From Candidatus Bathyarchaeota archaeon (GTDB taxonomy: Archaea; Thermoproteota; Bathyarchaeia; Bathyarchaeales; Bathycorpusculaceae): a stretch of 64,000 nucleotides of DNA. Positions 1 to 64,000 of the stretch are shown here, piece by piece. Position 1 is the first letter of the stretch, and each line of letters starts with the position of its first letter. The notes under the pieces are model-generated. The model searched no databases and had not been told where the DNA came from. It was given only the letters and a program-made list of their open reading frames with translations. The position numbers were made by a program, and so were the translations under genes. The stretch spans positions 1 through 64,000 of the forward strand of contig CAVZKL010000010.1 in NCBI GenBank assembly GCA_963775895.1, in the 5' to 3' direction.

Positions 1-68
1 GCAGTTTAGATTTTGGGAACAAGTTATAATCCACAATTTCAGATTATCGATCCTAAGAGAGTGACGCC

Positions 69-796
69 TTGAGTTCCGAAGAGGAAGAAATCAACAGACT
101 TTTGAAAAGGGCCGCGGACAAGGCTGGAAAAGACGAGTTTCAAGATGCAGCTGAAGAAATGTCTCGAGCACGACGGATCGCTAAGAGAACTGAGAATGAG
201 AGACTGATCAAGCAAGTTGAGGCACAGGCAAAAGAAATCTTCGGAAAGCACAGACACGCGACTGAAACGCAGCCGATCCGGATGGACCCAGTGAAGGCGT
301 ACGGTTTCATATTGGACATCGGGGAGGAGGAGAAGGAATCATCGGCAAACTCAACGGAAGACAGGTAGTTGCCATCGACACGAGTGAAGAGGAACTGCAA
401 GAAACAAAGAATGATGCTTTAAAAGTTGTGATGGACGCCACAGACTGAAATTTCTGCCGAGGTCCTTCGATGTGTGCACCTCTTTCTTTTGTATGATGTA
501 CATGCCTAAAGAGAAATACGCCCAAGTCTTCAGACAGATTCACAAGGTTCTAAAGGACAACGGGAGATTCCTGTTGTGGGACGTGAAAATCCCCCCAGGC
601 AAAACAATCTCAGAGTCTTTGCGGTACGCTTGAGAATCAAGTTGCCAAGCGAAGAGGTAGAGACTGGATACCGAACAGTGTGGACAAAACTCAAGACAAG
701 GAATACTTCAGACAGCTAGCAAAGAACGCAGAGTTTAAACTGACAAAAGAGTGGACAAACGGCACAATTTTCTATTTAGAAATGAGAAAGAATTGA
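69..796 (+). CDS. class I SAM-dependent methyltransferase with helical N-terminal extension (several apparent frameshifts)
   Basis: Frames joined across indels read GFILDIGGGGEGIIG...VVAID...VMDATDLKF...SFDVCTSFF...VLKDNGRFLLWD, which contains SAM motif I and post-II/III. Stop TGA at 794-796. Confidence 0.7.
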
Positions 797-1026
797 GTAA
801 ACTGTTTCGAACATCCACCCTGAAACATTTCCAGAGATTAAAAGCCGCGCTTTTTTCCCTCATTTGTATCCGAGTTTGTCGTTAGGTCTTCTTTGAGTCA
901 TTCAGAAAACGAAAATCGAAAGGCGCCTAGGATTATCATGGTTAAAGTACTAATACAACCTGAAATCACATTAGAGAATTGACATGAAGGGGAATAGGAG
1001 GTGATAATTCTACGGAAAATTCGACC

Positions 1027-1423
1027 TTGTATAGGGCAAAGATTTCCGTGCTGTGGCTGTTTGCGGTAGTTGCTTGGTTAGGTTACTTGATATTGAAGCT
1101 TATGGAGCCAGGTGTAATAGAGACGATTCTTTCGTCGGGGGAATACGAAGGCATGAAACTGGGACCTGAAATACTACTGGCATACGCATTCGTATTGTTG
1201 GTTCTGCTGGTGATGGCTTTTCTGTCCCTGACCTTGAAGTATTCGATAAATCGCTGGGCAAACATTATCGTGGGTATAGTCGTTACAGTTGTCGACCTTG
1301 GCGGTTTAATCGAGCTTCTACCACAAGCCTTCTGCCTATGCGATACTGATTTGGGTTTCGAAGGTTGTGGTTGGAGCCTTAATCGTTTGGTACGCGTACA
1401 AGTGGCCCAAAGAGAAAACATAA
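1027..1423 (+). CDS. DUF6326-like membrane protein (frameshift near 1325)
   Basis: KISVLWLF...SLTLKYSINRWANIIVGIV; the alternative frame ends LIVWYAYKWPKEKT*, typical of this family. Confidence 0.6.
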
Positions 1424-1575
1424 CAAGTCAAGTGCAGCTTTTCTTTTCCTCTTTCCAAGCATCTGTCGAGAGCGTGACGTCGAACGGCAAAGCGTCAGCG
1501 CCAGCCTCGAAAAGTCGAAAAGTATGTTTAATGGTAGTCAGCGTATTGCAATAATGAATACAGGAAAGCAATCGC

Positions 1576-2076
1576 ATGAAGGGCAAATGGAGAATACGAC
1601 ACAGTATTCGCTTGGGAGATATAGGTTATCTCGTTTGTCTTCATGGGGTCGTGTACGCAAAAGAGTGTGGATACGACCAAACATTCGAAGCGTACGTTGC
1701 AAGTGGACTTTCAGAATTTGTCCAATCATTCAGACCGGATAGAGATCGAATTTGGCTAGTGGAAACAGAAGGGCGAATTATCGGTTCCATAGCCATTGTC
1801 GGGCATTCAAAAGTGGGCGCCCAACTTCGCTGGTTCCTAGTTCATCCTGACTACAGAGGGCGTGGTATTGGCAAAGAACTCCTGAAGGAAGCGCTTCGGT
1901 TCTGCAAGGAGACCAAGTGCAAAACCATATTTCTATGGACCACAAGCGAACTAACGGAAGCCGCCAATCTCTACACGCGCTTTGGATTCAGTAAAAGCGC
2001 GGAGAAAACGCACGAGATTTGGGGGAAGCAGGTCACAGAAGAAAGGTACGATCTGTTTTTACAAAACGATTCATGA
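1576..2076 (+). CDS. GNAT family N-acetyltransferase
   Basis: QLRWFLVHPDYRGRGIGKELL acetyl-CoA motif A. Confidence 0.9.
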   Translation: MKGKWRIRHSIRLGDIGYLVCLHGVVYAKECGYDQTFEAYVASGLSEFVQSFRPDRDRIWLVETEGRIIGSIAIVGHSKVGAQLRWFLVHPDYRGRGIGKELLKEALRFCKETKCKTIFLWTTSELTEAANLYTRFGFSKSAEKTHEIWGKQVTEERYDLFLQNDS

Positions 2077-2230
2077 AGCCCACGAAACAAGGACTTTGTC
2101 CTCACCGACTAGCTTCCGATTTTGCGGATTAGTTGACAGAAGAAAGCTGCTTTGCTCAGTGAATTCAATCAAGGGTTCCCCCACAAGTCATAAAAACTGT
2201 CACAGACAAAGCAGGACGTGGTGATGCAGG

Positions 2231-2761
2231 TTGCTCGAAGGCAAAAATGTGAACTTGAAGATTATGGAGAAAGAGGATTTACCGCTTTTTGCAGAATGGA
2301 TGAACAAGCCTGAGTTCTATGGCGAGTATAATCCTCTGCGACAGATGTCCAGAACAGAGGCAGAGAAGATGCTTGAGACCCCTGTTGAACTCAGGCCATT
2401 CATCATAGAGAAGAAAGACGGAAGCAAAATCGGTTTTGTAGCCCATTATCACGAACTATGGGGTAGACAAATGGAAATCGGTTATGCCTTGGTTCCAAAT
2501 GAAAGAGGCAAAGCCTATTGTTCTGAAGCGGTGAAAATTATGGTTGACTACTTGTTTCTTTCAAAGGATATAGTTCGCATTCAAGCCCATACTGACGTGA
2601 GAAATGCAGCCTCCCAGAAAGTCCTAGAAAAAGCTGGTTTCAAGAAGGAAGGAACAATTCGTAAAGGCCTCTTTGCGAGAGGAGAATGGAGCGACTGGTT
2701 CCTCTACGGTATTCTCAGGGAAGAATGGAAAGAACTAAAGATACTTACGAAAACCTCCTAA
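2231..2761 (+). CDS. GNAT acetyltransferase, RimJ/RimL type
   Basis: EIGYAL...RGKAY...NAASQKVLEKAGFKKEG. Confidence 0.9.
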   Translation: MLEGKNVNLKIMEKEDLPLFAEWMNKPEFYGEYNPLRQMSRTEAEKMLETPVELRPFIIEKKDGSKIGFVAHYHELWGRQMEIGYALVPNERGKAYCSEAVKIMVDYLFLSKDIVRIQAHTDVRNAASQKVLEKAGFKKEGTIRKGLFARGEWSDWFLYGILREEWKELKILTKTS

Positions 2762-2786
2762 ACCACGCGAGACGGAGGCAGGTGGA

Positions 2787-3536
2787 TTGGATCTCAGAAA
2801 AAGAACGCTGATCATAACAGGAGCTTCAAGGGGAATCGGCCGAGCTTTAGCCTTGGAACTCGCTCAAAATGGTGTCAACCTTGTCTTAAACGCCAGAAGC
2901 GGGGAACTTCTTGAGGAAGTAGCGTCTGCAGTCCGACGGAAAGGTGTTCACGCATTGACCGTGATAGGTGATGCTGCTTTGGCTTCCAACGCGCGAAACA
3001 TGGTGAAAGCTGCGATTAGCATTGGCGAATTTACTGGTTTCATTCACAATGCCGGAACTGCCCATCCTGGTCCTTTCTTGTACGAACTTCCTGAAGAAGT
3101 GTTTGAGAATGTCTGGGGGTCTAACGTGTTAGCTGCTTACCAGATTGCGCGTTTCTCTTATCCTGAGCTGCGCCGAAGGAAGAGTGGTTTAGCGGTTTTC
3201 TTTGGGTCTGGAGCTGCAGAGAGGAACGTACAAGGAATTGGAGCCTACTGCTTATCAAAGGCGGCGGAAGAACATTTGGCGAGACAACTCGCTGCTGAGG
3301 TCCCAGAGATAACTTGTTTCGTTTATCGACCTGGGGCTGTTGAGACTGATCTGCAGAAGGGCGCCCGAGAAGCAAAGGGCAGTGGAGCTGAAATGCTACA
3401 TCGTGTCTTTGGGGACATGCAGAAGCAAGGAATTATCATAACTCCAGAAGCAGCCGCGCGAGCTTTAGTGCAGATTATTCAGAGAGGCCCAGATCGCTTC
3501 CATGGCAAGATAGCTACCTATGAGGATGGATTGTGA
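2787..3536 (+). CDS. short-chain dehydrogenase/reductase
   Basis: TGASRGIG Rossmann motif, HNAG, catalytic YCLSK. Confidence 0.9.
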   Translation: MDLRKRTLIITGASRGIGRALALELAQNGVNLVLNARSGELLEEVASAVRRKGVHALTVIGDAALASNARNMVKAAISIGEFTGFIHNAGTAHPGPFLYELPEEVFENVWGSNVLAAYQIARFSYPELRRRKSGLAVFFGSGAAERNVQGIGAYCLSKAAEEHLARQLAAEVPEITCFVYRPGAVETDLQKGAREAKGSGAEMLHRVFGDMQKQGIIITPEAAARALVQIIQRGPDRFHGKIATYEDGL

Positions 3537-3549
3537 AATCGGCGCGCGT

Positions 3550-3577
3550 GGTTTGGGATAAAACTTTACCCCCAAAC
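3550..3577 (+). repeat. dyad repeat GTTTGG-N2-3-AAAACTTTACCC, copy 1
   Basis: GGTTTGGGATAAAACTTTACCCCCAAAC; homologous copies at 42481, 50421, 51977 and 52031. Confidence 0.75.
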
Positions 3578-3641
3578 ACACACACAACCCAGTTAGATTA
3601 TTATAGCGCACATGCTAGGATTATGCATTTGGTGTGCAGCG

Positions 3642-4700
3642 TTGATTGAAAGTGTGAAGATCACCAATTTCAAAGGGATAAAAGAGTGCTCGATTGACCA
3701 ATTAGCTCAGATAAATCTCTTCGTTGGCAAGAACAATTCCTGCAAATCAACTATAGTTGAAGGGATATACTATTCGTTGAAAGAGATAGCAGAATCCAAA
3801 CTCCACCAAATTTTCACAAATCGAAGCAACGTATTTGTTGGAATGAGTGAATTGTGGTATAATTACGAAATAAAAGAACCTATAGATTTCAGAATCGGTT
3901 TTAAAGATGTAGAATTGCAGTTGTCTTTAGATTTCCAACAAGAAAATCGCATTGAGTCTACCCCTAAATTCTTTGAGAAAACAAAGAACCAGTTGAATAC
4001 ACTCCCATCTTCGCTATACGTATCGGATTGGGGTCAATTGAGAAGGGTCACATATCAAAACTACGTCAGCATGCTGCCTGAGAATATTGGAAAATATCTT
4101 ATCGAATATGTCAAAGGCTGCCAATTTCTCGACAGTGGATCTAAGAAAGACGTTAATTCGCTTGAAAGACTTCTAGGCACAATCAAGACCAATCGTAGAT
4201 CAGACATCTTTGGAGAATACATTTCTGCGGTCTTTTCTCAGGGACGTGACTGGGAATTCTTACCTTGTATTGACAGAAAAGAGGAGTTCCGCGCTGCAAC
4301 CTATGTCGAAGGCACTCCTCTTTTTTTGAGTGGACTTGGCGACGGAATGCGTTTTGCCATGCAAATTATAGGAAATTGCATCCTATCAAGGAATACAGGC
4401 ATTTTCATAGAAGAAATAGAGAGCAATCAGCATCCTGAGTCTTTGGCTAAACTAATACCCTTCCTTGTCAAGCTGGCAAAGGACAATAATCTTCAACTCT
4501 TCATGACTACTCAAAGCATTAGTTTGGTTTGGGGTTATCTTGAAAAGGAATTCCCCACTCCGGAAGAGCGAAACAAATACTTTAGATGCTTCTCCGTCCA
4601 CAGAAATATTGCAAATGGACATATAACCATTGAATTACAAAGCAAAGAAGACCAAACCCAGTGGGACTCAGATCTCCATCGAGAGATGTATGGCAACTAG
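3642..4700 (+). CDS. ABC/AAA_15-AAA_21 type ATPase (OLD/AbiEii-like), stand-alone
   Basis: IESVKITNFKGI, Walker A GKNNSCKS, signature LGDG, Walker B FIEEIESNQHP, FMTTQS. The gene is AT-rich. Confidence 0.8.
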   Translation: MIESVKITNFKGIKECSIDQLAQINLFVGKNNSCKSTIVEGIYYSLKEIAESKLHQIFTNRSNVFVGMSELWYNYEIKEPIDFRIGFKDVELQLSLDFQQENRIESTPKFFEKTKNQLNTLPSSLYVSDWGQLRRVTYQNYVSMLPENIGKYLIEYVKGCQFLDSGSKKDVNSLERLLGTIKTNRRSDIFGEYISAVFSQGRDWEFLPCIDRKEEFRAATYVEGTPLFLSGLGDGMRFAMQIIGNCILSRNTGIFIEEIESNQHPESLAKLIPFLVKLAKDNNLQLFMTTQSISLVWGYLEKEFPTPEERNKYFRCFSVHRNIANGHITIELQSKEDQTQWDSDLHREMYGN

Positions 4701-4811
4701 CGCGCGCACCTCTCCTTCGAAGTATGGCTTCACAGTTTGTCGTTAAACATCGCTCGTGGGACATTAGATTTATTAGTGGTGCGTTAGGTGCGTTAAGGTT
4801 AAAGCGCGCGC
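4700..4811 (+). promoter_or_regulatory. promoter-like mini-module (ACATTAGATTTATTAGT...GTTAAGGTTAAA) between two GCGCGCGC sites
   Basis: TATA-like TTTATTA core at 4761-4777; homologous units at 5446-5554, 46097-46213, 47872-47969 and 41276-41343 (minus strand). Confidence 0.6.
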
Positions 4812-4825
4812 TAGGTGCTGTAAGA

Positions 4826-5063
4826 ATGTTGCATGATATGTTCCTTGGTTTCTTTTTTTCGGAATGGCTGTTTTTCTCATCTTGCTGGGATTGTGGGCAT
4901 GGATGGGAGCTAGCGAGGCTGAGGAAGAAGGAGAGCAGGTGGAACTACACTCCTTAGGCGCAAACAACATATCGGGAGCCTTGGCTTCAGAAACTTTGGG
5001 CAGTTCTCTGCTTTATATTTGGAGCAGGCATGATAATTCTCGGCATATTAGCACTGCAGTGAT
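4826..5063 (+). CDS. small two-TM membrane protein (frameshifted)
   Basis: AGGTG RBS directly after the 4804 site; hydrophobic segments MAVFLILLGLWAW and AVLCFIFGAGMIILGILALQ* lie in different frames. Confidence 0.45.
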
Positions 5064-5188
5064 CATCTTCACACAGAATCAAACACGCGATTGTTTCCAG
5101 CCTCCGTTGCGCGCGCTGTGGCATTCGCGTTTTATCGTAATACTGCTGAATCGTAGAAACTGAAATATCAGGCAATATTACTAGTTTC

Positions 5189-5380
5189 ATGAGAAGAATG
5201 CAGTTTCGTTGTCCTAAGTGTGAACATATCTTCGAAGTTTCCAGTTTTAGACTGATATTCACTAGAAAATATTTTGGCACTGATCCCGTGAATACAAACT
5301 TTGCCTATTACCTGAAATGCCCAAGTTGCGGGAACAAAAGTTGGCTTGTTTCTTTGGAATCAAAAAGCCCTCTGAACTGA
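5189..5380 (+). CDS. small zinc-ribbon protein
   Basis: CPKC...CPSC, 63 aa. Confidence 0.65.
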   Translation: MRRMQFRCPKCEHIFEVSSFRLIFTRKYFGTDPVNTNFAYYLKCPSCGNKSWLVSLESKSPLN

Positions 5381-5445
5381 ATGAAATATCCCAAGGACTG
5401 AACCCATAGATGTTTGATACGAACAATCTATCGTTGTGTTTTCTA

Positions 5446-5554
5446 GTGCGTGCCTCTTCACAAAATGAAGGTGAGGAATGTGTCGTCCAGTGTTTGGAGA
5501 GGAACATTAGATTTATTAGTGCTACCGTCAATGCATTTAGGTTAAAGGTGCATG
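5446..5554 (+). promoter_or_regulatory. promoter-like mini-module with decayed (GC)n borders, upstream of the 5559 gene
   Basis: GTGCGTGC ... GGAACATTAGATTTATTAGTGC ... AGGTTAAAG GTGCATG. Confidence 0.55.
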
Positions 5555-5558
5555 GAAA

Positions 5559-5930
5559 ATGTCTCGTATCTCGAAGATTGAGAACAAGGGAATATTCGTC
5601 ACGTCTGTCTTCTACGCCATCGTGGGCGTACTGTTTCTTGCACTTCTTCCATTGAACGATTTTGCACCTCACCTAGGGCTTCTTGCCGTGTTCAGCCTTG
5701 GAGCTGCCTACGGTTTGTTAACAAAACGAACTTGGTCACTGTGGTTAGTGGTCATTCTGTTCACTTCAGGCACAGCATTCGCTGCTTTCATGATCTATTC
5801 TGCTTTCATGAATGACCTGCTCATCAGCTTGATCATGATTGCCTACCTGGTTCTGACCTTGGATTTTCACAATTTACGTAGTAGCCAAAAGAGAAGTCTT
5901 GAAGGGTTAGTCGAATCGTCTCCTGCCTAG
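5559..5930 (+). CDS. four-TM hypothetical membrane protein
   Basis: Hydrophobic ORF; probable 3' frameshift with the true stop near 5910. Confidence 0.7.
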   Translation: MSRISKIENKGIFVTSVFYAIVGVLFLALLPLNDFAPHLGLLAVFSLGAAYGLLTKRTWSLWLVVILFTSGTAFAAFMIYSAFMNDLLISLIMIAYLVLTLDFHNLRSSQKRSLEGLVESSPA

Positions 5931-7154
5931 AATATGCACGGTCACTTCTTGACCAGAGTCGATGAACTGAACGTTCTCAGGGACTACTACAAAGCCCGTT
6001 GCCTTCGCCAATGTTGTTATAGCGCCAGACTCTCCAACAGAGACGGGTTCAGCAAACATTTTGCCGGACTTGTCTCGCTTCAAAGTAACCATGACAAACG
6101 TTCTTCTTCCCTTCGCCGAGAACATCCTCGCCGTCGCGATTGACTTGACGGTTGAATCTATCTCACGTTTTCTTCCTGCCATCAAATGTATTATTGGACG
6201 CGCAAGCAAATGAAAAACGAGAAGCGCCGATGTCGGATGCCCCGGCAGCAGGAACGCTGGTTTCTCACCGATCATTCCCACCGTCGTAGGCTTCCCGGGT
6301 TTGATGGCAATTCCGGAAAGGATAACACCTGGTTTTCCAAGAGACCCCAATGCTTCTGGCATGACATCTTTCGGACCGACCGAAACCCCGCCCGAAGTCA
6401 CAACAATGTCGGCGCATGTGAAGGCTTTTTTCAAAGCCTCTCGGAGTTCTTCAAGGTCGTCAGGAAAAACTCCAAGATACATGGGTTTTCCACCATATTC
6501 CAGCACTGCGGTGCTCAGACTGTACGCGTTGATGTCATAGATCTTTCCCGGAAGCAGAGCTTTGCCTGGCTCCGTCACTTCGGGACCTGTTGAGAGAACA
6601 GCCACTCGCGGAACTCTGTACACTCTAGCTTCAGCGACGCCCAATGCCGCTAGGACTCCGATTTCTCTTGAACCCAGCAACGTTCCAGATTTGAGGACTT
6701 TTTCTCCCTCTCTGATGTCTGCGCCCGCCTTCAATACGTTCGCGTTCTTGCCCACTCCGCTGAAGACACGAACCAGACCTGCCTCTTTTTCGGTGTGTTC
6801 AACCATGACGACGGCATCTGCGCCCTCGGGTATGGGCGCTCCCGTCACGATTTCTGCTGCTTGTTTCTTGTTAACTCTGATTCTGGGTAATTCTCCTATG
6901 AGCACCGTTCCGCACATTCTGAGTTCAGCAGGATTGTTTTCCTCTGCGCCGAACGTGTCTTCTGCTCTGACCGCGTACCCGTCTACCGTTGATCTATCAA
7001 ATGGGGGTATGTTGATTTTCGCCTTCACATCTTCAGCGAGAACTCGTTCGCTTGCTACTAAAAGCGGGATCCTTTCAACGCCCAAGGGTTTGGGGTTAAG
7101 CCTTTCTTGAAGAAGTTGCTCGGCCTGATCGAGGGTCAACAGTTTTCTAAACAT
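5907..7154 (-). CDS. moeA: molybdopterin molybdenumtransferase
   Basis: PPFDRSTVDGYA, TGAPIP, TSGGVSVG, KPGKP, LPGHP. Confidence 0.95.
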   Translation of the reverse strand: MFRKLLTLDQAEQLLQERLNPKPLGVERIPLLVASERVLAEDVKAKINIPPFDRSTVDGYAVRAEDTFGAEENNPAELRMCGTVLIGELPRIRVNKKQAAEIVTGAPIPEGADAVVMVEHTEKEAGLVRVFSGVGKNANVLKAGADIREGEKVLKSGTLLGSREIGVLAALGVAEARVYRVPRVAVLSTGPEVTEPGKALLPGKIYDINAYSLSTAVLEYGGKPMYLGVFPDDLEELREALKKAFTCADIVVTSGGVSVGPKDVMPEALGSLGKPGVILSGIAIKPGKPTTVGMIGEKPAFLLPGHPTSALLVFHLLARPIIHLMAGRKREIDSTVKSIATARMFSAKGRRTFVMVTLKRDKSGKMFAEPVSVGESGAITTLAKATGFVVVPENVQFIDSGQEVTVHILGRRRFD

Positions 7155-8403
7155 CGTCTTCCACTACTTCTGGGCTTTCAAACATGTGAACTGTAACTGT
7201 CTCGCCTTTTGCAACGCCCTCTCGATTCTCTGGTACGACAACGTAGCCGTTGGCCCGTGTCATCGTCGAGAACATGCTCGAACCCCTAGCACTGATCGGG
7301 TCTGCGATGAATTCGTCCTTTTTGCGCGAAACATGAACGCGGACAAGATTCTTTCTTCCGAGCGTTGTGCTCATTTTTCGATTCATTCTAGCCAACAGCA
7401 CAGGTCTCGGTTCCGTGTCTTTCAAACCGAGCATTCTGCTGATCATTGGCCTGCAGAAAACCTCGAAGCCCAGCATCGCAGCAACGGGGTTGCCCGGGAG
7501 AATAACGATTGGTTTTCTCCCGATCACCGCCAAGGCCGTTGGCATCCCCGGTCGCATCGCCACGCCGTGAACCAGAATGCCCGGTTCTCCCAATGCTGCA
7601 ACGGCTTCAGGAACAAGGTCGAGTCCTCCAACACTGGTTCCGCCCGAAGTGATTACGGCTTCTGCACTTTTTAGACCCTTCTTCAGCTTTTCTGAGATCT
7701 CATCTTCATCGTCTTTTGCGATTCCAAGGTCGACTACCTCCGTTCCCAGCTCATTACACAGTGCAGTGAGAGAAATCCTGTTGGAGTCATAGACCTGATT
7801 CTCTCCGAGGCTGCCGCCTAACATGGCAAGTTCGTTGCCCGTCGCCAAAACTGCGATTTTAGGTTTCTCGAAGACTTCGACCTCGGACACTCCGAATGCT
7901 GCTATGAGTCCGAGATGATGAGGCTTCAAGCGGGTTCCGATTTTGACAGCGACTTCTCCTTTCCGTATGTCTTCTCCTCTTCGTGAGACGTTTTCCCACG
8001 GAATCACTGGGCTCCATACTTCGAGTGTCTTGTGCTTCATTCCTGTGTTTTCAAGCATGACCACCGAGTCGGCATTTTCGGGTACCGTGTTTCCCGTCCA
8101 GACCTGTTTTGCCTGGTTTGATCCAATCGCGTCGCCATCGGTCAGTTTGAAGACTTTGGGTTTCGACTGTGTTGCTCCAGCGGTTTCTCTCGAGTTTACT
8201 GCGTAACCGTCCACTGCTGATCTGTTCGTTCTGGGCAGGTCTGTCTTCGCAATGACGTTTATGGCTAGCACTCGGTTCTGGGCACTGGGCAGAGGGATGG
8301 AAATCCTTTTCAGACGGAATTCAAGCCTAGTCAAGAACTTTTTCAGGGCATCTTCAACCGGGACCAGTTCTTGAAAACCTTTCAGCCGTACCAAAGCATG
8401 CAC
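7147..8403 (-). CDS. moeA: molybdopterin molybdenumtransferase (second paralog)
   Basis: RSAVDGYA, TSGGTSVG, MRPGMP, LPGNP. Confidence 0.95.
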   Translation of the reverse strand: MHALVRLKGFQELVPVEDALKKFLTRLEFRLKRISIPLPSAQNRVLAINVIAKTDLPRTNRSAVDGYAVNSRETAGATQSKPKVFKLTDGDAIGSNQAKQVWTGNTVPENADSVVMLENTGMKHKTLEVWSPVIPWENVSRRGEDIRKGEVAVKIGTRLKPHHLGLIAAFGVSEVEVFEKPKIAVLATGNELAMLGGSLGENQVYDSNRISLTALCNELGTEVVDLGIAKDDEDEISEKLKKGLKSAEAVITSGGTSVGGLDLVPEAVAALGEPGILVHGVAMRPGMPTALAVIGRKPIVILPGNPVAAMLGFEVFCRPMISRMLGLKDTEPRPVLLARMNRKMSTTLGRKNLVRVHVSRKKDEFIADPISARGSSMFSTMTRANGYVVVPENREGVAKGETVTVHMFESPEVVEDDV

Positions 8404-8453
8404 CTATACCAGCACTATGAAACGCTGCAAAAAAACGTATCGTACTCTTCGGT

Positions 8454-9320
8454 TCACGCGTTCTCCATTTCCTCTCTGAATATGTCGCGCATCTTCATGG
8501 CGTCCAGATCTTGGACAGGGCTTTCGCTTATCAAAATGGGATTCATTTTGAACTCGACGATGATTTTGGCGAGCAGTCGGAAGTCCGGTCCGTAGCGTGG
8601 TTCTTCCAACGTGTGGTGACGCCTTTCGCCTTTGTCTGAATACTCAATCTTTGAAAAATGGCAGTGCAGGCTTCTCAAGGCTTCGGTGCCCAGCCTTTTT
8701 TCGATTTGTTCAACGATCCTGCGATAATCATCGATGGTTCGAAAGCGTCCCAACCCTCTTGCGTGCAGATGCGACCAATCAATGACTAGTTGTGTCTGGT
8801 CCACTGTCTCGCAGAGAGATAGAACCTCATCTAGACTTCCCAGTTGATACATTTTACCCATTGTTTCGGGACCGAGTTTGACGTTCGTAATTCCGAGATC
8901 ACGCATCGTTTGAATAACGTCCCGCAAAGCGTCAGAGCACATTTTAAGAGCCACTTCGGGGGGTCTCTTGCCGTAGACTCCAGGATGGAAAACCACCGTG
9001 TGGGCACCCATCCATTCTGCCGCAGTCGCGCAAGCGATTAGGCGCTGTTTGCTGTCTTCGACAATCGTTTTCAACCCAGAGAAATTCAAGAAGTAAGAGC
9101 CGTGTAGGCTGAGCCAAACATCTCTCTGTTTGGCTTCAATGCCGAGTTTTTCTGCTTCTTCCTTTCGCACTTGCGGTTTTCTTCCCCACTGGACTGCTTC
9201 ATACTCGAAGGCGTCCAATCCTTCTTCCTGCAGAAGTCTGGGAACGTCGGCAATGGTGATTTTCATGAGTCTGAAAACTGGCGGAACGCCAGCTGGCCCA
9301 AATCTGGCACGTTGGCTCAT
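8454..9320 (-). CDS. endonuclease IV family AP endonuclease (TIM barrel)
   Basis: FGPAG, SLHGSY, FHPG, GPETMGK, DWSHLHAR, GERRHH, ISESP. Confidence 0.9.
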   Translation of the reverse strand: MSQRARFGPAGVPPVFRLMKITIADVPRLLQEEGLDAFEYEAVQWGRKPQVRKEEAEKLGIEAKQRDVWLSLHGSYFLNFSGLKTIVEDSKQRLIACATAAEWMGAHTVVFHPGVYGKRPPEVALKMCSDALRDVIQTMRDLGITNVKLGPETMGKMYQLGSLDEVLSLCETVDQTQLVIDWSHLHARGLGRFRTIDDYRRIVEQIEKRLGTEALRSLHCHFSKIEYSDKGERRHHTLEEPRYGPDFRLLAKIIVEFKMNPILISESPVQDLDAMKMRDIFREEMENA

Positions 9321-9344
9321 TAAAACCCCCAGTGTGCCGTTTGG

Positions 9345-10226
9345 CTATTTCTTGTATCTGTAACCCTTTCCTGCTCGCTCCCCATAGACGAGCACGACAA
9401 AAACAGAAACCCACGCCGCAGCGTTCTCAAGCACCAGATACTTTCCAGCGTTATCCAAAGTTGCTAGAGGCACCAGCAATTGTCCCAATCCCAACCCGAT
9501 GGTTCTGACGCTGGGCGCTACGTCGAGCAAGGCGTTGTTTATGAACGTGGCGATCCAGCCGATGGGTGGCACCGCCTCCGCGACTCCTCTGGCCCAACTG
9601 TCTACTCCGGTTACGAAGTTCAACAGTCCGTGATTGGTTCGGTACGCGTTTGAGACGGCATGGTAGATCAACTCTGGATATGCCAAAACCATGAACATGA
9701 AAGCGAAGGCTACAAAGACCACGAGCACGATCGCGGCACTTCTTACCGTCACCCTCGCGAAGTTTATTCTCGCAAGATAAGAAACAAACTTTGTTTTTGA
9801 CAAGCGTGTCTTTATTCTGCGTGAATAATCCTTCGCAGCACGGTTGATCCTAGAGATGATTCTTCTTTTTCCAGTCTTTTGCTTCTGGAAGGTATCGACT
9901 TTTCCCCTCCTTATTTCTTGTCGTTTGATCGCTGTTTTCTTAGTCAGATAAGTCCAGCAGAATGCGAGTACGATTATGACAGAGATTGGAACTAGATGAA
10001 GCATCGGGCTGATGGCCAAAGTTACCAGCCAGCTGGTTCCTGGAAACTGAAAACTCCACTGCAAAAGTGACGTGTCTTGGAGACCGAGAGCGAAAGCGTA
10101 AAGCACCATGCCGTACTCGACTAGACTTGCTGCTACGAGGAAAACGATCAGTGCGATCAAACCTTTCAGAGTGATCCAGCGAATCAGTAGAGGTCTCTGT
10201 TCAGTCTGCTTGGCCAACCATATCAC
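9345..10226 (-). CDS. hypothetical membrane protein
   Basis: 293-aa ORF with several TM helices, co-oriented with the operon. Confidence 0.75.
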   Translation of the reverse strand: MIWLAKQTEQRPLLIRWITLKGLIALIVFLVAASLVEYGMVLYAFALGLQDTSLLQWSFQFPGTSWLVTLAISPMLHLVPISVIIVLAFCWTYLTKKTAIKRQEIRRGKVDTFQKQKTGKRRIISRINRAAKDYSRRIKTRLSKTKFVSYLARINFARVTVRSAAIVLVVFVAFAFMFMVLAYPELIYHAVSNAYRTNHGLLNFVTGVDSWARGVAEAVPPIGWIATFINNALLDVAPSVRTIGLGLGQLLVPLATLDNAGKYLVLENAAAWVSVFVVLVYGERAGKGYRYKK

Positions 10227-10428
10227 CGTGCTTTTTTGGTGGATTTTGGTTCAATTATGAAGACTCTCACCTAAAAATGTGACTGTAAGACTCTCTCGCC
10301 TACGCGTCTGGCCTAACTTTTCTGTTTGAACAGACGAGTCTCGAGACGTTGCCAGATATCTTTAAACGAATCGAGGCGGAAGTTTTAACTCTAGAATCTG
10401 TCAAATGCGGTAACAATGTTGGAGCGTA

Positions 10429-11409
10429 TTGCCCACGTCGGGTAAAGCAGAGCGAATGGAACTCTACAAAGAAAGGAACGCGCAAGTTCTACTTAGCAAG
10501 TTCCTGAGCGACGAGATAAGAGAGCTGCAGCCAGTTTTCGACGTCAAGTCTGGATATCGTTATCCGACGGTTGAAGCAATCGCTGGAAACGCGGCGGACG
10601 CGGAGACATTTCTGAAGAGACTCTTCGAGGTTGGCATCCTAGACCGGAAACTGTTCGACAAAGTGATTCTGTGCCCCAAATGTAGTTCTGCAAGCGTTTC
10701 CGTGCACTACTGTTGTCCTTACTGCAAGTCGTTTGACATTCGCAAGAGTGCGCTGATCGAACACGTCAAGTGCGGCTACATGGACGTGGAAGAGAATTTC
10801 AACAAGGGCGGCAAACTGAACTGCCCAAAATGCCATGATGACTTGAAGAAGATTGACGTCGATTACAGACGGGCAGGAATATGGTGCACGTGTAAGGACT
10901 GCGGCAAGAGTTTCGATATTCCTGTGACAGGCCTTTTCTGTCGCGACTGCCACTCGAACTTCGGCTTTGAGGACGCAATCATAAAGGAGGTCTACTCATA
11001 CACTCTGAAAGAAGAGGCCAGAAAAGAAGCAGCATTGGGTTGGGTTCTCGTTGCGCCCATAAGCGAGTTGCTCGCCGAAAGCGGACTTGAGGTTCAGGGT
11101 CCAGCCTTCGTTAAGGGCAAGTCCGGAGCTAACCACATGTTCGACGTGGTTGCCAGGAGCAAAGAAACACCGAGGAAACTTACGGTGGTGGACTTAGCAA
11201 CCTCGACAGAGGACCTTGTCTCTGAGCAGCCGGTAATAGCTTTGTTCGCAAAGATATTCGACGTCTCGCCAGACAACGCGTATCTCATCGCGATTCCCAA
11301 GATGAGCGAGAATGGCAAGAAGATGGCTGAACTCTACAACATTCAGGTCGTTGAGGCAAGAAACGAAAGAGAAGCGATAAGAGCTCTGAGAGAGAAAATC
11401 AAGAAATAG
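10429..11409 (+). CDS. multi zinc-ribbon protein (TackOD1-like) with C-terminal restriction-endonuclease-like domain
   Basis: GYRYP, then CPKC/CPYC/HVKCG/CPKC/CKDC/CRDC; the C-terminus has GKSGANHMFDVV. Confidence 0.7.
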   Translation: MPTSGKAERMELYKERNAQVLLSKFLSDEIRELQPVFDVKSGYRYPTVEAIAGNAADAETFLKRLFEVGILDRKLFDKVILCPKCSSASVSVHYCCPYCKSFDIRKSALIEHVKCGYMDVEENFNKGGKLNCPKCHDDLKKIDVDYRRAGIWCTCKDCGKSFDIPVTGLFCRDCHSNFGFEDAIIKEVYSYTLKEEARKEAALGWVLVAPISELLAESGLEVQGPAFVKGKSGANHMFDVVARSKETPRKLTVVDLATSTEDLVSEQPVIALFAKIFDVSPDNAYLIAIPKMSENGKKMAELYNIQVVEARNEREAIRALREKIKK

Positions 11410-11418
11410 TAGCCTATT

Positions 11419-11826
11419 CTATGAGAAGACGAAGACGTTGCCTCTCTCCGTAACGGCCTTTACCAAGTAAGGCTTTTCTGGCAAGTTCAGATCAAAGGCA
11501 ACGTACGAAACGGTGTCCCCTGAATTGACGTACAAGTTCATTTCGTACCTCTGATGCTGCGTTGAGTTGTCTACCCATAACGCAACTACGTGTGCGGTCA
11601 CGCTTCCGCTGTTCTCAAAAGTGAAAACTGTTCCATTGACTAGCGCGCGCACCTCAGTGATTCTCAAGTCTTCGTGATTTCTTTCCAGGTCAAATTCGTT
11701 CATCTGGTAACTCCAGAGAATCACATTTGAAACCACTATCGTCACCAGAACTAGACTCAGCATGACGACTATGACGTTGCTGACTCCCCTCTTGCCATTC
11801 TTAAGTCGCGTAATATTCAGCAACAT
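11419..11826 (-). CDS. archaeal type IV pilin-like protein
   Basis: Class III signal KRG/VSNVIVVMLSLVLV; C-terminal VTERGN. Confidence 0.8.
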   Translation of the reverse strand: MLLNITRLKNGKRGVSNVIVVMLSLVLVTIVVSNVILWSYQMNEFDLERNHEDLRITEVRALVNGTVFTFENSGSVTAHVVALWVDNSTQHQRYEMNLYVNSGDTVSYVAFDLNLPEKPYLVKAVTERGNVFVFS

Positions 11827-12223
11827 GTGTCCCCCGTGCGGTCATCACATCTACGTAATAAACTTCGCCTGGTTGCCAGTTCATGGTAATGTTGAGCCAG
11901 CCATGGTCACCTATTCCAAATCTGTACGATCCAAAGAAACTCTGCGAGGTATGATTGATGTAAACTGCTTGGACGGAGATAGCGACCTGTCCAGTATTTC
12001 GTAAGTATATGCCTACTTTGCCGGTGTTGAACCAGACATCCTCTACAGCAAGGCGTTCACTCATGGTTGCGCGCATGTTCGTGGTTATCACGTACGTTGC
12101 CGTCGTGGCGATGGCCATGGCCGCAACAGCGATCACCGTTAACAAAAGGTTACTCAGAACCGGTGTTATTGCACGTTTGTCCTTGAAGATTCTGACGGTT
12201 TTCTTCATCTTGTTTTCCCTCAC
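11801..12223 (-). CDS. archaeal type IV pilin
   Basis: KRA/ITPVLSNLLLTVIAV class III signal; RNTG; TARG. Confidence 0.85.
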   Translation of the reverse strand: MRENKMKKTVRIFKDKRAITPVLSNLLLTVIAVAAMAIATTATYVITTNMRATMSERLAVEDVWFNTGKVGIYLRNTGQVAISVQAVYINHTSQSFFGSYRFGIGDHGWLNITMNWQPGEVYYVDVMTARGTHVAEYYAT

Positions 12224-13047
12224 AGGAAGATTTTGATCGCCAGATACCCGATGATCATGAGGATCAGACTGTGTTTGAGTCCGGCGTTGATAGTTCCTTC
12301 CCCCATTTTTCCTGCCACGAGTCCTCCGAACAGGGATTGGACTATGGTCATGTGGAAGAAAAGTCGTCTTATTTCTTCAGGCGACATCAAGGAGGTTCCA
12401 AGCATGGGCAACTGCTGTATGCTGACGAAAAACGATTTGAACAGTAGCACCACGGTGAAGATGAAGACGAAGAATGAAACATAGATTATTGCAATGTAGG
12501 GCCTGGTTTGAGTACGTCGTTCTTTGTCGAGCAAAAGTGTGCTCTGTATGAATTTTCCCATGGGATCGAACACCTTTTCAACCTGCCCTCCGGAGCGACT
12601 TGCCTCTATTATCATGGGCACGGTCCTTTGCATCAGCACCGTGTTGACCCGATGACTGAGCGCGAGCAATGCATCTTCAAAACTCATTCCCCAAGAAATC
12701 TGCGTGGTCATTTTTCTTAACTCGGTCGTGAGTGGACCGTAATCTCTTTTCGCGGCGTCCTCCATGGCCTGTGGCAGTGTCATTCCTGTTTCTTGAGCCT
12801 GGACTATGCTTCTGAAAAGATCCGGTAAGCGTTCGTCTATGGCCTTTCTCCACCTGTAATCAAGGTAAGTTAGAATTGCGGGGGGGAATACCGCGGCTAT
12901 CATAGCGAAGAAGACGACCTCATCAAATAGCGTGGTATTCCAAAGCGTAAATACGCCGAACAAGATTATGGCTGCTGCTGACGCGACCGAGATGGCCCAA
13001 GTGATTTTCTTAGCTTTGCTTTCTATCTTTGGCATTTTCACTACCAT
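12220..13047 (-). CDS. type II secretion/type IV pilus platform protein (TadC/FlaJ-like)
   Basis: LPDLFRSI...GMTL...YGPL...ISWG; GLVAGKMGEG. Confidence 0.9.
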   Translation of the reverse strand: MVVKMPKIESKAKKITWAISVASAAAIILFGVFTLWNTTLFDEVVFFAMIAAVFPPAILTYLDYRWRKAIDERLPDLFRSIVQAQETGMTLPQAMEDAAKRDYGPLTTELRKMTTQISWGMSFEDALLALSHRVNTVLMQRTVPMIIEASRSGGQVEKVFDPMGKFIQSTLLLDKERRTQTRPYIAIIYVSFFVFIFTVVLLFKSFFVSIQQLPMLGTSLMSPEEIRRLFFHMTIVQSLFGGLVAGKMGEGTINAGLKHSLILMIIGYLAIKIFL

Positions 13048-14057
13048 TTTGGTGATGTTGCGTCAAGTATGATCAGGAAGACTATCGCTCCCAGCGGTAT
13101 TCCTATGTACGTGAGTAGGCTCAGCAGAAGGTCAGGGCTGAATATGCCGAGGTTTCCACCGCCGAGCATAGCCATTACCGTAAGCATGATTATGAGCATC
13201 AGCGGGCCAGTTAGAAGTATGGCGACGTAGAATTCTGCCAGCATCGAGAGCGTGTCTGAGTATTTCTTCAGGCTTATCCGTTTCATCTTCATGTACTGTG
13301 CTGATTTATCACGCAAGTAAGCCGCCAAGTTGCCTCCGGAATGGATCGTGGATATGAGTCCCTCGAGCATCTCACGGAATTTTTCTGAAGGAGAGTTTTT
13401 TGACGAGTCTGATAGAGCTGAAATTATGTCGGAACCGAATAGATTCACGTTTCTCACGATGTCTTTTGCTTGCGACGAGATGGCCAAGGGGACGGGCAGC
13501 TCTGAAAGTGAATTGAAAACGCTTTCAGGCGAAACACCTGCGCTTGTCAGTATCGCCATGTACCCCGTTGTGAATGGCAATTCATCCTCCAGTTGTCTTT
13601 TCACCGTGTCTGCACGGTAGATGGGGTAACCGTAGAACGCGATGATTGTAAACGCCGCCGCGAACAAGCCGCCGCCTAATCCAAACAGAATGGCGGGGAG
13701 AACGGATACGCTGAACGCGAGAAACAACAAACATGGAATGACGGCGAAGGTTGCAAGAAAGCTCAGCACTGTGCAGAAGACCGTCAAGCTGACGTAGGCT
13801 TTGAAGTTCACTTTGAGCCCGGATTTCTGGAGGTTTCCATCAAGATCCTTGAAAACTGGAGTCAAGCGTTCTGTTTTCTCTCCAATCAGCTGGTACGCGA
13901 TTGGTTCTAACTCGGCCAACGCACCCTTAGACTTCACGTGTCCGACGTTTGCATTTGCTTGCGCTTGTTGCGATTCTGCGTGTGCGGCTCTGAGCTTTGA
14001 CCAGAGGTAGTTCATGGTCGTCTTGATTCTGTCTTGAAGCTTTGATACTTTTTTCAT
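13041..14057 (-). CDS. type II secretion/type IV pilus platform protein (TadB/FlaJ-like)
   Basis: ELPF...SAGV; SPSEKF; SGGNL; LAEFY. Confidence 0.9.
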   Translation of the reverse strand: MKKVSKLQDRIKTTMNYLWSKLRAAHAESQQAQANANVGHVKSKGALAELEPIAYQLIGEKTERLTPVFKDLDGNLQKSGLKVNFKAYVSLTVFCTVLSFLATFAVIPCLLFLAFSVSVLPAILFGLGGGLFAAAFTIIAFYGYPIYRADTVKRQLEDELPFTTGYMAILTSAGVSPESVFNSLSELPVPLAISSQAKDIVRNVNLFGSDIISALSDSSKNSPSEKFREMLEGLISTIHSGGNLAAYLRDKSAQYMKMKRISLKKYSDTLSMLAEFYVAILLTGPLMLIIMLTVMAMLGGGNLGIFSPDLLLSLLTYIGIPLGAIVFLIILDATSPKW

Positions 14058-15622
14058 CTGAGGCCAACTCTTGCCTTTTGGAAAACGCGTTCTGGACTGG
14101 CGTAGTATTCCCTGATTATGTTCGCGACATCCGTGTATCGTCTGATGCCTTCATGAGCCATCCATTCGAGAACCGTCTGCCGTCTGCCGAGTTCGCGTTT
14201 CACTTCGTCCTCGCTTATGCCTAGCTTGTTCATCTGTTTCTCCAGAAGCGCACTCTTGCCCAGAGATGAGAATCGGTCGAATTTTGGGTTCCAATTGAAG
14301 GTTTCTTCGGTTTCAATGCTATCCTTGTCGCTATTGAATCCCAAAACCTCGGTGGTCGTGCTGATTCTTCTGGCAGGTCTTCCATCGATCTCCGTTCTGG
14401 ACATGACCATTATGACGTTGGTCATGGCGATGAGTGTCTTGGGGATGTTCATCGGTTCGGATTCCAGTCGATTCATGGCGGCTTCAACGGACTCTGCGTG
14501 AATTGTGCACATTCCCAGGTGCCCAGTGGCCATGGCTTGGAATAGAGTGTAGGCTTCTTCTCCACGAACTTCTCCCACGATGATGTAGTCCGGCCTTTGT
14601 CTCACGGCGGCTTTCAGAAGGTCAAACAGTGTAATGCTGCCGTTTCTTTTGTCTTCATGGCCAAACCCCAGCCTCACGACTGATGGAATCCAGTTTTCGT
14701 GGGGCAGGTTCAGCTCTTGCGTGTCTTCCACGCTGACCACTTTCATTTCAGGTTTGATGAACATCGACAAGCAGTTGAGCATCGTCGTCTTTCCGGACGC
14801 CACTCCGCCTGCCACGAGAACTGAGGCTCTGTTTTCTATGATGTACCAGAGATACGCGGCCATCTCTGGGGAAATTGTTTTGAACGCAATTAGATCCGAG
14901 ATCGTGAGGGGGTCGACTCTGAATCGCCGTATCGTGAAGGTTGATCCCCTTCTGGTGACCTCGTTTCCATAAGTCAGTTGGATTCGACTGCCGTCCGGGA
15001 GTGAAGCGTCCAGAATTGGTGACGCTATGGATATGTTTTTTCCGGACATGTACGCCATGCGGATTATGAAGGAATCGAGTTCTGATTCTTCTTTGAATAT
15101 GATGTTTGTAGGTATCGATTCGTACATTCGGTGCCAAACGTAGATTGGAATGTTCACTCCATCAGCAGAAATGTCTTCAATCAGATGATCCTTCATCAGG
15201 GCGTCGATCTTGCCGTAACCGACGAAATCTCTGATCACGTAGTAAACCAGTTTATCGATTGCTTCTGGCGGGATTTTCATTCGGTATTTCTTTATTACTT
15301 CCTTCGACTTTTCTTTTAGATAGTTTCCCGCTTTTTCCCTCGTTTCAATTTCCCTTATGTTGACATCAACTTCTTCCATCAGGAAACTCTTCAGTTCCTT
15401 CAGCTGTTGTTCTTCTTCCTTCTGCAGGGTCGGCTCGATTATTTCGTAACGTGTTTTCTGGGTTTCTGGGTCTTTGACTATTGCGGCATAAACGTACGGT
15501 TCTTGTATTGGGTAGGCTTCTCTGAACGCGGTGGGTTTCTTGGCTTCGGCGTCAATGACTGGGGTGAACGGTGTTTCCTCTGTTGTCTTCGTGGTGTTCT
15601 CTGGTTCTTTCGTGGTTTTCAC
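14054..15622 (-). CDS. type II/IV secretion system ATPase (FlaI/TadA-like)
   Basis: GGVASGKTT, EDTQEL, RQRPDYIIVGEVRG, TGH. Confidence 0.95.
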   Translation of the reverse strand: MKTTKEPENTTKTTEETPFTPVIDAEAKKPTAFREAYPIQEPYVYAAIVKDPETQKTRYEIIEPTLQKEEEQQLKELKSFLMEEVDVNIREIETREKAGNYLKEKSKEVIKKYRMKIPPEAIDKLVYYVIRDFVGYGKIDALMKDHLIEDISADGVNIPIYVWHRMYESIPTNIIFKEESELDSFIIRMAYMSGKNISIASPILDASLPDGSRIQLTYGNEVTRRGSTFTIRRFRVDPLTISDLIAFKTISPEMAAYLWYIIENRASVLVAGGVASGKTTMLNCLSMFIKPEMKVVSVEDTQELNLPHENWIPSVVRLGFGHEDKRNGSITLFDLLKAAVRQRPDYIIVGEVRGEEAYTLFQAMATGHLGMCTIHAESVEAAMNRLESEPMNIPKTLIAMTNVIMVMSRTEIDGRPARRISTTTEVLGFNSDKDSIETEETFNWNPKFDRFSSLGKSALLEKQMNKLGISEDEVKRELGRRQTVLEWMAHEGIRRYTDVANIIREYYASPERVFQKARVGLR

Positions 15623-15870
15623 TGTCCTCTGATGTTCAGAGTCTCTAATGGTTTTCGAGTATATATGACATATTGAGTCTTAATAAGTTATATGCATGTT
15701 TAATCCTTAGCAAACTTAACATACGCCACGTTTAATAGAAACCAAGCCGCAAGTATCATCCTGAGGGCAACGTTTGGGCTCAACAACTAGAGACGCTGGA
15801 CGCGTACGAAGACCTAGACTGCCGAAGAGCCGAGTCTTGAAGAAGCCAAGAAAAAGGTCAAGATACGCCA

Positions 15871-16047
15871 ATGATGGTGGAAGGAAGCGCAAAAGCCAAG
15901 AGTTCCTCGCGAAGTTCAAAAGGCAACGTCTGCCCGAAGTGCGGTTCGACTGACGTTTTCTGGGCTTCAGGTCTGCCTCAGATTTGGTCAGCGTGGGAAT
16001 GCAGGAGATGCGGCTATCGAGGGGCTTTCATAGTCAGAAATGGCTAA
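15871..16047 (+). CDS. small zinc-ribbon protein (58 aa, below the ORF-track cutoff)
   Basis: MMVEGS...VCPKCGSTDVFWASGLPQIWSAWECRRCGYRGAFIVRNG*. Confidence 0.65.
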   Translation: MMVEGSAKAKSSSRSSKGNVCPKCGSTDVFWASGLPQIWSAWECRRCGYRGAFIVRNG

Positions 16048-16147
16048 CTCGCTGAAAAATCAGATCGAACTTCAAAAGAGCAACCGTCAAACGTTGAATC
16101 TTGTCTGGTGCAAGTTGTTCAGATGAACGTTTCTCGATGGAACGCTT

Positions 16148-16975
16148 TCACACGACAGTCGTGAACAGTAGGCTTGTGCCATGGAACGCGCTCTTGAGCA
16201 GATCATACATTGACGGTATTCCTACGTAAAAACGGGCGTAGAATGACGCTGCCAAGATTCCTATCGTTATTGCGATCAGTGTGAAGTCGCCTCTGTGCAT
16301 TTTGAGCACGTACAGGTTGGTGCGATTCTTGGTTGCTCCCCAAGCGCGAGATTCCATCGCTTCGGCAAGTTCCAGACTTCTGCGTATCGCACTCACGATC
16401 AGGGGTATGAGGATCGGGATGTAGTTTCTGATTCTCTTGAGAAAGTTGCCCTTTTCAAGTTCCAAACCCCTTGCCTTTTGGGCGTCCATGATCGTCTGTG
16501 CTTCTTCTGCCAGGACAGGTACAAAACGCACGGCCGTTGTGAAGGCAAAGACGAACTCGTAGGGCACGTGCGTCTGTTCCAGTGCCAAACCCAGATGGTC
16601 TGGCGAAGTGGTGAGGAAGAACACTGAGAATGATTCGACGAGTACGATGAACCGCAACGTCAAGGCTGCTGCACCTTCAACGTTTTTGGGTGTGAACGTG
16701 TAGTTTGTTGCGATAAAAGAAAAGACGAAGTTTGTCAGGAAGATTACCATAGCCAGGAAGGCTGCTCCGCGCATCGATCTTAGCCACTCGCGTCTGATTC
16801 CTGCCAGGAGTACGAAGGGAATCTGTATTAGGAAAAGAGCGATCAGAGGGATCAATTCCCAAAAGATGATCGCGCACACGAAGATGGCGCAGACGTAGAT
16901 GAATTTGATTCGGGGATCCAAGTTGTGAATCGGGGAATAGACTCTTCGGAACTGGAGTCCGCTGAAAACGCTCAT
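16148..16975 (-). CDS. ecfT: ECF transporter transmembrane component T
   Basis: HNLDPRIK, RFVP, AQKARG, AMESRA. Confidence 0.9.
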   Translation of the reverse strand: MSVFSGLQFRRVYSPIHNLDPRIKFIYVCAIFVCAIIFWELIPLIALFLIQIPFVLLAGIRREWLRSMRGAAFLAMVIFLTNFVFSFIATNYTFTPKNVEGAAALTLRFIVLVESFSVFFLTTSPDHLGLALEQTHVPYEFVFAFTTAVRFVPVLAEEAQTIMDAQKARGLELEKGNFLKRIRNYIPILIPLIVSAIRRSLELAEAMESRAWGATKNRTNLYVLKMHRGDFTLIAITIGILAASFYARFYVGIPSMYDLLKSAFHGTSLLFTTVV

Positions 16976-17796
16976 CCGCCGCTTTTCTCCTTCGCGTCCA
17001 ACAGAATTCTGCGTGCTTCGTAAACGTCGATCACGTTCTCCTTCAACCCCAGTTCAGGTAGTCTTAGGAAGATTTGGGCTATTTGCGGTGGCACGATTGA
17101 CGCTTTTTCGAGAGTCTCTGTATCTGTGAGAATTTTCTGTGCCTCTCCATCAGCAGTGATTTCGCCTTCAAGCATCAGCAAGACCCGAGGGTTACATTCC
17201 GCCACGAATTCGACGTCGTGCGTAACCATGATGATTGTTTTGTCTTGCGTTCTCATCTGAAGGATGAACTGTCTGAGTTTCTCCTTCTGTTCATAATCTT
17301 GTCCTATGGTAGGCTCGTCCAAGATCAGCATCTTGGGATCCCACGCCAGAACTGAGGCTAGTGCAACGCGCTTTCTCTCTCCGCCGCTCAACATGAATGG
17401 TGAGGTTTTTCGATACTGTGAGAGTGAAAGCAAGTTGAGAGCCCAGGTTATTCTTTTTTCCGTGACGTCTTCTTTGAATCCGAAGTTCCTCAGTGCGAAA
17501 GCGATCTCTTCTTCGACTGTCTCGCTGAAGAGTTGATGATCTGGGTTTTGAAAGACGAAACCAACGCTTCTAGCCAACTTGGCGACACTTGTTTTCGTCG
17601 TGTCTGTGCCGTCAACGAGTACTTTTCCTCGAGTCGGTTTGAGGAGGCCGTTGAAGTGTTTGACGAGGGTTGTCTTGCCAGCTCCGTTTTGTCCCATGAT
17701 GGCGACGAATTCGCCGTCGGCAATCTTCAGAGAAACGCCCTTCAAGGCTTCTACGCCGCTGGGGTAGCTGAAATAAACGTCGTTTGCCTCGATCAT
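16972..17796 (-). CDS. ecfA2: ECF transporter ATPase A2
   Basis: GQNGAGKT, FQNPDHQ, LSGGE, LDEPT. Confidence 0.9.
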   Translation of the reverse strand: MIEANDVYFSYPSGVEALKGVSLKIADGEFVAIMGQNGAGKTTLVKHFNGLLKPTRGKVLVDGTDTTKTSVAKLARSVGFVFQNPDHQLFSETVEEEIAFALRNFGFKEDVTEKRITWALNLLSLSQYRKTSPFMLSGGERKRVALASVLAWDPKMLILDEPTIGQDYEQKEKLRQFILQMRTQDKTIIMVTHDVEFVAECNPRVLLMLEGEITADGEAQKILTDTETLEKASIVPPQIAQIFLRLPELGLKENVIDVYEARRILLDAKEKSGG

Positions 17797-18644
17797 CGGT
17801 TTTGGAAAACCTCCTTCAGTAACGTTGCCATCTCCTCTGAATCAAGCGGAAGTTTACTGCCCAGCTTCATTCCGCTTTTGCGCAAAACTTGATAGAGGAG
17901 CGTTGCTTTCGGGATTCCAACGCCGATCAAACGTGTTTCTTCTGACTGAAGAATCTCGCGGGGGTCACCGTCTAGAACGACTTTTCCATCGTTCATCACG
18001 ATCATGTGATTGGTGTACTTGGCTGTCAAGTCTAGGCGATGTTCCACCAAGACCACGGTTATCCCGAGAGTCTTGTTCAATTGATGGATGACTTCAAAGA
18101 TCCTTCTTGCACTCAACGGATCCAGAAACGAGGTCGGTTCATCCAGAACGATGACTTCGGGTTGCATCGCCAAGACAGATGCGATGGCGACTCGTTGTTG
18201 CTGTCCACCTGAAAGTTCGTGGGGGGCTCTTTCCCTCAGGTCATATATTCGCGTCAGCTCAAGGGCCGAATCAACTTTTTCTCTCATTTCTTCTCTCGGT
18301 GTCCCAAGGTTTTCAAGTCCGAAAGCCACGTCTTTCTCCACTGATAACGCAAAAAGTTGGTTCTCTGGGTTCTGGAAAACGAGTCCCACATGCTTTGCCA
18401 ATTCATAGATCGGATGTTCAACGATGTTCATTCCGGCGACGGTTATTTCACCTTTCATCTCACCCTGATAAAAGTGTGGAATCAAACCGTTGAAGCATCG
18501 GCAGAGAGTTGTTTTTCCGCAGCCGCTTGGACCCGTGATCAGCGTGAACTCGCCCTTCTCTATTTTTATCGAAACATCCGTTATTGACTGCTTTGATCCG
18601 CCTGGATAGGAATAGGCGAGCCCTTTTGTTTCTATCACTGCCAT
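17793..18644 (-). CDS. ecfA1: ECF transporter ATPase A1
   Basis: GPSGCGKT, FQNPENQ, LSGGQ, LDEPT. Confidence 0.9.
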   Translation of the reverse strand: MAVIETKGLAYSYPGGSKQSITDVSIKIEKGEFTLITGPSGCGKTTLCRCFNGLIPHFYQGEMKGEITVAGMNIVEHPIYELAKHVGLVFQNPENQLFALSVEKDVAFGLENLGTPREEMREKVDSALELTRIYDLRERAPHELSGGQQQRVAIASVLAMQPEVIVLDEPTSFLDPLSARRIFEVIHQLNKTLGITVVLVEHRLDLTAKYTNHMIVMNDGKVVLDGDPREILQSEETRLIGVGIPKATLLYQVLRKSGMKLGSKLPLDSEEMATLLKEVFQNR

Positions 18645-18696
18645 ACAATGCCTGCCTAACACCAAGCGAGTTCTTGGTTCATTTAAGAGTAGCTAC

Positions 18697-19692
18697 TTAT
18701 TTGTGGCTAGCCAATTTTTCCTTCAAAAGGGCGACGCATCGGTTGAGTCCGATTTCTACGTCTCCTTCGCCGTTAACACCTGCTGCCGTCGAATGCCCAC
18801 CACCCATACCATGCAAGTATTCACCAAGCGGTTTCGCAATGTCCTTTCCCAAGTGTACTCCGGTCTTTTTGTTGAACTCCTGGGAGCTGCGCAGGCTGAT
18901 TTCGATTCTTCCGTTCTTTGAGCCTGCGACCGCCGCGACATGGGCCCCCAGTTCGATTAACGCTCTGGCAGCTGAGGCTTCGTACGCGCTCACGTGGGAA
19001 AGGGCAATTATCCAATCGCCGACTTTGAAAAGTCTAGTTCTTCGTGAAGCTTTGAGCCTCGCAACTCGTTCAGAGAAATCCATTGGAAGAGAAAGCAATC
19101 CCAAAGTTTCTTGCGCGTTCACTCCTGCGTCAATCAGTTCTGCAATGTTCTTCAACGTCGTCGAGCTGGCGAGGACGAAATGGCGTGTGTCAAAGGATAT
19201 GCCCAGGAACAAGGCCTTGGCTTCGTTTTCTCCGGGCTTTACGTTTGCTTGCTTGTAGAAGTCGTAGACGATTTCGCACGTTGATGAAGATTCCTCGTTT
19301 GTTACAGATATTCTCGCCATGTGCTCTGTTTCAGGGTGACTTGCGTGATGATCGATCACAACTATAGGGGCTTTTGACTCCTTCACTTTTTCAGCCAAGC
19401 TCTCCAATTGCTGGACAGTGTTTGTGTCAAGCAAGACGATGACGTCTGCTTTGTCCACGCTTGGCTGCGATTTGACTTCTATCGGCAGGTACTGGAGGAG
19501 ATGTTTCGTGAGACGACTTATTCCTTGCGCAGCCCCTATTTCAACTTCAACGTTGGGCACTACGATTCTCAGAAGTCCCGCGAACGCGTAGGCCGAACAG
19601 ATCGCGTCCGGATCAGCGTTGTGGTGACATAGCAATACGATGGACTTGGCGTTGAGTGTTTTTAGAAGATCGGTTATCTCTGTGAATGACAT
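18697..19692 (-). CDS. DHH family phosphoesterase
   Basis: HHNADPD, IDHH, GGGH. Confidence 0.9.
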   Translation of the reverse strand: MSFTEITDLLKTLNAKSIVLLCHHNADPDAICSAYAFAGLLRIVVPNVEVEIGAAQGISRLTKHLLQYLPIEVKSQPSVDKADVIVLLDTNTVQQLESLAEKVKESKAPIVVIDHHASHPETEHMARISVTNEESSSTCEIVYDFYKQANVKPGENEAKALFLGISFDTRHFVLASSTTLKNIAELIDAGVNAQETLGLLSLPMDFSERVARLKASRRTRLFKVGDWIIALSHVSAYEASAARALIELGAHVAAVAGSKNGRIEISLRSSQEFNKKTGVHLGKDIAKPLGEYLHGMGGGHSTAAGVNGEGDVEIGLNRCVALLKEKLASHK

Positions 19693-19976
19693 GCGAGTTC
19701 CCTCAGATATTTCTCGGCCGAGGCAAATGCTTCTTTGACAGCTTCATCAGAAAGCTTTTCGACGTTAAAACCTTTCATCGAAGCGGAAAGTACAATATCG
19801 ACATCAACCGTCAATCTGAGTGGTTTTGTGCCTTCTGCTTCGGCTAATATGTCCAGTTTTTCTATCTTTTTTGAAGGAACTTTCGATAAAACGTGTTTTC
19901 TTGCGGCTGTTTCAGCGGTCGTGCACAGTTGCTCAACTTGTTCAGTGGTCAATTCTGGGAGGCCAAACTCCTGCAA
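19674..19976 (-). CDS. DUF3194 family protein
   Basis: Small acidic protein GLPELT..Q at its usual position between pfdB and the DHH gene. Confidence 0.75.
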   Translation of the reverse strand: MQEFGLPELTTEQVEQLCTTAETAARKHVLSKVPSKKIEKLDILAEAEGTKPLRLTVDVDIVLSASMKGFNVEKLSDEAVKEAFASAEKYLRELACHSQR

Positions 19977-19997
19977 TTTTTCACCTAAGCTCTTCGG

Positions 19998-20366
19998 TTA
20001 GGTGGACGGAGAAACCGGGTTCAGATCCTGTTGAAGCTTGGTCTGCAGCTCTTTTACTTGACCTCGCAACCGCTCTTCCTGTCTTGTCAGAACAGTTGTG
20101 CGTGTGCTGAGCAGTTCTTTTCGTTCGTTCAGCTCGACGCTTACCTTGTTTTTTTCAGATTTGACAAGTAATGAGCCTGTTGCCTTGTATATCACTGCGT
20201 CATCCGTCAGTTTTTGCAGTTCTTCCAAGGCTTGATTGATTTCCATCGTTTCCATTTCTACCTGCTGCTTTTGCCCCAAGATCGACTGGAGCGTTTGTTG
20301 AAGTTGTTGAAGCCTCAGGAGACGCTCTTGAATCTGGGGTGGAAGCGTGGAGATTTCGTCACTCAC
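19998..20366 (-). CDS. pfdB: prefoldin subunit beta
   Basis: LPPQIQ coiled coil, IYKATGSLLV. Confidence 0.92.
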   Translation of the reverse strand: MSDEISTLPPQIQERLLRLQQLQQTLQSILGQKQQVEMETMEINQALEELQKLTDDAVIYKATGSLLVKSEKNKVSVELNERKELLSTRTTVLTRQEERLRGQVKELQTKLQQDLNPVSPST

Positions 20367-20439
20367 CTTTTATCCATCCGTCTGCACAACGATAAGTCTC
20401 GCTGCTAATTAACATTTTCTCGCGGTTTCACAAACACTG

Positions 20440-20691
20440 TCACTGCTGTGCTCTCAGTGTTTCGAAAACGCTTAGGATCGAACTCATCCATCTCAGATAC
20501 GAATTCAAGGATGCTCTTAACGCCGTGGTGTCTTTGGCTTCGATTTCCAAGATCACGAGCCCTTTTTTCGTGTAAAGGCTTGTTCGAGAACGGTGACTGG
20601 CGGAGTTTGAGACTTCGGGCTTCAGTGAGGTCAGTATCATCTGTCTTTGCTGTTCTGAGAGCTTCAGACGTACGATTGCCTTGGTTTTCAC
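20440..20691 (-). CDS. pcc1: KEOPS complex subunit Pcc1
   Basis: SLKPE...RS...AKDTTALRASLNSYLRW. Confidence 0.9.
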   Translation of the reverse strand: MKTKAIVRLKLSEQQRQMILTSLKPEVSNSASHRSRTSLYTKKGLVILEIEAKDTTALRASLNSYLRWMSSILSVFETLRAQQ

Positions 20692-20762
20692 GCTAAACCA
20701 GACCCTCGGTATGATCTGTCAGAGAAAAAGGATTTTAGGGTTGCCCAAAAAAGGGGGACACT

Positions 20763-21074
20763 TCAAGCGCTTTCTTCTTGTGCAGCAGGCGTTTCCTCTT
20801 CTGCCGTCTCTTCAACCGGCAATCCTTTGGCTGAACGCTTTGCCACTGTTCCCAGTTTCGTGACTGGAGTGTAGGCTCCGCCTGTGTATTTGAAACCGCA
20901 TTTTCTGCAGAACCATACGCCAACGCTTTCTCTTTTCACTCTGGGAAAACCACATTGCGGGCATCTGTGCGGCTTCTTCAGTTCTACCATCACTTTCATG
21001 TAGCGCTTTCTCACGGTGGATCCGTAACGAGGTCCGAGACCTCGTGTCGGTCCGACCTTCTTTGTTTTTCCCAT
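20763..21074 (-). CDS. rpl37ae: 50S ribosomal protein L37Ae
   Basis: GPRYG, CPQC, GVWFCRKC, GGAYTP. Confidence 0.95.
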   Translation of the reverse strand: MGKTKKVGPTRGLGPRYGSTVRKRYMKVMVELKKPHRCPQCGFPRVKRESVGVWFCRKCGFKYTGGAYTPVTKLGTVAKRSAKGLPVEETAEEETPAAQEESA

Positions 21075-21081
21075 AGGGTTT

Positions 21082-21873
21082 TCACCAGTTCAGTTTCTTG
21101 CGCATTTCTTTGGCTTTGGCTTTGGCTATTTTTGCCGCTTCGAATATCTCGTTCGGCTCAAAGTATCCACTGCCGCCCTTCTGTATGGCGCATATGTTTT
21201 CGTCTTCGTCGATTGCAAACGTGATTCTTGCGTCCATGACTAGTTCCTCTTCCAGCTGTGGATCGACAACTAGCTTGTCTTCGATTTTGGCGACAGTTAC
21301 GGTTATTGGGTGTTTTCGAATTGGAAGTTGTTCGTATCCCGGTTTCAATTTGACTTCTCCGTCTTTGATTTCGTAGTTTGACATTTTTGTGTTGAGCAGG
21401 GCAGACATTGCGGCCAAAGCCGAGGCATCTATCAGGTTTCCGTCGTGGTTGAGGACGTAGATGTCAACGAAGACAACGAAGACTTTCTTGCCGGGTTCGA
21501 TGACCAATTTTTCTACGTTGATGACTTTTGATTCCCTTATTCCTCTGTCAACGATTCTGGCTAGCTCGATGGACATTTCGTCGGGTGGTCCTGCTTCGAA
21601 TTCTGGTGATGCTATGGGTGTCAGTTCTGCATTGACCGTCAAGACCCCTTCGTTCGGCGTGTCTGAAAATGGTTCACCCATCTCGATTTTTACTCCAACC
21701 ACTACCTCTGTTTTTCCGAGAAGCACCCTCGCGGACCCTTCAGCGCGTTCAATTATGCCCTGTTCGATCTTCATTTCGCGGTAGTCTTTCAGACCTCTAC
21801 CATCCATACGTTTTTCTTGGGCCATCAACTCTGATAGTTGCTTCTTCTTCACACGGGTGATTATCGCTGTCAT
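21082..21873 (-). CDS. rrp42: exosome complex protein Rrp42
   Basis: RMDGR, GSARV, ELARIVDRGIRES, HDGNLIDA. Confidence 0.95.
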   Translation of the reverse strand: MTAIITRVKKKQLSELMAQEKRMDGRGLKDYREMKIEQGIIERAEGSARVLLGKTEVVVGVKIEMGEPFSDTPNEGVLTVNAELTPIASPEFEAGPPDEMSIELARIVDRGIRESKVINVEKLVIEPGKKVFVVFVDIYVLNHDGNLIDASALAAMSALLNTKMSNYEIKDGEVKLKPGYEQLPIRKHPITVTVAKIEDKLVVDPQLEEELVMDARITFAIDEDENICAIQKGGSGYFEPNEIFEAAKIAKAKAKEMRKKLNW

Positions 21874-22622
21874 TATTCTTCAACCTCCTCCTTGGTTTCT
21901 TCGCTCACATTGACGTACTTCTGTTTGAGTGCCTCTTTCTGCATGGCGTAGATTTGTCTGCATCCATCGAGTGCCATGTTGACGGCTTTCTCAAACTCTT
22001 CGTGCGTCAATAATCCATCCATTTGAAGAAGAGTCACAGCGTTCAGATTGGGCATTAACGCGACGGGGACGTCTGCTGCGCCCAGTTTGTCTTCAGTGTC
22101 CATCAAGTCCAGCACCACGGTGTCGTCCACTTTGCCTGCTGCGCACGCAACAACGAGGTCCCTCATCGGGATGCCCGAGTCGGCAAGAGCCAACGCTGCT
22201 GCCGTTATGGCGGCACATCTGGTTCCTCCGTCCGCCTGGAGGACTTCTATGAAAACGTCCACCATCGTGCGCGGATAAAACTCCATGAAGACGGCTGGTT
22301 CCAGTGACTCTCTTATGACTTTTGAAAGTTCCACCTCTCTTCTTGATGGCGCCGGTGACTTGCGTTCTTGAACTGAGAACGGGGCCATGTGATAGCGGCA
22401 CTTCATCACTGTTCGATCTTGAAGTGCCAAATGTTTCGGGTGGACCTCTCTCGGACCGTAGACGGCTGCCAGTATCTTGTTCTTTCCATGTTCGATGTAC
22501 GCTGACCCGTCGGCGTTTGCTATCACGCCTACTTCAAGTTTTACTGGTCTCAGCTCGTCGGCTTTTCTTCCGTCCAATCTCAGTCCTTTCTTGTCAATCA
22601 ATTTTTCTGGTTTATCATTCAT
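21873..22622 (-). CDS. rrp41: exosome complex exonuclease Rrp41
   Basis: [22 protein letters not shown]. Confidence 0.95.
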
Positions 22623-23334
22623 TCTTATTTTCCTCCTTTCTTGTTTTTTCTTCCTTTAACATCTGGGTTATGCGGTCTGTTAATCCGCTTGTATGGGACT
22701 CCTGTTCGATCTTGAGTAACGCTCGCATCGCGAGTTGTTCGTCTTCCAAGGTTTTTCCCGTTATCAGCACGACGCCGTTGAGCCCGAGTATTATGTTGCA
22801 TCCAGTTTCCTGTTTGATCGTGGATATCATCGAGCCCTTTTTCCCGATGACGCGTGGAATCTTTGTGGGTGTGATTTTGATTATCTGTCCACGGGTTATT
22901 TTTCCGAGTCCCGGTTCTGCAACGGTCAGTTGTGGATCGTGTGTTCTGTCATAGGAAACTACCTTTGCCACTACGAGATCGCCTGCGTCAAGAACTTGAG
23001 GCAGGTCGTCTTTTTGCGGCTTGAAAGGTCTGCTGAGAACGTCTGACGCTCTCAGAAGTGCAATGTACGGCGAGTTTATGTCTACAGTCCAGCCGTTGAA
23101 TCCGACTTCTGTTATCGTTCCAATGACTATGTCTCCGGCTCTGGGAACGTAGAAGGCCTTGAGTGCTACGACGTCCACTCTCTTGTTCTCGTATTCAACT
23201 ATTCCAACGCGCGCTGCATAGATTTTGCCGTCTTCGACGAAGGTGTTTTCTCCTCCAAGGTACTCTCCTTCTGCGATTAGATCGCCAGGAGTCACGAGTT
23301 GTCTTTTTTCCAGAAATATGGGCATTTTTTTCAC
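22615..23334 (-). CDS. rrp4: exosome RNA-binding protein Rrp4
   Basis: S1 domain plus KH domain (RVIGKKGSM), GLNG. Confidence 0.95.
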
Positions 23335-23354
23335 CTATCCGTTCTTAAAAGATT

Positions 23355-24044
23355 CTATTTTATTACTTTCGCTTCCCCAGTTCCCTTCGTTATTTCACCG
23401 AGTTTTTCTAGGAACGGGGCATAGGAACCTGCGGGCATTTCAAGAACTCCTTGCCACGAACCGTCAGCACGCCATTCTTCTCGTCTGATTGTGCCGAAGC
23501 CTTTGATTGAGCCGTAAGCTCTCGCCGAGTGCGCGGCTGGGATCGTTACGTCTAGCGAGATTTGTTCCATCTTTAGGGGCAGTATGATTCGTAGAGCTTT
23601 GATTATCTCTTTTGCTTGTTCCTCAACCGGCTTGAACGGGTCGATCGAGTAGCGGATCTGTTCCATCGCGTTTTCTATTCTTGTTGGGGGATGTGGAAGG
23701 TTCGTCTTGGGGTCAACGCTCTGTCTTGCTATGAAGTCTATGATCTGTTTCTTCTTGTCTTCCGTCATTTTTCTTCGCTGTTCCGTCGTAAGCTGCAGAG
23801 TTCCTTTCGTCAAGATTGTCTCTGCGATTTTCAGTGCGTCAGTGGTGCTGAAGATCTTGCGAAGGTTTTCTTCTGACGCTCTTGTGCCCTTGTTTGCGTC
23901 CGAGAATATCGTTTCGGCTGCCAGCACTTCGGTGATGGCGGCCATTTTTCCCATTCGGTAGTCTAGAGCCTTTTGCGGTTTGACCAGTATTTCAAAATGC
24001 TCATCATCTTTGGTCATGCGTGCAACGGTGTACTTGTCACTCAT
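23355..24044 (-). CDS. ribosome maturation factor SBDS
   Basis: HFEILV, LQLTTEQRR, PHPPTRIENAM. Confidence 0.95.
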   Translation of the reverse strand: MSDKYTVARMTKDDEHFEILVKPQKALDYRMGKMAAITEVLAAETIFSDANKGTRASEENLRKIFSTTDALKIAETILTKGTLQLTTEQRRKMTEDKKKQIIDFIARQSVDPKTNLPHPPTRIENAMEQIRYSIDPFKPVEEQAKEIIKALRIILPLKMEQISLDVTIPAAHSARAYGSIKGFGTIRREEWRADGSWQGVLEMPAGSYAPFLEKLGEITKGTGEAKVIK

Positions 24045-24051
24045 CAGTTTG

Positions 24052-24780
24052 TCACTTGCCCACGCCAAGCTGTTTCATTATACCCTCGACTTTTTCGTCC
24101 GTTAGGACCGTCATCTTCTTGTTTTCTGATGGTATGACCGCTACTTTGATTCGTGGAGGTAACTGTCTTGCTTCAAGAGCTTTTGTCAGGCATTTGACAG
24201 CAAGTTTTGTGGCGTTTTCGATTTCCATGTCTTCTTTGTACTCTTCTTTCAGTATGTTGAATACTGTTTCTCTTCCGGCGCCCTCTGTTCTGGCTTTGTA
24301 CCCTCTGTACGTTCCACTTGGGTGGGTTCCGAACACGCGGGGTCCCGTTTTGTCAACGCCCGCGAATATCATGGACACGCCGAAGGGTCTTACGCCCGCG
24401 TGTTGTGTGTAGAGCTGTTTGATGTCGCATATTCTCTTGGTAACCACTTCTGTGTCGATTGGTTCATCGTAAGTCAGTTTGTTCGACTGGGCGTGAACCC
24501 TTGCTTGATCTATGAGTATCCGTGCGTCTGAACTCAAGCCGACTATTGCTGCGCCAACATGGTCGTCTATCTTGAAGATTTTCCACGAGTATTCTGATTC
24601 TTCAAGGGGGTCTACAGTTTCTTCTGCTCCTAATACAACTCCCCCTGTGCAGCGAAGGGCCAGAATTGTTGCTCCGCGGTTTACTAATTCCATTGCGTAT
24701 TCAACTTGGAAAAGTCGACCATCTGGTGAGAAAACAGTTATCGCGCGGTCATATGCACCTGGTGCTGCGAATACTGACAT
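24052..24780 (-). CDS. psmA: proteasome alpha subunit
   Basis: YDRAITVFSPDGRLFQVEYA, RPFGVS. Confidence 0.97.
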   Translation of the reverse strand: MSVFAAPGAYDRAITVFSPDGRLFQVEYAMELVNRGATILALRCTGGVVLGAEETVDPLEESEYSWKIFKIDDHVGAAIVGLSSDARILIDQARVHAQSNKLTYDEPIDTEVVTKRICDIKQLYTQHAGVRPFGVSMIFAGVDKTGPRVFGTHPSGTYRGYKARTEGAGRETVFNILKEEYKEDMEIENATKLAVKCLTKALEARQLPPRIKVAVIPSENKKMTVLTDEKVEGIMKQLGVGK

Positions 24781-24966
24781 TCATTCATTCCTCACAGTGT
24801 ATCCTAATCGTTTGCAGTCTCTCATATGGCAACTTGACTAAAAACCTTTCCTATTTAAGCGCAGAGTTTGCGTTGGTCGTGTTTATTCGTGAATCGAATG
24901 TTACTCGAAAGTCCTTTCAAAAAACAGAAAAGGTGTTGCGTGGAATGTCCATGTCGAACGTGGAAA

Positions 24967-26190
24967 TTATTCTTTCCAATCTAGAAGTCTCTTCTCGCCT
25001 TCGATCTTCTTGAGTTCAGTCAAATCTTGAGTGACTTCCATCGTTCCCAAGTAAACGCCATTCTTGTCCCTGACCGCGAAGTATCTTATGTGAACTAGAC
25101 GTCCACCCATCGTTATCCAGAATTCAGCTGAATCCTTCTTCCCTTCTCTGAAGCTCTCAACGATCTTCTTAACTATGCGAACGCTTTTCTGCGGATGGCA
25201 GAGTTCTACTTTCCTACCTATGACAGACTTTGTACGGACGAAGATTCTTTTCTCAGCTTTGTTGAAGTATTTTACGCTGTCATTCTTGTCCACAAACGAA
25301 ATGTCCACGGGAAGTGCATCTAGAATTGCCTCAATCTCTTCCTTTGAAAGGCTTCCATTTTCGAAATTCAAGTTCTCCACACTCGACGATTTTCTTTCTC
25401 GCTCCTCTTTCGTCTGCATTTTCACCGTTGCAGCTGGAGGCGTGAAGCAGCAATAACCAATTTCATCGAACTCCTTCCTTGCCTCTTCCCACTCTTCAAC
25501 GGAAGCTGCTTGCACAGTTGCAGGGAAAAGGATGTTATTCTCTTTGTAGAAGTGTGATGGAAGAAGTGTGCACAAGGGTTTGGCCACATCAACCAACTGT
25601 TTCTTGAAGTCATCAAACCTCATTGAATTCCATTTTTCAATCAGTTTAACGAAATTCCGTTTGACCTCTCTGATTTTGTCGTGTTCCATCCACATTATCG
25701 CTGGAGGTTCCGTTATCCCATGCTTTTCAGCGATGGGGAAGATGACGTTTTCCTCGCGCAGGTAGTGCTTTTCTGAGTCTTGAAACTCCTTTGCCATGTT
25801 CTGCAGTTCGGTCAGCACGTCTCCGACGTAGACCCAATCACACGCCTCTTCGACCATGCCGATGTACTTTTGTAGTTTCTCGGTGCGTTCGAGCAAGATT
25901 CTGTGTTCTTCGATTTGAATGCTGATGGGATGTCCCTCGGGAAGAAGCAGTTCTGGTCCCTGCAACTGCTCCGCAAAAATAGCCATGTGAACATCGCAGA
26001 GTTTCTGCAACTCTTCCCTTGGCATTCCTTCCTTGACGAGTTCCTGTTCAACCCTCACGATGTCTTCCGTTTTTACGTCTTTCAGCACGTCTTTGAACTT
26101 CTCTTTGATCTCTTCTGGGTTTGCTCCTCCTGGCAGTTGCTTGATTATCTCCTTGAGAAGTTTCTTCTTTGCCTCATCAATCTGGCTCAT
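24967..26190 (-). CDS. DUF438 / hemerythrin / PAS_10 domain protein
   Basis: LCDVH, GHP...EH, HYLREEN, WMEHD, HFYKEEN-like motif, PAS with CHPQKS. Confidence 0.9.
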   Translation of the reverse strand: MSQIDEAKKKLLKEIIKQLPGGANPEEIKEKFKDVLKDVKTEDIVRVEQELVKEGMPREELQKLCDVHMAIFAEQLQGPELLLPEGHPISIQIEEHRILLERTEKLQKYIGMVEEACDWVYVGDVLTELQNMAKEFQDSEKHYLREENVIFPIAEKHGITEPPAIMWMEHDKIREVKRNFVKLIEKWNSMRFDDFKKQLVDVAKPLCTLLPSHFYKENNILFPATVQAASVEEWEEARKEFDEIGYCCFTPPAATVKMQTKEERERKSSSVENLNFENGSLSKEEIEAILDALPVDISFVDKNDSVKYFNKAEKRIFVRTKSVIGRKVELCHPQKSVRIVKKIVESFREGKKDSAEFWITMGGRLVHIRYFAVRDKNGVYLGTMEVTQDLTELKKIEGEKRLLDWKE

Positions 26191-26257
26191 TTTTCGGCTC
26201 CTTTCATCTGATTGCATATCTGTAATCAATTTTGAAAGGCTAAATAGGTTCTGCTTT

Positions 26258-27445
26258 CTAGCTGCTTTCCTTGATCTTCTTCGCCAACGTCTTTCCAAAT
26301 TCAACTATTTTATTCGTGTCAGCTTCTGTGGGAGGACCGTTGATCTCCAATGCACCAACGATTTCCATTTTGGTCGGCCCCAGAGTTTCCTGAATGTGTT
26401 TTATTGCCCCGCCACCCCAACCGTAGCTGCTCAAAACTACCGCGAACTTCGCTGGGGGCCGGAGGACTTTTGCCAAGTAAGCAGCGTACATTCCTAGTGG
26501 GTGGGCGCCTGCCAGGACTGTTGGTGTTCCCAGGATTATGGCTCTTGAGTCGACCAGGTCTTTTGCTAGGTCGCCGATGTCTGCAACGGGCAGGTGGTGT
26601 TTTGCAACTTCGATTCCTTCGGACATGAGCGTTTCTTCAATCGGTTTGATCATTTTTTCAGTGCTGTTCCACATCGTTACGTAGATTATTACTGCCTTTT
26701 GTTTTGTTTCTCCGTTTGCCCATTTCTTATAAGCCGTCAATATGCGGTCAGGATTTCTGTGTATTGGTCCGTGGCTTGGGGCGATCAATTTGATCTGTAG
26801 ATCCTTGATTTTCTCCATGCCCTTCAGGGCGTTAGGTCTGAACGGCATCATGATTTCGCCGAAGTACTTCTGTGCGAAGACGATCAGGTCTTCCACTTGA
26901 TCGTCGTACAATGCTTCGGCGACGTGAGCTCCGAAGAAATCGCAGGGAAACAATATCTTGTCTTCGGCAAGGTAAGTGAACATCGTTTCTGGCCAGTGGA
27001 GCATCGGAGCCTCGATGAACTTGAGGGTCTTGCCTCCGAGGTCTATGTTTTCTCCGTCAGCCACGACCTTTATTCTCTCTTCGGGCACTTTGTAGAAGGT
27101 CTGCGCCATCTTTGCTCCGCGGCTCGTTGTTACGAGTTTTGCTTTGCTGTTGATTGACATTATGTGGGGGATTGATCCCGCATGGTCAGGTTCAGCATGG
27201 TTCATTATGACATAGTCGACGTTGCTGGGGTCTGTGATTTTAGCTATTTTCTCTGTCCATTCTTTTTCGAAGCCTGGGTTCACGGTGTCGATCAATGCTT
27301 TCTTCTGAGTGCCGACAACGAGGTAAGCATTGTATGTTGTTCCTCTGGGCAATGGGATGAGCGCGTCAAAAAGCCTTCTGTTCCAGTCTCTTACGCCTAC
27401 CCAATAAACGTCTTTGGAAAGTTCAGCAGTATTTCTCCAATTCAT
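26258..27445 (-). CDS. fprA: flavodiiron protein (FprA/ROO)
   Basis: HAEPDH, LHWPE, CDFFG, PSHG, flavodoxin domain SYGW. Confidence 0.95.
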   Translation of the reverse strand: MNWRNTAELSKDVYWVGVRDWNRRLFDALIPLPRGTTYNAYLVVGTQKKALIDTVNPGFEKEWTEKIAKITDPSNVDYVIMNHAEPDHAGSIPHIMSINSKAKLVTTSRGAKMAQTFYKVPEERIKVVADGENIDLGGKTLKFIEAPMLHWPETMFTYLAEDKILFPCDFFGAHVAEALYDDQVEDLIVFAQKYFGEIMMPFRPNALKGMEKIKDLQIKLIAPSHGPIHRNPDRILTAYKKWANGETKQKAVIIYVTMWNSTEKMIKPIEETLMSEGIEVAKHHLPVADIGDLAKDLVDSRAIILGTPTVLAGAHPLGMYAAYLAKVLRPPAKFAVVLSSYGWGGGAIKHIQETLGPTKMEIVGALEINGPPTEADTNKIVEFGKTLAKKIKESS

Positions 27446-27527
27446 TCATGTCACCTTTAAGTGGCTATTACAATCGTAATAAAGTATATTTATGCCTTTC
27501 TGCACTAGTCACTCGGAAGCAGCGTAA

Positions 27528-27929
27528 ATGTCTGTCCCGTGCGAAGTCGCCGTAAAGTGCGTCCTGCCCGTCGTGAGGGCCATGGTCGCTAAGGAGCTCA
27601 GGAGCGGTAATGGTTTGAGACAGGTTGATGTTGCCAGGCTTCTCAGGGTGAGTCAGCCTGCTATAAGCTTGTACCAGAGAGACATGAGAGGGAAGGCTAT
27701 GGATCTCGAGAACGACGAAGAAATCCAACGGCTGGTGTTCAAGATGGCTGAAGCGTTAGCCAATGACAAACTTCCACGCACAGAGTTAGTTTTGATGTAT
27801 TGTGAAATCTGCAAAACGATTAGGGGTAAGGGTTTGATGTGCAAATTGCACAAGTCTTTTGATTCGACGGTTGACACGGAGAACTGTGAAGTCTGCAAAT
27901 CAACGATCCCATCAACGTGTTTCTATTAG
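27528..27929 (+). CDS. Cys-rich HTH transcriptional regulator
   Basis: PCE...LP, HTH VSQPAISLY, CEIC...CKLH...CEVC. Confidence 0.8.
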   Translation: MSVPCEVAVKCVLPVVRAMVAKELRSGNGLRQVDVARLLRVSQPAISLYQRDMRGKAMDLENDEEIQRLVFKMAEALANDKLPRTELVLMYCEICKTIRGKGLMCKLHKSFDSTVDTENCEVCKSTIPSTCFY

Positions 27930-28213
27930 TGCGCGAAAAGCCTGGAATCTTGAGAAAAGCAGGTTTTCATTTATTCGAGGCCAATCTGACGTTACGCGTG
28001 TGAAGATTATCATTATGGCAAAAAGATTCAAGCCCATGTTTATTGAGTGGCTTTCACGTGCATTGTTTATATGCCAACGCATCCTAAATTTAACGATTGA
28101 CTCGTGAAGACGCTAGCGTCAAAAGAGTTCAAGTTTTTTGCTGATTTGGGATTCACAATATTTTAATACGCGCTGCATCGTCCATTGATTTCAAAACAAA
28201 GGAAGAGAATGAT

Positions 28214-29825
28214 ATGAAGATCACACACGTAATGGGAATACTGCTGATCTGTACCATATTCATTAGCGCTGTTTCGATAACTGTAAAGGCGGATACCCTC
28301 GTCAAAGAGGATTTTCTTTCGGAGAGCTTTTCGAAGACCGTCGATTTCTTCGACTACGCCAGAGCCTATGCCACGCTTAACGGCATCCCTACTCCTGCTG
28401 GATTCGAGAACGATCACGCGTACCTCTACATGAACTACATCAACACCAGTGGCCTGCAGTTGTTCTATGCTGGTTTGGATAACATAACGAATGGTGGAGC
28501 AGGTGCATTCAGGATACCCATGCAGTCTTTCATCATGCACTACAAGACCAATAATCAAAGTCGTGACGTTTTGTTGGGTTCGACTTTTCTGATGCTCATG
28601 GCCTTCAACGAAACGGGCGATACGATCTTCCCTGGTTCTCCAGACATCAATGACACTCTTTGGGCTTCGTTCAGCATGGGCTTCGACCTGAGCGCTTTGA
28701 ACGCGACGCTTCCAGTTTTCAACAGCAAAGCCGAAGCTTTACCTCTGCAACATTCCGATGACAAGCTGCAATGGTCGTGGGGCATGAGATACACAAACTT
28801 GACAGCTCTGTGGTGGAGAACGTGGATTGATCCAAATGATCCACACTTCGACAACAGCTGGCCCGTGGCCGTAACAGTCTACGACGAGCTAACCTTCACC
28901 TACAACCTCACCATAGACCCATCATCGAACACTGCAACCCTCACAGAGAATCACGTGATCGGAAGAATGAGGGAGCTCCTGGTTAGCTGGCTGCCCTGGT
29001 TGCCCTTGATCTGGGTTCACTACAACAGCACAGGAACATATCTACTGGGGGAATAAGATAGGCAACGATACTATCTACGATTTCCTCCAGAACAACGGCA
29101 TCAAAATGAGCATAATTGATTTCCAAACATCAATCATGGCTGACCGGGAAACCTACAGTCAGACATCCACCGGCGAGAATGTCACGAACACGGAGACGCC
29201 TGTCACTAATGAGTCAGTAATCACGTACGCTAATGACGGCGAAAAGATAAGTGATGCCAACTTTGGAAGCAAAGACACGTACAAACTTTTCAACTACACA
29301 GCCGATCCAACCGAGACATCTTATGCAACTTACAACGCGACGGCGCGAACTGCCAAGGCAGCAGGTTTTGCGGGCAATTCTGGTCTGTTCGCTTATCATA
29401 TAGGCCTCTTGAAGTTCCTTCCGCTTGTCGTCATCGGCATGTACCCACAACTCTACGAAAGGGCCAAAGACAGCATAACCAACATGAGCCGTGCAAACTA
29501 CTTCTACATAATCGGCTACCCAACGTACAGCGGCTACAGAGTGGAAAACGACCCAGTTCTCACGGTGTACATGGCCACACAAACGTCAGGAGCGAGTGGC
29601 CCGCTAGGCGTAGGCGGCATCATACTCGTTGGCATCGTGGCAATCGTCGCAATCGTGATCGTTGCTGCGCTGGTTCTGCGCGGAAAGAAACCCAAGAACC
29701 AGAGACACAACGCCGCCCCCACCCCCGCCGCAACAAAGCTAGGCTCTCTCTTCCCGCATATTTTTTTCCAATTCGAAAGCGCAAACAACCTGCTTTTGGT
29801 ATTCTCAAATGTCTTCGTACTCTAA
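28214..29825 (+). CDS. large secreted, C-terminally membrane-anchored protein (split by an indel at about 29050)
   Basis: Signal peptide. Removing one G from GGGGG at about 29047-29051 joins the two ORFs. Many N-x-T/S sites; C-terminal TM with basic and Pro-rich tail. Confidence 0.7.
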
Positions 29826-29919
29826 TAGCACAAAGTTCATTCGATGAGTTCGCGGGTTTAAGGAACCATTACCCGTTCATTTGGACGTCCTGAACCAAGT
29901 CAGACGAGAATAGTGAGGA

Positions 29920-30007
29920 TGGTGCGGGGGATGGGACTTGAACCCATGAACGCCTACGCGACAAGGTCCTAAGCCTTGCTCCTTTGACCAAGCTCGGAAA
30001 CCCCCGC
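29920..30007 (-). tRNA. tRNA-Leu(TAG)
   Basis: GCGGGGG acceptor, CAAGG-CT-TAG-GA-CCTTG, long variable arm, TTCAAGT, CCA. Confidence 0.95.
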
Positions 30008-30123
30008 GTCTGTTGGAAAGACCAAGTGTTGAATTCCATGTCTTCTTTTATATCTGTTTAGTCTTGCCACTTTAGGAATGTTTAAAACATAAAAAACAGT
30101 TTGCTCACTAATGACTACACGGT

Positions 30124-30201
30124 GCCTCGGTGGCCTAGCCCGGTTAGGGCTTCGCCTTGGTAAGGCGGGGGTCGCGGGTTCAAATCCCGCCCGAGGCTCC
30201 A
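30124..30201 (+). tRNA. tRNA-Thr(GGT)
   Basis: GCCTCGG/CCGAGGC acceptor, loop TT-GGT-AA, GCGGG-TTCAAAT-CCCGC, TCCA. Confidence 0.95.
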
Positions 30202-30281
30202 TGCTCCTCAATGCCACGAGCGCTTTTCTGTTCCGAAAATTTCAAATTCATGACATCCTCATTCTTTCAGCTGGTGTTGTT

Positions 30282-30524
30282 TTGAGTTCCGAGAAACGTT
30301 TCACTCTAGAAGAACTAAAGGAGTATGATGGAAAAGACGGAAGACCCGCATACATTGCCTACAAAGGCAAAGTCTATGACGTTTCCGACGATTTCCTTTG
30401 GGTTGAAGGTGACCATCAGGGCGAGCACGTTGCTGGAAAGGATTTGACCGAAGAGATGGCGCAAGCTCCTCATGCTGAAGACGTGCTTGAAAGGGTTCCG
30501 CTCATAGGGGTTCTTGTCAAGTAA
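30282..30524 (+). CDS. cytochrome b5-like heme/steroid-binding domain protein
   Basis: FTLEELKEYDGKDGRPAYIAYKGKVYDVS...HVAGKDLT...APH. Confidence 0.9.
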   Translation: MSSEKRFTLEELKEYDGKDGRPAYIAYKGKVYDVSDDFLWVEGDHQGEHVAGKDLTEEMAQAPHAEDVLERVPLIGVLVK

Positions 30525-30621
30525 CAATGAATAGTTCCTGGAATTTGGTTATGACTGGTGCGCGCAAAAGAAGAACTGCTGTCATCTCGACTCATAGCAA
30601 AGCTTAAGAATACAGCGTATC

Positions 30622-31784
30622 ATGTATGGTAGGGCTTTGAACCTAAAATTAGCGAGACCAAAAGAAAGTCCTGCAGCCCTCTTGCTTCTTGAAGATGGAT
30701 CAATTTTCTCCGGTTCTGGGTTTGGTGCGTCAAGACAGGTTTCTGGCGAAGTCGTGTTCTCAACCTCTATGGTGGTGTACCCCGATGCTCTGACGGACGC
30801 ATCCTACAACGGACAGATCTTGGCGCTTACTTACCCGCTTGTCGGCAACTACGGTGTCCCTCCAAAGAGAGTCTGAGAACGGAATTCTGAAGTATTTTGA
30901 ATCCGACAACATCAAAGTGACCGGACTAATCGTGCACGAGTTGTGCAGAAATCCTTCACATTGGCAGTCATGCAAATCGCTCGATGACTGGCTTGCTGAA
31001 GAAAACGTGCCGGGCATTTGGGGAATTGACACAAGAAGACTTGTGAAGAAGCTCCGTGTCAAAGGCGTCATGCGCGGAATACTGAAGGTCTGCAGTATAG
31101 GTGAGGAGCCAGACGCAGAGAAACTCCTGAAGGAAGTAAAGTCAGTTCAGGACCCAAATTCGAGGGACCTCGTCTCCGAGGTCACTATCAAAGAACCCTT
31201 GTTTCATGGCGCCGGAGCGAGCAAGAGGATAGTGGTGATCGATTGCGGGGTGAAGTATGGCATTCTGCGAAGCCTGCTCAAGCATGAAATCGAGGTCGTC
31301 CGTGTGCCGTATGATTTTTCTTCGAAAGAGATTCTGGAGTACAAGCCTGACGGCGTCGTCGTTAGCAACGGTCCAGGCGACCCGCAGAAGATGTGTCAAA
31401 ACAGCGACCTGCGCCAGGGAGCTTACTGATGAAGAGATCCCGGTGTTTGGAATCTGTTTGGGTACGCAGTTGTTGACTCTGGGATTGGGCGGGGACACGT
31501 ACAAACTGAAGTACGGTCACCGATCCCAGAACCAGCCAGCACTTGATCTAGTAACAGGAAGATGTTACATCACTACGCAGAATCATGGTTACGCCGTAAA
31601 TCCTGATTCAGTTGAAGGCACGGACTTGTCGGTGTGGTTTGTCAATGCAAACGACAGGACAGTGGAAGCCGTAAGACACAAACGAAACCCAGCGTTTGGC
31701 GTTCAGTGGCATCCTGAGGGAGAGCCTGGTCCCCTTGACACAAAGTTTCTTTTTGATCACTTCTTGAAACTGAGCGGAGCATAA
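30622..31784 (+). CDS. carA: carbamoyl-phosphate synthase small subunit (two apparent frameshifts)
   Basis: [20 protein letters not shown] / GIDTR, SNGPGDP / GICLG, QNHG, QWHPE, in three frames. Confidence 0.92.
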
Positions 31785-31786
31785 TA

Positions 31787-34700
31787 ATGCCGAAATTTGA
31801 CTGGATACGAAAAGTTCTGGTCCTCGGAAGCGGAGCAATAAAGATCGGTGAAGCCGCGGAGTTCGACTACTCTGGAAGCCAAGGTCTCAAAGCCTTGAGA
31901 GAAGAGAACATCCAGACCGTCCTCGTCAACCCAAACATAGCGACGATTCAAACCGACCCCAATCTCGCCGGAAAAGTGTACCTGTTGCCCTTGACGCCGA
32001 TGCACATAGCAAGAGTGATCGAGAAAGAGGCTCCCGACGGAATACTCCTTGGCTTCGGAGGACAAACAGCCCTCAACTGTGGAGTTCAACTTTACAAACA
32101 AGGTATCCTAGAGAAGTTTGGTGTCAAAGTCTTGGGAACGCCTGTCAAAACCATAGAGGACACCGAAGATCGAGAGCTTTTCAGGCAAGCCATGATACGT
32201 GCGCAAATCCCTATGCCTAAGAACGGCTCTGCAACCTCCGTCCAAGACGCTGTCGCCTTGGCAAGAAGAATAGGATACCCCGTAATCGTTCGCGTTGCTT
32301 ATACACTCGGAGGAAAAGGCTCAGGAGTAGCTCATGAAGAAACTGAACTCAAGGAAATAGTTAACAGAGCTCTTGCGCAGAGCATGATTTCCCAAGTTCT
32401 CATTGAAGAGTACCTGACTCATTGGAAGGAGCTCGAGTACGAGGTCATGCGGGACTGCGCCAACAACTGCCTCACCGTGTGCAACATGGAAAACATCGAT
32501 CCCATGGGCGTCCACACTGGCGATTCGATCGTCGTAGCTCCTTCCCAGACTCTGTCAGACGCTGAATACCACACTTTGCGCGAAGCATCAATCAAAGTTA
32601 TACAAAGTCTAGGAGTGATCGGCGAATGCAACATCCAATGGGCTCTGAACCCCAAGCGTCTCGATTACCGCCCGATAGAAGTAAACGCCCGCATGTCCAG
32701 AAGCTCGGCTTTAGCAAGCAAGGCAACGGGCTATCCGTTAGCATACATAGCTGCCAAGCTCTGCATCGGTTACCTTCTTCCAGAGTTGATCAACAAAGCC
32801 ACCGGGGTCACAACTGCTTGTTTTGAACCAGCATTGGACTACGTGGTAGTCAAGTATCCGAGGTGGGATCTTCAGAAATTCAAGAACGTAGATCGTCATC
32901 TCGGGCCACAGATGAAATCTGTAGGAGAGGTGATGGCGATCGGCAGATGTCTTGAGGAGGCTTTACAGAAAGCTATTCGTATGCTGGATATAACGAAAAG
33001 AGGGGTCGTTTGCAACGACGATGAAAAATACGTCGAACCTACTGAAATGCTCAAAGATGCAATCGCAAATCCCACCGATGAAAGATTCTTCAAGATCGTT
33101 AAGGCTTTGAAGAATGGGGTGTCGATCGAAGAAATCTACGGCCTCAGCGGAATCGATCCTTTCTTTTTGTACAAGCTGAAAAACATAATTGACATCGACA
33201 AAAGACTGCGCGACGCAAAACTGAACTGGAAAGAAGCCAAGCTCTTAGTTAAAGAAGCGAAAAGGCTTGGATTCTCCGACGAACAGATCGCGATCTCCAT
33301 GAAGACTGATGAGATGGACGTGCGGAAAACTCGAAAGAAGTATGGCATCGTTCCTGTTGTGAAGCAGATTGACACGTTAGCCGCAGAATGGCCGGCCAGA
33401 ACCAACTATCTCTACCTCACCTATGGCGGAGACGAAGACGACATAACCTTCAATGCTAACAAGAGCAAAGTCATTGTCCTTGGTTCAGGCGTATTCAGAA
33501 TAGGATCAAGCGTGGAGTTTGATTGGTGCAGCCTGAACACGATTTGGGCTCTCAAAAAGAACGGCATCCAAGAAGCCATAATGATCAACTGCAACCCCGA
33601 AACGGTCTCAACCGACTTCGACATGTCGGACAAACTGTACTTTGAAGAGTTGACAAAAGAGCGCATACTAGACATTTATGAAAAGGAGAATCCCCTCGGA
33701 GTAATCACCAGTGTCGGAGGACAAATTCCAAACAACTTAGCATTGAAACTCGACAGCCTCGGTGTCAGACTACTCGGCACATCGGCTCGAAACATTGACT
33801 GCGCAGAAGACCGCGAGAAGTTCAGTCAACTCGTAGACGAGCTCTGGATCAATCAGCCCGACTGGAAAACGCTCAGAGAGATAGGAGAAGTGAAAGCGTT
33901 TGCCAACGAGATCGGCTACCCAGTTCTCGTTCGGCCAAGCTACGTATTGTCTGGCTCTGCGATGAGAATTGCCTACTCAGAAAGCGAACTTGAAGATTAT
34001 CTTTTCTTGGCAACCAGAGTCTCTCCCCAACACCCCGTGGTCATCTCGAAATTTATCAGGAATGCAAGAGAAGTCGAAGTTGACGGAGTCTCTGATGGAG
34101 AAGATACTCTAATCGGCGCAATCATAGAACACGTCGAAGACGCCGGAACACACAGTGGAGACGCAACGATGAGTATACCATCTCAGACACTCACCCCCAA
34201 AGTTGAAAACGATATCGAAGACTATACCAACAGAATCGCAAAACTGCTTCAGGTCAAAGGACCATTCAACATCCAATATCTCGTGAAGGACGGCGTCATC
34301 CATGTAATCGAGTGCAACCTAAGAGCATCGCGATCGATGCCATACGTCAGCAAAACCAGAGGCGTCAACCTAATCGAACTCGCTACACAGGTAATGTTGG
34401 GAAAAAAATTGAAGGACCTCGGAATACTCGATCTTCCTCCCGTCAAACACGTCGGCGTCAAGGTCCCTCAATTCAGTTTCATGCAACTGAGCGGGGCAGA
34501 CCCAGTTCTGGGCGTGGAAATGCTCAGCACCGGCGAAGTAGCCTGCCTAGGAGAAAACTTCACCGACGCTCTCTCCAAAGCCCTGCTTTCAGCCGACTTC
34601 AAGATCCCGCCGATCGGAGGCTCAGTCTTAATAACCGTGGGCGGGAAAGAATTGAAGAAACAAATCATGCCCATTGCGAGACACTTGTCGCAGATGGGTT

Positions 34701-35064
34701 TCAAAATCTACGCAACACGCCACACTGCTGAAGCTATGATCAGGATGGTGAGAAACACGTTTTCGTCCTGCACAAAGTGAGGGAACCCGACAAGAAACCT
34801 AACATCACCGACTACATCAGAAAAGGCAAGATTGACCTGGTCATCAACATACCACTCGTGAGTGCTTCTCGCGAACAGGAAGCCGCGTTAAGTGACGAAT
34901 GCACAATTCGACGGCTAGCCATCGAATATAATATTCCAGTCCTCACAAACCTCGAGTTGGCTTCAGCGCTCGTCAAAATCCTAAGGGATGAGGAAGACGG
35001 CCAACAGCTTGCTTTGCGTTCACTAAATGAATACATGAAAACCCGTTCTTTTGCCAAAAGGTAA
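31787..35064 (+). CDS. carB: carbamoyl-phosphate synthase large subunit (frameshift at about 34750)
   Basis: GSGAIKIGEAAEFDYSG, two ATP-grasp domains; MGS domain completed by ORF 34777-35064. Confidence 0.95.
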
Positions 35065-35113
35065 AACACGTGTCTTGTCTGAGTGCTTCAAGAAAGCAAT
35101 CATTCTAGGGCTA

Positions 35114-35335
35114 GCGCGCTATTTCTGGTCAACCACACTATTCTTGGAGTGGCGAATCAACGCTCATCAAGGTTCAAGTTTCAGAGTTTGATCAAGAGAA
35201 ATCTTCGGACTGACTTTGGTATTACATCCCTATTGAAGTGAAGGCGCCCCAGACAAGGAAGATCAGGACGCAATAATTAGCGCGCGAGTCGATGTTAAGA
35301 AGAATAACAAAGTGTAACAAGTGACTTTGCGCGCG
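35114..35335. repeat. cluster of three (GC)n junction-type palindromes
   Basis: TAGCGCGCTA at 35112, GCGCGCG at 35280 and 35329, in the carB-ALDH spacer. Confidence 0.55.
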
Positions 35336-35391
35336 TTCCTTTGACCGAAATATTAAAGAAAATCACTGTGGAAATGTTCTTCGGTGAGAGA

Positions 35392-36867
35392 ATGAGAAAT
35401 CGCAGTAATTATGGGCTTTTCATAAAGGGAGAATGGGTTGACTCGGTCTCTGGTAAGACTTTTCAAAGTGACAACCCGGCAAAACCCAAACAGATTCTGG
35501 GGGTTTTTCAGAAGGGAAACACTGAAGATGTGGCTAACGCTGTTGCGGCAGCCGAAGCGACGTTTGAGAGTTGGAGCGAAACGCCTGCTCCCAAAAGAGG
35601 TGTCTATCCTGTTGAGGGCTGCCCAGTTGCTGGGAGAAAACAAGGAGAAGTTGGCGAGAGAAATGACGATGGAGATGGGCAAAGTCATAAGTGAAGCCAG
35701 AGGCGACGTTCAAGAAGCCATCGACATCACTGAATACATGGCAGGTGAGGGCAGAAGACTGTTCGGTTTCACGACGCCTTCAGAGTTGCGGAAGAAATTC
35801 TGCATGACGATAAGGCGACCAGTCGGCGTTTGTGGAATAGTGACTCCTTGGAACTTTCCGATCGCTATTCCAGCATGGAAAATAATGGCCGCATTGATCT
35901 GCGGAAACCCGTAGTTTTCAAACCATCCTCAGACACGCCGCTCTGCGCGGTGAGGCTCGTAGAGATCTTGGAGAGAGCTGGCATTCCCAAAGGCGTGCTA
36001 AACATGGTCACCGGTTCTGGCGAAGACGCTGGAATGAGCCTTGTAAGAAACGAGAACGTCAGAGCAATTTCATTCACTGGACACAGAGACACAGGAGCCG
36101 TTATCTTGAAGGAGGCTGGTCTTAAGAGAGTCGGCCTCGAACTGGGTGGCAAGAACGGAATAATAGTACTGGCTGATGCTGACTTACGGCTGGCGGTGGA
36201 CGGTGTTATCTGGGGCGCTTACGGAACCACTGGACAGAGATGCACTGCAGCATCAAGAGTGATAGTTCAGGAGAAAGTGCAGAAAAAGTTTGAGAAGATT
36301 CTGATTGACAGAATAAAGAAATTGAAGCTGGGAGACGGTCTCGATCCAGCGACTGATGTGGGTCCACTGATCAACAAAGTAGCTCAAGAGAAAAGCGCAC
36401 GCTACGTTGAAATAGGGAAGAAAGAAGGTGCGAAGCTCCTGATCGGAGGAAAAGTTCCTAAGCGGGAAGGCTTCTTCTTCGAGCCGACCCTGTTCACAGA
36501 CTGTTCGACTGACATGAGAATTGCACAAGAAGAAATATTCGGTCCAATCCTTTCGCTGATATCTGTGAAGGACTTCGACGAAGCAATAGACGCCATAAAC
36601 TCCGTAGAGTACGGTCTCAGTTCCGCAATCTATACCCGAGACATTAAAGCCGCGTTTGAAGCGATGAACAAAATTGAAGCGGGGCTTACTTACGTGAACT
36701 CCAGCACGATCGGCTCCGAGGTTCATCTTCCCTTCGGAGGGGTAAAGCACACTGGCACAGGAGCACGGGAAGGCGGGATTGAGGGAATAGACGAGTTTTC
36801 TGAAACAAAAACCATCTACGTCGACTATTCTGGAAAACTACAGAGGGCTCAGATAGATATCGACTAG
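35392..36867 (+). CDS. NAD(P)-dependent aldehyde dehydrogenase (two apparent frameshifts)
   Basis: [21 protein letters not shown], catalytic GQRCTA, EEIFGP, PFGG. Confidence 0.92.
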
Positions 36868-37051
36868 AGAATGCGCTGAAGACTAGGATCAAAATTGTTA
36901 CCTTATGGGGAATATGGGGAGGATGCCGTTGGCTTGATTTCAGTTCACAACAGTAGCGCGCACTGTCGTAACGTGCAGAATCTCACGTAAAACGCGGTTG
37001 AACAATTTATATATGGACAGCGAACAATGAAGATAGAGAGGGATTTCATCA

Positions 37052-37753
37052 TTGCCTCTTGATCCCCTAGTCATCACTGCCATCGTGCTAGGGGTGATCA
37101 TCGTATGCTTGATCGTGATTTTCGGAATGCGCGGGCAACGTAGGAAACGCAAGAAGTCCGACGAGAGCGAGCCCGTTCCAGAGCTCAGGGGTTATCCATT
37201 CAAAGTCACTAAGACCGTTCCGACAGGCGATGCTTCACACGCTAAGGATGAGCTCCGAATACTGGATTTGGAGAGAGAGATACTCAGCGACGCCATCCGA
37301 CGATTGTACGAGGCTCATGCCGAAGGAAAGATAACCGAGCAAGAGAGAGATCGATTAGCCGAAACCTACAAGGCCAGAATGATGCTGGTCAAGGAGGCGA
37401 TGTCCAAAGACGAATCTCTGGTAGCCTTGCACGAGCTTGAAACGATGCAGGAAGATTTGATGAAACTCTTCAGCCAGAGATTCGATGAACTCAGCACAAA
37501 GATTGAAGAATTGCGTTCTAAAACAGAGACAAAACCGATTAAGGAGCTCACAATTGCTCCTAAAACGGTTGAGGAGGCAGAAGCGTCGAGCGAAGAGGGG
37601 AAAGGTGGCGATGAAGAAAAAGCAAAGAGAAAACGGAAGCCTCCAGCTCAAAAAGTTAGTCCGCGCACGGAAGCTGAGAGAAGAATAGAGGAAATACGAT
37701 CCGAAGTTGAAAAAGTTCTGGACAAGCTGGGTCAAATGGAAATTGAATCCTAA
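37052..37753 (+). CDS. membrane-anchored coiled-coil hypothetical protein
   Basis: N-terminal TM followed by a charged helical region. Confidence 0.75.
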   Translation: MPLDPLVITAIVLGVIIVCLIVIFGMRGQRRKRKKSDESEPVPELRGYPFKVTKTVPTGDASHAKDELRILDLEREILSDAIRRLYEAHAEGKITEQERDRLAETYKARMMLVKEAMSKDESLVALHELETMQEDLMKLFSQRFDELSTKIEELRSKTETKPIKELTIAPKTVEEAEASSEEGKGGDEEKAKRKRKPPAQKVSPRTEAERRIEEIRSEVEKVLDKLGQMEIES

Positions 37754-38450
37754 ACTGCAAGACATTGAAAAGGGAAAAAGAAACGCGGCTCTTGAGGCCG
37801 TCAAACACGTCAAAGACGGTTTCATCGTCGGATTGGGAAGCGGAAGCACGGCGGCCCTAGCGATCGAGGAGATTGGAAAAAGAATCGCCAAGGACAAGAT
37901 ACGCGTCTTGGGAGTGCCCACGTCCTACCAAGCCTTCTTGCTCGCCGTTCACTATGGCATACCGGTAACAACTTTGGAAGAGCACCCGGTGTTGGATGTG
38001 ACTATCGACGGCGCCGATCAGATCGACAGGGAACTGAACCTGATCAAAGGAATGGGCGGGGCTCTGGTGCGCGAGAAAATCGTTGCCTATTCCTCTAAAC
38101 AGAACATAATAGTAGCCGACGAAAGCAAGAAAGTCAGGGTTCTCGGGGAGAACGGGCAGCCTGTCCCCATAGAGGCCTTGCCTCTGTCAGTGCCTCTAGT
38201 CAAGAGTAGACTGAAAGCGTTGAAAGGCAAGCCCGTCCTGAGAGAGGGAAATGGAAAAGTGGGGCCCGTTATAACCGACAACGGAAACGTGATTCTGGAC
38301 ACAAAGTTTGGACTAATTCACAAGCCGGCTGAACTAGCATGCGACCTTAAGATTATTCCAGGAGTCGTGGAAACCGGCATTTTCGTCGGGACTGCGAACG
38401 TGGTGTACTTTGGAAAAAGCTCTACCGTGGAGAAATTAGTGAAGGGGTAG
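37743..38450 (+). CDS. rpiA: ribose-5-phosphate isomerase A
   Basis: GLGSGST, IDGADQ, KGMGGA, TDNGN, GVVETG. Confidence 0.95.
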   Translation: MNPKLQDIEKGKRNAALEAVKHVKDGFIVGLGSGSTAALAIEEIGKRIAKDKIRVLGVPTSYQAFLLAVHYGIPVTTLEEHPVLDVTIDGADQIDRELNLIKGMGGALVREKIVAYSSKQNIIVADESKKVRVLGENGQPVPIEALPLSVPLVKSRLKALKGKPVLREGNGKVGPVITDNGNVILDTKFGLIHKPAELACDLKIIPGVVETGIFVGTANVVYFGKSSTVEKLVKG

Positions 38451-38480
38451 GGCTTTTCCGTTCTCGATTCGATGCGTGTG

Positions 38481-38783
38481 CTATTTGAACAATTCTTGGA
38501 AACATTCTTTGTGGTAGTGGCTTCTCTCTTCTCCATTTGCGTCTTTGATAACAACTTCGTCGTCAGGGTCGAGCTTGTGTCGGCATTTGTCGCATTTCAG
38601 AGTGTTTTTAGGGTTCTCGAAGCGTTGTGCTTCCATTTCTCTGAATTCCTCGCATTTCCGCTTTAACTCAGCAACTCGCTCTCGCAGTTCGCGAAGTTTG
38701 TAGAGGGTCGCTTCTACTCTTTCCTTCAAATCGTCCTGGTCTTCCTGATTGACGTGCTCTCCTGTCTCCATTCTTTCCAACAT
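38481..38783 (-). CDS. coiled-coil plus LIM-like zinc-finger protein
   Basis: CDKC...YHKECF. Confidence 0.65.
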   Translation of the reverse strand: MLERMETGEHVNQEDQDDLKERVEATLYKLRELRERVAELKRKCEEFREMEAQRFENPKNTLKCDKCRHKLDPDDEVVIKDANGEERSHYHKECFQELFK

Positions 38784-39000
38784 TAAGATTTGCCTTCTTC
38801 GTGTATGCTACAACGTGTCTTAATATATAATACTTTATTCTCCATCCGCAATATGTCAAAAACAAAAAAAGTCCATGTCTAGTGCGCCCAAAACCCTGCA
38901 AACTCCCGATCAAAAACAGTCAGCTCTCTAAAGGAAAAGCTGAAGAACCAAATAACCTTAAATCATGGCTTTCCTAATCCAAATTGCCTGAAGCAAAAAA

Positions 39001-39116
39001 GCCGGGGTAGCCTAGCCTGGCCAGGGCGCCAGACTCATAATCTGGAGAACAACCGAAGGGCCAAACGGGCGCCCAGTGTCCAGAAGTCGCGGGCTCGAAT
39101 CCCGCCCCCGGCACCA
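39001..39116 (+). tRNA. tRNA-Met(CAT), elongator type, with 38-nt intron at position 45/46 (39048-39085)
   Basis: GCCGGGG acceptor, CCAGA-CT-CAT-AA-TCTGG. Removing 39048-39085 gives variable loop AGGTC, T arm and ACCA. Confidence 0.88.
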
Positions 39117-39125
39117 AGAACGATG

Positions 39126-40290
39126 CTAGTCGACCGTGGTAAATGAAGTATCACTTCTAGTCGATATTTCGAGCTGGTCGCCGCTGAACGCTTTTTTCAC
39201 GTATACGTTTCTGACGGCTACTCTGATACCTGGCTCGAATTCGGCCGCGATGTCGGCATTTTCTCGCCAGGCAGAAACTAAAACCTTGCCAGTTTCATCT
39301 TTCAGCTCAAACGTTGTCAGTTTGACAACTTCACCTCGAGAAGTTTTGACCTCTCTGGCAACAGGTTCGGTGGCAACCTCTCCTTCAACGTTCACGATGC
39401 CCATTCCTTCTTTTAGCTGCGCTATTTCGCAGAATTCCTCGGATGCTGGAATCAGTCCCAAGTAGGTTCCTGCGTCAACGTTGATTTCCAGCTCTTCTCC
39501 TATGGCCTTCTTGATCTTTCCGTTAACTATCTGAAGTCTGTCTCCACTCTTCAAGGTGTTTTCAAGTTCATCGGCCTTTCTCGTTCCAAACTACCACTGA
39601 AATCTCTCCTGTGTTGTCCGCCACTATGAATCGCATGACCTTTCCTTGGCTCATATCTTTTCTTTCAAAGATCGAAGCGGGAAACGTTTTCTTCACAGTT
39701 CCCACGATTGACACTCTTTTGTTACTCCGGAATGAAGGCACTTGGCCGATTTTGGTAGAAAACTTCCGAACGTCTGGAAAGTCTTTTTTCTTAACGTCTT
39801 GTGGGTCTTTTTCAATCTCGGACTTTTCTCCTACGTGGAGTTCTACTTTCCTGCTAAGGTCCTCTCTCGTGTATCCGTGTACAAATCTCACGATTTGCCC
39901 GACCTTTATTTCGTCTTTTTCCAGCATGCTGGTTTTTTCGTTCCACAGCACAACTCTCAAAATGCCGCTCGTGTCAGCGATAAGCAGGCTCGCCAGTTTT
40001 CCTTTCTTCACTCCGTCGAAATCCTTCGGAGGAAAAACCGCCAAAACTCTTCCAGTCACAGTGATGTCGTTCAGTCCAGGAAGCAAGTCTCTTGCGAGGA
40101 GCGAAGGCATGTTGGCTTCGTTTTTGGCTGCTTCACAACCGAATTCGGCTGCGATCATGTTCAGGAGAGCTTCATCTGAGATCAGCCCGCCTGTCTTTTG
40201 CTTCTCCTTTGTTAGCCTGTTCAGTACTTGGTCTCTCGATATCCAGGGACATTTGGAAGTGATTTGTGCGATAATTTCGTCAGCGTTCAT
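39126..40290 (-). CDS. replication protein A / SSB with multiple OB folds (frameshift at about 39570)
   Basis: ADTSG..RVVLW, ADNTGEISVVVW and KDETGKVLVSAW OB repeats. Confidence 0.85.
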
Positions 40291-40390
40291 TCTGGCTCAG
40301 TCGTCTTAGAAGTTGAGATGAGCGTCGATGCTATAAGACTTATTAAAAGCTATTTACGTTTTTCAGTTTGGAAGGAGTTCAAAGGCGCGA

Positions 40391-40676
40391 ATGGATTCAG
40401 GAACGCTCTGGGCCGTAGGTTTGGCTTTGGTGTTTGTCGGCGTGCTAATAATGTTGCTCGCAGTGCTTCTCATGTTTTTCTCACGAAGCAAAACAGAAGA
40501 CGACCAGAAAGGAATCGAAAGTGGAGGTTAGGGGTGGTGGCGCAATCATCATCGGTCCTATCCCCATAATTTTTGGAACAGACAGAAAGTCCTTGAAAAC
40601 GATCCTGTTGTTGTCGATAACCTTGACAATACTTCTGATAGTATTGGCGGTGGTCATTTATTTCATTTCAAGGTGA
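40391..40676 (+). CDS. DUF131 / TIGR00304 membrane protein (frameshifted)
   Basis: VRGGGAIIIGPIPIIFGTD motif. Confidence 0.75.
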
Positions 40677-40969
40677 ACTCGTTGGCGGAAGCGCATAAAC
40701 AATTCGCAGTCGGTGCTCAAGGAAGAACTAATCGGTTTCTTTTTCTGTTCGCTTTGGGATTTGTACTCGTCGTCGTTGGAATAATCGTTCTTGTTGCCTC
40801 CGCGCTTCTTTCAGGAAGTGGTTCAGGGAGTTATGGCATAGTCATTTTCATCGGGCCAATACCAATAGTCATAGGTGGTGGACCTGAAGGTCCATGGCTC
40901 ATACTGTTTGGATTAGTACTTGCCATCATGAGCATGGCTGTTCTTGTGTCTATGCGAAAAAAGCTCTAG
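40673..40969 (+). CDS. DUF131 family membrane protein
   Basis: GIVIFIGPIPIVIG motif. Confidence 0.8.
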   Translation: MNSLAEAHKQFAVGAQGRTNRFLFLFALGFVLVVVGIIVLVASALLSGSGSGSYGIVIFIGPIPIVIGGGPEGPWLILFGLVLAIMSMAVLVSMRKKL

Positions 40970-40978
40970 AATAGGCGT

Positions 40979-41095
40979 TTAGTCCTGTTTCTCTTCCTTT
41001 CCGTAGAATAAGTACAGGAAGACCAGAACGAGCACTATGAACGTAGCGCCCATGAGAACGTACTTGAGCAGCTCAAAGTAAGCTCCTAAGTCCAT
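40979..41095 (-). CDS. 38-aa single-TM small protein
   Basis: MDLGAYFELLKYVLMGATFIVLVLVFLYLFYGKEEKQD*; GAAGGAG RBS and TATA-like sequence upstream. Confidence 0.55.
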   Translation of the reverse strand: MDLGAYFELLKYVLMGATFIVLVLVFLYLFYGKEEKQD

Positions 41096-41275
41096 GGAAA
41101 TGTTCTCCTTCCGAAATTCTAATTGAGTTTAAGTATTTAAGCAAATCCATGTGGCGACATCTCCCGCAAAATCCCCTTCTTTTTCTCTCCGTATGAATGT
41201 ATTCTAGACACTTGATACTAACATGTTCGGCGTACCGTCAAACCAGTGTGTTTTAACTGGCATCCTCAGACTATG

Positions 41276-41343
41276 GCACTAATAAATCTAATGTTCCACT
41301 CTCAGGTTTAGCAACGCATGCCTAAGATACCGTTGAGGCGCGC
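41276..41343 (-). promoter_or_regulatory. promoter-like mini-module, minus strand
   Basis: 41276-41297 is the exact reverse complement of 5501-5522 (GGAACATTAGATTTATTAGTGC); (GC)n site at 41338. Confidence 0.55.
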
Positions 41344-42016
41344 ACGAAAAGCATTTGATTTCCGTTCTTGCTGACATGCGTTATTGTTCCGATTTTTCTG
41401 AGCGAATAAGTCATTTTTCGAGATTGATTAACGGATATTCCGAGGCTTTCGGCCAGATTTCTGTTCGAAAAGGGATCAGGCAAATCTTTAGGTAGGACTT
41501 TGAGGAAATCTGTTTTGTGTTCAAAGATTCGTCTTTCAAAAACGCGAATAAGCTTTCTGTCTTCTATGCTTGCGCCTTTCCTTCTCCAGCTTCCTCTTCC
41601 ATCGTTACACCATACTTCTTCTAGCTTCGACCATCAAAACTTCGACGCTGAGATTACCTTTGGAGAAGAGGCTCGGTATTCTGATTAATTCGCTGAAAAG
41701 GTCAGACAGGCGACCCTTCTTCGGAGATCTTCTTCTTCCAAATGTCTCTCCGGTGGCCGTCGATTTATGAACTATCCATTTTTCTCTTGGGTATAGGGTA
41801 GACTAGGCGAACCTTGTGGTCATTGAGCAGACGTAAGAGCTTCGGTTTTATTGCTGAAAAGTTGGCAATCTGTATTTCGATCAACAGGTCTCCTCGCACT
41901 ATGTCCACTATGAAATCGTCTACTTTGGCTTCTAGTTTGTCTCCCTCAAGAAAGTACCATTTCTTTATCGCAGAATGAAGTGAGCTTTCCCTTCCTGAGC
42001 TGAATGCATTATCCAT
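41322..42016 (-). CDS. PD-(D/E)XK nuclease-like hypothetical protein (two apparent frameshifts)
   Basis: ESSLH..IK.WY, FIVDIVRGDLLIEIQ..NF, RRSPKKG, GSWRRKG, C-terminal HTH-like segment. Confidence 0.6.
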
Positions 42017-42260
42017 CAAAGTTAAGATCTGCCGCATTTTCGATATCGTATGAGCTTCACCCGATAAGAAGGTTCTCAATGCGCGCGCTCAGATCACGAG
42101 TGTCCGCACTTTAACTGTAATGCTTTTTCTTATATTACAATAAAACTAATGTTCTACTTTCCCTTCCAATGGCAAACTCCTGCAAACAATGACCTAAGAA
42201 AGGAAAGCGCGCGCGTGGCTTGTTAGATATGTATATAATCTATCTTCCTTTCTTCTTTCT

Positions 42261-42461
42261 ATGGATGATGGTATGGTACGGGTTAGTGTGGAAGGAATTA
42301 AGAACGGCCTTTACGCCAACACCGTGGCCCAGACAAAAACGTTCGACATGAACACAGAAGCCGCCATGTTTCCAGACGAATTCTACAGCTTCGTCAAAGA
42401 GTTGCAGGAACAACTAGCAGAAGGAAAAATAGACAGGATACTCATACAAAGACGGCCCTAA
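42261..42461 (+). CDS. small hypothetical protein (66 aa)
   Basis: Own TATA-like sequence; bracketed by sites at 42207 and 42466. Confidence 0.6.
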   Translation: MDDGMVRVSVEGIKNGLYANTVAQTKTFDMNTEAAMFPDEFYSFVKELQEQLAEGKIDRILIQRRP

Positions 42462-42480
42462 TCCTCGCGCGCGGTTGGGT

Positions 42481-42503
42481 TGGCGGTAGAGTTTTATCCA
42501 AAT
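42481..42503 (-). repeat. dyad repeat copy 2
   Basis: Reverse complement ATTTGGATAAAACTCTACCGCCA, between sites 42466 and 42524. Confidence 0.7.
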
Positions 42504-42714
42504 CAAACCAGCCAATGCTAAATGCGCGCGCTTTTTCTTGTTTTTGGTCTTGGTCAAATCCTTCGACGGCAACATCTACTCAGACAAACCTTGAAAAGGT
42601 TAAAGAGATTGTGTCAACTAGTCTCATATTCTAATATGGTAACCCGAAGAAAACAAGGAACTTGCACTCGTTATTGACCAACTAATTCAACGCGCGCGCT
42701 AAGAAGGAAAAAGA

Positions 42715-42840
42715 ATGAGTGAAAGATACAGAAAATATGGTAGAGCAAAGAACTGCAGATGTAAGAACTGTGGGCTGGAGTTTAAGACAGAAGGAACTCC
42801 TAGGAATTGTCCTAGATGTCATTCAGTCATTGAGGTCTAG
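42715..42840 (+). CDS. 41-aa zinc-ribbon protein
   Basis: MSERYRKYGRAKNCRCKNCGLEFKTEGTPRNCPRCHSVIEV*; AAGAAGG RBS directly after the 42691 site. Confidence 0.6.
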   Translation: MSERYRKYGRAKNCRCKNCGLEFKTEGTPRNCPRCHSVIEV

Positions 42841-43217
42841 CGCAATGGGGTCTGCTTAGTCTTCTTAAGAATCGCCATTAATCCTTTGAAAATCCCGATG
42901 AATTTCAATCTTCTGTGATATTCACGTGGGTTAGCTTTCTCATCAAATTGGATCTCGTTGGCCTCTTTTGTGTACTTCTTTAACAGCTCCTCCGTGAAAT
43001 TTGGGGAAAATAGTAGGAGAGCTAATTCGTAGGCATTTTGAGTCCCCTCGACTTCTTGTTTTTGCTCGCGTTCTGCCGCAGCTTTGAAAGCTTCTTCCTC
43101 AGTTGTTACTGCGCCGAAAAAAACGTGTAAGGTTCTTAGAGGGTAGCCGAAATTCCAATTCCGTTCAATAGCCGACTTTACTCGACTATCATCAGAACAT
43201 GGAGCCAACACGAATAT
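42837..43217 (-). pseudogene. 5'-truncated hypothetical gene
   Basis: Protein-like frame runs back to the 43218 (GC)n site without a convincing start codon. Confidence 0.4.
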
Positions 43218-43251
43218 CGCGCGCGCGAAATGAAGCGCACGTACTATGATC

Positions 43252-44052
43252 TTAGAGCTTTTTGACAAAAAAAGAAACTGTATGGTCAACCTTGAACCCG
43301 AGTTTCTGATAAAGCCTTTCTGCGTCTCCTCCTTTATCAGTTTGTAACGTGTGCAGGTCATTCCCTTCTTTGAATGAGTCGGAAACAACTTGCATTGTTA
43401 ACTCTGTTCCTATTCCACGTCTCCTGTATTCTTTGAGTGTTGAAACATTGAGGATGCATCCCGTTTTGTCTTTGGAAAATAAACTGATTGTTCCAACAGG
43501 TTGTCCGTCTGCATAAGCCAAGTAGTTTCTAGCTCCCTTTCGCATCCAATCGACAACAAATCTGTCAAACACTTCCTTCCATTCAGCTGGCATCTCGAAA
43601 CTCTTGACCATCAGACTGTCAAAAAGGTCTATCCCATCTTCTTCTATCTCATTCACCGTGACATTTGGATTAAGTATGTTCTCTGATGTTTTTCCCTCAA
43701 AGACCATGATTGATTGCTCTAACTCTTTCTCAAACCCGTAACGTTCAAGGAGTGAAATGAACGAGGGAAGAGTCAACGGAGAAACTCGAAAACAAGCAAA
43801 AGGAAGTCCTCTCGACATAAAATGACTGATGATCGTTTTGACGAAAACCTCAGCCCTGTCTTCAGTGACGTTGACGTTTGTGACATGGTTAAAGACAATC
43901 ACGGGGATTTGGAGCCAATGAGCAACAATCGCTCCTTCCAGCTCCACAGTCTCGGGGAAAATTTGTACGAAATCGTGCCAAAACTTTTCAAGCCTATCAA
44001 CATTTTCCAAAATGTGCCACCATATCTCGTATGCTCGACACCTAGGAGACAA
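43252..44052 (-). CDS. GNAT acetyltransferase (two-domain)
   Basis: NVSTLKEYRRRGIGT, AERLYQKLGF. Confidence 0.85.
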   Translation of the reverse strand: MSPRCRAYEIWWHILENVDRLEKFWHDFVQIFPETVELEGAIVAHWLQIPVIVFNHVTNVNVTEDRAEVFVKTIISHFMSRGLPFACFRVSPLTLPSFISLLERYGFEKELEQSIMVFEGKTSENILNPNVTVNEIEEDGIDLFDSLMVKSFEMPAEWKEVFDRFVVDWMRKGARNYLAYADGQPVGTISLFSKDKTGCILNVSTLKEYRRRGIGTELTMQVVSDSFKEGNDLHTLQTDKGGDAERLYQKLGFKVDHTVSFFVKKL

Positions 44053-44154
44053 AAATAGTTGGAATGAGTATTAAAGACTAAGCGCGCGAGCTCGTAAAGC
44101 ATAAATGATTGCTAGCACCATATTCTTTTGTAGTGTACTCCGAGTTGAACAATT

Positions 44155-44634
44155 TTGGATCTTCGATTAAGTGATATGACTCTGATCGGACTTATTCTGT
44201 CAGCGGTTCTGTTCTTCGGTAGCCTAATACTGCTTTATCAAGTCGTCACTCTAAATCCCGTAAGTTCTTTTTCGGTTTCCGTGATAATTCTATCAACGTT
44301 TTTCGGCTTAGGTCTTGGAACAATTATAGGCTGGTTCATAACATTTGACTTGTTGAAAAATCTGAGGCAGAAGACTGAATATAAACAAATTCAATCTAAG
44401 ATCTTCATGTTTACCTTCGTAGTTGGGCTTCCCTTATTTGTGCTAGTTTCTTTGATCGTCATTCGTACTCTTCGTGTGGCTTTCATGGTTGGAGAAATAA
44501 TCTTTGTATTTTCAGCAGTATTCACTTTTTTCAGTACAAGAATGGCTCTTATCACTAGATTTGAACATCAAACTAGAAAAATCATCATGATGGATTACTT
44601 TAACTTGTCTGGCAGAATATTCATAAAATCTTGA
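44155..44634 (+). CDS. four-TM hypothetical membrane protein
   Basis: Hydrophobic AT-rich ORF between sites 44082 and 44641. Confidence 0.65.
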   Translation: MDLRLSDMTLIGLILSAVLFFGSLILLYQVVTLNPVSSFSVSVIILSTFFGLGLGTIIGWFITFDLLKNLRQKTEYKQIQSKIFMFTFVVGLPLFVLVSLIVIRTLRVAFMVGEIIFVFSAVFTFFSTRMALITRFEHQTRKIIMMDYFNLSGRIFIKS

Positions 44635-44652
44635 TAGAGAGCGCGCGCTAGC

Positions 44653-45360
44653 CTACGAGGCAGAAGCTATTCTATCCAAAATTGATGAAAGCTTCTCGGG
44701 TTCAGTTATCATTGCATCGTGTCCTGTATCCAGGTCGAAGACGGTTCCTCCTTCGAGTCGTATCTTCTCCGCAAATCCTTCCATCCCAGACTGTGTGCAG
44801 TGCACAAAATAGCGAAGGAGTTTCTTCGCCTTCATTTTTCGGGCATCAAGCTTTTCCTGATGTGTCAGAATCGGCATTGACGTCAAACGTGATTTCATCC
44901 ATTGCTTGTCCCGAGGATCCGTAACTCCGAAATCTTCAGGTTTCCACGAAGGAACCATTCCATTGGCATCCGCACTCCTTTTGAACTGATCTTCCAAGCC
45001 TGGAATCAACGAAAACACGCTTTGCCCGTGTTCAGGCACGATGGCATCAAGATAGACGAGTTTGTTGACGCGGGAACTCCTCTCAGCAACGCCGGTGATG
45101 ATCATTCCTCCGTAACTGTGCCCGACTAAGATGGCATCATTCAGATCTTCAAATTCTAATAGATTAATTATGTCCTGAATGTGAACCGAGAGACCCATGC
45201 TCCGAGACGCTATATGGAAACGTTCCCCCATGCCTGAAAGCGTAGGTGTAACGCATTCGTGTCCTCGCTCAAGTAGTCTAGGCGTGAGCTTCTTCCAGCA
45301 CCAACCTCCATGCCAGGAACCGTGAACCAGAATGAATGTACTCAAACGCGCTCGCAGCAA
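44653..45360 (-). CDS. alpha/beta hydrolase (esterase)
   Basis: LVHGSWHGGWCW, GHSYGG, DTGHDAM. Confidence 0.92.
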   Translation of the reverse strand: MLRARLSTFILVHGSWHGGWCWKKLTPRLLERGHECVTPTLSGMGERFHIASRSMGLSVHIQDIINLLEFEDLNDAILVGHSYGGMIITGVAERSSRVNKLVYLDAIVPEHGQSVFSLIPGLEDQFKRSADANGMVPSWKPEDFGVTDPRDKQWMKSRLTSMPILTHQEKLDARKMKAKKLLRYFVHCTQSGMEGFAEKIRLEGGTVFDLDTGHDAMITEPEKLSSILDRIASAS

Positions 45361-45609
45361 GCAAGACCTCCCACTTTAGAAGGTTACGGAGAGCTCATAA
45401 AGGCTCCGTTGACCTAAGGACAGTCCGTTCTCCTCACAACAAAAGCAGCGCGCGCTCCTGCAAACAATACGTTGAAAAAGGAAGCGCGCTTCTCTCCGTA
45501 AAAATCAATATAGAACGAAAAATGTTTGTTAGCTGTTTTTTACAAAAATCGCCTCCACATGGGTGCTTATTTCCTGCCTATTGCTATACATGATTTCGAG
45601 GTGATGTAA

Positions 45610-46065
45610 ATGGTTGAGAAAGAAAATGCAGAAAAGCTCCAGGACCTTGAACAACAAGTTTTCGAGGCGCTTGAGAACCAAAAAAGAAGAGACACCCTTC
45701 GAATAGTAGGAGAAAACAAAGGCATTGCCTACACGAAAATTCTGAATGCAAGCAAGATTTCAGACAGTCCGACTCTCTCATACCACCTTAAAAGCTTAGC
45801 ACCTTTCATCGAGCAGAAAGAGGGAAAGTATCGGCTCACAACAATAGGAAAAGACGCGTATAACCTCTTGCTAAAGACCCATGCCTATGATAAGCTGGCT
45901 TTACTGCAGAAGAATAAGTTTGAAGTCATATTAGGGAATGCTGTGATTTGGCTAGGTGCAATCGCTGCAGCAGTATACTTGGGAACTGACGTATTCCTAT
46001 CTACTGTCATCCTTCCGATACTCGCCGCCATGAGTCTTGTCATAACTTATGGGTTGTTCGAGTAG
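45610..46065 (+). CDS. winged-helix regulator with C-terminal TM helices
   Basis: FEALENQKRR, LSYHLKSL, YRLTTIG; two TM helices. Confidence 0.8.
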   Translation: MVEKENAEKLQDLEQQVFEALENQKRRDTLRIVGENKGIAYTKILNASKISDSPTLSYHLKSLAPFIEQKEGKYRLTTIGKDAYNLLLKTHAYDKLALLQKNKFEVILGNAVIWLGAIAAAVYLGTDVFLSTVILPILAAMSLVITYGLFE

Positions 46066-46096
46066 TCCTTTCTTTCTTTAATTTCACCCTCTCTTA

Positions 46097-46213
46097 GCGC
46101 GCCCTTTCTCAGGTCATGGTTCACAGGAGTGTTTCTTTAGAAGGGAAAGTGGAAAGTTAGATTTATCATAGCATCATGGACACGTTATGGTAAGCGTCTA
46201 ACATTGCGCGCGC
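46097..46213 (+). promoter_or_regulatory. promoter-like / hairpin mini-module between (GC)n sites
   Basis: GTTAGATTTATCATAGC...GTTATGGTAAGCGTCTAAC. Confidence 0.5.
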
Positions 46214-46228
46214 TATAATTGCGGCCGC

Positions 46229-46726
46229 TTACTGGTTTTGGATATTATTTGCTTTCCTTCTCTTGTTGTATGTGTATTGATAGTAGCCATAGGAACTCAT
46301 CATTATGAAGAAGGCAATCACAAGCATCATTCCATAGAATCGCGACATCAAGTATCCATACCAGTTCAAGCCTATGCTTCCGATGAAAAGGAGTAGAAGA
46401 TAGATAACGAGGCCTACTGGCCAGCGGTCGGGATGATGATATGGTTTCTTCTGAGTTATCAGCCTATACCAGAGGTCGTAGACCAAGTAAATGATTATAG
46501 GCAATCCAGCTAGAAGACGGCCGGAGTCGTTGCCAATAAGGAGGTTCACTACCCAAAGTGAGGTAAAAGGAACCAGCTGGACACTGAATGCAATTCTCAA
46601 CTTCCACTCCCACCTCGAGAGTTCACGAGCACGCAGAACGTACACGACAAACAAAAAAGCATAGAAGACCAGTGCAAAGAAGACAACAAGATTGTCTAAC
46701 AGACCTGCATCCATTACCGACCACAA
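46229..46726 (-). CDS. hypothetical membrane protein
   Basis: Five TM helices. Confidence 0.7.
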   Translation of the reverse strand: MWSVMDAGLLDNLVVFFALVFYAFLFVVYVLRARELSRWEWKLRIAFSVQLVPFTSLWVVNLLIGNDSGRLLAGLPIIIYLVYDLWYRLITQKKPYHHPDRWPVGLVIYLLLLFIGSIGLNWYGYLMSRFYGMMLVIAFFIMMSSYGYYQYTYNKRRKANNIQNQ

Positions 46727-46887
46727 TTAAACTGTACTGATTTCTGTTCAGCTATGACTTTTCCGCAAATGGTTTCTCTGTCCTGCGCTTTAGAATTCTC
46801 TTCAAGTACTACACACTCTTTTGCATAGAAAAAACCTAGGTTGTTGCTTTAGGATGAATCTTAGCTTTAGTTGTCTCAATTCTAGCT

Positions 46888-47291
46888 CTATATGTAAGTA
46901 ACAACCCTAACGATGATGAAAAACTTCTTGAGGGGCCCTGAAATCTTGCGCGCGCTTTCCACAACTCTTTCTATCATTGTGCTCAAGTCGTTGCGTTCGG
47001 CAATTATGTCCTTCGCTTGAACGCGCTCTAGAGACCGCGTGCCAAATGCCTCTGGACTTCCAATAGAGTTTGCCCGCGCATGCATTCGAACTCGATCATG
47101 ATTGTTCTGTAAGTTTTCTCTGCTTTGTATGGAAGGTAGCTTGATACGAACATTTCAACAGGTATGCCGTCCTTCAGGCTCGGCAGACGAATCTGACCAA
47201 CTCTCCTCAAAACAACCCCCAAACTTGCGGCAGCACCCCAGTGGGTTTTTCCTGCAAGACCTAGCCTCGATCTTATTTCCACATTAATCAA
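46888..47291 (-). pseudogene. degenerate hypothetical gene divergent from the Lrp regulator
   Basis: GGAGG RBS; two overlapping ORFs; the 3' end crosses the 46948 site. Confidence 0.35.
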
Positions 47292-47403
47292 CCTCCATTC
47301 TGTTCCTGATTACAGTAAGGTCATATCATCGATAATTGTGTAACTGAAGAATATTCAAATATAACACAAGAAATTTATAGAAAGTTGAACAGTATTCAAT
47401 AAT

Positions 47404-47868
47404 ATGAAGAACATAAGACCTGAACTGATAAAATTGTTCAAGCAGGGGTATTGCACGCCTCAGATATCCAGAATTGCCAAAGCTATTGACGAACCTTCGA
47501 CGACCATTCATTACAACATAAAGAAGCTGGAAAAAGAAGGCGCAATAGAAACCTACAAGGCCGTTTTTGACTACACAAAAATCGAAGAAGGATTCTGCGC
47601 GTATGTCCTGATCAACGTGTCTCCTTTAGAATACGAACATGATTGGTCGAAATACGAAACGCAAATAGTAAGAGAGCTGGCAAAGCATAAGGAAGTCGAG
47701 AGTTTGGATATAATTACGGGAGAATGGGATATGATTCTCAAAATCAGAACAAAAGACCAAAGCGATTTCTATGACTTCCTAGGGAAAGTCATTAATCGAG
47801 TGGCCATCCAAAAAAGCATATCCCTAGTCTCATTGCGGCAAGTCAAAAGCGATTTCATACTTAGATGA
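47404..47868 (+). CDS. Lrp/AsnC family transcriptional regulator
   Basis: STTIHYNIKKLEKEGAI HTH; ITGEWDMILK RAM domain. Confidence 0.9.
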   Translation: MKNIRPELIKLFKQGYCTPQISRIAKAIDEPSTTIHYNIKKLEKEGAIETYKAVFDYTKIEEGFCAYVLINVSPLEYEHDWSKYETQIVRELAKHKEVESLDIITGEWDMILKIRTKDQSDFYDFLGKVINRVAIQKSISLVSLRQVKSDFILR

Positions 47869-47871
47869 CGT

Positions 47872-47969
47872 GCGCGCGAGAATGATTTGTCTCTGTGATG
47901 TCAGACAATGAAAAGACAACATTAGATTTATTGTATCGTCATGAAAACGTTAAGGTTCAAGCGCGCGCG
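47872..47969 (+). promoter_or_regulatory. promoter-like mini-module between (GC)n sites
   Basis: ACATTAGATTTATT (47919)...CGTTAAGGTTCAA-GCGCGCGCG. Confidence 0.6.
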
Positions 47970-48117
47970 TGCTGACAATAATTGGCTTCGCAACACCAAA
48001 CTCTGGCTATGAACTCTAACATCGTAGTCTTTTACCCACTTTCTTTTGACGTGTCGAATAATAGAAAAGCGCGCGTTTTGAAAGAGTTATATTTGCTGCC
48101 CCACAGTACACTTTGAT

Positions 48118-48612
48118 TTGGAGATAGAGTTGGCTGGTTCAGAGTTTCTATTATCATTGATCCTGTGGTTTGTCCGTGCTTTCGTTTCAAGCCTGATTTG
48201 TTTGCTGATTGGGTACATTGGAATTAGGAGCATCACGCTTTTGACGACGAAGATTAAAGAGTTCGAAAGCATCAAGGGTAATTCTTTGGCAACTAGCCTT
48301 TTTGTTGGCGGTTTTTTTGTTTATGCTGGCTTGGTTGTTTACGGTTCGATGGTTAACCCGTTCTTCCTTTCGCAGTCAGTGACTGTTGGCGCCTACTTCA
48401 ACCTGCAGAGGCTCCTCGTTGTTGTCCTCAGCTTCTTCGTAAGTCTGTTCGTCGGCGGCTTGTTCTACCTAGTCTTTGCCAAACTCAGGCCCTTCGGCAT
48501 TGACCTAGACGACATCAACAAGCATCCTATGGCTGTTGGAGTCTTCCTGCTCTGCTACGAAATCTTTTTGGGGCTCATAATGTTTGCAAGCTTAACCATC
48601 CCAATAGGATAG
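48118..48612 (+). CDS. DUF350-like membrane protein
   Basis: Two repeats of TM-(I.E...I..N/H.A..)-TM. Confidence 0.6.
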   Translation: MEIELAGSEFLLSLILWFVRAFVSSLICLLIGYIGIRSITLLTTKIKEFESIKGNSLATSLFVGGFFVYAGLVVYGSMVNPFFLSQSVTVGAYFNLQRLLVVVLSFFVSLFVGGLFYLVFAKLRPFGIDLDDINKHPMAVGVFLLCYEIFLGLIMFASLTIPIG

Positions 48613-48625
48613 CCGAGGACAACAA

Positions 48626-49447
48626 ATGACTCACATGCGATACCTCATCCTATTCTTACTTCTTTGCGCGTCAGCTGTTGCTCTGATCAAAACTGCCAGC
48701 GCGTTTCCAGCTTCAAGCTTCAGTCAGCGATATGGTGATTGGTTTGACAACTGGGGAATAGACAGGAATAACTTCGCAGGTTCTAATGGGTACTTGCCCA
48801 ATCTTGCGTCTGAAACGCTCGGCGATAACAAGGAACTAGCTTATAACATCGGCGAAAGGTTCGAAGAAAACTATCCAAGTAACACCGATAGGGCAGTCGC
48901 CATCCTGAAGTACGTTCAGAGGTGGACAGAGTACGGCTATGACAGCGACAACGTCATCAGAGATGGCGTCGCTCAAGACGATTGGGCTTGGAATGCCGAT
49001 GAAATGGCACACGCTTTCAACGAAACTACAGGCGTCAAAGCCATCGGAGACTGCGAGGACATGGCTTTCCTTTGTGGCACAATCTACGTGGCTGCAGGTT
49101 TGGACGCTGCCATCATTGATGCACCCGGCCATTGTGCTCTACTGATTTGGCTTCCAGAGTTCTCGAACGCAAACAACTATTGGGATATTAGTGACGGCAG
49201 AGGCGCTGGTTGGATATGGGTTGAAGCTACAGGCAGCTCTAACCCTTTAGGTTGGACCCCGCCGGACTTCGAAAACGGCGGATGGACCGCGTATCCAATT
49301 ACAAATTCCTCGGTATTCGTTACTGAACCATTTCAGCCAACTTCGACTTCAACTTCGACTTCGACTGATTTGGATACTCTAGGCATTATTGTTGCCATAA
49401 TTTTTTCAGTCATAGCAGCTCTGGCTAGGCTCAAGCGCACGCACTAA
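48626..49447 (+). CDS. secreted, membrane-anchored transglutaminase-like cysteine protease
   Basis: Signal peptide, GDCEDMA, PGHCAL, WIWVEAT, TSTSTS linker, C-terminal TM. Confidence 0.8.
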   Translation: MTHMRYLILFLLLCASAVALIKTASAFPASSFSQRYGDWFDNWGIDRNNFAGSNGYLPNLASETLGDNKELAYNIGERFEENYPSNTDRAVAILKYVQRWTEYGYDSDNVIRDGVAQDDWAWNADEMAHAFNETTGVKAIGDCEDMAFLCGTIYVAAGLDAAIIDAPGHCALLIWLPEFSNANNYWDISDGRGAGWIWVEATGSSNPLGWTPPDFENGGWTAYPITNSSVFVTEPFQPTSTSTSTSTDLDTLGIIVAIIFSVIAALARLKRTH

Positions 49448-49905
49448 GTTGAACCTATTTTTTCTTTTTTTGCTTCCTCTATCTTCTTTGCCATTTCATA
49501 GTCCAGAAGGAGGGGAGCGTTCCCCTTGGAAGGTCTGTTGCCGCTTGCGATGTAAACTGTGCCTGGATTGTAAACAGACGCGCTTCCAGATGACACTGCA
49601 ATGGTCCCAGCCATGAAATCTCTAGCTTTGTCAATAGGTATGAAATCGGGGAGAGCGGTTGAATCATAGAATATCCTCCATTCCAAGTCGGTTCCATATT
49701 TATCTCCAATAGCTGCGGAACCTGCTTCGCCGGAAACGACTGTTTCACGCCGCGGTAATGTCCCAACAGCAAAAAGAACCAGTTTGTTGTTGAAGCTAGC
49801 TTCGACAACCTTGACGTCTGGAATGTCTATTATCAGCGACCCTTCAAAAAGGTTCTTCCCCTTTCCCCATCCACTCAGCCATTTAGGACGCTGCATAAGG
49901 ATCAA
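49444..49905 (-). CDS. hypothetical protein
   Basis: 153-aa ORF between decayed site 49435 and site 49961. Confidence 0.6.
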   Translation of the reverse strand: MILMQRPKWLSGWGKGKNLFEGSLIIDIPDVKVVEASFNNKLVLFAVGTLPRRETVVSGEAGSAAIGDKYGTDLEWRIFYDSTALPDFIPIDKARDFMAGTIAVSSGSASVYNPGTVYIASGNRPSKGNAPLLLDYEMAKKIEEAKKEKIGST

Positions 49906-50107
49906 GTTCTAACAGTTTTCTATTCACTATAAAACACCTTCCGCTACAACTCGACAGTCTGCGCGCGCTAAAAGAAAACTTTGCTAAAAGCGTAGCAGTG
50001 GCTCCAAGAAAATAGTCAGGTCATAAAAGCCTGATGAGGGAAACTGAAAAGGAAAAAAAGCATTGACAGATGAAAATGCGATGCTGAAGGTTGCTATTAC
50101 TTGCCGT

Positions 50108-50332
50108 CTATAGCTTGCTTTTGATTGCGTTAATGAGGTCTTGTGGAGAATTGAAATTCATATTAGGCAGTTTGCCTAGAACCGACATCATCTCTGTTGG
50201 GGCGTTGTTATTTTTAAATGCACTTTCTACATTTTGTTTGCTTGCAGGGAAGTTGAGTCCTTTCACGTACTTCATTATCTCTTCGCCTCCAAGACCTTCA
50301 ATCTTATCACCCAAGCCTTTGAACATCGACAT
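50108..50332 (-). CDS. DUF2795 family small protein
   Basis: VKGLNFPASK...LP...FNSPQD; GGAGGTGA RBS. Confidence 0.8.
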   Translation of the reverse strand: MSMFKGLGDKIEGLGGEEIMKYVKGLNFPASKQNVESAFKNNNAPTEMMSVLGKLPNMNFNSPQDLINAIKSKL

Positions 50333-50420
50333 CTAATCACCTCCCCTTAACAACAAATCATAAACACACGCCATTTTCAGACAAAAAAGAATTGTGTTTT
50401 AAACAGAGTTAAAGGGTTTG

Positions 50421-50447
50421 GGTTTGGGGCAAAACTTTACCCCAACC
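50421..50447 (+). repeat. dyad repeat copy 3
   Basis: GGTTTGGGGCAAAACTTTACCCCAACC. Confidence 0.7.
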
Positions 50448-50544
50448 AACCAACAATATCAATTGCCGAGAACGGTTTATGTTCTTCCGTAAGAACTATT
50501 AGTCTATCCGCACGTGTTCTTCGTGACGATAAACTGTGAAAACA

Positions 50545-50682
50545 TTGAAAAAACGCTTTGAAACAATAGATGAATATATCGCCACATTCCCCCGAAATGT
50601 CCAAGATATTTTAGAAGAACTGAGACAAACAATCCAAAATTCAGCACCAGATGCCAAAGATTGTTTTTGCCACTATTTTTGA
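50545..50682 (+). pseudogene. truncated DUF1801/YdhG-like gene
   Basis: FETIDEYIATFPRNVQDILEELRQTIQNSAPDA, then an early stop. Confidence 0.65.
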
Positions 50683-50764
50683 TGGCAAGTATGCCCTATG
50701 AACCCCTAATAGACATGGAATAGACACCTATACGAACTTCAACGTTCTGCAAACATAGCGCGCG

Positions 50765-51430
50765 CTATTGTGTTTCCACTCTTCCATCGCAGAACTTGTT
50801 AATGTATTCGAAGGCTATCTGCTTGGATTGGGATAGTGTTTCTGAAGAGATTCCTGGAACACCGCACACGAGCATTGTGACATTCCTGGTGTCTTCTGTT
50901 ACCTTCGAATAATCAGCGTCTCTGTGAGGGTAAAGCGCTACAAGTCTCTCTGCGTCTGAAATTACAGCTTCTCCGCCGTCTAGAACCATGGGTTTATCCA
51001 TTCCTACACCCAGAAAACTCTCACCCTTCAATGCAAATCGCATTACTAATTTATCCTTTAGCTTGTCTTCGTCGAACGCTGCCAAAGCTACTTCTGATTT
51101 GAGGGAGGCCAAATTGTAGGCGTCCACTAGAGTATTAATACTCGGCACTGGTTTTCCTGCTAACACTCTTCTAATTAATGCTTCAGTTGCAGGACGATTT
51201 TTGGTGGGGTCTATTCTTATCTTCCAGAAAAAATCACGGTAAGCTCGGAAAACTGAAACATCCTTCACGGTTTCAAGACTGTATCTTTGCTTAACCTCGC
51301 TGAATATCAACTTCTTAAATTCCTCAAGCTCATCATCTCTTTTCATAACCTTCACATCTTTCACAGAGAAAATCAACAGCTTCAAATCTGGAAAACGGCT
51401 TTTCAGATCTTGACCCATTGTGATATCCAA
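50765..51430 (-). CDS. B3/B4 domain (PheT editing-like) protein
   Basis: IDPTKNRPATEALIRR, INTLVDAYN. The stop codon overlaps TAGCGCGCGCTA. Confidence 0.9.
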   Translation of the reverse strand: MDITMGQDLKSRFPDLKLLIFSVKDVKVMKRDDELEEFKKLIFSEVKQRYSLETVKDVSVFRAYRDFFWKIRIDPTKNRPATEALIRRVLAGKPVPSINTLVDAYNLASLKSEVALAAFDEDKLKDKLVMRFALKGESFLGVGMDKPMVLDGGEAVISDAERLVALYPHRDADYSKVTEDTRNVTMLVCGVPGISSETLSQSKQIAFEYINKFCDGRVETQ

Positions 51431-51453
51431 ACTAGCCGGCCTCCGTTCAACTC

Positions 51454-51873
51454 TTATTCGCCTATGATCTGTAAGATTATGTTTCTGCTTCTGCTACGGA
51501 CATCTAATTCCACAAGAATTATCTGCTGCCATGTTCCCAGAGTTAATCTCCCGTTAACAAAAGGCACGGTGATACTGGGTCCTATAAGTGAGGCTCTTAC
51601 GTGTGAGTGCCCGTTGCCGTCATGCCATGTTTTCTCATGCGCGTACAACAATTTTTTCGGGGCTATACGCTCAAGAATGTTTGGAAGATCCTCCAAAAGC
51701 CCTGGTTCATACTCGATTGTCGTCAATGCTCCAGTGGATCCTGGCAAGAAAACAGTTACAATTCCATCTTTCAATTTACTTTCAACAACAGTTTCAGCAA
51801 CTCGGCTTGTAATATCTAATATGTCGCCTTCTCCTCTGGTTTGTATTGAAAGTTGCTTCGTTCTAACAGTCAA
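51454..51873 (-). CDS. YjbQ / UPF0047 family protein
   Basis: GSTGAL..E, NGHSHVRASLIG, LGTWQ. Confidence 0.92.
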   Translation of the reverse strand: MTVRTKQLSIQTRGEGDILDITSRVAETVVESKLKDGIVTVFLPGSTGALTTIEYEPGLLEDLPNILERIAPKKLLYAHEKTWHDGNGHSHVRASLIGPSITVPFVNGRLTLGTWQQIILVELDVRSRSRNIILQIIGE

Positions 51874-51976
51874 CCCTTAAACCTCCGAGAAACAAACCAA
51901 GAAACATTCTATAACTGCTGTCTATTAAGAATTAGGCGCGCGCGTCTTACCTGAAGCCCGTGGTTTCAGAGAGAGA

Positions 51977-52054
51977 GGGTAAAGTTTTATCCAAACCAAC
52001 CAAACCAAACCTGACGTCGATGCTGTGTGGGGGGTAAAGTTTTGTTCCAAACCC
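51977..52054 (-). repeat. dyad repeat copies 4 and 5 (tandem)
   Basis: Reverse complements GGTTTGGATAAAACTTTACCC and GGGTTTGGAACAAAACTTTACCCC. Confidence 0.75.
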
Positions 52055-52067
52055 AGACAAGCGCATG

Positions 52068-52760
52068 CTAGTTTTGGCGTCTGCTCCAGCGCACACTTGC
52101 GGTTGCAATTAGGTTTAGTGTGATTATGACGAGTAGTAGCCAAGCGCTGAAATCAAAACCGAACCCTACGCCCATACTTTCCAAATAGCCTGAGGTCACG
52201 TGGTACACGGAATAGGCTAAAGGAAAACTGTACGTGAGAACACCGCCAGGAGAGATATTACCGGGCTTTAAGAGGCTGGCAACGGGAATCATCGTCCCCC
52301 ATACGTAAGCAAAAATACACGTGAGCCCCAGGATAAGACTGGTGTACAGCCCTTCCAGTTTTCCGAACTTGGACGCCTCAGCTTCCCAACCCCCGCGCAA
52401 CACCGCCAAGTTCAGAATTATCAGTGTTATGAGAAGGTAAGAAGTGATGTCTGGGAAAGCGAAGAGGGCCTGTCCTTGAACGTTCTGGCCTGTCACGTGA
52501 AAGATTGTGCTTATGCCCAGAAACCTGTAATCCAAGACTCCGCCATAAGCCCCTGCGTTGTCGGTCCAGTGAGTCCAGTAAACAAGTAAGTACATCGTGA
52601 CCACGTAGCTTACCAAAGAGCAAACAGCGATAACAAAGTTAATTAAAGTCAGGTTGCCATCCACGAAATCTTTCAATTCATCGGCGAAACTTTTCAATTG
52701 ATCCCCCGACGCGCGTTCTTGAAGCCCAACGCGTGGCTTCTCGCAATAGCCTATAGTCAA
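52068..52760 (-). CDS. membrane protein with internal two-fold duplication
   Basis: Repeated GGVL.Y.F...HVT...D...LL..I.LNL. Confidence 0.65.
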   Translation of the reverse strand: MTIGYCEKPRVGLQERASGDQLKSFADELKDFVDGNLTLINFVIAVCSLVSYVVTMYLLVYWTHWTDNAGAYGGVLDYRFLGISTIFHVTGQNVQGQALFAFPDITSYLLITLIILNLAVLRGGWEAEASKFGKLEGLYTSLILGLTCIFAYVWGTMIPVASLLKPGNISPGGVLTYSFPLAYSVYHVTSGYLESMGVGFGFDFSAWLLLVIITLNLIATASVRWSRRQN

Positions 52761-52861
52761 AGTCTAGCTTAACTGTTCCGCATCCGAAAGCGCGCGCGTC
52801 TTACCTGTATGCTAAGTTAGAAAAAAAGTTGAGGTTGGACGGTAAGGGAGTAGTTTCTGAG

Positions 52862-53191
52862 TCACTCGACAGGATTCCATATGCTCATCGAATATGCGCC
52901 AGGCACCACTAAAGCCAGGAATTCTGGCTGAAGCTTCGCTGTATAATCGGAGTGCATTACTCTGTTGAAGAACTTTTCACAGTCCGCCATGCTCTCGAAC
53001 TCCCACATTTCAACGTACCCACCATAGTTGCCGCCAAACATTTGAGCGAACATCTTGTAGGACTTCAGTTCCTTGAGCCACTTTGCAAAGAATTTCTTCC
53101 ACTTCTTCTTATATGCCGTGAATTCTGCTTGCTTTTCTGGTTTTATTACGTATGTTTCTACCATGAAGATAGACATTCTATCCCCATGCAT
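52862..53191 (-). CDS. NIPSNAP-like dimeric alpha-beta barrel protein
   Basis: ETYVIKPEKQAEF...YVEMWEFESMAD. Confidence 0.7.
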   Translation of the reverse strand: MHGDRMSIFMVETYVIKPEKQAEFTAYKKKWKKFFAKWLKELKSYKMFAQMFGGNYGGYVEMWEFESMADCEKFFNRVMHSDYTAKLQPEFLALVVPGAYSMSIWNPVE

Positions 53192-53266
53192 CTATTATGC
53201 CACTACAAGTTATATAATAACTTAAAGGAAATAACCGATCTCCTCAGTCTAGCGCGCGCTAAGTAT

Positions 53267-53677
53267 TTAAGCAGTAGCCTTTTTCCACTCGTTCATGAGG
53301 GAATCGTACAATTCGTCGCGTTCTTCTATGGCCTCGTACCAGTCCAAGTTTTTGGCGAGTTTCTGAGCTATAAGATGGTAACACATGTGCACTTGCCGGT
53401 CAAGCACGCGAAAGTAAAAGTCGTCGCAAGTGCAGAAGTCAGCTTCGGGCATTATAAGGTAGTCTCGTTCTCTTCCAACCACGATCCAAACAATTCTGCC
53501 GCTGGGTTTGAAAACGTACTTTTTCACCCTGTTCTCTTTCAGAGTTTCGAAGGCTCTCGTGAACCTCTGGCCGAAAATGTCGTAGAGCGCCGTTAGATTC
53601 TTGCCCGTCAGTTTGCCTTCTGCTTTTGCTTTCTTGCAGATGCCGTTGAGCAACTCGATCTCAGATTTTTCGTCCAT
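53267..53677 (-). CDS. SWIM zinc-finger protein
   Basis: WIVVG..RDY, CTCDDF...CYH. Confidence 0.85.
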   Translation of the reverse strand: MDEKSEIELLNGICKKAKAEGKLTGKNLTALYDIFGQRFTRAFETLKENRVKKYVFKPSGRIVWIVVGRERDYLIMPEADFCTCDDFYFRVLDRQVHMCYHLIAQKLAKNLDWYEAIEERDELYDSLMNEWKKATA

Positions 53678-53729
53678 CGATGTTGAACTACCTTGTCGGC
53701 GTTAAGCTTGCGGAGATATGCAGTCTTTT

Positions 53730-54329
53730 CTAATCTATGTGTATCGGTTCGCCTTTGGAATGTGTTTCATCTGTCAACTTGGGAAAAGTGACTTCCAAGA
53801 CTCCGTTTTTGTATCCAGTTTTTGCCTCTGTGACCCTTACTTTCGACGGTAGTTTTACTTCCTTGTAGTACTTGCGTTGTGGATTGTCAACTTCTATCGT
53901 AAGTGAATCTTCAGTTCCGCTCAACTTGATCTCATTCTTGTCAACGCCCGGCAGCTCTGCGACAACGTGGATTTCACCGTCAGTCTCGACAACGTCCACG
54001 AGCGGTTCTCTCTCTTGCTGGACTTGGGGCAACCCGCCTTTTGTCGGCTTGACGTTTCCGAACTCACGGATCTCAGGCTTTCCATCAGAGCCTAACTTCA
54101 CGCTGTAACCGTAAACAAAGGGCCCCCATTCACGGGCTGTTGAGCCGTCTGGCATCTTGCGTTCTCTGACGTAATCTTTTGGAATTCGCGAAGTGAAAGT
54201 CTTGAACTCGTCTTCCATCATCTTCTCCATTTCTTCAAACATCTTGTCAATGTCGTCAAAACCCCAATTATTGAAGAATGGGGAACGTTTCTTTTTGAAC
54301 CATTCGTGGGAGTCGTCTTCTGATGACAT
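53730..54329 (-). CDS. hsp20: small heat-shock protein Hsp20
   Basis: GPFVYGYS, EPLVDV, AELPGV, YKNGVLEV. Confidence 0.95.
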   Translation of the reverse strand: MSSEDDSHEWFKKKRSPFFNNWGFDDIDKMFEEMEKMMEDEFKTFTSRIPKDYVRERKMPDGSTAREWGPFVYGYSVKLGSDGKPEIREFGNVKPTKGGLPQVQQEREPLVDVVETDGEIHVVAELPGVDKNEIKLSGTEDSLTIEVDNPQRKYYKEVKLPSKVRVTEAKTGYKNGVLEVTFPKLTDETHSKGEPIHID

Positions 54330-54387
54330 TACATCACTGTTCTAGTCTGAGAAGACGTTTCTCTATAAGCGTTATGCCGATTATCGC

Positions 54388-55232
54388 CTAATTCAGTGTC
54401 TCAAGTTGCTCGAGTGTCCCGAGGAAGGTTCCGTCGAGAAGGTATGCTTCCGCATTTTTCATATCAACCGCTCCTGATCTTAGAACTGGACCCGCCACCC
54501 TTTCCGCATCATTCTTCTTCATCACCGCTTCTCATTCAAAGGTCTGCCTCCCAAAAAATCGTTGAAAGACGGCATTATGAAGAGCCGTGAGGTCTTCGCC
54601 TTTATCCTGTAATGTTTGCGAAGAGTGGCTTCGGGGCTATCGACGATTTTCAGCTTCTGTTTCTCTAGCAGAACCTTGGTAAGTTCGATCGTGTTGCAAC
54701 CTGCTTTGATCCAAACCTGCCTCGTAACGCGGAAACCCGCTGGGTCGCGAAAAGCGACCACTGGGTGGACGTGTCCCATGACGAGGGTCTTGCAACGGAG
54801 GAGGGATGGCGAGGGCCATTGGTGTCCGTGGAAGAATCCAACGTCGTTTAACGCTAACCCCGTGGCGGGGAGTGTTTTCACTTTTTCTGGTAGCAACGGG
54901 TCAAGGTTTCCATCGTGGTTGCCGCGAAGGATTAGTATTTCCTTGACGTGCTTGCGTAACTCTGTGAAGAAGTCTGGTACGTCTTTCCATTCTGCTTTCT
55001 CAGCGGTTGCCACGGTGTGTTTTACGTCTCCGAGAATCAGCAACTTTTGCGGGTTGTACATGAATAGCAAATCCAACAGTTTTTTCAGCAGCTTAGGGGT
55101 TTGGGTGGGAACGTGTATGCCTTCTTTTGAGAGGGCTATTTCCCAGCCTATGTGAAGGTCTGCGATAACTATCGTTCTCTCGTTGGCTACTCTGAGCAAT
55201 GCAGCTGGATAGGGTGGAAGCGGAGTTATCAT
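54388..55232 (-). CDS. calcineurin-like metallophosphoesterase (3' frameshift)
   Basis: ADLHIG, GDVKH, GNHDG, HGH, GHVHP, MPSFN; the tail YLLDGTFLG is in another frame. Confidence 0.85.
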
Positions 55233-56090
55233 TCTGTTTCCTTTTCAGACTTTATGAGACTGAGGATTCTCTTGTGTATATCTTTGTTTGCAGCGGCTAT
55301 TAGCTCCACTTTCTGTTTAGGATCAAGCCTAGCGTCCACCTCTTCTCCTTCGAGTGTGGTGATTATGGCGCCTGACTCCTTCACGATCAGCCATGCGGCG
55401 GCCATGTCTGTGGTTCGAAGTTTTCCGCGTATGTCGATGAACGCGTCAGTGGTGCCATCCGCAACATAGCACAATTCAAGCGCGTTGGCGCCAAAATGCC
55501 GCATGTGTTTGGCTTCTGCCATGAGTGCATTGAGCATTGGAGCCAGTTTTTGAATTCGGTAACTGTTGAGGTCGATGCCAATCACGCCATCCTCGACAGA
55601 GGAGTTTGTGGAAGGTTTTATTCTCTTGCTCTGACGGAATGCTCCTCCTCCTGCGTGGGCTGTGTACGTTATGTCGTGGAAGAGATCTGTCACTAGTGCC
55701 GTGTGAACTGTCGCCAGGGTTGGTTTGCTCGAAATCGCGATCGAAGTCGCGTAGAAGGGCACGCCTCTCATCAGGTTTGTGGTTCCGTCTATCGGGTCTG
55801 CTGTCACGTAGCACCGGTTCGGGCTCGTCGCCGTGCTCTATTATCCCTGACTCTTCACTTATCAGTGTGAACGTGTTTTCGTGTTTTTGCAGCGTTTGGA
55901 GTATCGCGTTTTCAGCTGCAAGATCTATTCTCTTGACCGGATCGCCGCCCGCGCCTATCCCTAAATCCGGTTGGGGCTGGTTTCTCTCACTCAGAGAGTG
56001 GCCTTACGCTCTTCCGAACGTTGTTTTTGCACTCGATGAGTATTTGTGTCCATCTGTCAAGCCGCGGCAACTCGTGTTCCCCGTTCTTCC
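55229..56090 (-). CDS. inositol monophosphatase / FBPase (frameshifted)
   Basis: GAGGD..K.ID, ISEESG, DPIDGTTN, R.FGANALE, DMAAA. Confidence 0.85.
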
Positions 56091-56250
56091 TTAGGGTTGC
56101 TTTTGATAAAGCCTTTGCTGGGCGAGGGAGTGTGCAACATGGATCTGCTGATGCTTGATTGTCGCCACCTGATGTTTGTTTTCCAGAATTTGCGAAACAA
56201 TTTTCTAGAAGAGACTTCTGAAACATGGTTTCCAAAACGCTTTAAACAAG

Positions 56251-56502
56251 ATGTGTGCAACGCTCTTCTGGCAGGGAGAGGGTACGCCTAAGAGAATTGC
56301 AGAGGTGCTCGAGATTCTTTACGATGGGCAATGGCATTTGACAGAGGAGATACGGAACAAGACGAAACTGACTGAAAATCAGGTCAAGCAGATAGCTGAT
56401 TTTCTTCAGAAATACGATTTTGTAGCAATTGACGAAGCTAATGATAAGGTCAGACTTAACGATGACGTGCGGAAATTCCTCAGGCAGACAACTACTCCAT
56501 AA
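56251..56502 (+). CDS. small winged-helix protein
   Basis: ILYDGQWH...FLQKYDFV. Confidence 0.6.
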   Translation: MCATLFWQGEGTPKRIAEVLEILYDGQWHLTEEIRNKTKLTENQVKQIADFLQKYDFVAIDEANDKVRLNDDVRKFLRQTTTP

Positions 56503-56776
56503 GCGCCTTCAGACCCTTGTACGCTCGGAGAAATTCTCTGCCTTTTGGCGTGACCTCAAACAGCCCGTCGGTAGCTTGTTCCTGCATTCTGATCATGTGC
56601 AATAACCCGTTGCTGAGCAGGAAGTGTGAGTAACTTTTCAGTTGTTTAAAGCTCAGGTTGCAGCGGTACATCAGGAAAGTCTTTTTGGCTCCTCCGTGTG
56701 AAGCGTCCAGAATGTCCGCGATTATGTCGAGGTTTCCTCGATGGTTGTTGCTGGCAGCACTTTTAGTCTCTATCAA
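56492..56776 (-). CDS. winged-helix (HTH_45-like) regulator
   Basis: DIIADIL...KTFLMYRCNLS...TPKGREFL. Confidence 0.85.
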   Translation of the reverse strand: MIETKSAASNNHRGNLDIIADILDASHGGAKKTFLMYRCNLSFKQLKSYSHFLLSNGLLHMIRMQEQATDGLFEVTPKGREFLRAYKGLKALME

Positions 56777-56928
56777 CGAAACTCCTCAGGCATAGCCCAG
56801 CTTGCTGGACTAACTCTTATTCCCTTCTCCGAGAGTAATAGCGCAGATACAACGATTTAAACGTTCTGAAAACTCGAAAAATCAGAGATTTGATGTTAAA
56901 TATGTTCAAAAACGGGTGATATGGTGCC

Positions 56929-57327
56929 TTAGACCATGCGAATTCTTTTCAGCACCTTTTCGGTGTCAGAGCCGTTTTCGAGGAAGATGCTGATCTTGTT
57001 CTTCTCCACGATGAGCGAGAGCATTCTGAGGGTCTTACCGTTGATGATGACGTCTTTCACGCCTTCCAAGTTGAAGAGTGTCGAGAGTTCTTCGGTTGAA
57101 TCGAACGTTGTAGAAGAAAGCAGTGCGTAGTCTATGATCTTCGCCGGGTCCTTGACGTCAATCGAAGCGGATGTGGTGTTTCTGAGGATGTAGCCGACGA
57201 CGCCGTCATAATTCCTTATTTCTTCCAAGTTTGCGCGCAAAGCGTTTTCGAACGCTGCGCTTTCAACTGCTATGGGTTCAGCTGTTACCGTTGCTTGAAC
57301 AGTGTCTTTCTTCTTCGGTTTTGGCAT
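56929..57327 (-). CDS. roadblock/LC7-like protein
   Basis: LEEIRNYDGVVGYIL helix-strand pattern. Confidence 0.6.
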   Translation of the reverse strand: MPKPKKKDTVQATVTAEPIAVESAAFENALRANLEEIRNYDGVVGYILRNTTSASIDVKDPAKIIDYALLSSTTFDSTEELSTLFNLEGVKDVIINGKTLRMLSLIVEKNKISIFLENGSDTEKVLKRIRMV

Positions 57328-57343
57328 CGTTTCTGTGTCTCCT

Positions 57344-58187
57344 TTATTCGACTACGGGTTTGACTCTTACGAGCTCACCCTTCTTGATGTCTAGGACGAG
57401 TTGCATCTTGTTCGGTATCTGGACTTTGCCCTGTCCTTCGAGCTTTGCGTCTTTGATTGGTTTGACTTTGCATCTGACCGATTTTCCGCCGAAGGTTTCT
57501 ATGTCTGCTTCTTCGATGATTTTGCCCTCGTAGATATCATTCCATTTTTCGATCAGTTCGTTGTCTATGCGCACGGTGTCTGACGGAGAAAGCAGGCCTT
57601 TCACGTCTTCAACGATGAACTGGTTTGCGGCCGGTTCAGGCAAGATCTTTTCCATTTTTTCTTCTTCTTTTTCCTCTGCCTTGGCCTCTTCTTCGCGGGA
57701 CGAATTCTTTCTTGTGAACAGGTTCTTCTTCGAGTTCCGCTGGTTCTTCGACTAACGTGCTCTTTGGTTCTGCTTCGAGTTTCTGTTCGGGTTCTGGCAA
57801 GTCACGGTTGAGGGGGCCCGGGGAGAGTTTCTCAAGCAGTCTGAGGACAGTCGGCACCAGGACGTGTGCCATGGTGTTGACGTATTTGGAGTCTGCTTTG
57901 TTAGAGGTTACTGTGACTAGGTAGATCTCCTCAATCTGAGAAACGTTCAGTCTTCCGTTGATGCCCTCGATTGTTAAGTCGTTCACTCCGCCTATGGCGT
58001 CAGTCTTTTCGAATATTTCGTTGAGCGCTTGGACGGCTCGGGTCAATGTGTCTTGAGTCGTGTTTTCGTCTTGAGCTATGATTTTGTGATTCTGATCGAG
58101 CATGAAGGCGTTTTTGATGTCTGGGCAGACTTTTTGCATTTCGTCCAGAGTGTTCTTTAGGGCAAACGTGTAGACTTCGTGGTCCAT
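57344..58187 (-). CDS. roadblock/LC7-like domain + acidic linker + double-psi-barrel-like domain (frameshift at about 57690)
   Basis: Overlapping ORFs 57636-58187 and 57344-57655; the linker reads EEAKAEEKEEEK in the second frame; C-terminal GKVQIP...LDIKKGELVRVKP. Confidence 0.6.
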
Positions 58188-58207
58188 TGTGGCTCACTTC
58201 TCATGTC

Positions 58208-58633
58208 TTAGGATATTCTGAAGAGTATTCGTTCAGGAACGCCGTCGTTCTCGACCACTAGGTACTTGAGGCCTTCAGTGTCTCCGAGCTGATCTAACCA
58301 TTTCAGCGCTTCGCGGGCTTTCTGCAGTACCAGGAGTCTTTCCTGATGGCTGCGTACGACCTGTTCTATCGCTGTCAGTTCATGGAACGGGTTTGCGTCG
58401 AGGACTATGCTCAAGGAGCCGATTGAGATTTCTCCCAAGCTTTCTGACGTGGCCTTCTTGCCCGCCAGTTTCATGACTACCTCATGTATCTTCTTCGATT
58501 TTTCGGCTAGCGCTCTGATATCGTCCAATCGACGTAAATACTCGCCTAGCCTACTTTTCGTTTCGGAGATTTCTTTATCCATCGTTTCTGCAATTTCTTC
58601 TGCTGAACCGTACTCTTTTATTGCAACTGCCAT
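58208..58633 (-). CDS. coiled-coil hypothetical protein
   Basis: 141-aa ORF with GGAGGTG RBS. Confidence 0.75.
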   Translation of the reverse strand: MAVAIKEYGSAEEIAETMDKEISETKSRLGEYLRRLDDIRALAEKSKKIHEVVMKLAGKKATSESLGEISIGSLSIVLDANPFHELTAIEQVVRSHQERLLVLQKAREALKWLDQLGDTEGLKYLVVENDGVPERILFRIS

Positions 58634-58722
58634 TTTTCATTACACCTCCAATTTTGGAAACAAAGGGAAACTGGGGAACTTTTTTTTAACCCTACCCCCC
58701 AATTCGATACGCAAAGGGGAAA

Positions 58723-59158
58723 CTAGCTGGGCGCTGTTGCAGTGTACAGGAATGGTTGCCTTTCGATGATCTAGTTCGACTTGGTAGCTGTAGCCGTTGG
58801 CACAATCTGCAGTCGTGTATGTTCAATTACGTGTCCTGGTTGGCTGGTATGCTCGCGGCAGTCCAAGCTGGGGTTGCCGTTGAAGACAGGTTTGGTCCAT
58901 TGTTCATGTGACTTCGTTTATCGTGACTGGATTCGTGCCAGTGTTTTTGCAACGTTATGGTTATCAGGCTGTTGACTGCGCCGGTCTGGGAAATTGCAGG
59001 TTTGTGATGTTGACTTGCTCTGTTGCCATGAAGTTGAATGTTAGGGCTCCCATCCATGCTGCGACGGCGATGCTGACTGCGACTGTGACTGCGATGAGGA
59101 TGATTGATGCTACTACGGGGCTTAGGGCTTTTCTGCTTTTGTTCATTTTTCTTTTCAT
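58723..59158 (-). CDS. archaeal type IV pilin (frameshifted)
   Basis: RKA/LSPVVASIILIAVTVAVSIAV class III signal; NTGT and SSKGN appear in other frames. Confidence 0.8.
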
Positions 59159-59354
59159 CCCTCCTTTTGGGACTGGTATGTATGCTAGGGGAAGTGACAG
59201 ATTTAAATCTTACGACTTACTACACCAGATTACTCATTTGCCAGAAACTGTAGAACACCAATACTCTCAATCTCAGTACAAGCATCAGAATAACGATTAA
59301 AGAAACATCTGGGAAGAAAGTGTGCAACAGCAGCGATTACGTATGCTCGTAGGC

Positions 59355-59693
59355 TTACGATTCCAGTTGATCGAAAAACTCAAGCAAGAGCTTCGCGACT
59401 TTCTCGCCCAACTCCGTCTTCTTGTAGAGTTTCTTCAACGGATCGATCTTTTCGCTCTTAGCAAGGCCAAGCTGTTCAATCTCGATCATCCGCGCGCGGA
59501 AGGTTCCATCGCTTAAAGTCAACTTGTTTTCACGCATGAAATCCTTTGCTTCCTTCCATTTCCCGCGGTTCATGTGGAGCAGTAGTAAGCAGTCTATGGA
59601 ATGGTCTTTTTCGAGCATCGCCTTTATCGCTGCCAACCTTTCATCCGTCAATACGTGTTTTGCCTTCTCCATTTCTCGATCTGTTTTCATCAT
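59355..59693 (-). CDS. winged-helix DNA-binding protein
   Basis: LSDGTFRARMIEIEQLGL...YKKTELG. Confidence 0.7.
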   Translation of the reverse strand: MMKTDREMEKAKHVLTDERLAAIKAMLEKDHSIDCLLLLHMNRGKWKEAKDFMRENKLTLSDGTFRARMIEIEQLGLAKSEKIDPLKKLYKKTELGEKVAKLLLEFFDQLES

Positions 59694-59912
59694 TACACCC
59701 GTTCTGTCATTTTCTGCTATCTGATTATACCGTACATCCTTAAAAGATTTAACCTATATTACGATTTATGACTTATTATACCGTTTTATAGCTTAATGAA
59801 AATGGGCTGGAAATGGTGGACTTTGTTGCATGTGAAAGGTGTGGACCCTGCTCAGAATCCAAACGTTAAATAGACAATTTGACGGTACACTTAGAAAGCT
59901 GCGAGTGGGAAG

Positions 59913-61202
59913 ATGCTGGATGTAAAGCTCATTCGAGAGAACCCCGAACTAGTCAGGACCAACTTGAGCAAGAGGGGAGATCCTCAAATTCTGAAAATGC
60001 TTGACGACCTGATCACTGGCGATCGCGATTGGCGTCAATCATTGACAAAACTCAACGATCTTCGGCACGAAAGAAGAAAGGCAACGGCCGACGTTGCTGT
60101 CGCAAAGAAGAAAGGCAAGACTGCGAACGATGAAATATCGAAAGCAAAGAACATCGACGCCGAAATCACGAAGCTGGAAAAGCAGGTGGACGCGTTCGAA
60201 CAGCAAATCCACGGCTACCTGATGCGTCTGCCAAACCTTCTCCACGAATCGGTTCCGTTTGGCAAGGATGAGAACGACAACGTTGAAGTGAAAAAGTGGG
60301 GCACCCCGCCGAAGTTCAGCTTCCCCGTAAAAGATCACATTGACTTGGGAACCAAACTGGACATAATCGACATCGAAAGAGCGGGAAAAATCGCTGGATC
60401 AAGGTTTTTCTACCTGAAGGGAGCGGCTGTTCTTCTCGACATTGCTCTCGTCAACCTCGCGTTGGACGAGCTGTTCGCTAAAGGCTACACCGCGGTTGAG
60501 CCACCTTATTTCATGAGGAGAAAACCCTACGAAGGAGTCGTGGCTCTCAGCGATTTCGAAGACGTGCTCTACAAGATCGAAAACGAAGACCTTTACCTGA
60601 TCGCCACTTCGGAGCATCCGATGGCCGCAATGTACATGGATGAAGTGTTAATGAGCGAAAATCTGCCTCTGAAACTTTGCGGATTCAGCACTAACTTCAG
60701 AAAAGAGGCTGGCGCACACGGAAAGGACACGCGTGGAGTGTTCCGCACTCATCAGTTCAACAAGATCGAACAGTTCATTTTCTGCAAACCTGAAGACTCG
60801 TGGAAACTGCATGAAGAGCTCCTTCGGAACGCTGAAGACCTTGTGCAGAAACTCGGTCTGGCTTATCGAGTCGTGAACGTTTGCACCGGCGACATCGGCA
60901 CCGTCGCGGCGAAGAAGTATGATGTCGAAGCCTGGATGCCCGCGCAGAACGCGTACAGAGAAATCATTTCTTGCAGTAACTGCACGGATTACCAGACAAG
61001 GAGACTGAACATCAAGTATCGGGACAAAGAGGGTGAAGCTCCGAAGGGATTTGTGCACACTCTGAACTCCACTGCTCTGGCCACTGGACGAACGATGGTT
61101 GCGCTGATCGAGAACTATCAGCAAGAAGACGGGTCAATAGTCATTCCTGAAGCTCTGAGGAAGTACATGAGCGGTATAAAGAAAATAAGTGCAAAACGGT
61201 AA
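59913..61202 (+). CDS. serS: serine--tRNA ligase
   Basis: LPN, LIATSEHP, FRKEAG, FRTHQFNKIEQ, SCSNCTDYQ, HTLNSTA. Confidence 0.98.
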   Translation: MLDVKLIRENPELVRTNLSKRGDPQILKMLDDLITGDRDWRQSLTKLNDLRHERRKATADVAVAKKKGKTANDEISKAKNIDAEITKLEKQVDAFEQQIHGYLMRLPNLLHESVPFGKDENDNVEVKKWGTPPKFSFPVKDHIDLGTKLDIIDIERAGKIAGSRFFYLKGAAVLLDIALVNLALDELFAKGYTAVEPPYFMRRKPYEGVVALSDFEDVLYKIENEDLYLIATSEHPMAAMYMDEVLMSENLPLKLCGFSTNFRKEAGAHGKDTRGVFRTHQFNKIEQFIFCKPEDSWKLHEELLRNAEDLVQKLGLAYRVVNVCTGDIGTVAAKKYDVEAWMPAQNAYREIISCSNCTDYQTRRLNIKYRDKEGEAPKGFVHTLNSTALATGRTMVALIENYQQEDGSIVIPEALRKYMSGIKKISAKR

Positions 61203-61252
61203 ACCTTTTAATACTATGACGTGAACTCTCAAGCTGCATTCGGAGGATCAAC

Positions 61253-61861
61253 GTGTCTTCAAAGACCAAGCGCGTTCGCGATAAGTGGCGAGGAAAAGCA
61301 TGGTACATGGTGCTGTCTCCACCTTATTTCGGAAGCGTCGAATTGGGATCCGTGCCAGCGGAAGAGCCTGAGAAGCTGGTTGGAAGAGTGGTTGATTCGA
61401 CACTTTATGACATTACGAATGATTTTGCTCACCAGTACTTGAAGATGCGTTTCCAGATAAACGAAGTCGATGGTAAGACTGCGAAGACGATGTTTAAGGG
61501 GCATGAGTATTCAAGAGATTATCTGCGCAGTCTCGTTCGGAGAAGGACGACGAAGGTTGACGGTCTTTTCGGCGTCATGACGAAAGACGGGTTCACGCTG
61601 AGAGTGGCCGTGAGTGCTTTCACGCTTTCGAGAATAAAGACTTCGCAGGAAAAAGTCGTGCGCGCGATCATGAACAGAATCATTAAGGAAAAAGCTGCGG
61701 CACTGACTATGGATCAGTTTGCGCAGGAGATGGTTCTCGGAAAGATCGCGTCGGACATATACAACGAAGCGAAGAAGATTGCTCCTTTGAGGCACGTTGG
61801 GATTCGGGGTTCCAAGGTTGTGACACAGGCGTCGCAGCTGCAGGCTCCAGAGGCTGCCTAG
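61253..61861 (+). CDS. rps3ae: 30S ribosomal protein S3Ae
   Basis: DKWRGKAWY, RDYLRSLVRRRTTKVD, KKIAPLR. Confidence 0.96.
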   Translation: MSSKTKRVRDKWRGKAWYMVLSPPYFGSVELGSVPAEEPEKLVGRVVDSTLYDITNDFAHQYLKMRFQINEVDGKTAKTMFKGHEYSRDYLRSLVRRRTTKVDGLFGVMTKDGFTLRVAVSAFTLSRIKTSQEKVVRAIMNRIIKEKAAALTMDQFAQEMVLGKIASDIYNEAKKIAPLRHVGIRGSKVVTQASQLQAPEAA

Positions 61862-61864
61862 TTT

Positions 61865-62407
61865 TTAGGCTTTGAGGTTTTTCCCGTACTCAAACCCTTT
61901 TTCAAAAGCAGTCAAGTTTAGTTCTTCTGTACCCTTCGGTATGTTCTCCTTGATTGATTCTTTTATGGAGTCTTCGTCCAGAAGTTTTGTTATGGAGACG
62001 AAAGCGCCGAGCATGACGATGTTTGCAACTATTCTCCTGCCCAGTTGATCCGCGATCTTTGTGGCTGGCACTCGATAGACCTTCACGTTCTCCAGTTTCT
62101 TTTCCTTGGGTATCATTTCGGAATCTATGATCAATGTTCCGCCCCGTTTGATGTCATCTGCGTACTCGTTGTAAGCCTGTTGAGACATGACTACAAGCAC
62201 GTCGGGTTGAACAACCTTCGGGAAGTCTATTTCTGCGTCAGAAATCACGACTTCAGACTTGCAGGCGCCTCCCCTCGATTCAGGACCATAAGATTGTGTT
62301 TGCACCGAATTTTTTCCTGCGTGTATCGATGCCGCGGCGGCTACTATGATTCCTGACTTGATTATGCCTTGTCCGCCGAAGCCTGCGAACCTGACCTCGA
62401 TTCTCAT
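61865..62407 (-). CDS. korC: 2-oxoacid:ferredoxin oxidoreductase gamma subunit
   Basis: AGFGGQG, SYGPESRGG, NIVMLGA. Confidence 0.9.
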   Translation of the reverse strand: MRIEVRFAGFGGQGIIKSGIIVAAAASIHAGKNSVQTQSYGPESRGGACKSEVVISDAEIDFPKVVQPDVLVVMSQQAYNEYADDIKRGGTLIIDSEMIPKEKKLENVKVYRVPATKIADQLGRRIVANIVMLGAFVSITKLLDEDSIKESIKENIPKGTEELNLTAFEKGFEYGKNLKA

Positions 62408-62408
62408 T

Positions 62409-63254
62409 TCAGCTCACCTTTTCAATCGCTTTTTCGTTGATCTTCGATATTTTCTCATGGAGCAGCTTCTCATAGCTGAGCTTCTCGATGTCCACGAACT
62501 CGCCGACCGGTATTTTGTCGGCGCCTATTTCGGCTTTCGCGGGGTCTGAGAAGTTTTCAACCACGGATGCCCTCTTGAACCAGCTCATCATTTCAAGTCC
62601 CGAGCGCATCTTGTTGTGGCGGCCGTAGATTTCTGGACACTGCGTGAGCACTTCGACGAAGCAGAACCCTTCCTTCTGCATCATCTTTTTGATCGACTGC
62701 GTCAACCTTCGCACGTGCAGCGTGGTCCATCTGGCTACGTAGGTGGAACCTGAAGCAGCTGCCAGGTGCACGAGGTTGAAGGGGTGTTCGATGTTTCCGT
62801 AGGGACTCGTGGCGGTCAATGCTTCAAGCGGCGTCGTTGGGCCCTGCTGCCCTCCGGTCATGCCGTAGTTGAGGTTGTTGGCGCAGAGGACCTTTATTCC
62901 CATGTTTCTTCGTGCCGCGTGTATGAAGTGGTTTCCTCCTATCGCAAAGAGGTCACCGTCACCGCTTATGACCACAACTTCCAGTTCAGGGTTCGCCAGT
63001 TTCACTCCGGTGGCGAACGCCAACGCTCTTCCGTGCGTGGTGTGGAACGAGTCTGCGTTTACGTATCCTGCTGTTCTTCCGATGCATCCGATTCCTGAGA
63101 CTACGACGAGCTTGTCTAAGTCAAACTTCAACTCGTCTAGGGCATGGGTGAAACAGTTGAGCACGATTCCGTTGCCGCAACCGGGGCACCAGATGTGGGG
63201 GATCACGTCGGCTCTTAGATACTTTGAAAACGGGTGTACTGTTTCCAGCGTCAT
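62409..63254 (-). CDS. korB: 2-oxoacid:ferredoxin oxidoreductase beta subunit
   Basis: WCPGCG, SGIGC, GDGD, YGMTGGQ. Confidence 0.92.
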   Translation of the reverse strand: MTLETVHPFSKYLRADVIPHIWCPGCGNGIVLNCFTHALDELKFDLDKLVVVSGIGCIGRTAGYVNADSFHTTHGRALAFATGVKLANPELEVVVISGDGDLFAIGGNHFIHAARRNMGIKVLCANNLNYGMTGGQQGPTTPLEALTATSPYGNIEHPFNLVHLAAASGSTYVARWTTLHVRRLTQSIKKMMQKEGFCFVEVLTQCPEIYGRHNKMRSGLEMMSWFKRASVVENFSDPAKAEIGADKIPVGEFVDIEKLSYEKLLHEKISKINEKAIEKVS

Positions 63255-64000
63255 TTAGCCGAGCCTCCTTATTCCTTCAAGGATCTCCATCGGTGTGTGC
63301 GGCTCCTCTCCGAGTTTGGAGAGAAAAGTCACTGGAGTCTCTTTTGCCACTCTCTCCACTTCTCGGACCAGTTGTCCGCAGTTCATTTCAGGGACGAGGA
63401 TTCCGTGAACTTGTTTTGCGACTTTTGCCACGTTCTCGTCTGGGAATGGCCAGATCGTGATCAACCTTAACAATCCTGCTTTGATTCCGTTTTCTCTTGC
63501 TTTTCTCACAGCGCTCAGTGCAGCACGGGCGACTATTCCGTAGGCGACGACCGCGACTTCCGCGTCGTCGAGCATGATCTCTTCAATCCTGATGATTTTG
63601 TTGGCGTTGTTCTGGATTTTTTGGCAGAGTCGATTGACAAGTTCGGACTGGACTCGAGAGCTCGAAGTCTTGGGATAACCGTTTTCGTCATGCGTTAAGC
63701 CTGTAGCATGGAAATGGTATCCCTCTCCGAAGCACGCCATAGGCGGAACCAGATCGGCATCGGGTTTGAAGGCTTTGTATTCTTCAGGAAGAACTTGAGG
63801 TTTTTTGCGGTTGATTATCTTGACTTTGTCCATGGGGGGGATCACGACTTTTTCCCACATGTGGCCAACGATTTCGTCTGCCATGAGCAGAGTGGGAACG
63901 CGGTAGGTTTCGCTGAGGTTGAAGGCTTCTATCGTCAGGTTGAACATCTCTTGCACGGAGGATGGGGTTAACGCTATGATTCCGTAGTCTCCGTGAGAGC
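63255..64000 (-). CDS. korA: 2-oxoacid:ferredoxin oxidoreductase alpha subunit (5' end outside window)
   Basis: AFNLSE.YRVP, TGLTHDE.G, WPFP, VPEMN.GQ. Confidence 0.9.
   Translation of the reverse strand, partial: SHGDYGIIALTPSSVQEMFNLTIEAFNLSETYRVPTLLMADEIVGHMWEKVVIPPMDKVKIINRKKPQVLPEEYKAFKPDADLVPPMACFGEGYHFHATGLTHDENGYPKTSSSRVQSELVNRLCQKIQNNANKIIRIEEIMLDDAEVAVVAYGIVARAALSAVRKARENGIKAGLLRLITIWPFPDENVAKVAKQVHGILVPEMNCGQLVREVERVAKETPVTFLSKLGEEPHTPMEILEGIRRLG

Follow-up and report, generated by a model that had tools for sequence, protein, structure and literature searches.

Structure of the island

The locus is an island of 12,116 bp (Table 1) within the window, by which we mean the whole 64,000-nt stretch of DNA that was analysed, and it is a patchwork of modules delimited by (GC)n runs. 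It is missing from 10 of 10 genus relatives, in which the sequence up to position 41143 abuts that from 53260 directly; the 12-kb stretch is an insertion specific to this genome (G000). The 14-bp direct repeat TAAGTATTTAAGCA occurs twice in the genome and no more, and it is single-copy at the empty site in G001, G002, G003, G004 and G008.

Pfam searches confirmed the cargo named in a preliminary description of this DNA (GNAT, alpha/beta hydrolase, Lrp/AsnC, DUF7347, DUF2795, NIPSNAP, DUF350, B3/4 and UPF0047) and returned no integrase and no recombinase among the island genes. The region is built, as had been claimed, of small modules of mixed orientation, which consist of one to three genes with a promoter of their own or else of non-coding sequence. 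All 23 runs were found at the starts given there, from 41338 to 53252, when maximal alternating G/C runs of ≥6 nt were listed; 16 of them measure 8 nt or more, again as claimed, and two are C-first, namely those at 42466 (CGCGCGCG) and 52710 (CGCGCG).

Table 1. Features of the island and its surroundings, in order of position.
Feature	Position	Strand	Remarks
Second variable stretch	2784..5496		includes GCGCGCGC at 4700, 4804, 5109
Two small membrane-protein genes	40330..40970	+	just left of island
Left 14-bp direct repeat TAAGTATTTAAGCA	41130..41143	+	junction without palindrome
Island	41144..53259		12,116 bp, modules delimited by (GC)n runs
Conserved non-coding element	41152..41301	+	~150 bp, island left end, truncated on both sides
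Run GCGCGC	41338..41343		inside block common with G003 (92% identity)
Run GCGCGCGC	42081..42088		listed run
~100-nt non-coding element, copy	42105..42214	+	itself palindrome-bounded
Run GCGCGCGCG	42207..42215		module A left boundary
Module A	42216..42465	+	TATA-like box and 66-aa ORF (42261-42461)
Run CGCGCGCG	42466..42473		module A right boundary, 5 nt past stop
Run GCGCGCGC	42524..42531		module B left boundary
Run CGCGCGCGC	42691..42699		B1/B2 boundary
Module B2 gene	42715..42840	+	41-aa zinc-ribbon protein
Run CGCGCGCGCG	43218..43227		listed run
GNAT acetyltransferase gene	43252..44052	-	Pfam
Run GCGCGCG	44082..44088		listed run, block ends
Run GCGCGCGC	44641..44648		between convergent stops 44634 and 44653
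Alpha/beta hydrolase gene	44653..45360	-	Pfam; 87% identity to G000 C20:926-1626
Run GCGCGCGC	45448..45455		listed run
Run GCGCGC	45484..45489		module C left boundary
Module C	45490..46096	+	DUF7347 winged-helix gene 45610-46065
Inverted ~100-nt element, copy	46097..46213	-	ends are runs GCGCGC (46097-46102) and GCGCGCGC (46206-46213)
Run GCGCGCGC	46948..46955		91% block common with G004 stops 2 nt before
Lrp/AsnC regulator gene	47404..47868	+	Pfam
Run GCGCGCG	47872..47878		4 nt past Lrp stop
Run GCGCGCGCG	47961..47969		start of 90% block common with G005 C18
Run GCGCGCG	48069..48075		module D left boundary
Module D	48076..49960		DUF350 gene 48118-48612 (+), 273-aa 48626-49447 (+), 153-aa 49444-49905 (-)
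Run GCGCGCGC	49961..49968		module D right boundary
DUF2795 gene	50108..50332	-	Pfam
Run GCGCGCGC	50758..50765		overlaps stop of B3/4-domain gene 50765-51430 (-)
UPF0047 gene	51454..51873	-	Pfam
Run GCGCGCGCG	51936..51944		listed run
Run CGCGCG	52710..52715		listed run
Run GCGCGCGCG	52790..52798		listed run
NIPSNAP-like gene	52862..53191	-	Pfam
Run GCGCGCGC	53252..53259		closes island, adjoins right direct repeat
Right 14-bp direct repeat	53260..53273	+	adjoins last palindrome; overlaps stop of gene 53267-53677 (-)

The conserved element at the left end of the island shows 77-87% identity to sequences in G004 (C75), G009 (C17) and G001 and to C19:63660-63772 of G000, and Rfam and tRNA searches with it gave no match. 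The 100-nt element was found by BLAST at nine places in G000, the query included, and also in relatives. Folding of its copy at 42105 was not significant, and that of the inverted copy gave z-scores of -3.2 (plus strand) and -2.25 (minus strand). A 28-nt piece of the same element sits between 45455 and 45484.

Abundance and placement of the palindrome

The window holds 19 copies of GCGCGCGC, compared with 0.80 ± 0.84 expected from 100 dinucleotide shuffles (maximum 3), in line with the claim that such an 8-mer should be rare by chance. Fifteen of the 19 fall inside 42081-53259. GCGCGC occurs 56 times (12.6 ± 3.4 expected). The stretch from 5.9 to 27.5 kb was said to be poor in runs, and those reported at 11643, 12069 and 23208 were all found, with CGCGCG at 24742 in addition. 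Three copies of GCGCGCGC that had been overlooked lie in a second non-syntenic stretch (Table 1), where a block 93% identical to G009 C10 stops exactly at the run 3542-3548 and where 3548-5496 has no counterpart in the five relatives searched.

The motif is not, as first thought, a local array of 12 kb; it is a trait of the whole genome and of the class. GCGCGCGC is the top-ranked 8-mer of the 1.77-Mb genome, with 254 sites and an excess of 12.3-fold over an order-1 Markov model, and the consensus of the extended motif is TAGCGCGCGCTA. G-first runs of exactly 8 nt are favoured (126 versus 29 C-first), and the tA...Ta flanks also hold at a distance from stop codons. Variants with a single internal transition are represented by 48-57 sites each (7-8x) and transversion variants by 11-21 sites (2-4.7x); because the former are common, we take the motif to decay by point mutation.

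All 11 genomes of the genus are enriched in the 10- or 12-mer, with 7-114 copies compared with 0-4 for controls. Among 401 sampled genomes of the class, 32 from seven families are enriched, in a tally based on the 10-mer only, and TAGCGCGCGCTA recurs, patchily, in at least seven families of Bathyarchaeia. G107 belongs to another family; an open frame of ≥60 codons is lacking over 13 of 20 sites there and over 1 of 40 control positions.

Placement beside stop codons and upstream of promoters was borne out genome-wide, where 220 of 254 sites are non-coding according to our own crude gene caller. The density of GCGCGCGC in non-coding DNA is 27 times that in coding DNA, while the corresponding ratios for other GC-only 6-mer palindromes are 0.5-0.6. 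Its density per 10 kb is highest in convergent spacers (14.4), followed by tandem (6.0) and divergent ones (3.3), and few sites occur in the 40 nt that precede a start codon. Within the window, GCGCGCGC is limited to non-syntenic DNA: 18 sites are present in 5,942 non-coding bp of variable sequence and none in 6,549 non-coding bp of syntenic sequence, and the motif is therefore not equally common in core spacers.

Homology breakpoints and deletion scars

Pieces of the island are 90-99% identical to scattered loci of other species, where they stand in different neighbourhoods, and the core genes of those species are only 66-81% identical. Breakpoints fall on the sites as anticipated, homology stopping at palindromes on either side. 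When blocks of 85-99% identity to other species were taken, 11 of 19 unique block ends lay ≤8 nt from a run, compared with 4.5% of the island that is so close (p = 7e-11). The location of the motif at transcription-unit ends means that some boundary coincidence would be expected even if the units of transfer were just whole genes.

Module A shares 98.9% identity with C7:32365-32625 of G000 and 99% with G009 C15, and its ORF is present in six further Bathyarchaeia MAGs. The G005 and G002 copies of module B match at 99% only to the right of the run that separates B1 from B2. The TAG stop of the B2 gene merges into a decayed palindrome (TAGCGC), and the copies in C22, C11 and G009 C27 terminate in an intact run. 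Blocks of 82-85% identity common with G005 and G009 in the GNAT region stop at run 44082, and the paralogue block common with C20 begins 4 nt past run 44641. Modules C (94.6% identity to G005 C8) and D (90.9% to G009 C20) are matched run to run. Contig C15 of G009 carries an array of four blocks, three of which begin or stop at a run, and their counterparts in G000 lie on four separate contigs.

Module A was found in nine contexts in which the left or right partner changed at a run. One neighbour, N, adjoins the 5' side of the module in five genomes but the 3' side in G009. On the module side, junction positions vary among copies, with at least four at the 5' end and at least five at the 3' end. 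Copies found in related genomes do not represent independent events.

In a self-BLAST of the genome, 21 of 105 intergenic duplication ends lay ≤3 nt from a run, compared with 1.6% of random intergenic positions, so that only about one fifth of these ends are at runs. By our reading of the block table, another region rich in the motif (C16:29000-46000) has about 12 ends of high-identity blocks, all of them more than 8 nt from any run and the closest at 11 nt.

Runs also stand at deletions, in only four or five cases in all. The run at C16:2990 takes the place of 433 bp that are present in the C2 paralogue without any run. The region of the two membrane-protein genes left of the island has undergone three distinct deletions in G005, G006 and G008, each with a (GC)n run at the junction or, in G008, 12 nt from it; part of the G005 run may come from a native CGCGC. 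The intact alleles in G000, G001 and G004 have no run, and G007 carries a deletion allele without one. New runs arise where DNA has been freshly joined, deletion scars included, and point mutations then erode them.

Discussion

The island has been put together from small modules, these modules circulate between species, and the sequences flanking the palindrome are exchanged in either orientation. We consider it probable that the variable gene pool of Bathyarchaeia has a highly iterated palindrome in GCGCGCGC/TAGCGCGCGCTA, and that this palindrome marks places at which DNA breaks and is rejoined. Breaks at or beside the palindrome could be due to a sequence-specific nuclease or recombinase, or to fragility of the site. 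A broken end bearing the GC-only, self-complementary 8-mer would give a clean swap with another such end and, with an unrelated end, a new junction accompanied by trimming. Selection may retain only junctions just past stops or upstream of promoters, and sites would therefore be located at gene ends.

The preliminary description had envisaged capture and shuffling of genes at the palindrome by an enzyme encoded elsewhere. Modules are indeed swapped at runs in either orientation, but neither a conservative, integron-like crossover nor the enzyme found support. A dedicated site-specific system, in effect an integron without attC and IntI whose recombinase moves cassettes by crossover inside the 8-12-bp palindrome, is possible, though we regard it as unlikely. 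Clean partner swaps on either side that leave the retained junction as it was (C10 versus C7; L050 versus G009), both module orientations, single runs common to adjacent modules and the patchy, element-like spread of the 12-bp palindrome over seven families are consistent with it. The conservative version is disfavoured because the module-side junctions are variable, as in module A, and because runs occur at deletions whose intact alleles have none; the left junction of the island also lacks a run.

No enzyme family was found whose distribution follows the motif among those tested, which were cytosine methyltransferases, Ku/LigD, reverse transcriptase, Y1, IS110, IS630 and IS4/5 transposases and serine and tyrosine recombinases. 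Around tyrosine recombinase genes, motif sites at distances of up to 5 kb are 2.6 times as numerous as expected (35 versus 13.4; permutation p = 0.001), as a cassette system would have it, but these genes are equally numerous in motif-free genera and those of G000 are ordinary tRNA-linked integrases. Neither serine recombinases (0 of 11 genus genomes) nor IS110 (2 of 11) track the motif. In searches of G000 alone, Y1 gave no match and TnpB a single one under the curated cut-off.

Integron cassettes, like the present modules, are small, mostly single-gene units of unrelated function that form arrays and are shared by species in differing order; in both, a short core site is where homology stops. 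Unlike integrons, the locus has no IntI, attI, structured attC (57-141 nt) or common promoter; its modules have their own promoters, both orientations and imprecise junctions, and the motif is dispersed over the genome instead of being confined to one platform.

Alternatively, the runs might be excision footprints of a TA-targeting cut-and-paste transposon, each made of TA, 4 nt from either element end and TA, leftover breaks then causing deletions and capture of foreign DNA. The defined length of 8, the tA/Ta flanks, the scars at deletions, the neutral decay and the patchy phyletic spread would all fit. We nevertheless find this doubtful, as IS630-type DDE_3 was present in 0 of 5 motif-rich genomes and DDE_Tnp_1 in 3 of 5 but not in G000, which also has no repeated ends starting with GCGC (0 clusters of ≥3 among 410 TAGCGC ends). 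Clean swaps at runs are not explained by this model alone.

The motif might also be a HIP1-like genome motif driven by selection or repair, or else serve as a regulatory signal, for instance a terminator or a binding site for a protein, in which case its position at gene ends would merely imitate module boundaries. HIP1 (GCGATCGC) of cyanobacteria was first noticed at deletion borders and has been discussed as a recombination site. It is likewise an octameric, GC-rich, over-represented palindrome, lineage-specific and among the commonest words of its genomes. It is described as enriched and conserved inside and between genes (PMC5861425) and as tied to orphan GATC and CGATCG methyltransferases (PMC4390886). 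The peak in convergent spacers and right after stops, with depletion upstream of starts, would suit a regulatory role. We hold this reading to be quite improbable: the present motif, unlike HIP1, is concentrated in non-coding DNA and nearly absent from coding DNA, missing from syntenic spacers and decaying. The abundance of near-miss transition variants means that purifying selection is weak and that nothing drives the sequence to the perfect motif. Furthermore, no C5 methyltransferase was found in G000, G001 or G009, and N4/N6-family searches of G000 returned a THUMP tRNA methyltransferase and nothing else.

That the motif is a scar of Ku/LigD non-homologous end joining is very improbable. 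G000 does carry an operon of Prim-Pol, Ku and ligase-phosphoesterase (C22:27397-30452), the 31 nearest genomes include 8 Ku carriers among the 11 genus members and 1 among the 20 others, and the three Ku-negative members have the lowest motif densities of the genus. Class-wide, however, Ku occurs in 7 of 32 motif-rich and 106 of 369 other genomes (Fisher p = 0.54), families f26 and f31 are motif-rich yet almost free of Ku, and genus g23, in which 31 of 40 genomes carry Ku, has little motif. This distribution contradicts Ku/LigD as a necessary cause.

Chimeric joins at GC palindromes are barely conceivable even for a 28-contig metagenome bin, since an 8-bp repeat is below assembler k-mer length, G001 and G107, each of them a single contig, are equally enriched (114 and 94 copies of the 10-mer, respectively), and Logan contigs from other sequencing runs, one of which may be the source sample, bridge many (GC)n runs (X1, 46843-48247, with four runs bridged; X2, 43812-44604; X4, 44323-44713). 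One such contig (X1, record 8) matches from 52789 rightwards only.

Two further kinds of repeat resemble the motif that we propose to mark breakage and rejoining. REPs are imperfect palindromes of 20-40 nt associated with a Y1 (RAYT) transposase. Like REP/BIME elements, the motif is an extragenic palindrome in hundreds of copies, located mostly downstream of genes and in convergent spacers. REPs have been reported in archaea (PMC12306157), in an article whose accessible text does not contain the string GCGC. The present motif differs from REP/BIME and RAYT in being a perfect 8-12-mer in a genome without Y1_Tnp. The GC clusters of yeast mitochondria are short GC-rich palindromes in AT-rich spacers that act as end points of recombination and deletion, traits which the motif has in common with them. 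These clusters are longer (~20-50 nt), organellar and themselves mobile units, whereas the motif is shorter and resides in a cellular chromosome.

Abundance and placement of the palindrome

The octamer GCGCGCGC, the palindrome in question, is present in 19 copies in the window as compared with 0.80 ± 0.84 (maximum 3) in dinucleotide-preserving shuffles, and the GC hexamer in 56 copies against 12.6 expected. All 23 runs (alternating (GC)n stretches of at least 6 nt) that a preliminary description had placed between 41338 and 53259 were recovered at their coordinates in a list of maximal G/C runs of at least 6 nt, and the number of those reaching 8 nt, put there at about 16, was counted as 16. 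Fifteen of the 19 octamers lie inside 42081–53259; three that had been missed are given in the table. The same description took the motif for a local 12-kb array, which cannot be maintained: its proposal to map the motif genome-wide against a Markov background was followed, and the source genome (28 contigs, 1.77 Mb, 89% complete) was found to carry 254 copies of GCGCGCGC, 12.3 times the order-1 expectation, with enrichment extending over seven families (see below). By raw count this is the top-ranked 8-mer of the genome. Under a maximal-order model, the excess shifts to the flanked words AGCGCGCG/CGCGCGCT and TAGCGCGC.

With genes called by our own crude dicodon-based caller (2,056 genes, 81% coding), the sites divide into 220 outside coding sequence, a density of 6.4 per 10 kb, and 34 within it, a density of 0.24 per 10 kb. 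Other GC-only palindromic hexamers are, if anything, scarcer outside genes. Runs of exactly 8 nt start with G more often than with C (126 vs 29). The flank logo of 230 sites shows a preference for tA...Ta and no conservation further out, and this preference is kept at sites not adjoining a predicted stop codon. Site density is highest in convergent spacers (14.4 per 10 kb), followed by tandem (6.0) and divergent ones (3.3); many sites follow a stop at 0–30 nt, and start codons have few of them at a distance of up to 40 nt. The sites cluster beyond what spacer length accounts for, and the densest 10-kb stretch of the genome for the octamer is 40001–50000 of the window. Among contigs, octamer density varies about tenfold, from 0–0.4 up to about 3 per 10 kb, a spread that may reflect core versus accessory content or a mixed bin.

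Features of the window discussed in the text
Feature	Position	Remarks
Island	41144–53259	Pfam content: GNAT, hydrolase, DUF7347, Lrp/AsnC, DUF350, DUF2795, B3/4, UPF0047, NIPSNAP
Module A	42216–42465	66-aa ORF with its own TATA-like box; spans run to run
Module C	45490–46096	DUF7347; run at each end
Module D	48076–49960	Three genes; bounded by runs
Additional octamers	4700, 4804, 5109	
Non-coding element of about 100 nt	42105–42214, 46097–46213 (−), 47872–47969, 45456–45483, 41265–41300	TATA-like box and internal stem
Repeat of about 40 nt	50415–50453	Many copies genus-wide
Stretch of about 250 nt	2500–2755	Many 68–88% copies in G001, G005, G006, G008 and G009, all of the same genus

A genome-specific island

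The locus was aligned in the 10 other species of the genus (among them G001–G009), as had been suggested, and in all of them the sequence up to 41143 joins 53260 directly; the island is missing from 10/10 (BLAST of window 38000–56000). Its core flanks are 66–81% identical between species. A 14-bp direct repeat, TAAGTATTTAAGCA, stands on both sides, and has no further copies in the source genome; five relatives have one copy of it at their empty site. The last palindrome forms the right end of the island. The left end, which has no palindrome, lies inside a conserved non-coding element some 150 nt long.

The preliminary description had named equal abundance of the motif in core intergenic DNA as one observation that would count against it. 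Within the window, 18 non-coding sites are found in the two non-syntenic stretches (1–5496 and the island), which comprise 5,942 non-coding bp, vs none in the 6,549 non-coding bp of the remainder, whose synteny was checked at 5497–9491, 36529–41143 and 53260–57544.

Insertion of a known type of element was considered. Casposons combine a Cas1 casposase with terminal inverted repeats and a target duplication of 14–15 bp. At the island there is a 14-bp direct repeat, no Cas1 match was obtained and no inverted termini were visible by eye; the single Cas1 signal of the source genome is a marginal fragment on contig C1, and Cas1 does not follow the motif. Integrative elements carry a tyrosine integrase gene and use a tRNA or another att target. 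In the island and beside it no recombinase or integrase was found with Pfam, and ARAGORN detected no tRNA gene in the 150-nt element or at the two junctions. Rfam gave no match in window 40500–54000 or in three related loci.

Modules and homology breaks

Pieces of the island are 85–99% identical to scattered loci in G002, G003, G004, G005 and G009 and on other contigs of the source genome. The island is specific to one genome and is made of modules common to several species. Block ends were collected by BLAST from 20 loci (blocks no shorter than 100 bp and no less than 85% identical; one end at a contig end dropped; ends within 10 nt merged). Eleven of the 19 unique ends fall within 8 nt of a run, whereas only 4.5% of the island is this near to one (binomial p = 7e-11), and the same ends fall at runs in the subject genomes too. 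On contig C15 of G009, three of four adjacent blocks start or end at a run; their counterparts in the source genome are on C11, C22/C9 and C10/C7. An unbiased test took all duplications within the source genome (80% identity or more over 150 bp or longer, with 146 unique ends), and 21 of 105 intergenic ends were no more than 3 nt from a run vs 1.6% of random intergenic positions. Exact run-bounded blocks were not seen in a second motif-rich region, C16:29000–46000, and the boundary rule is therefore frequent, not universal.

Of the nine contexts in which module A was found, two are in the source genome, six in other Bathyarchaeia MAGs and one in G009; the named MAG records are labelled Candidatus Bathyarchaeia or Bathyarchaeota. 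All nine copies have the TATA-like box. Some pairs share an identical run–module junction and have a different partner on the other side; in other pairs, the junction of neighbour and run is the same and the module side differs. Hence, exchange occurs at the run, on either side of it. One neighbour adjoins the 5′ end of module A in five genomes, and in G009 it lies, inverted, next to the 3′ end. Junctions on the module side vary, with four positions at the 5′ end and at least five at the 3′ end, the latter ranging from 4 to more than 100 nt past the stop. Degenerate runs such as GCACGCC are present among the copies. No relative of the module A protein was found in viral contigs.

These junctions are unlikely to be explained by chimeric assembly, since motif enrichment is also seen in single-contig genomes. 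Logan contigs from wetland and freshwater-sediment sequencing runs bridge many runs of the island. This gives weak but consistent support for real junctions, weak because one of the sequencing runs may be the source sample. The 20 sequencing runs, all in contig form, include no RNA run. The joints listed have short sides of 20–58 nt (one 83) and mostly match copies of the 100-nt element and the 40-nt repeat; no conclusion is based on them or on parts that lack cover.

Deletion scars and decay of sites

Homology breaks and orientation changes at the palindrome are accompanied by deletion scars. At C16:2990–2997 of the source genome, a run takes the exact place of 433 bp that are found in the paralogous C2 locus. 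This segment spans the promoter of a 126-aa membrane/zinc-ribbon gene along with the N-terminal two-thirds of its coding region, and neither border of the segment has a run in C2. A second case is the locus left of the island (40330–40970), which has two intact small genes and no runs in the source genome and G001, and a shorter version, also without runs, in G004. Different deletions are found in G006 and G005, with a run at each junction. A third deletion, in G008, has a run at a distance of 12 nt, and a deletion in G007 has no run.

The palindromic sites also decay by mutation. Octamer variants with a single internal transition exceed expectation 7–8 times in non-coding DNA (48–57 sites each), transversion variants only 2–4.7 times. 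Scars and variants together suggest that perfect sites arise and then decay, being neither driven to perfection nor strongly maintained.

Distribution across Bathyarchaeia

The extended form of the palindrome, the 12-mer TAGCGCGCGCTA, is present in 8 of the 10 other genomes of the genus and in none of 20 from neighbouring genera, its reversed control being 0 throughout. The 10-mer AGCGCGCGCT has 7–114 copies in 11/11 genomes of the genus vs 0–1 in the other 20. The class was then covered by an even sample of 401 genomes, in which genomes with no fewer than 10 copies of AGCGCGCGCT and no more than 5 of its reversed control were taken as motif-rich; G159 (16 vs 14 control) and, by oversight, G246 (11 vs 4) were left out of the tally. 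By this measure 32/401 genomes, from 7 families, are motif-rich, the highest counts being 131, 119, 106 and 104. This is a lineage-spread, highly iterated palindrome, limited to variable non-coding DNA.

Two genomes of the sample, G107 (a single contig) and G382, have about 40 copies each of the full 12-mer. In G107, 20 sites were picked, roughly by position, from the 35 listed among 39 counted; 13 of these have no open frame of at least 60 codons across them vs 1 of 40 control positions, and 5 overlap a stop codon. The 12-mer of G107 is often lengthened on one or both sides by TAGC or TAGCTAGC-like words (loci L059, L062–L065, L070).

Search for an agent

The preliminary description assumed an enzyme encoded elsewhere and pointed to recombinases, HUH transposases and methylases. 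This search was carried out, and no tested family follows the motif.

The deletion scars predicted end joining by Ku and LigD. The source genome indeed encodes a complete archaeal end-joining operon at C22:27397–30452 (−), made up of Ku, the LigD Prim-Pol and a fusion of ligase and 3′-phosphoesterase, the ligase carrying a single frameshift at a stretch of A. Ku distribution follows genus in the 31 nearest genomes. Class-wide, Ku is present in 113/401 sampled genomes, 7/32 of the motif-rich (8/33 with the Ku-positive G246 added) vs 106/369 of the others (p = 0.54), and Ku/LigD was rejected as the cause because Ku is no commoner in motif-rich genomes.

Tyrosine recombinases were also considered. 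Nine such genes exist in the source genome, all on contigs other than that of the island and near motif-rich DNA; they look like ordinary tRNA-linked integrases, and motif-free genera have just as many. Three integrase open frames (C18:103696–104532, C23:15752–16774, C7:4393–5142) have tRNA-like sequence at their start, resembling archaeal integrases with the attachment site inside the gene, and one of the three adjoins tRNA-Arg.

IS630/Tc1-mariner elements are recognized by a DDE_3 transposase and by terminal inverted repeats flanked by TA; a footprint of these is unlikely, DDE_3 having been found in none of five motif-rich genomes and no repeated family of transposon-like ends starting with GCGC in the source genome. 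Neither IS110 (Transposase_20) nor serine recombinases track the motif among the relatives in the genus, nor does DDE_Tnp_1 (IS4/5) follow it in the motif-rich genomes and the source genome. Reverse transcriptase was found in 0/31 genomes, TnpB in the source genome as one match below cut-off. Cytosine C5 methyltransferase (PF00145) was not detected in the source genome (89% complete), G001 or G009, and the sole match of the source genome to the N4/N6 methyltransferases (PF01555) is a tRNA methyltransferase. Pfam analysis of 17 larger genes in four other motif-dense regions returned accessory functions only (STAND ATPase, glycosyltransferases, ABC transporter, VWA/MoxR and others).

A proposed mechanism and its relation to known systems

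DNA probably breaks at or beside the palindrome and is rejoined, perhaps to another palindrome-bearing end, which the self-complementary, GC-only 8-mer would aid, or to an unrelated end; selection would leave only junctions that spare coding sequence and promoters. We consider it possible, although on balance improbable, that this amounts to an enzyme-driven gene-exchange system new in Bathyarchaeia. Here, a putative nuclease or recombinase would recognize the 12-bp TAGCGCGCGCTA as its sole site, cutting and rejoining in either orientation, by which promoter-plus-gene modules could be taken up, inverted, lost or transferred among species and families; the function would be integron-like without attC or IntI, and the palindrome the scar of its action.

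The nearest known counterpart is HIP1 of cyanobacteria, likewise an over-represented octameric palindrome (compare the 254 sites and top rank here). HIP1 is enriched and conserved inside as well as between genes (PMC5861425) and linked to methyltransferases (PMC4390886). In contrast, the present motif is mostly non-coding and has no sites in the syntenic non-coding DNA of the window, and the cognate orphan cytosine methyltransferase expected of a HIP1-type motif (PF00145) was not found in the genomes named. Searches of the full-text literature returned no description of GCGCGCGC as a motif in Archaea.

Integrons have an IntI-type tyrosine recombinase by the array and attC sites, imperfect inverted repeats of 57–141 nt, at the cassette 3′ ends; their cassettes are promoterless, in one orientation and served by a common promoter. 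The cassette logic is the same here and none of the defining parts is present. The island genes are in mixed orientation and module A has its own promoter-like box, and the absence of IntI and attC noted in the preliminary description holds: no recombinase matched in or beside the island, the flank logo is flat beyond tA/Ta, and the 100-nt element occurs at 9 places only. REP/RAYT systems are marked by a Y1 HUH transposase (RAYT), for which (PF01797) the source genome gave 0 matches.

Peat, wetland and sediment harbour abundant uncultured Bathyarchaeia, whose routes of gene gain and loss are, to our knowledge, largely unknown. A simple sequence mark here singles out the variable gene pool. It sets the limits of single transferable modules to the base pair and keeps past rearrangements as scars, so that gene flow can be measured directly in the sequence. 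Should an enzyme be responsible for the palindrome, it would represent a new type of recombination or end joining with a 12-bp site and possibly a tool. Highly iterated palindromes are extended from cyanobacteria to Archaea, here decaying and in non-coding, accessory DNA only, and the contrast with the cyanobacterial motif is relevant to the old question of the function of such motifs.

Other repeats

The 100-nt element has palindromes at its ends and is often cut short by them. Its 9 places in the source genome are beside modules, and it also occurs in relatives; it has no Rfam match, and folding was significant in one copy only. The 40-nt repeat shows very high contig depth in four metagenomes. 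The stretch of some 250 nt probably represents a gene fragment present in multiple copies. Other over-represented 8-mers (GGATCCTA etc.) are due to a repeat of about 85 bp ending in ATG, located at C10:104284–104368 (outside the window) and in some 35 places on 20 contigs, with 87–100% identity. It is not tied to the palindrome and looks like a common promoter or leader or a small mobile element. Finally, C22:2085–7019 of the source genome is a long inverted duplication with perfect or near-perfect inverted 16-mers several kb apart.
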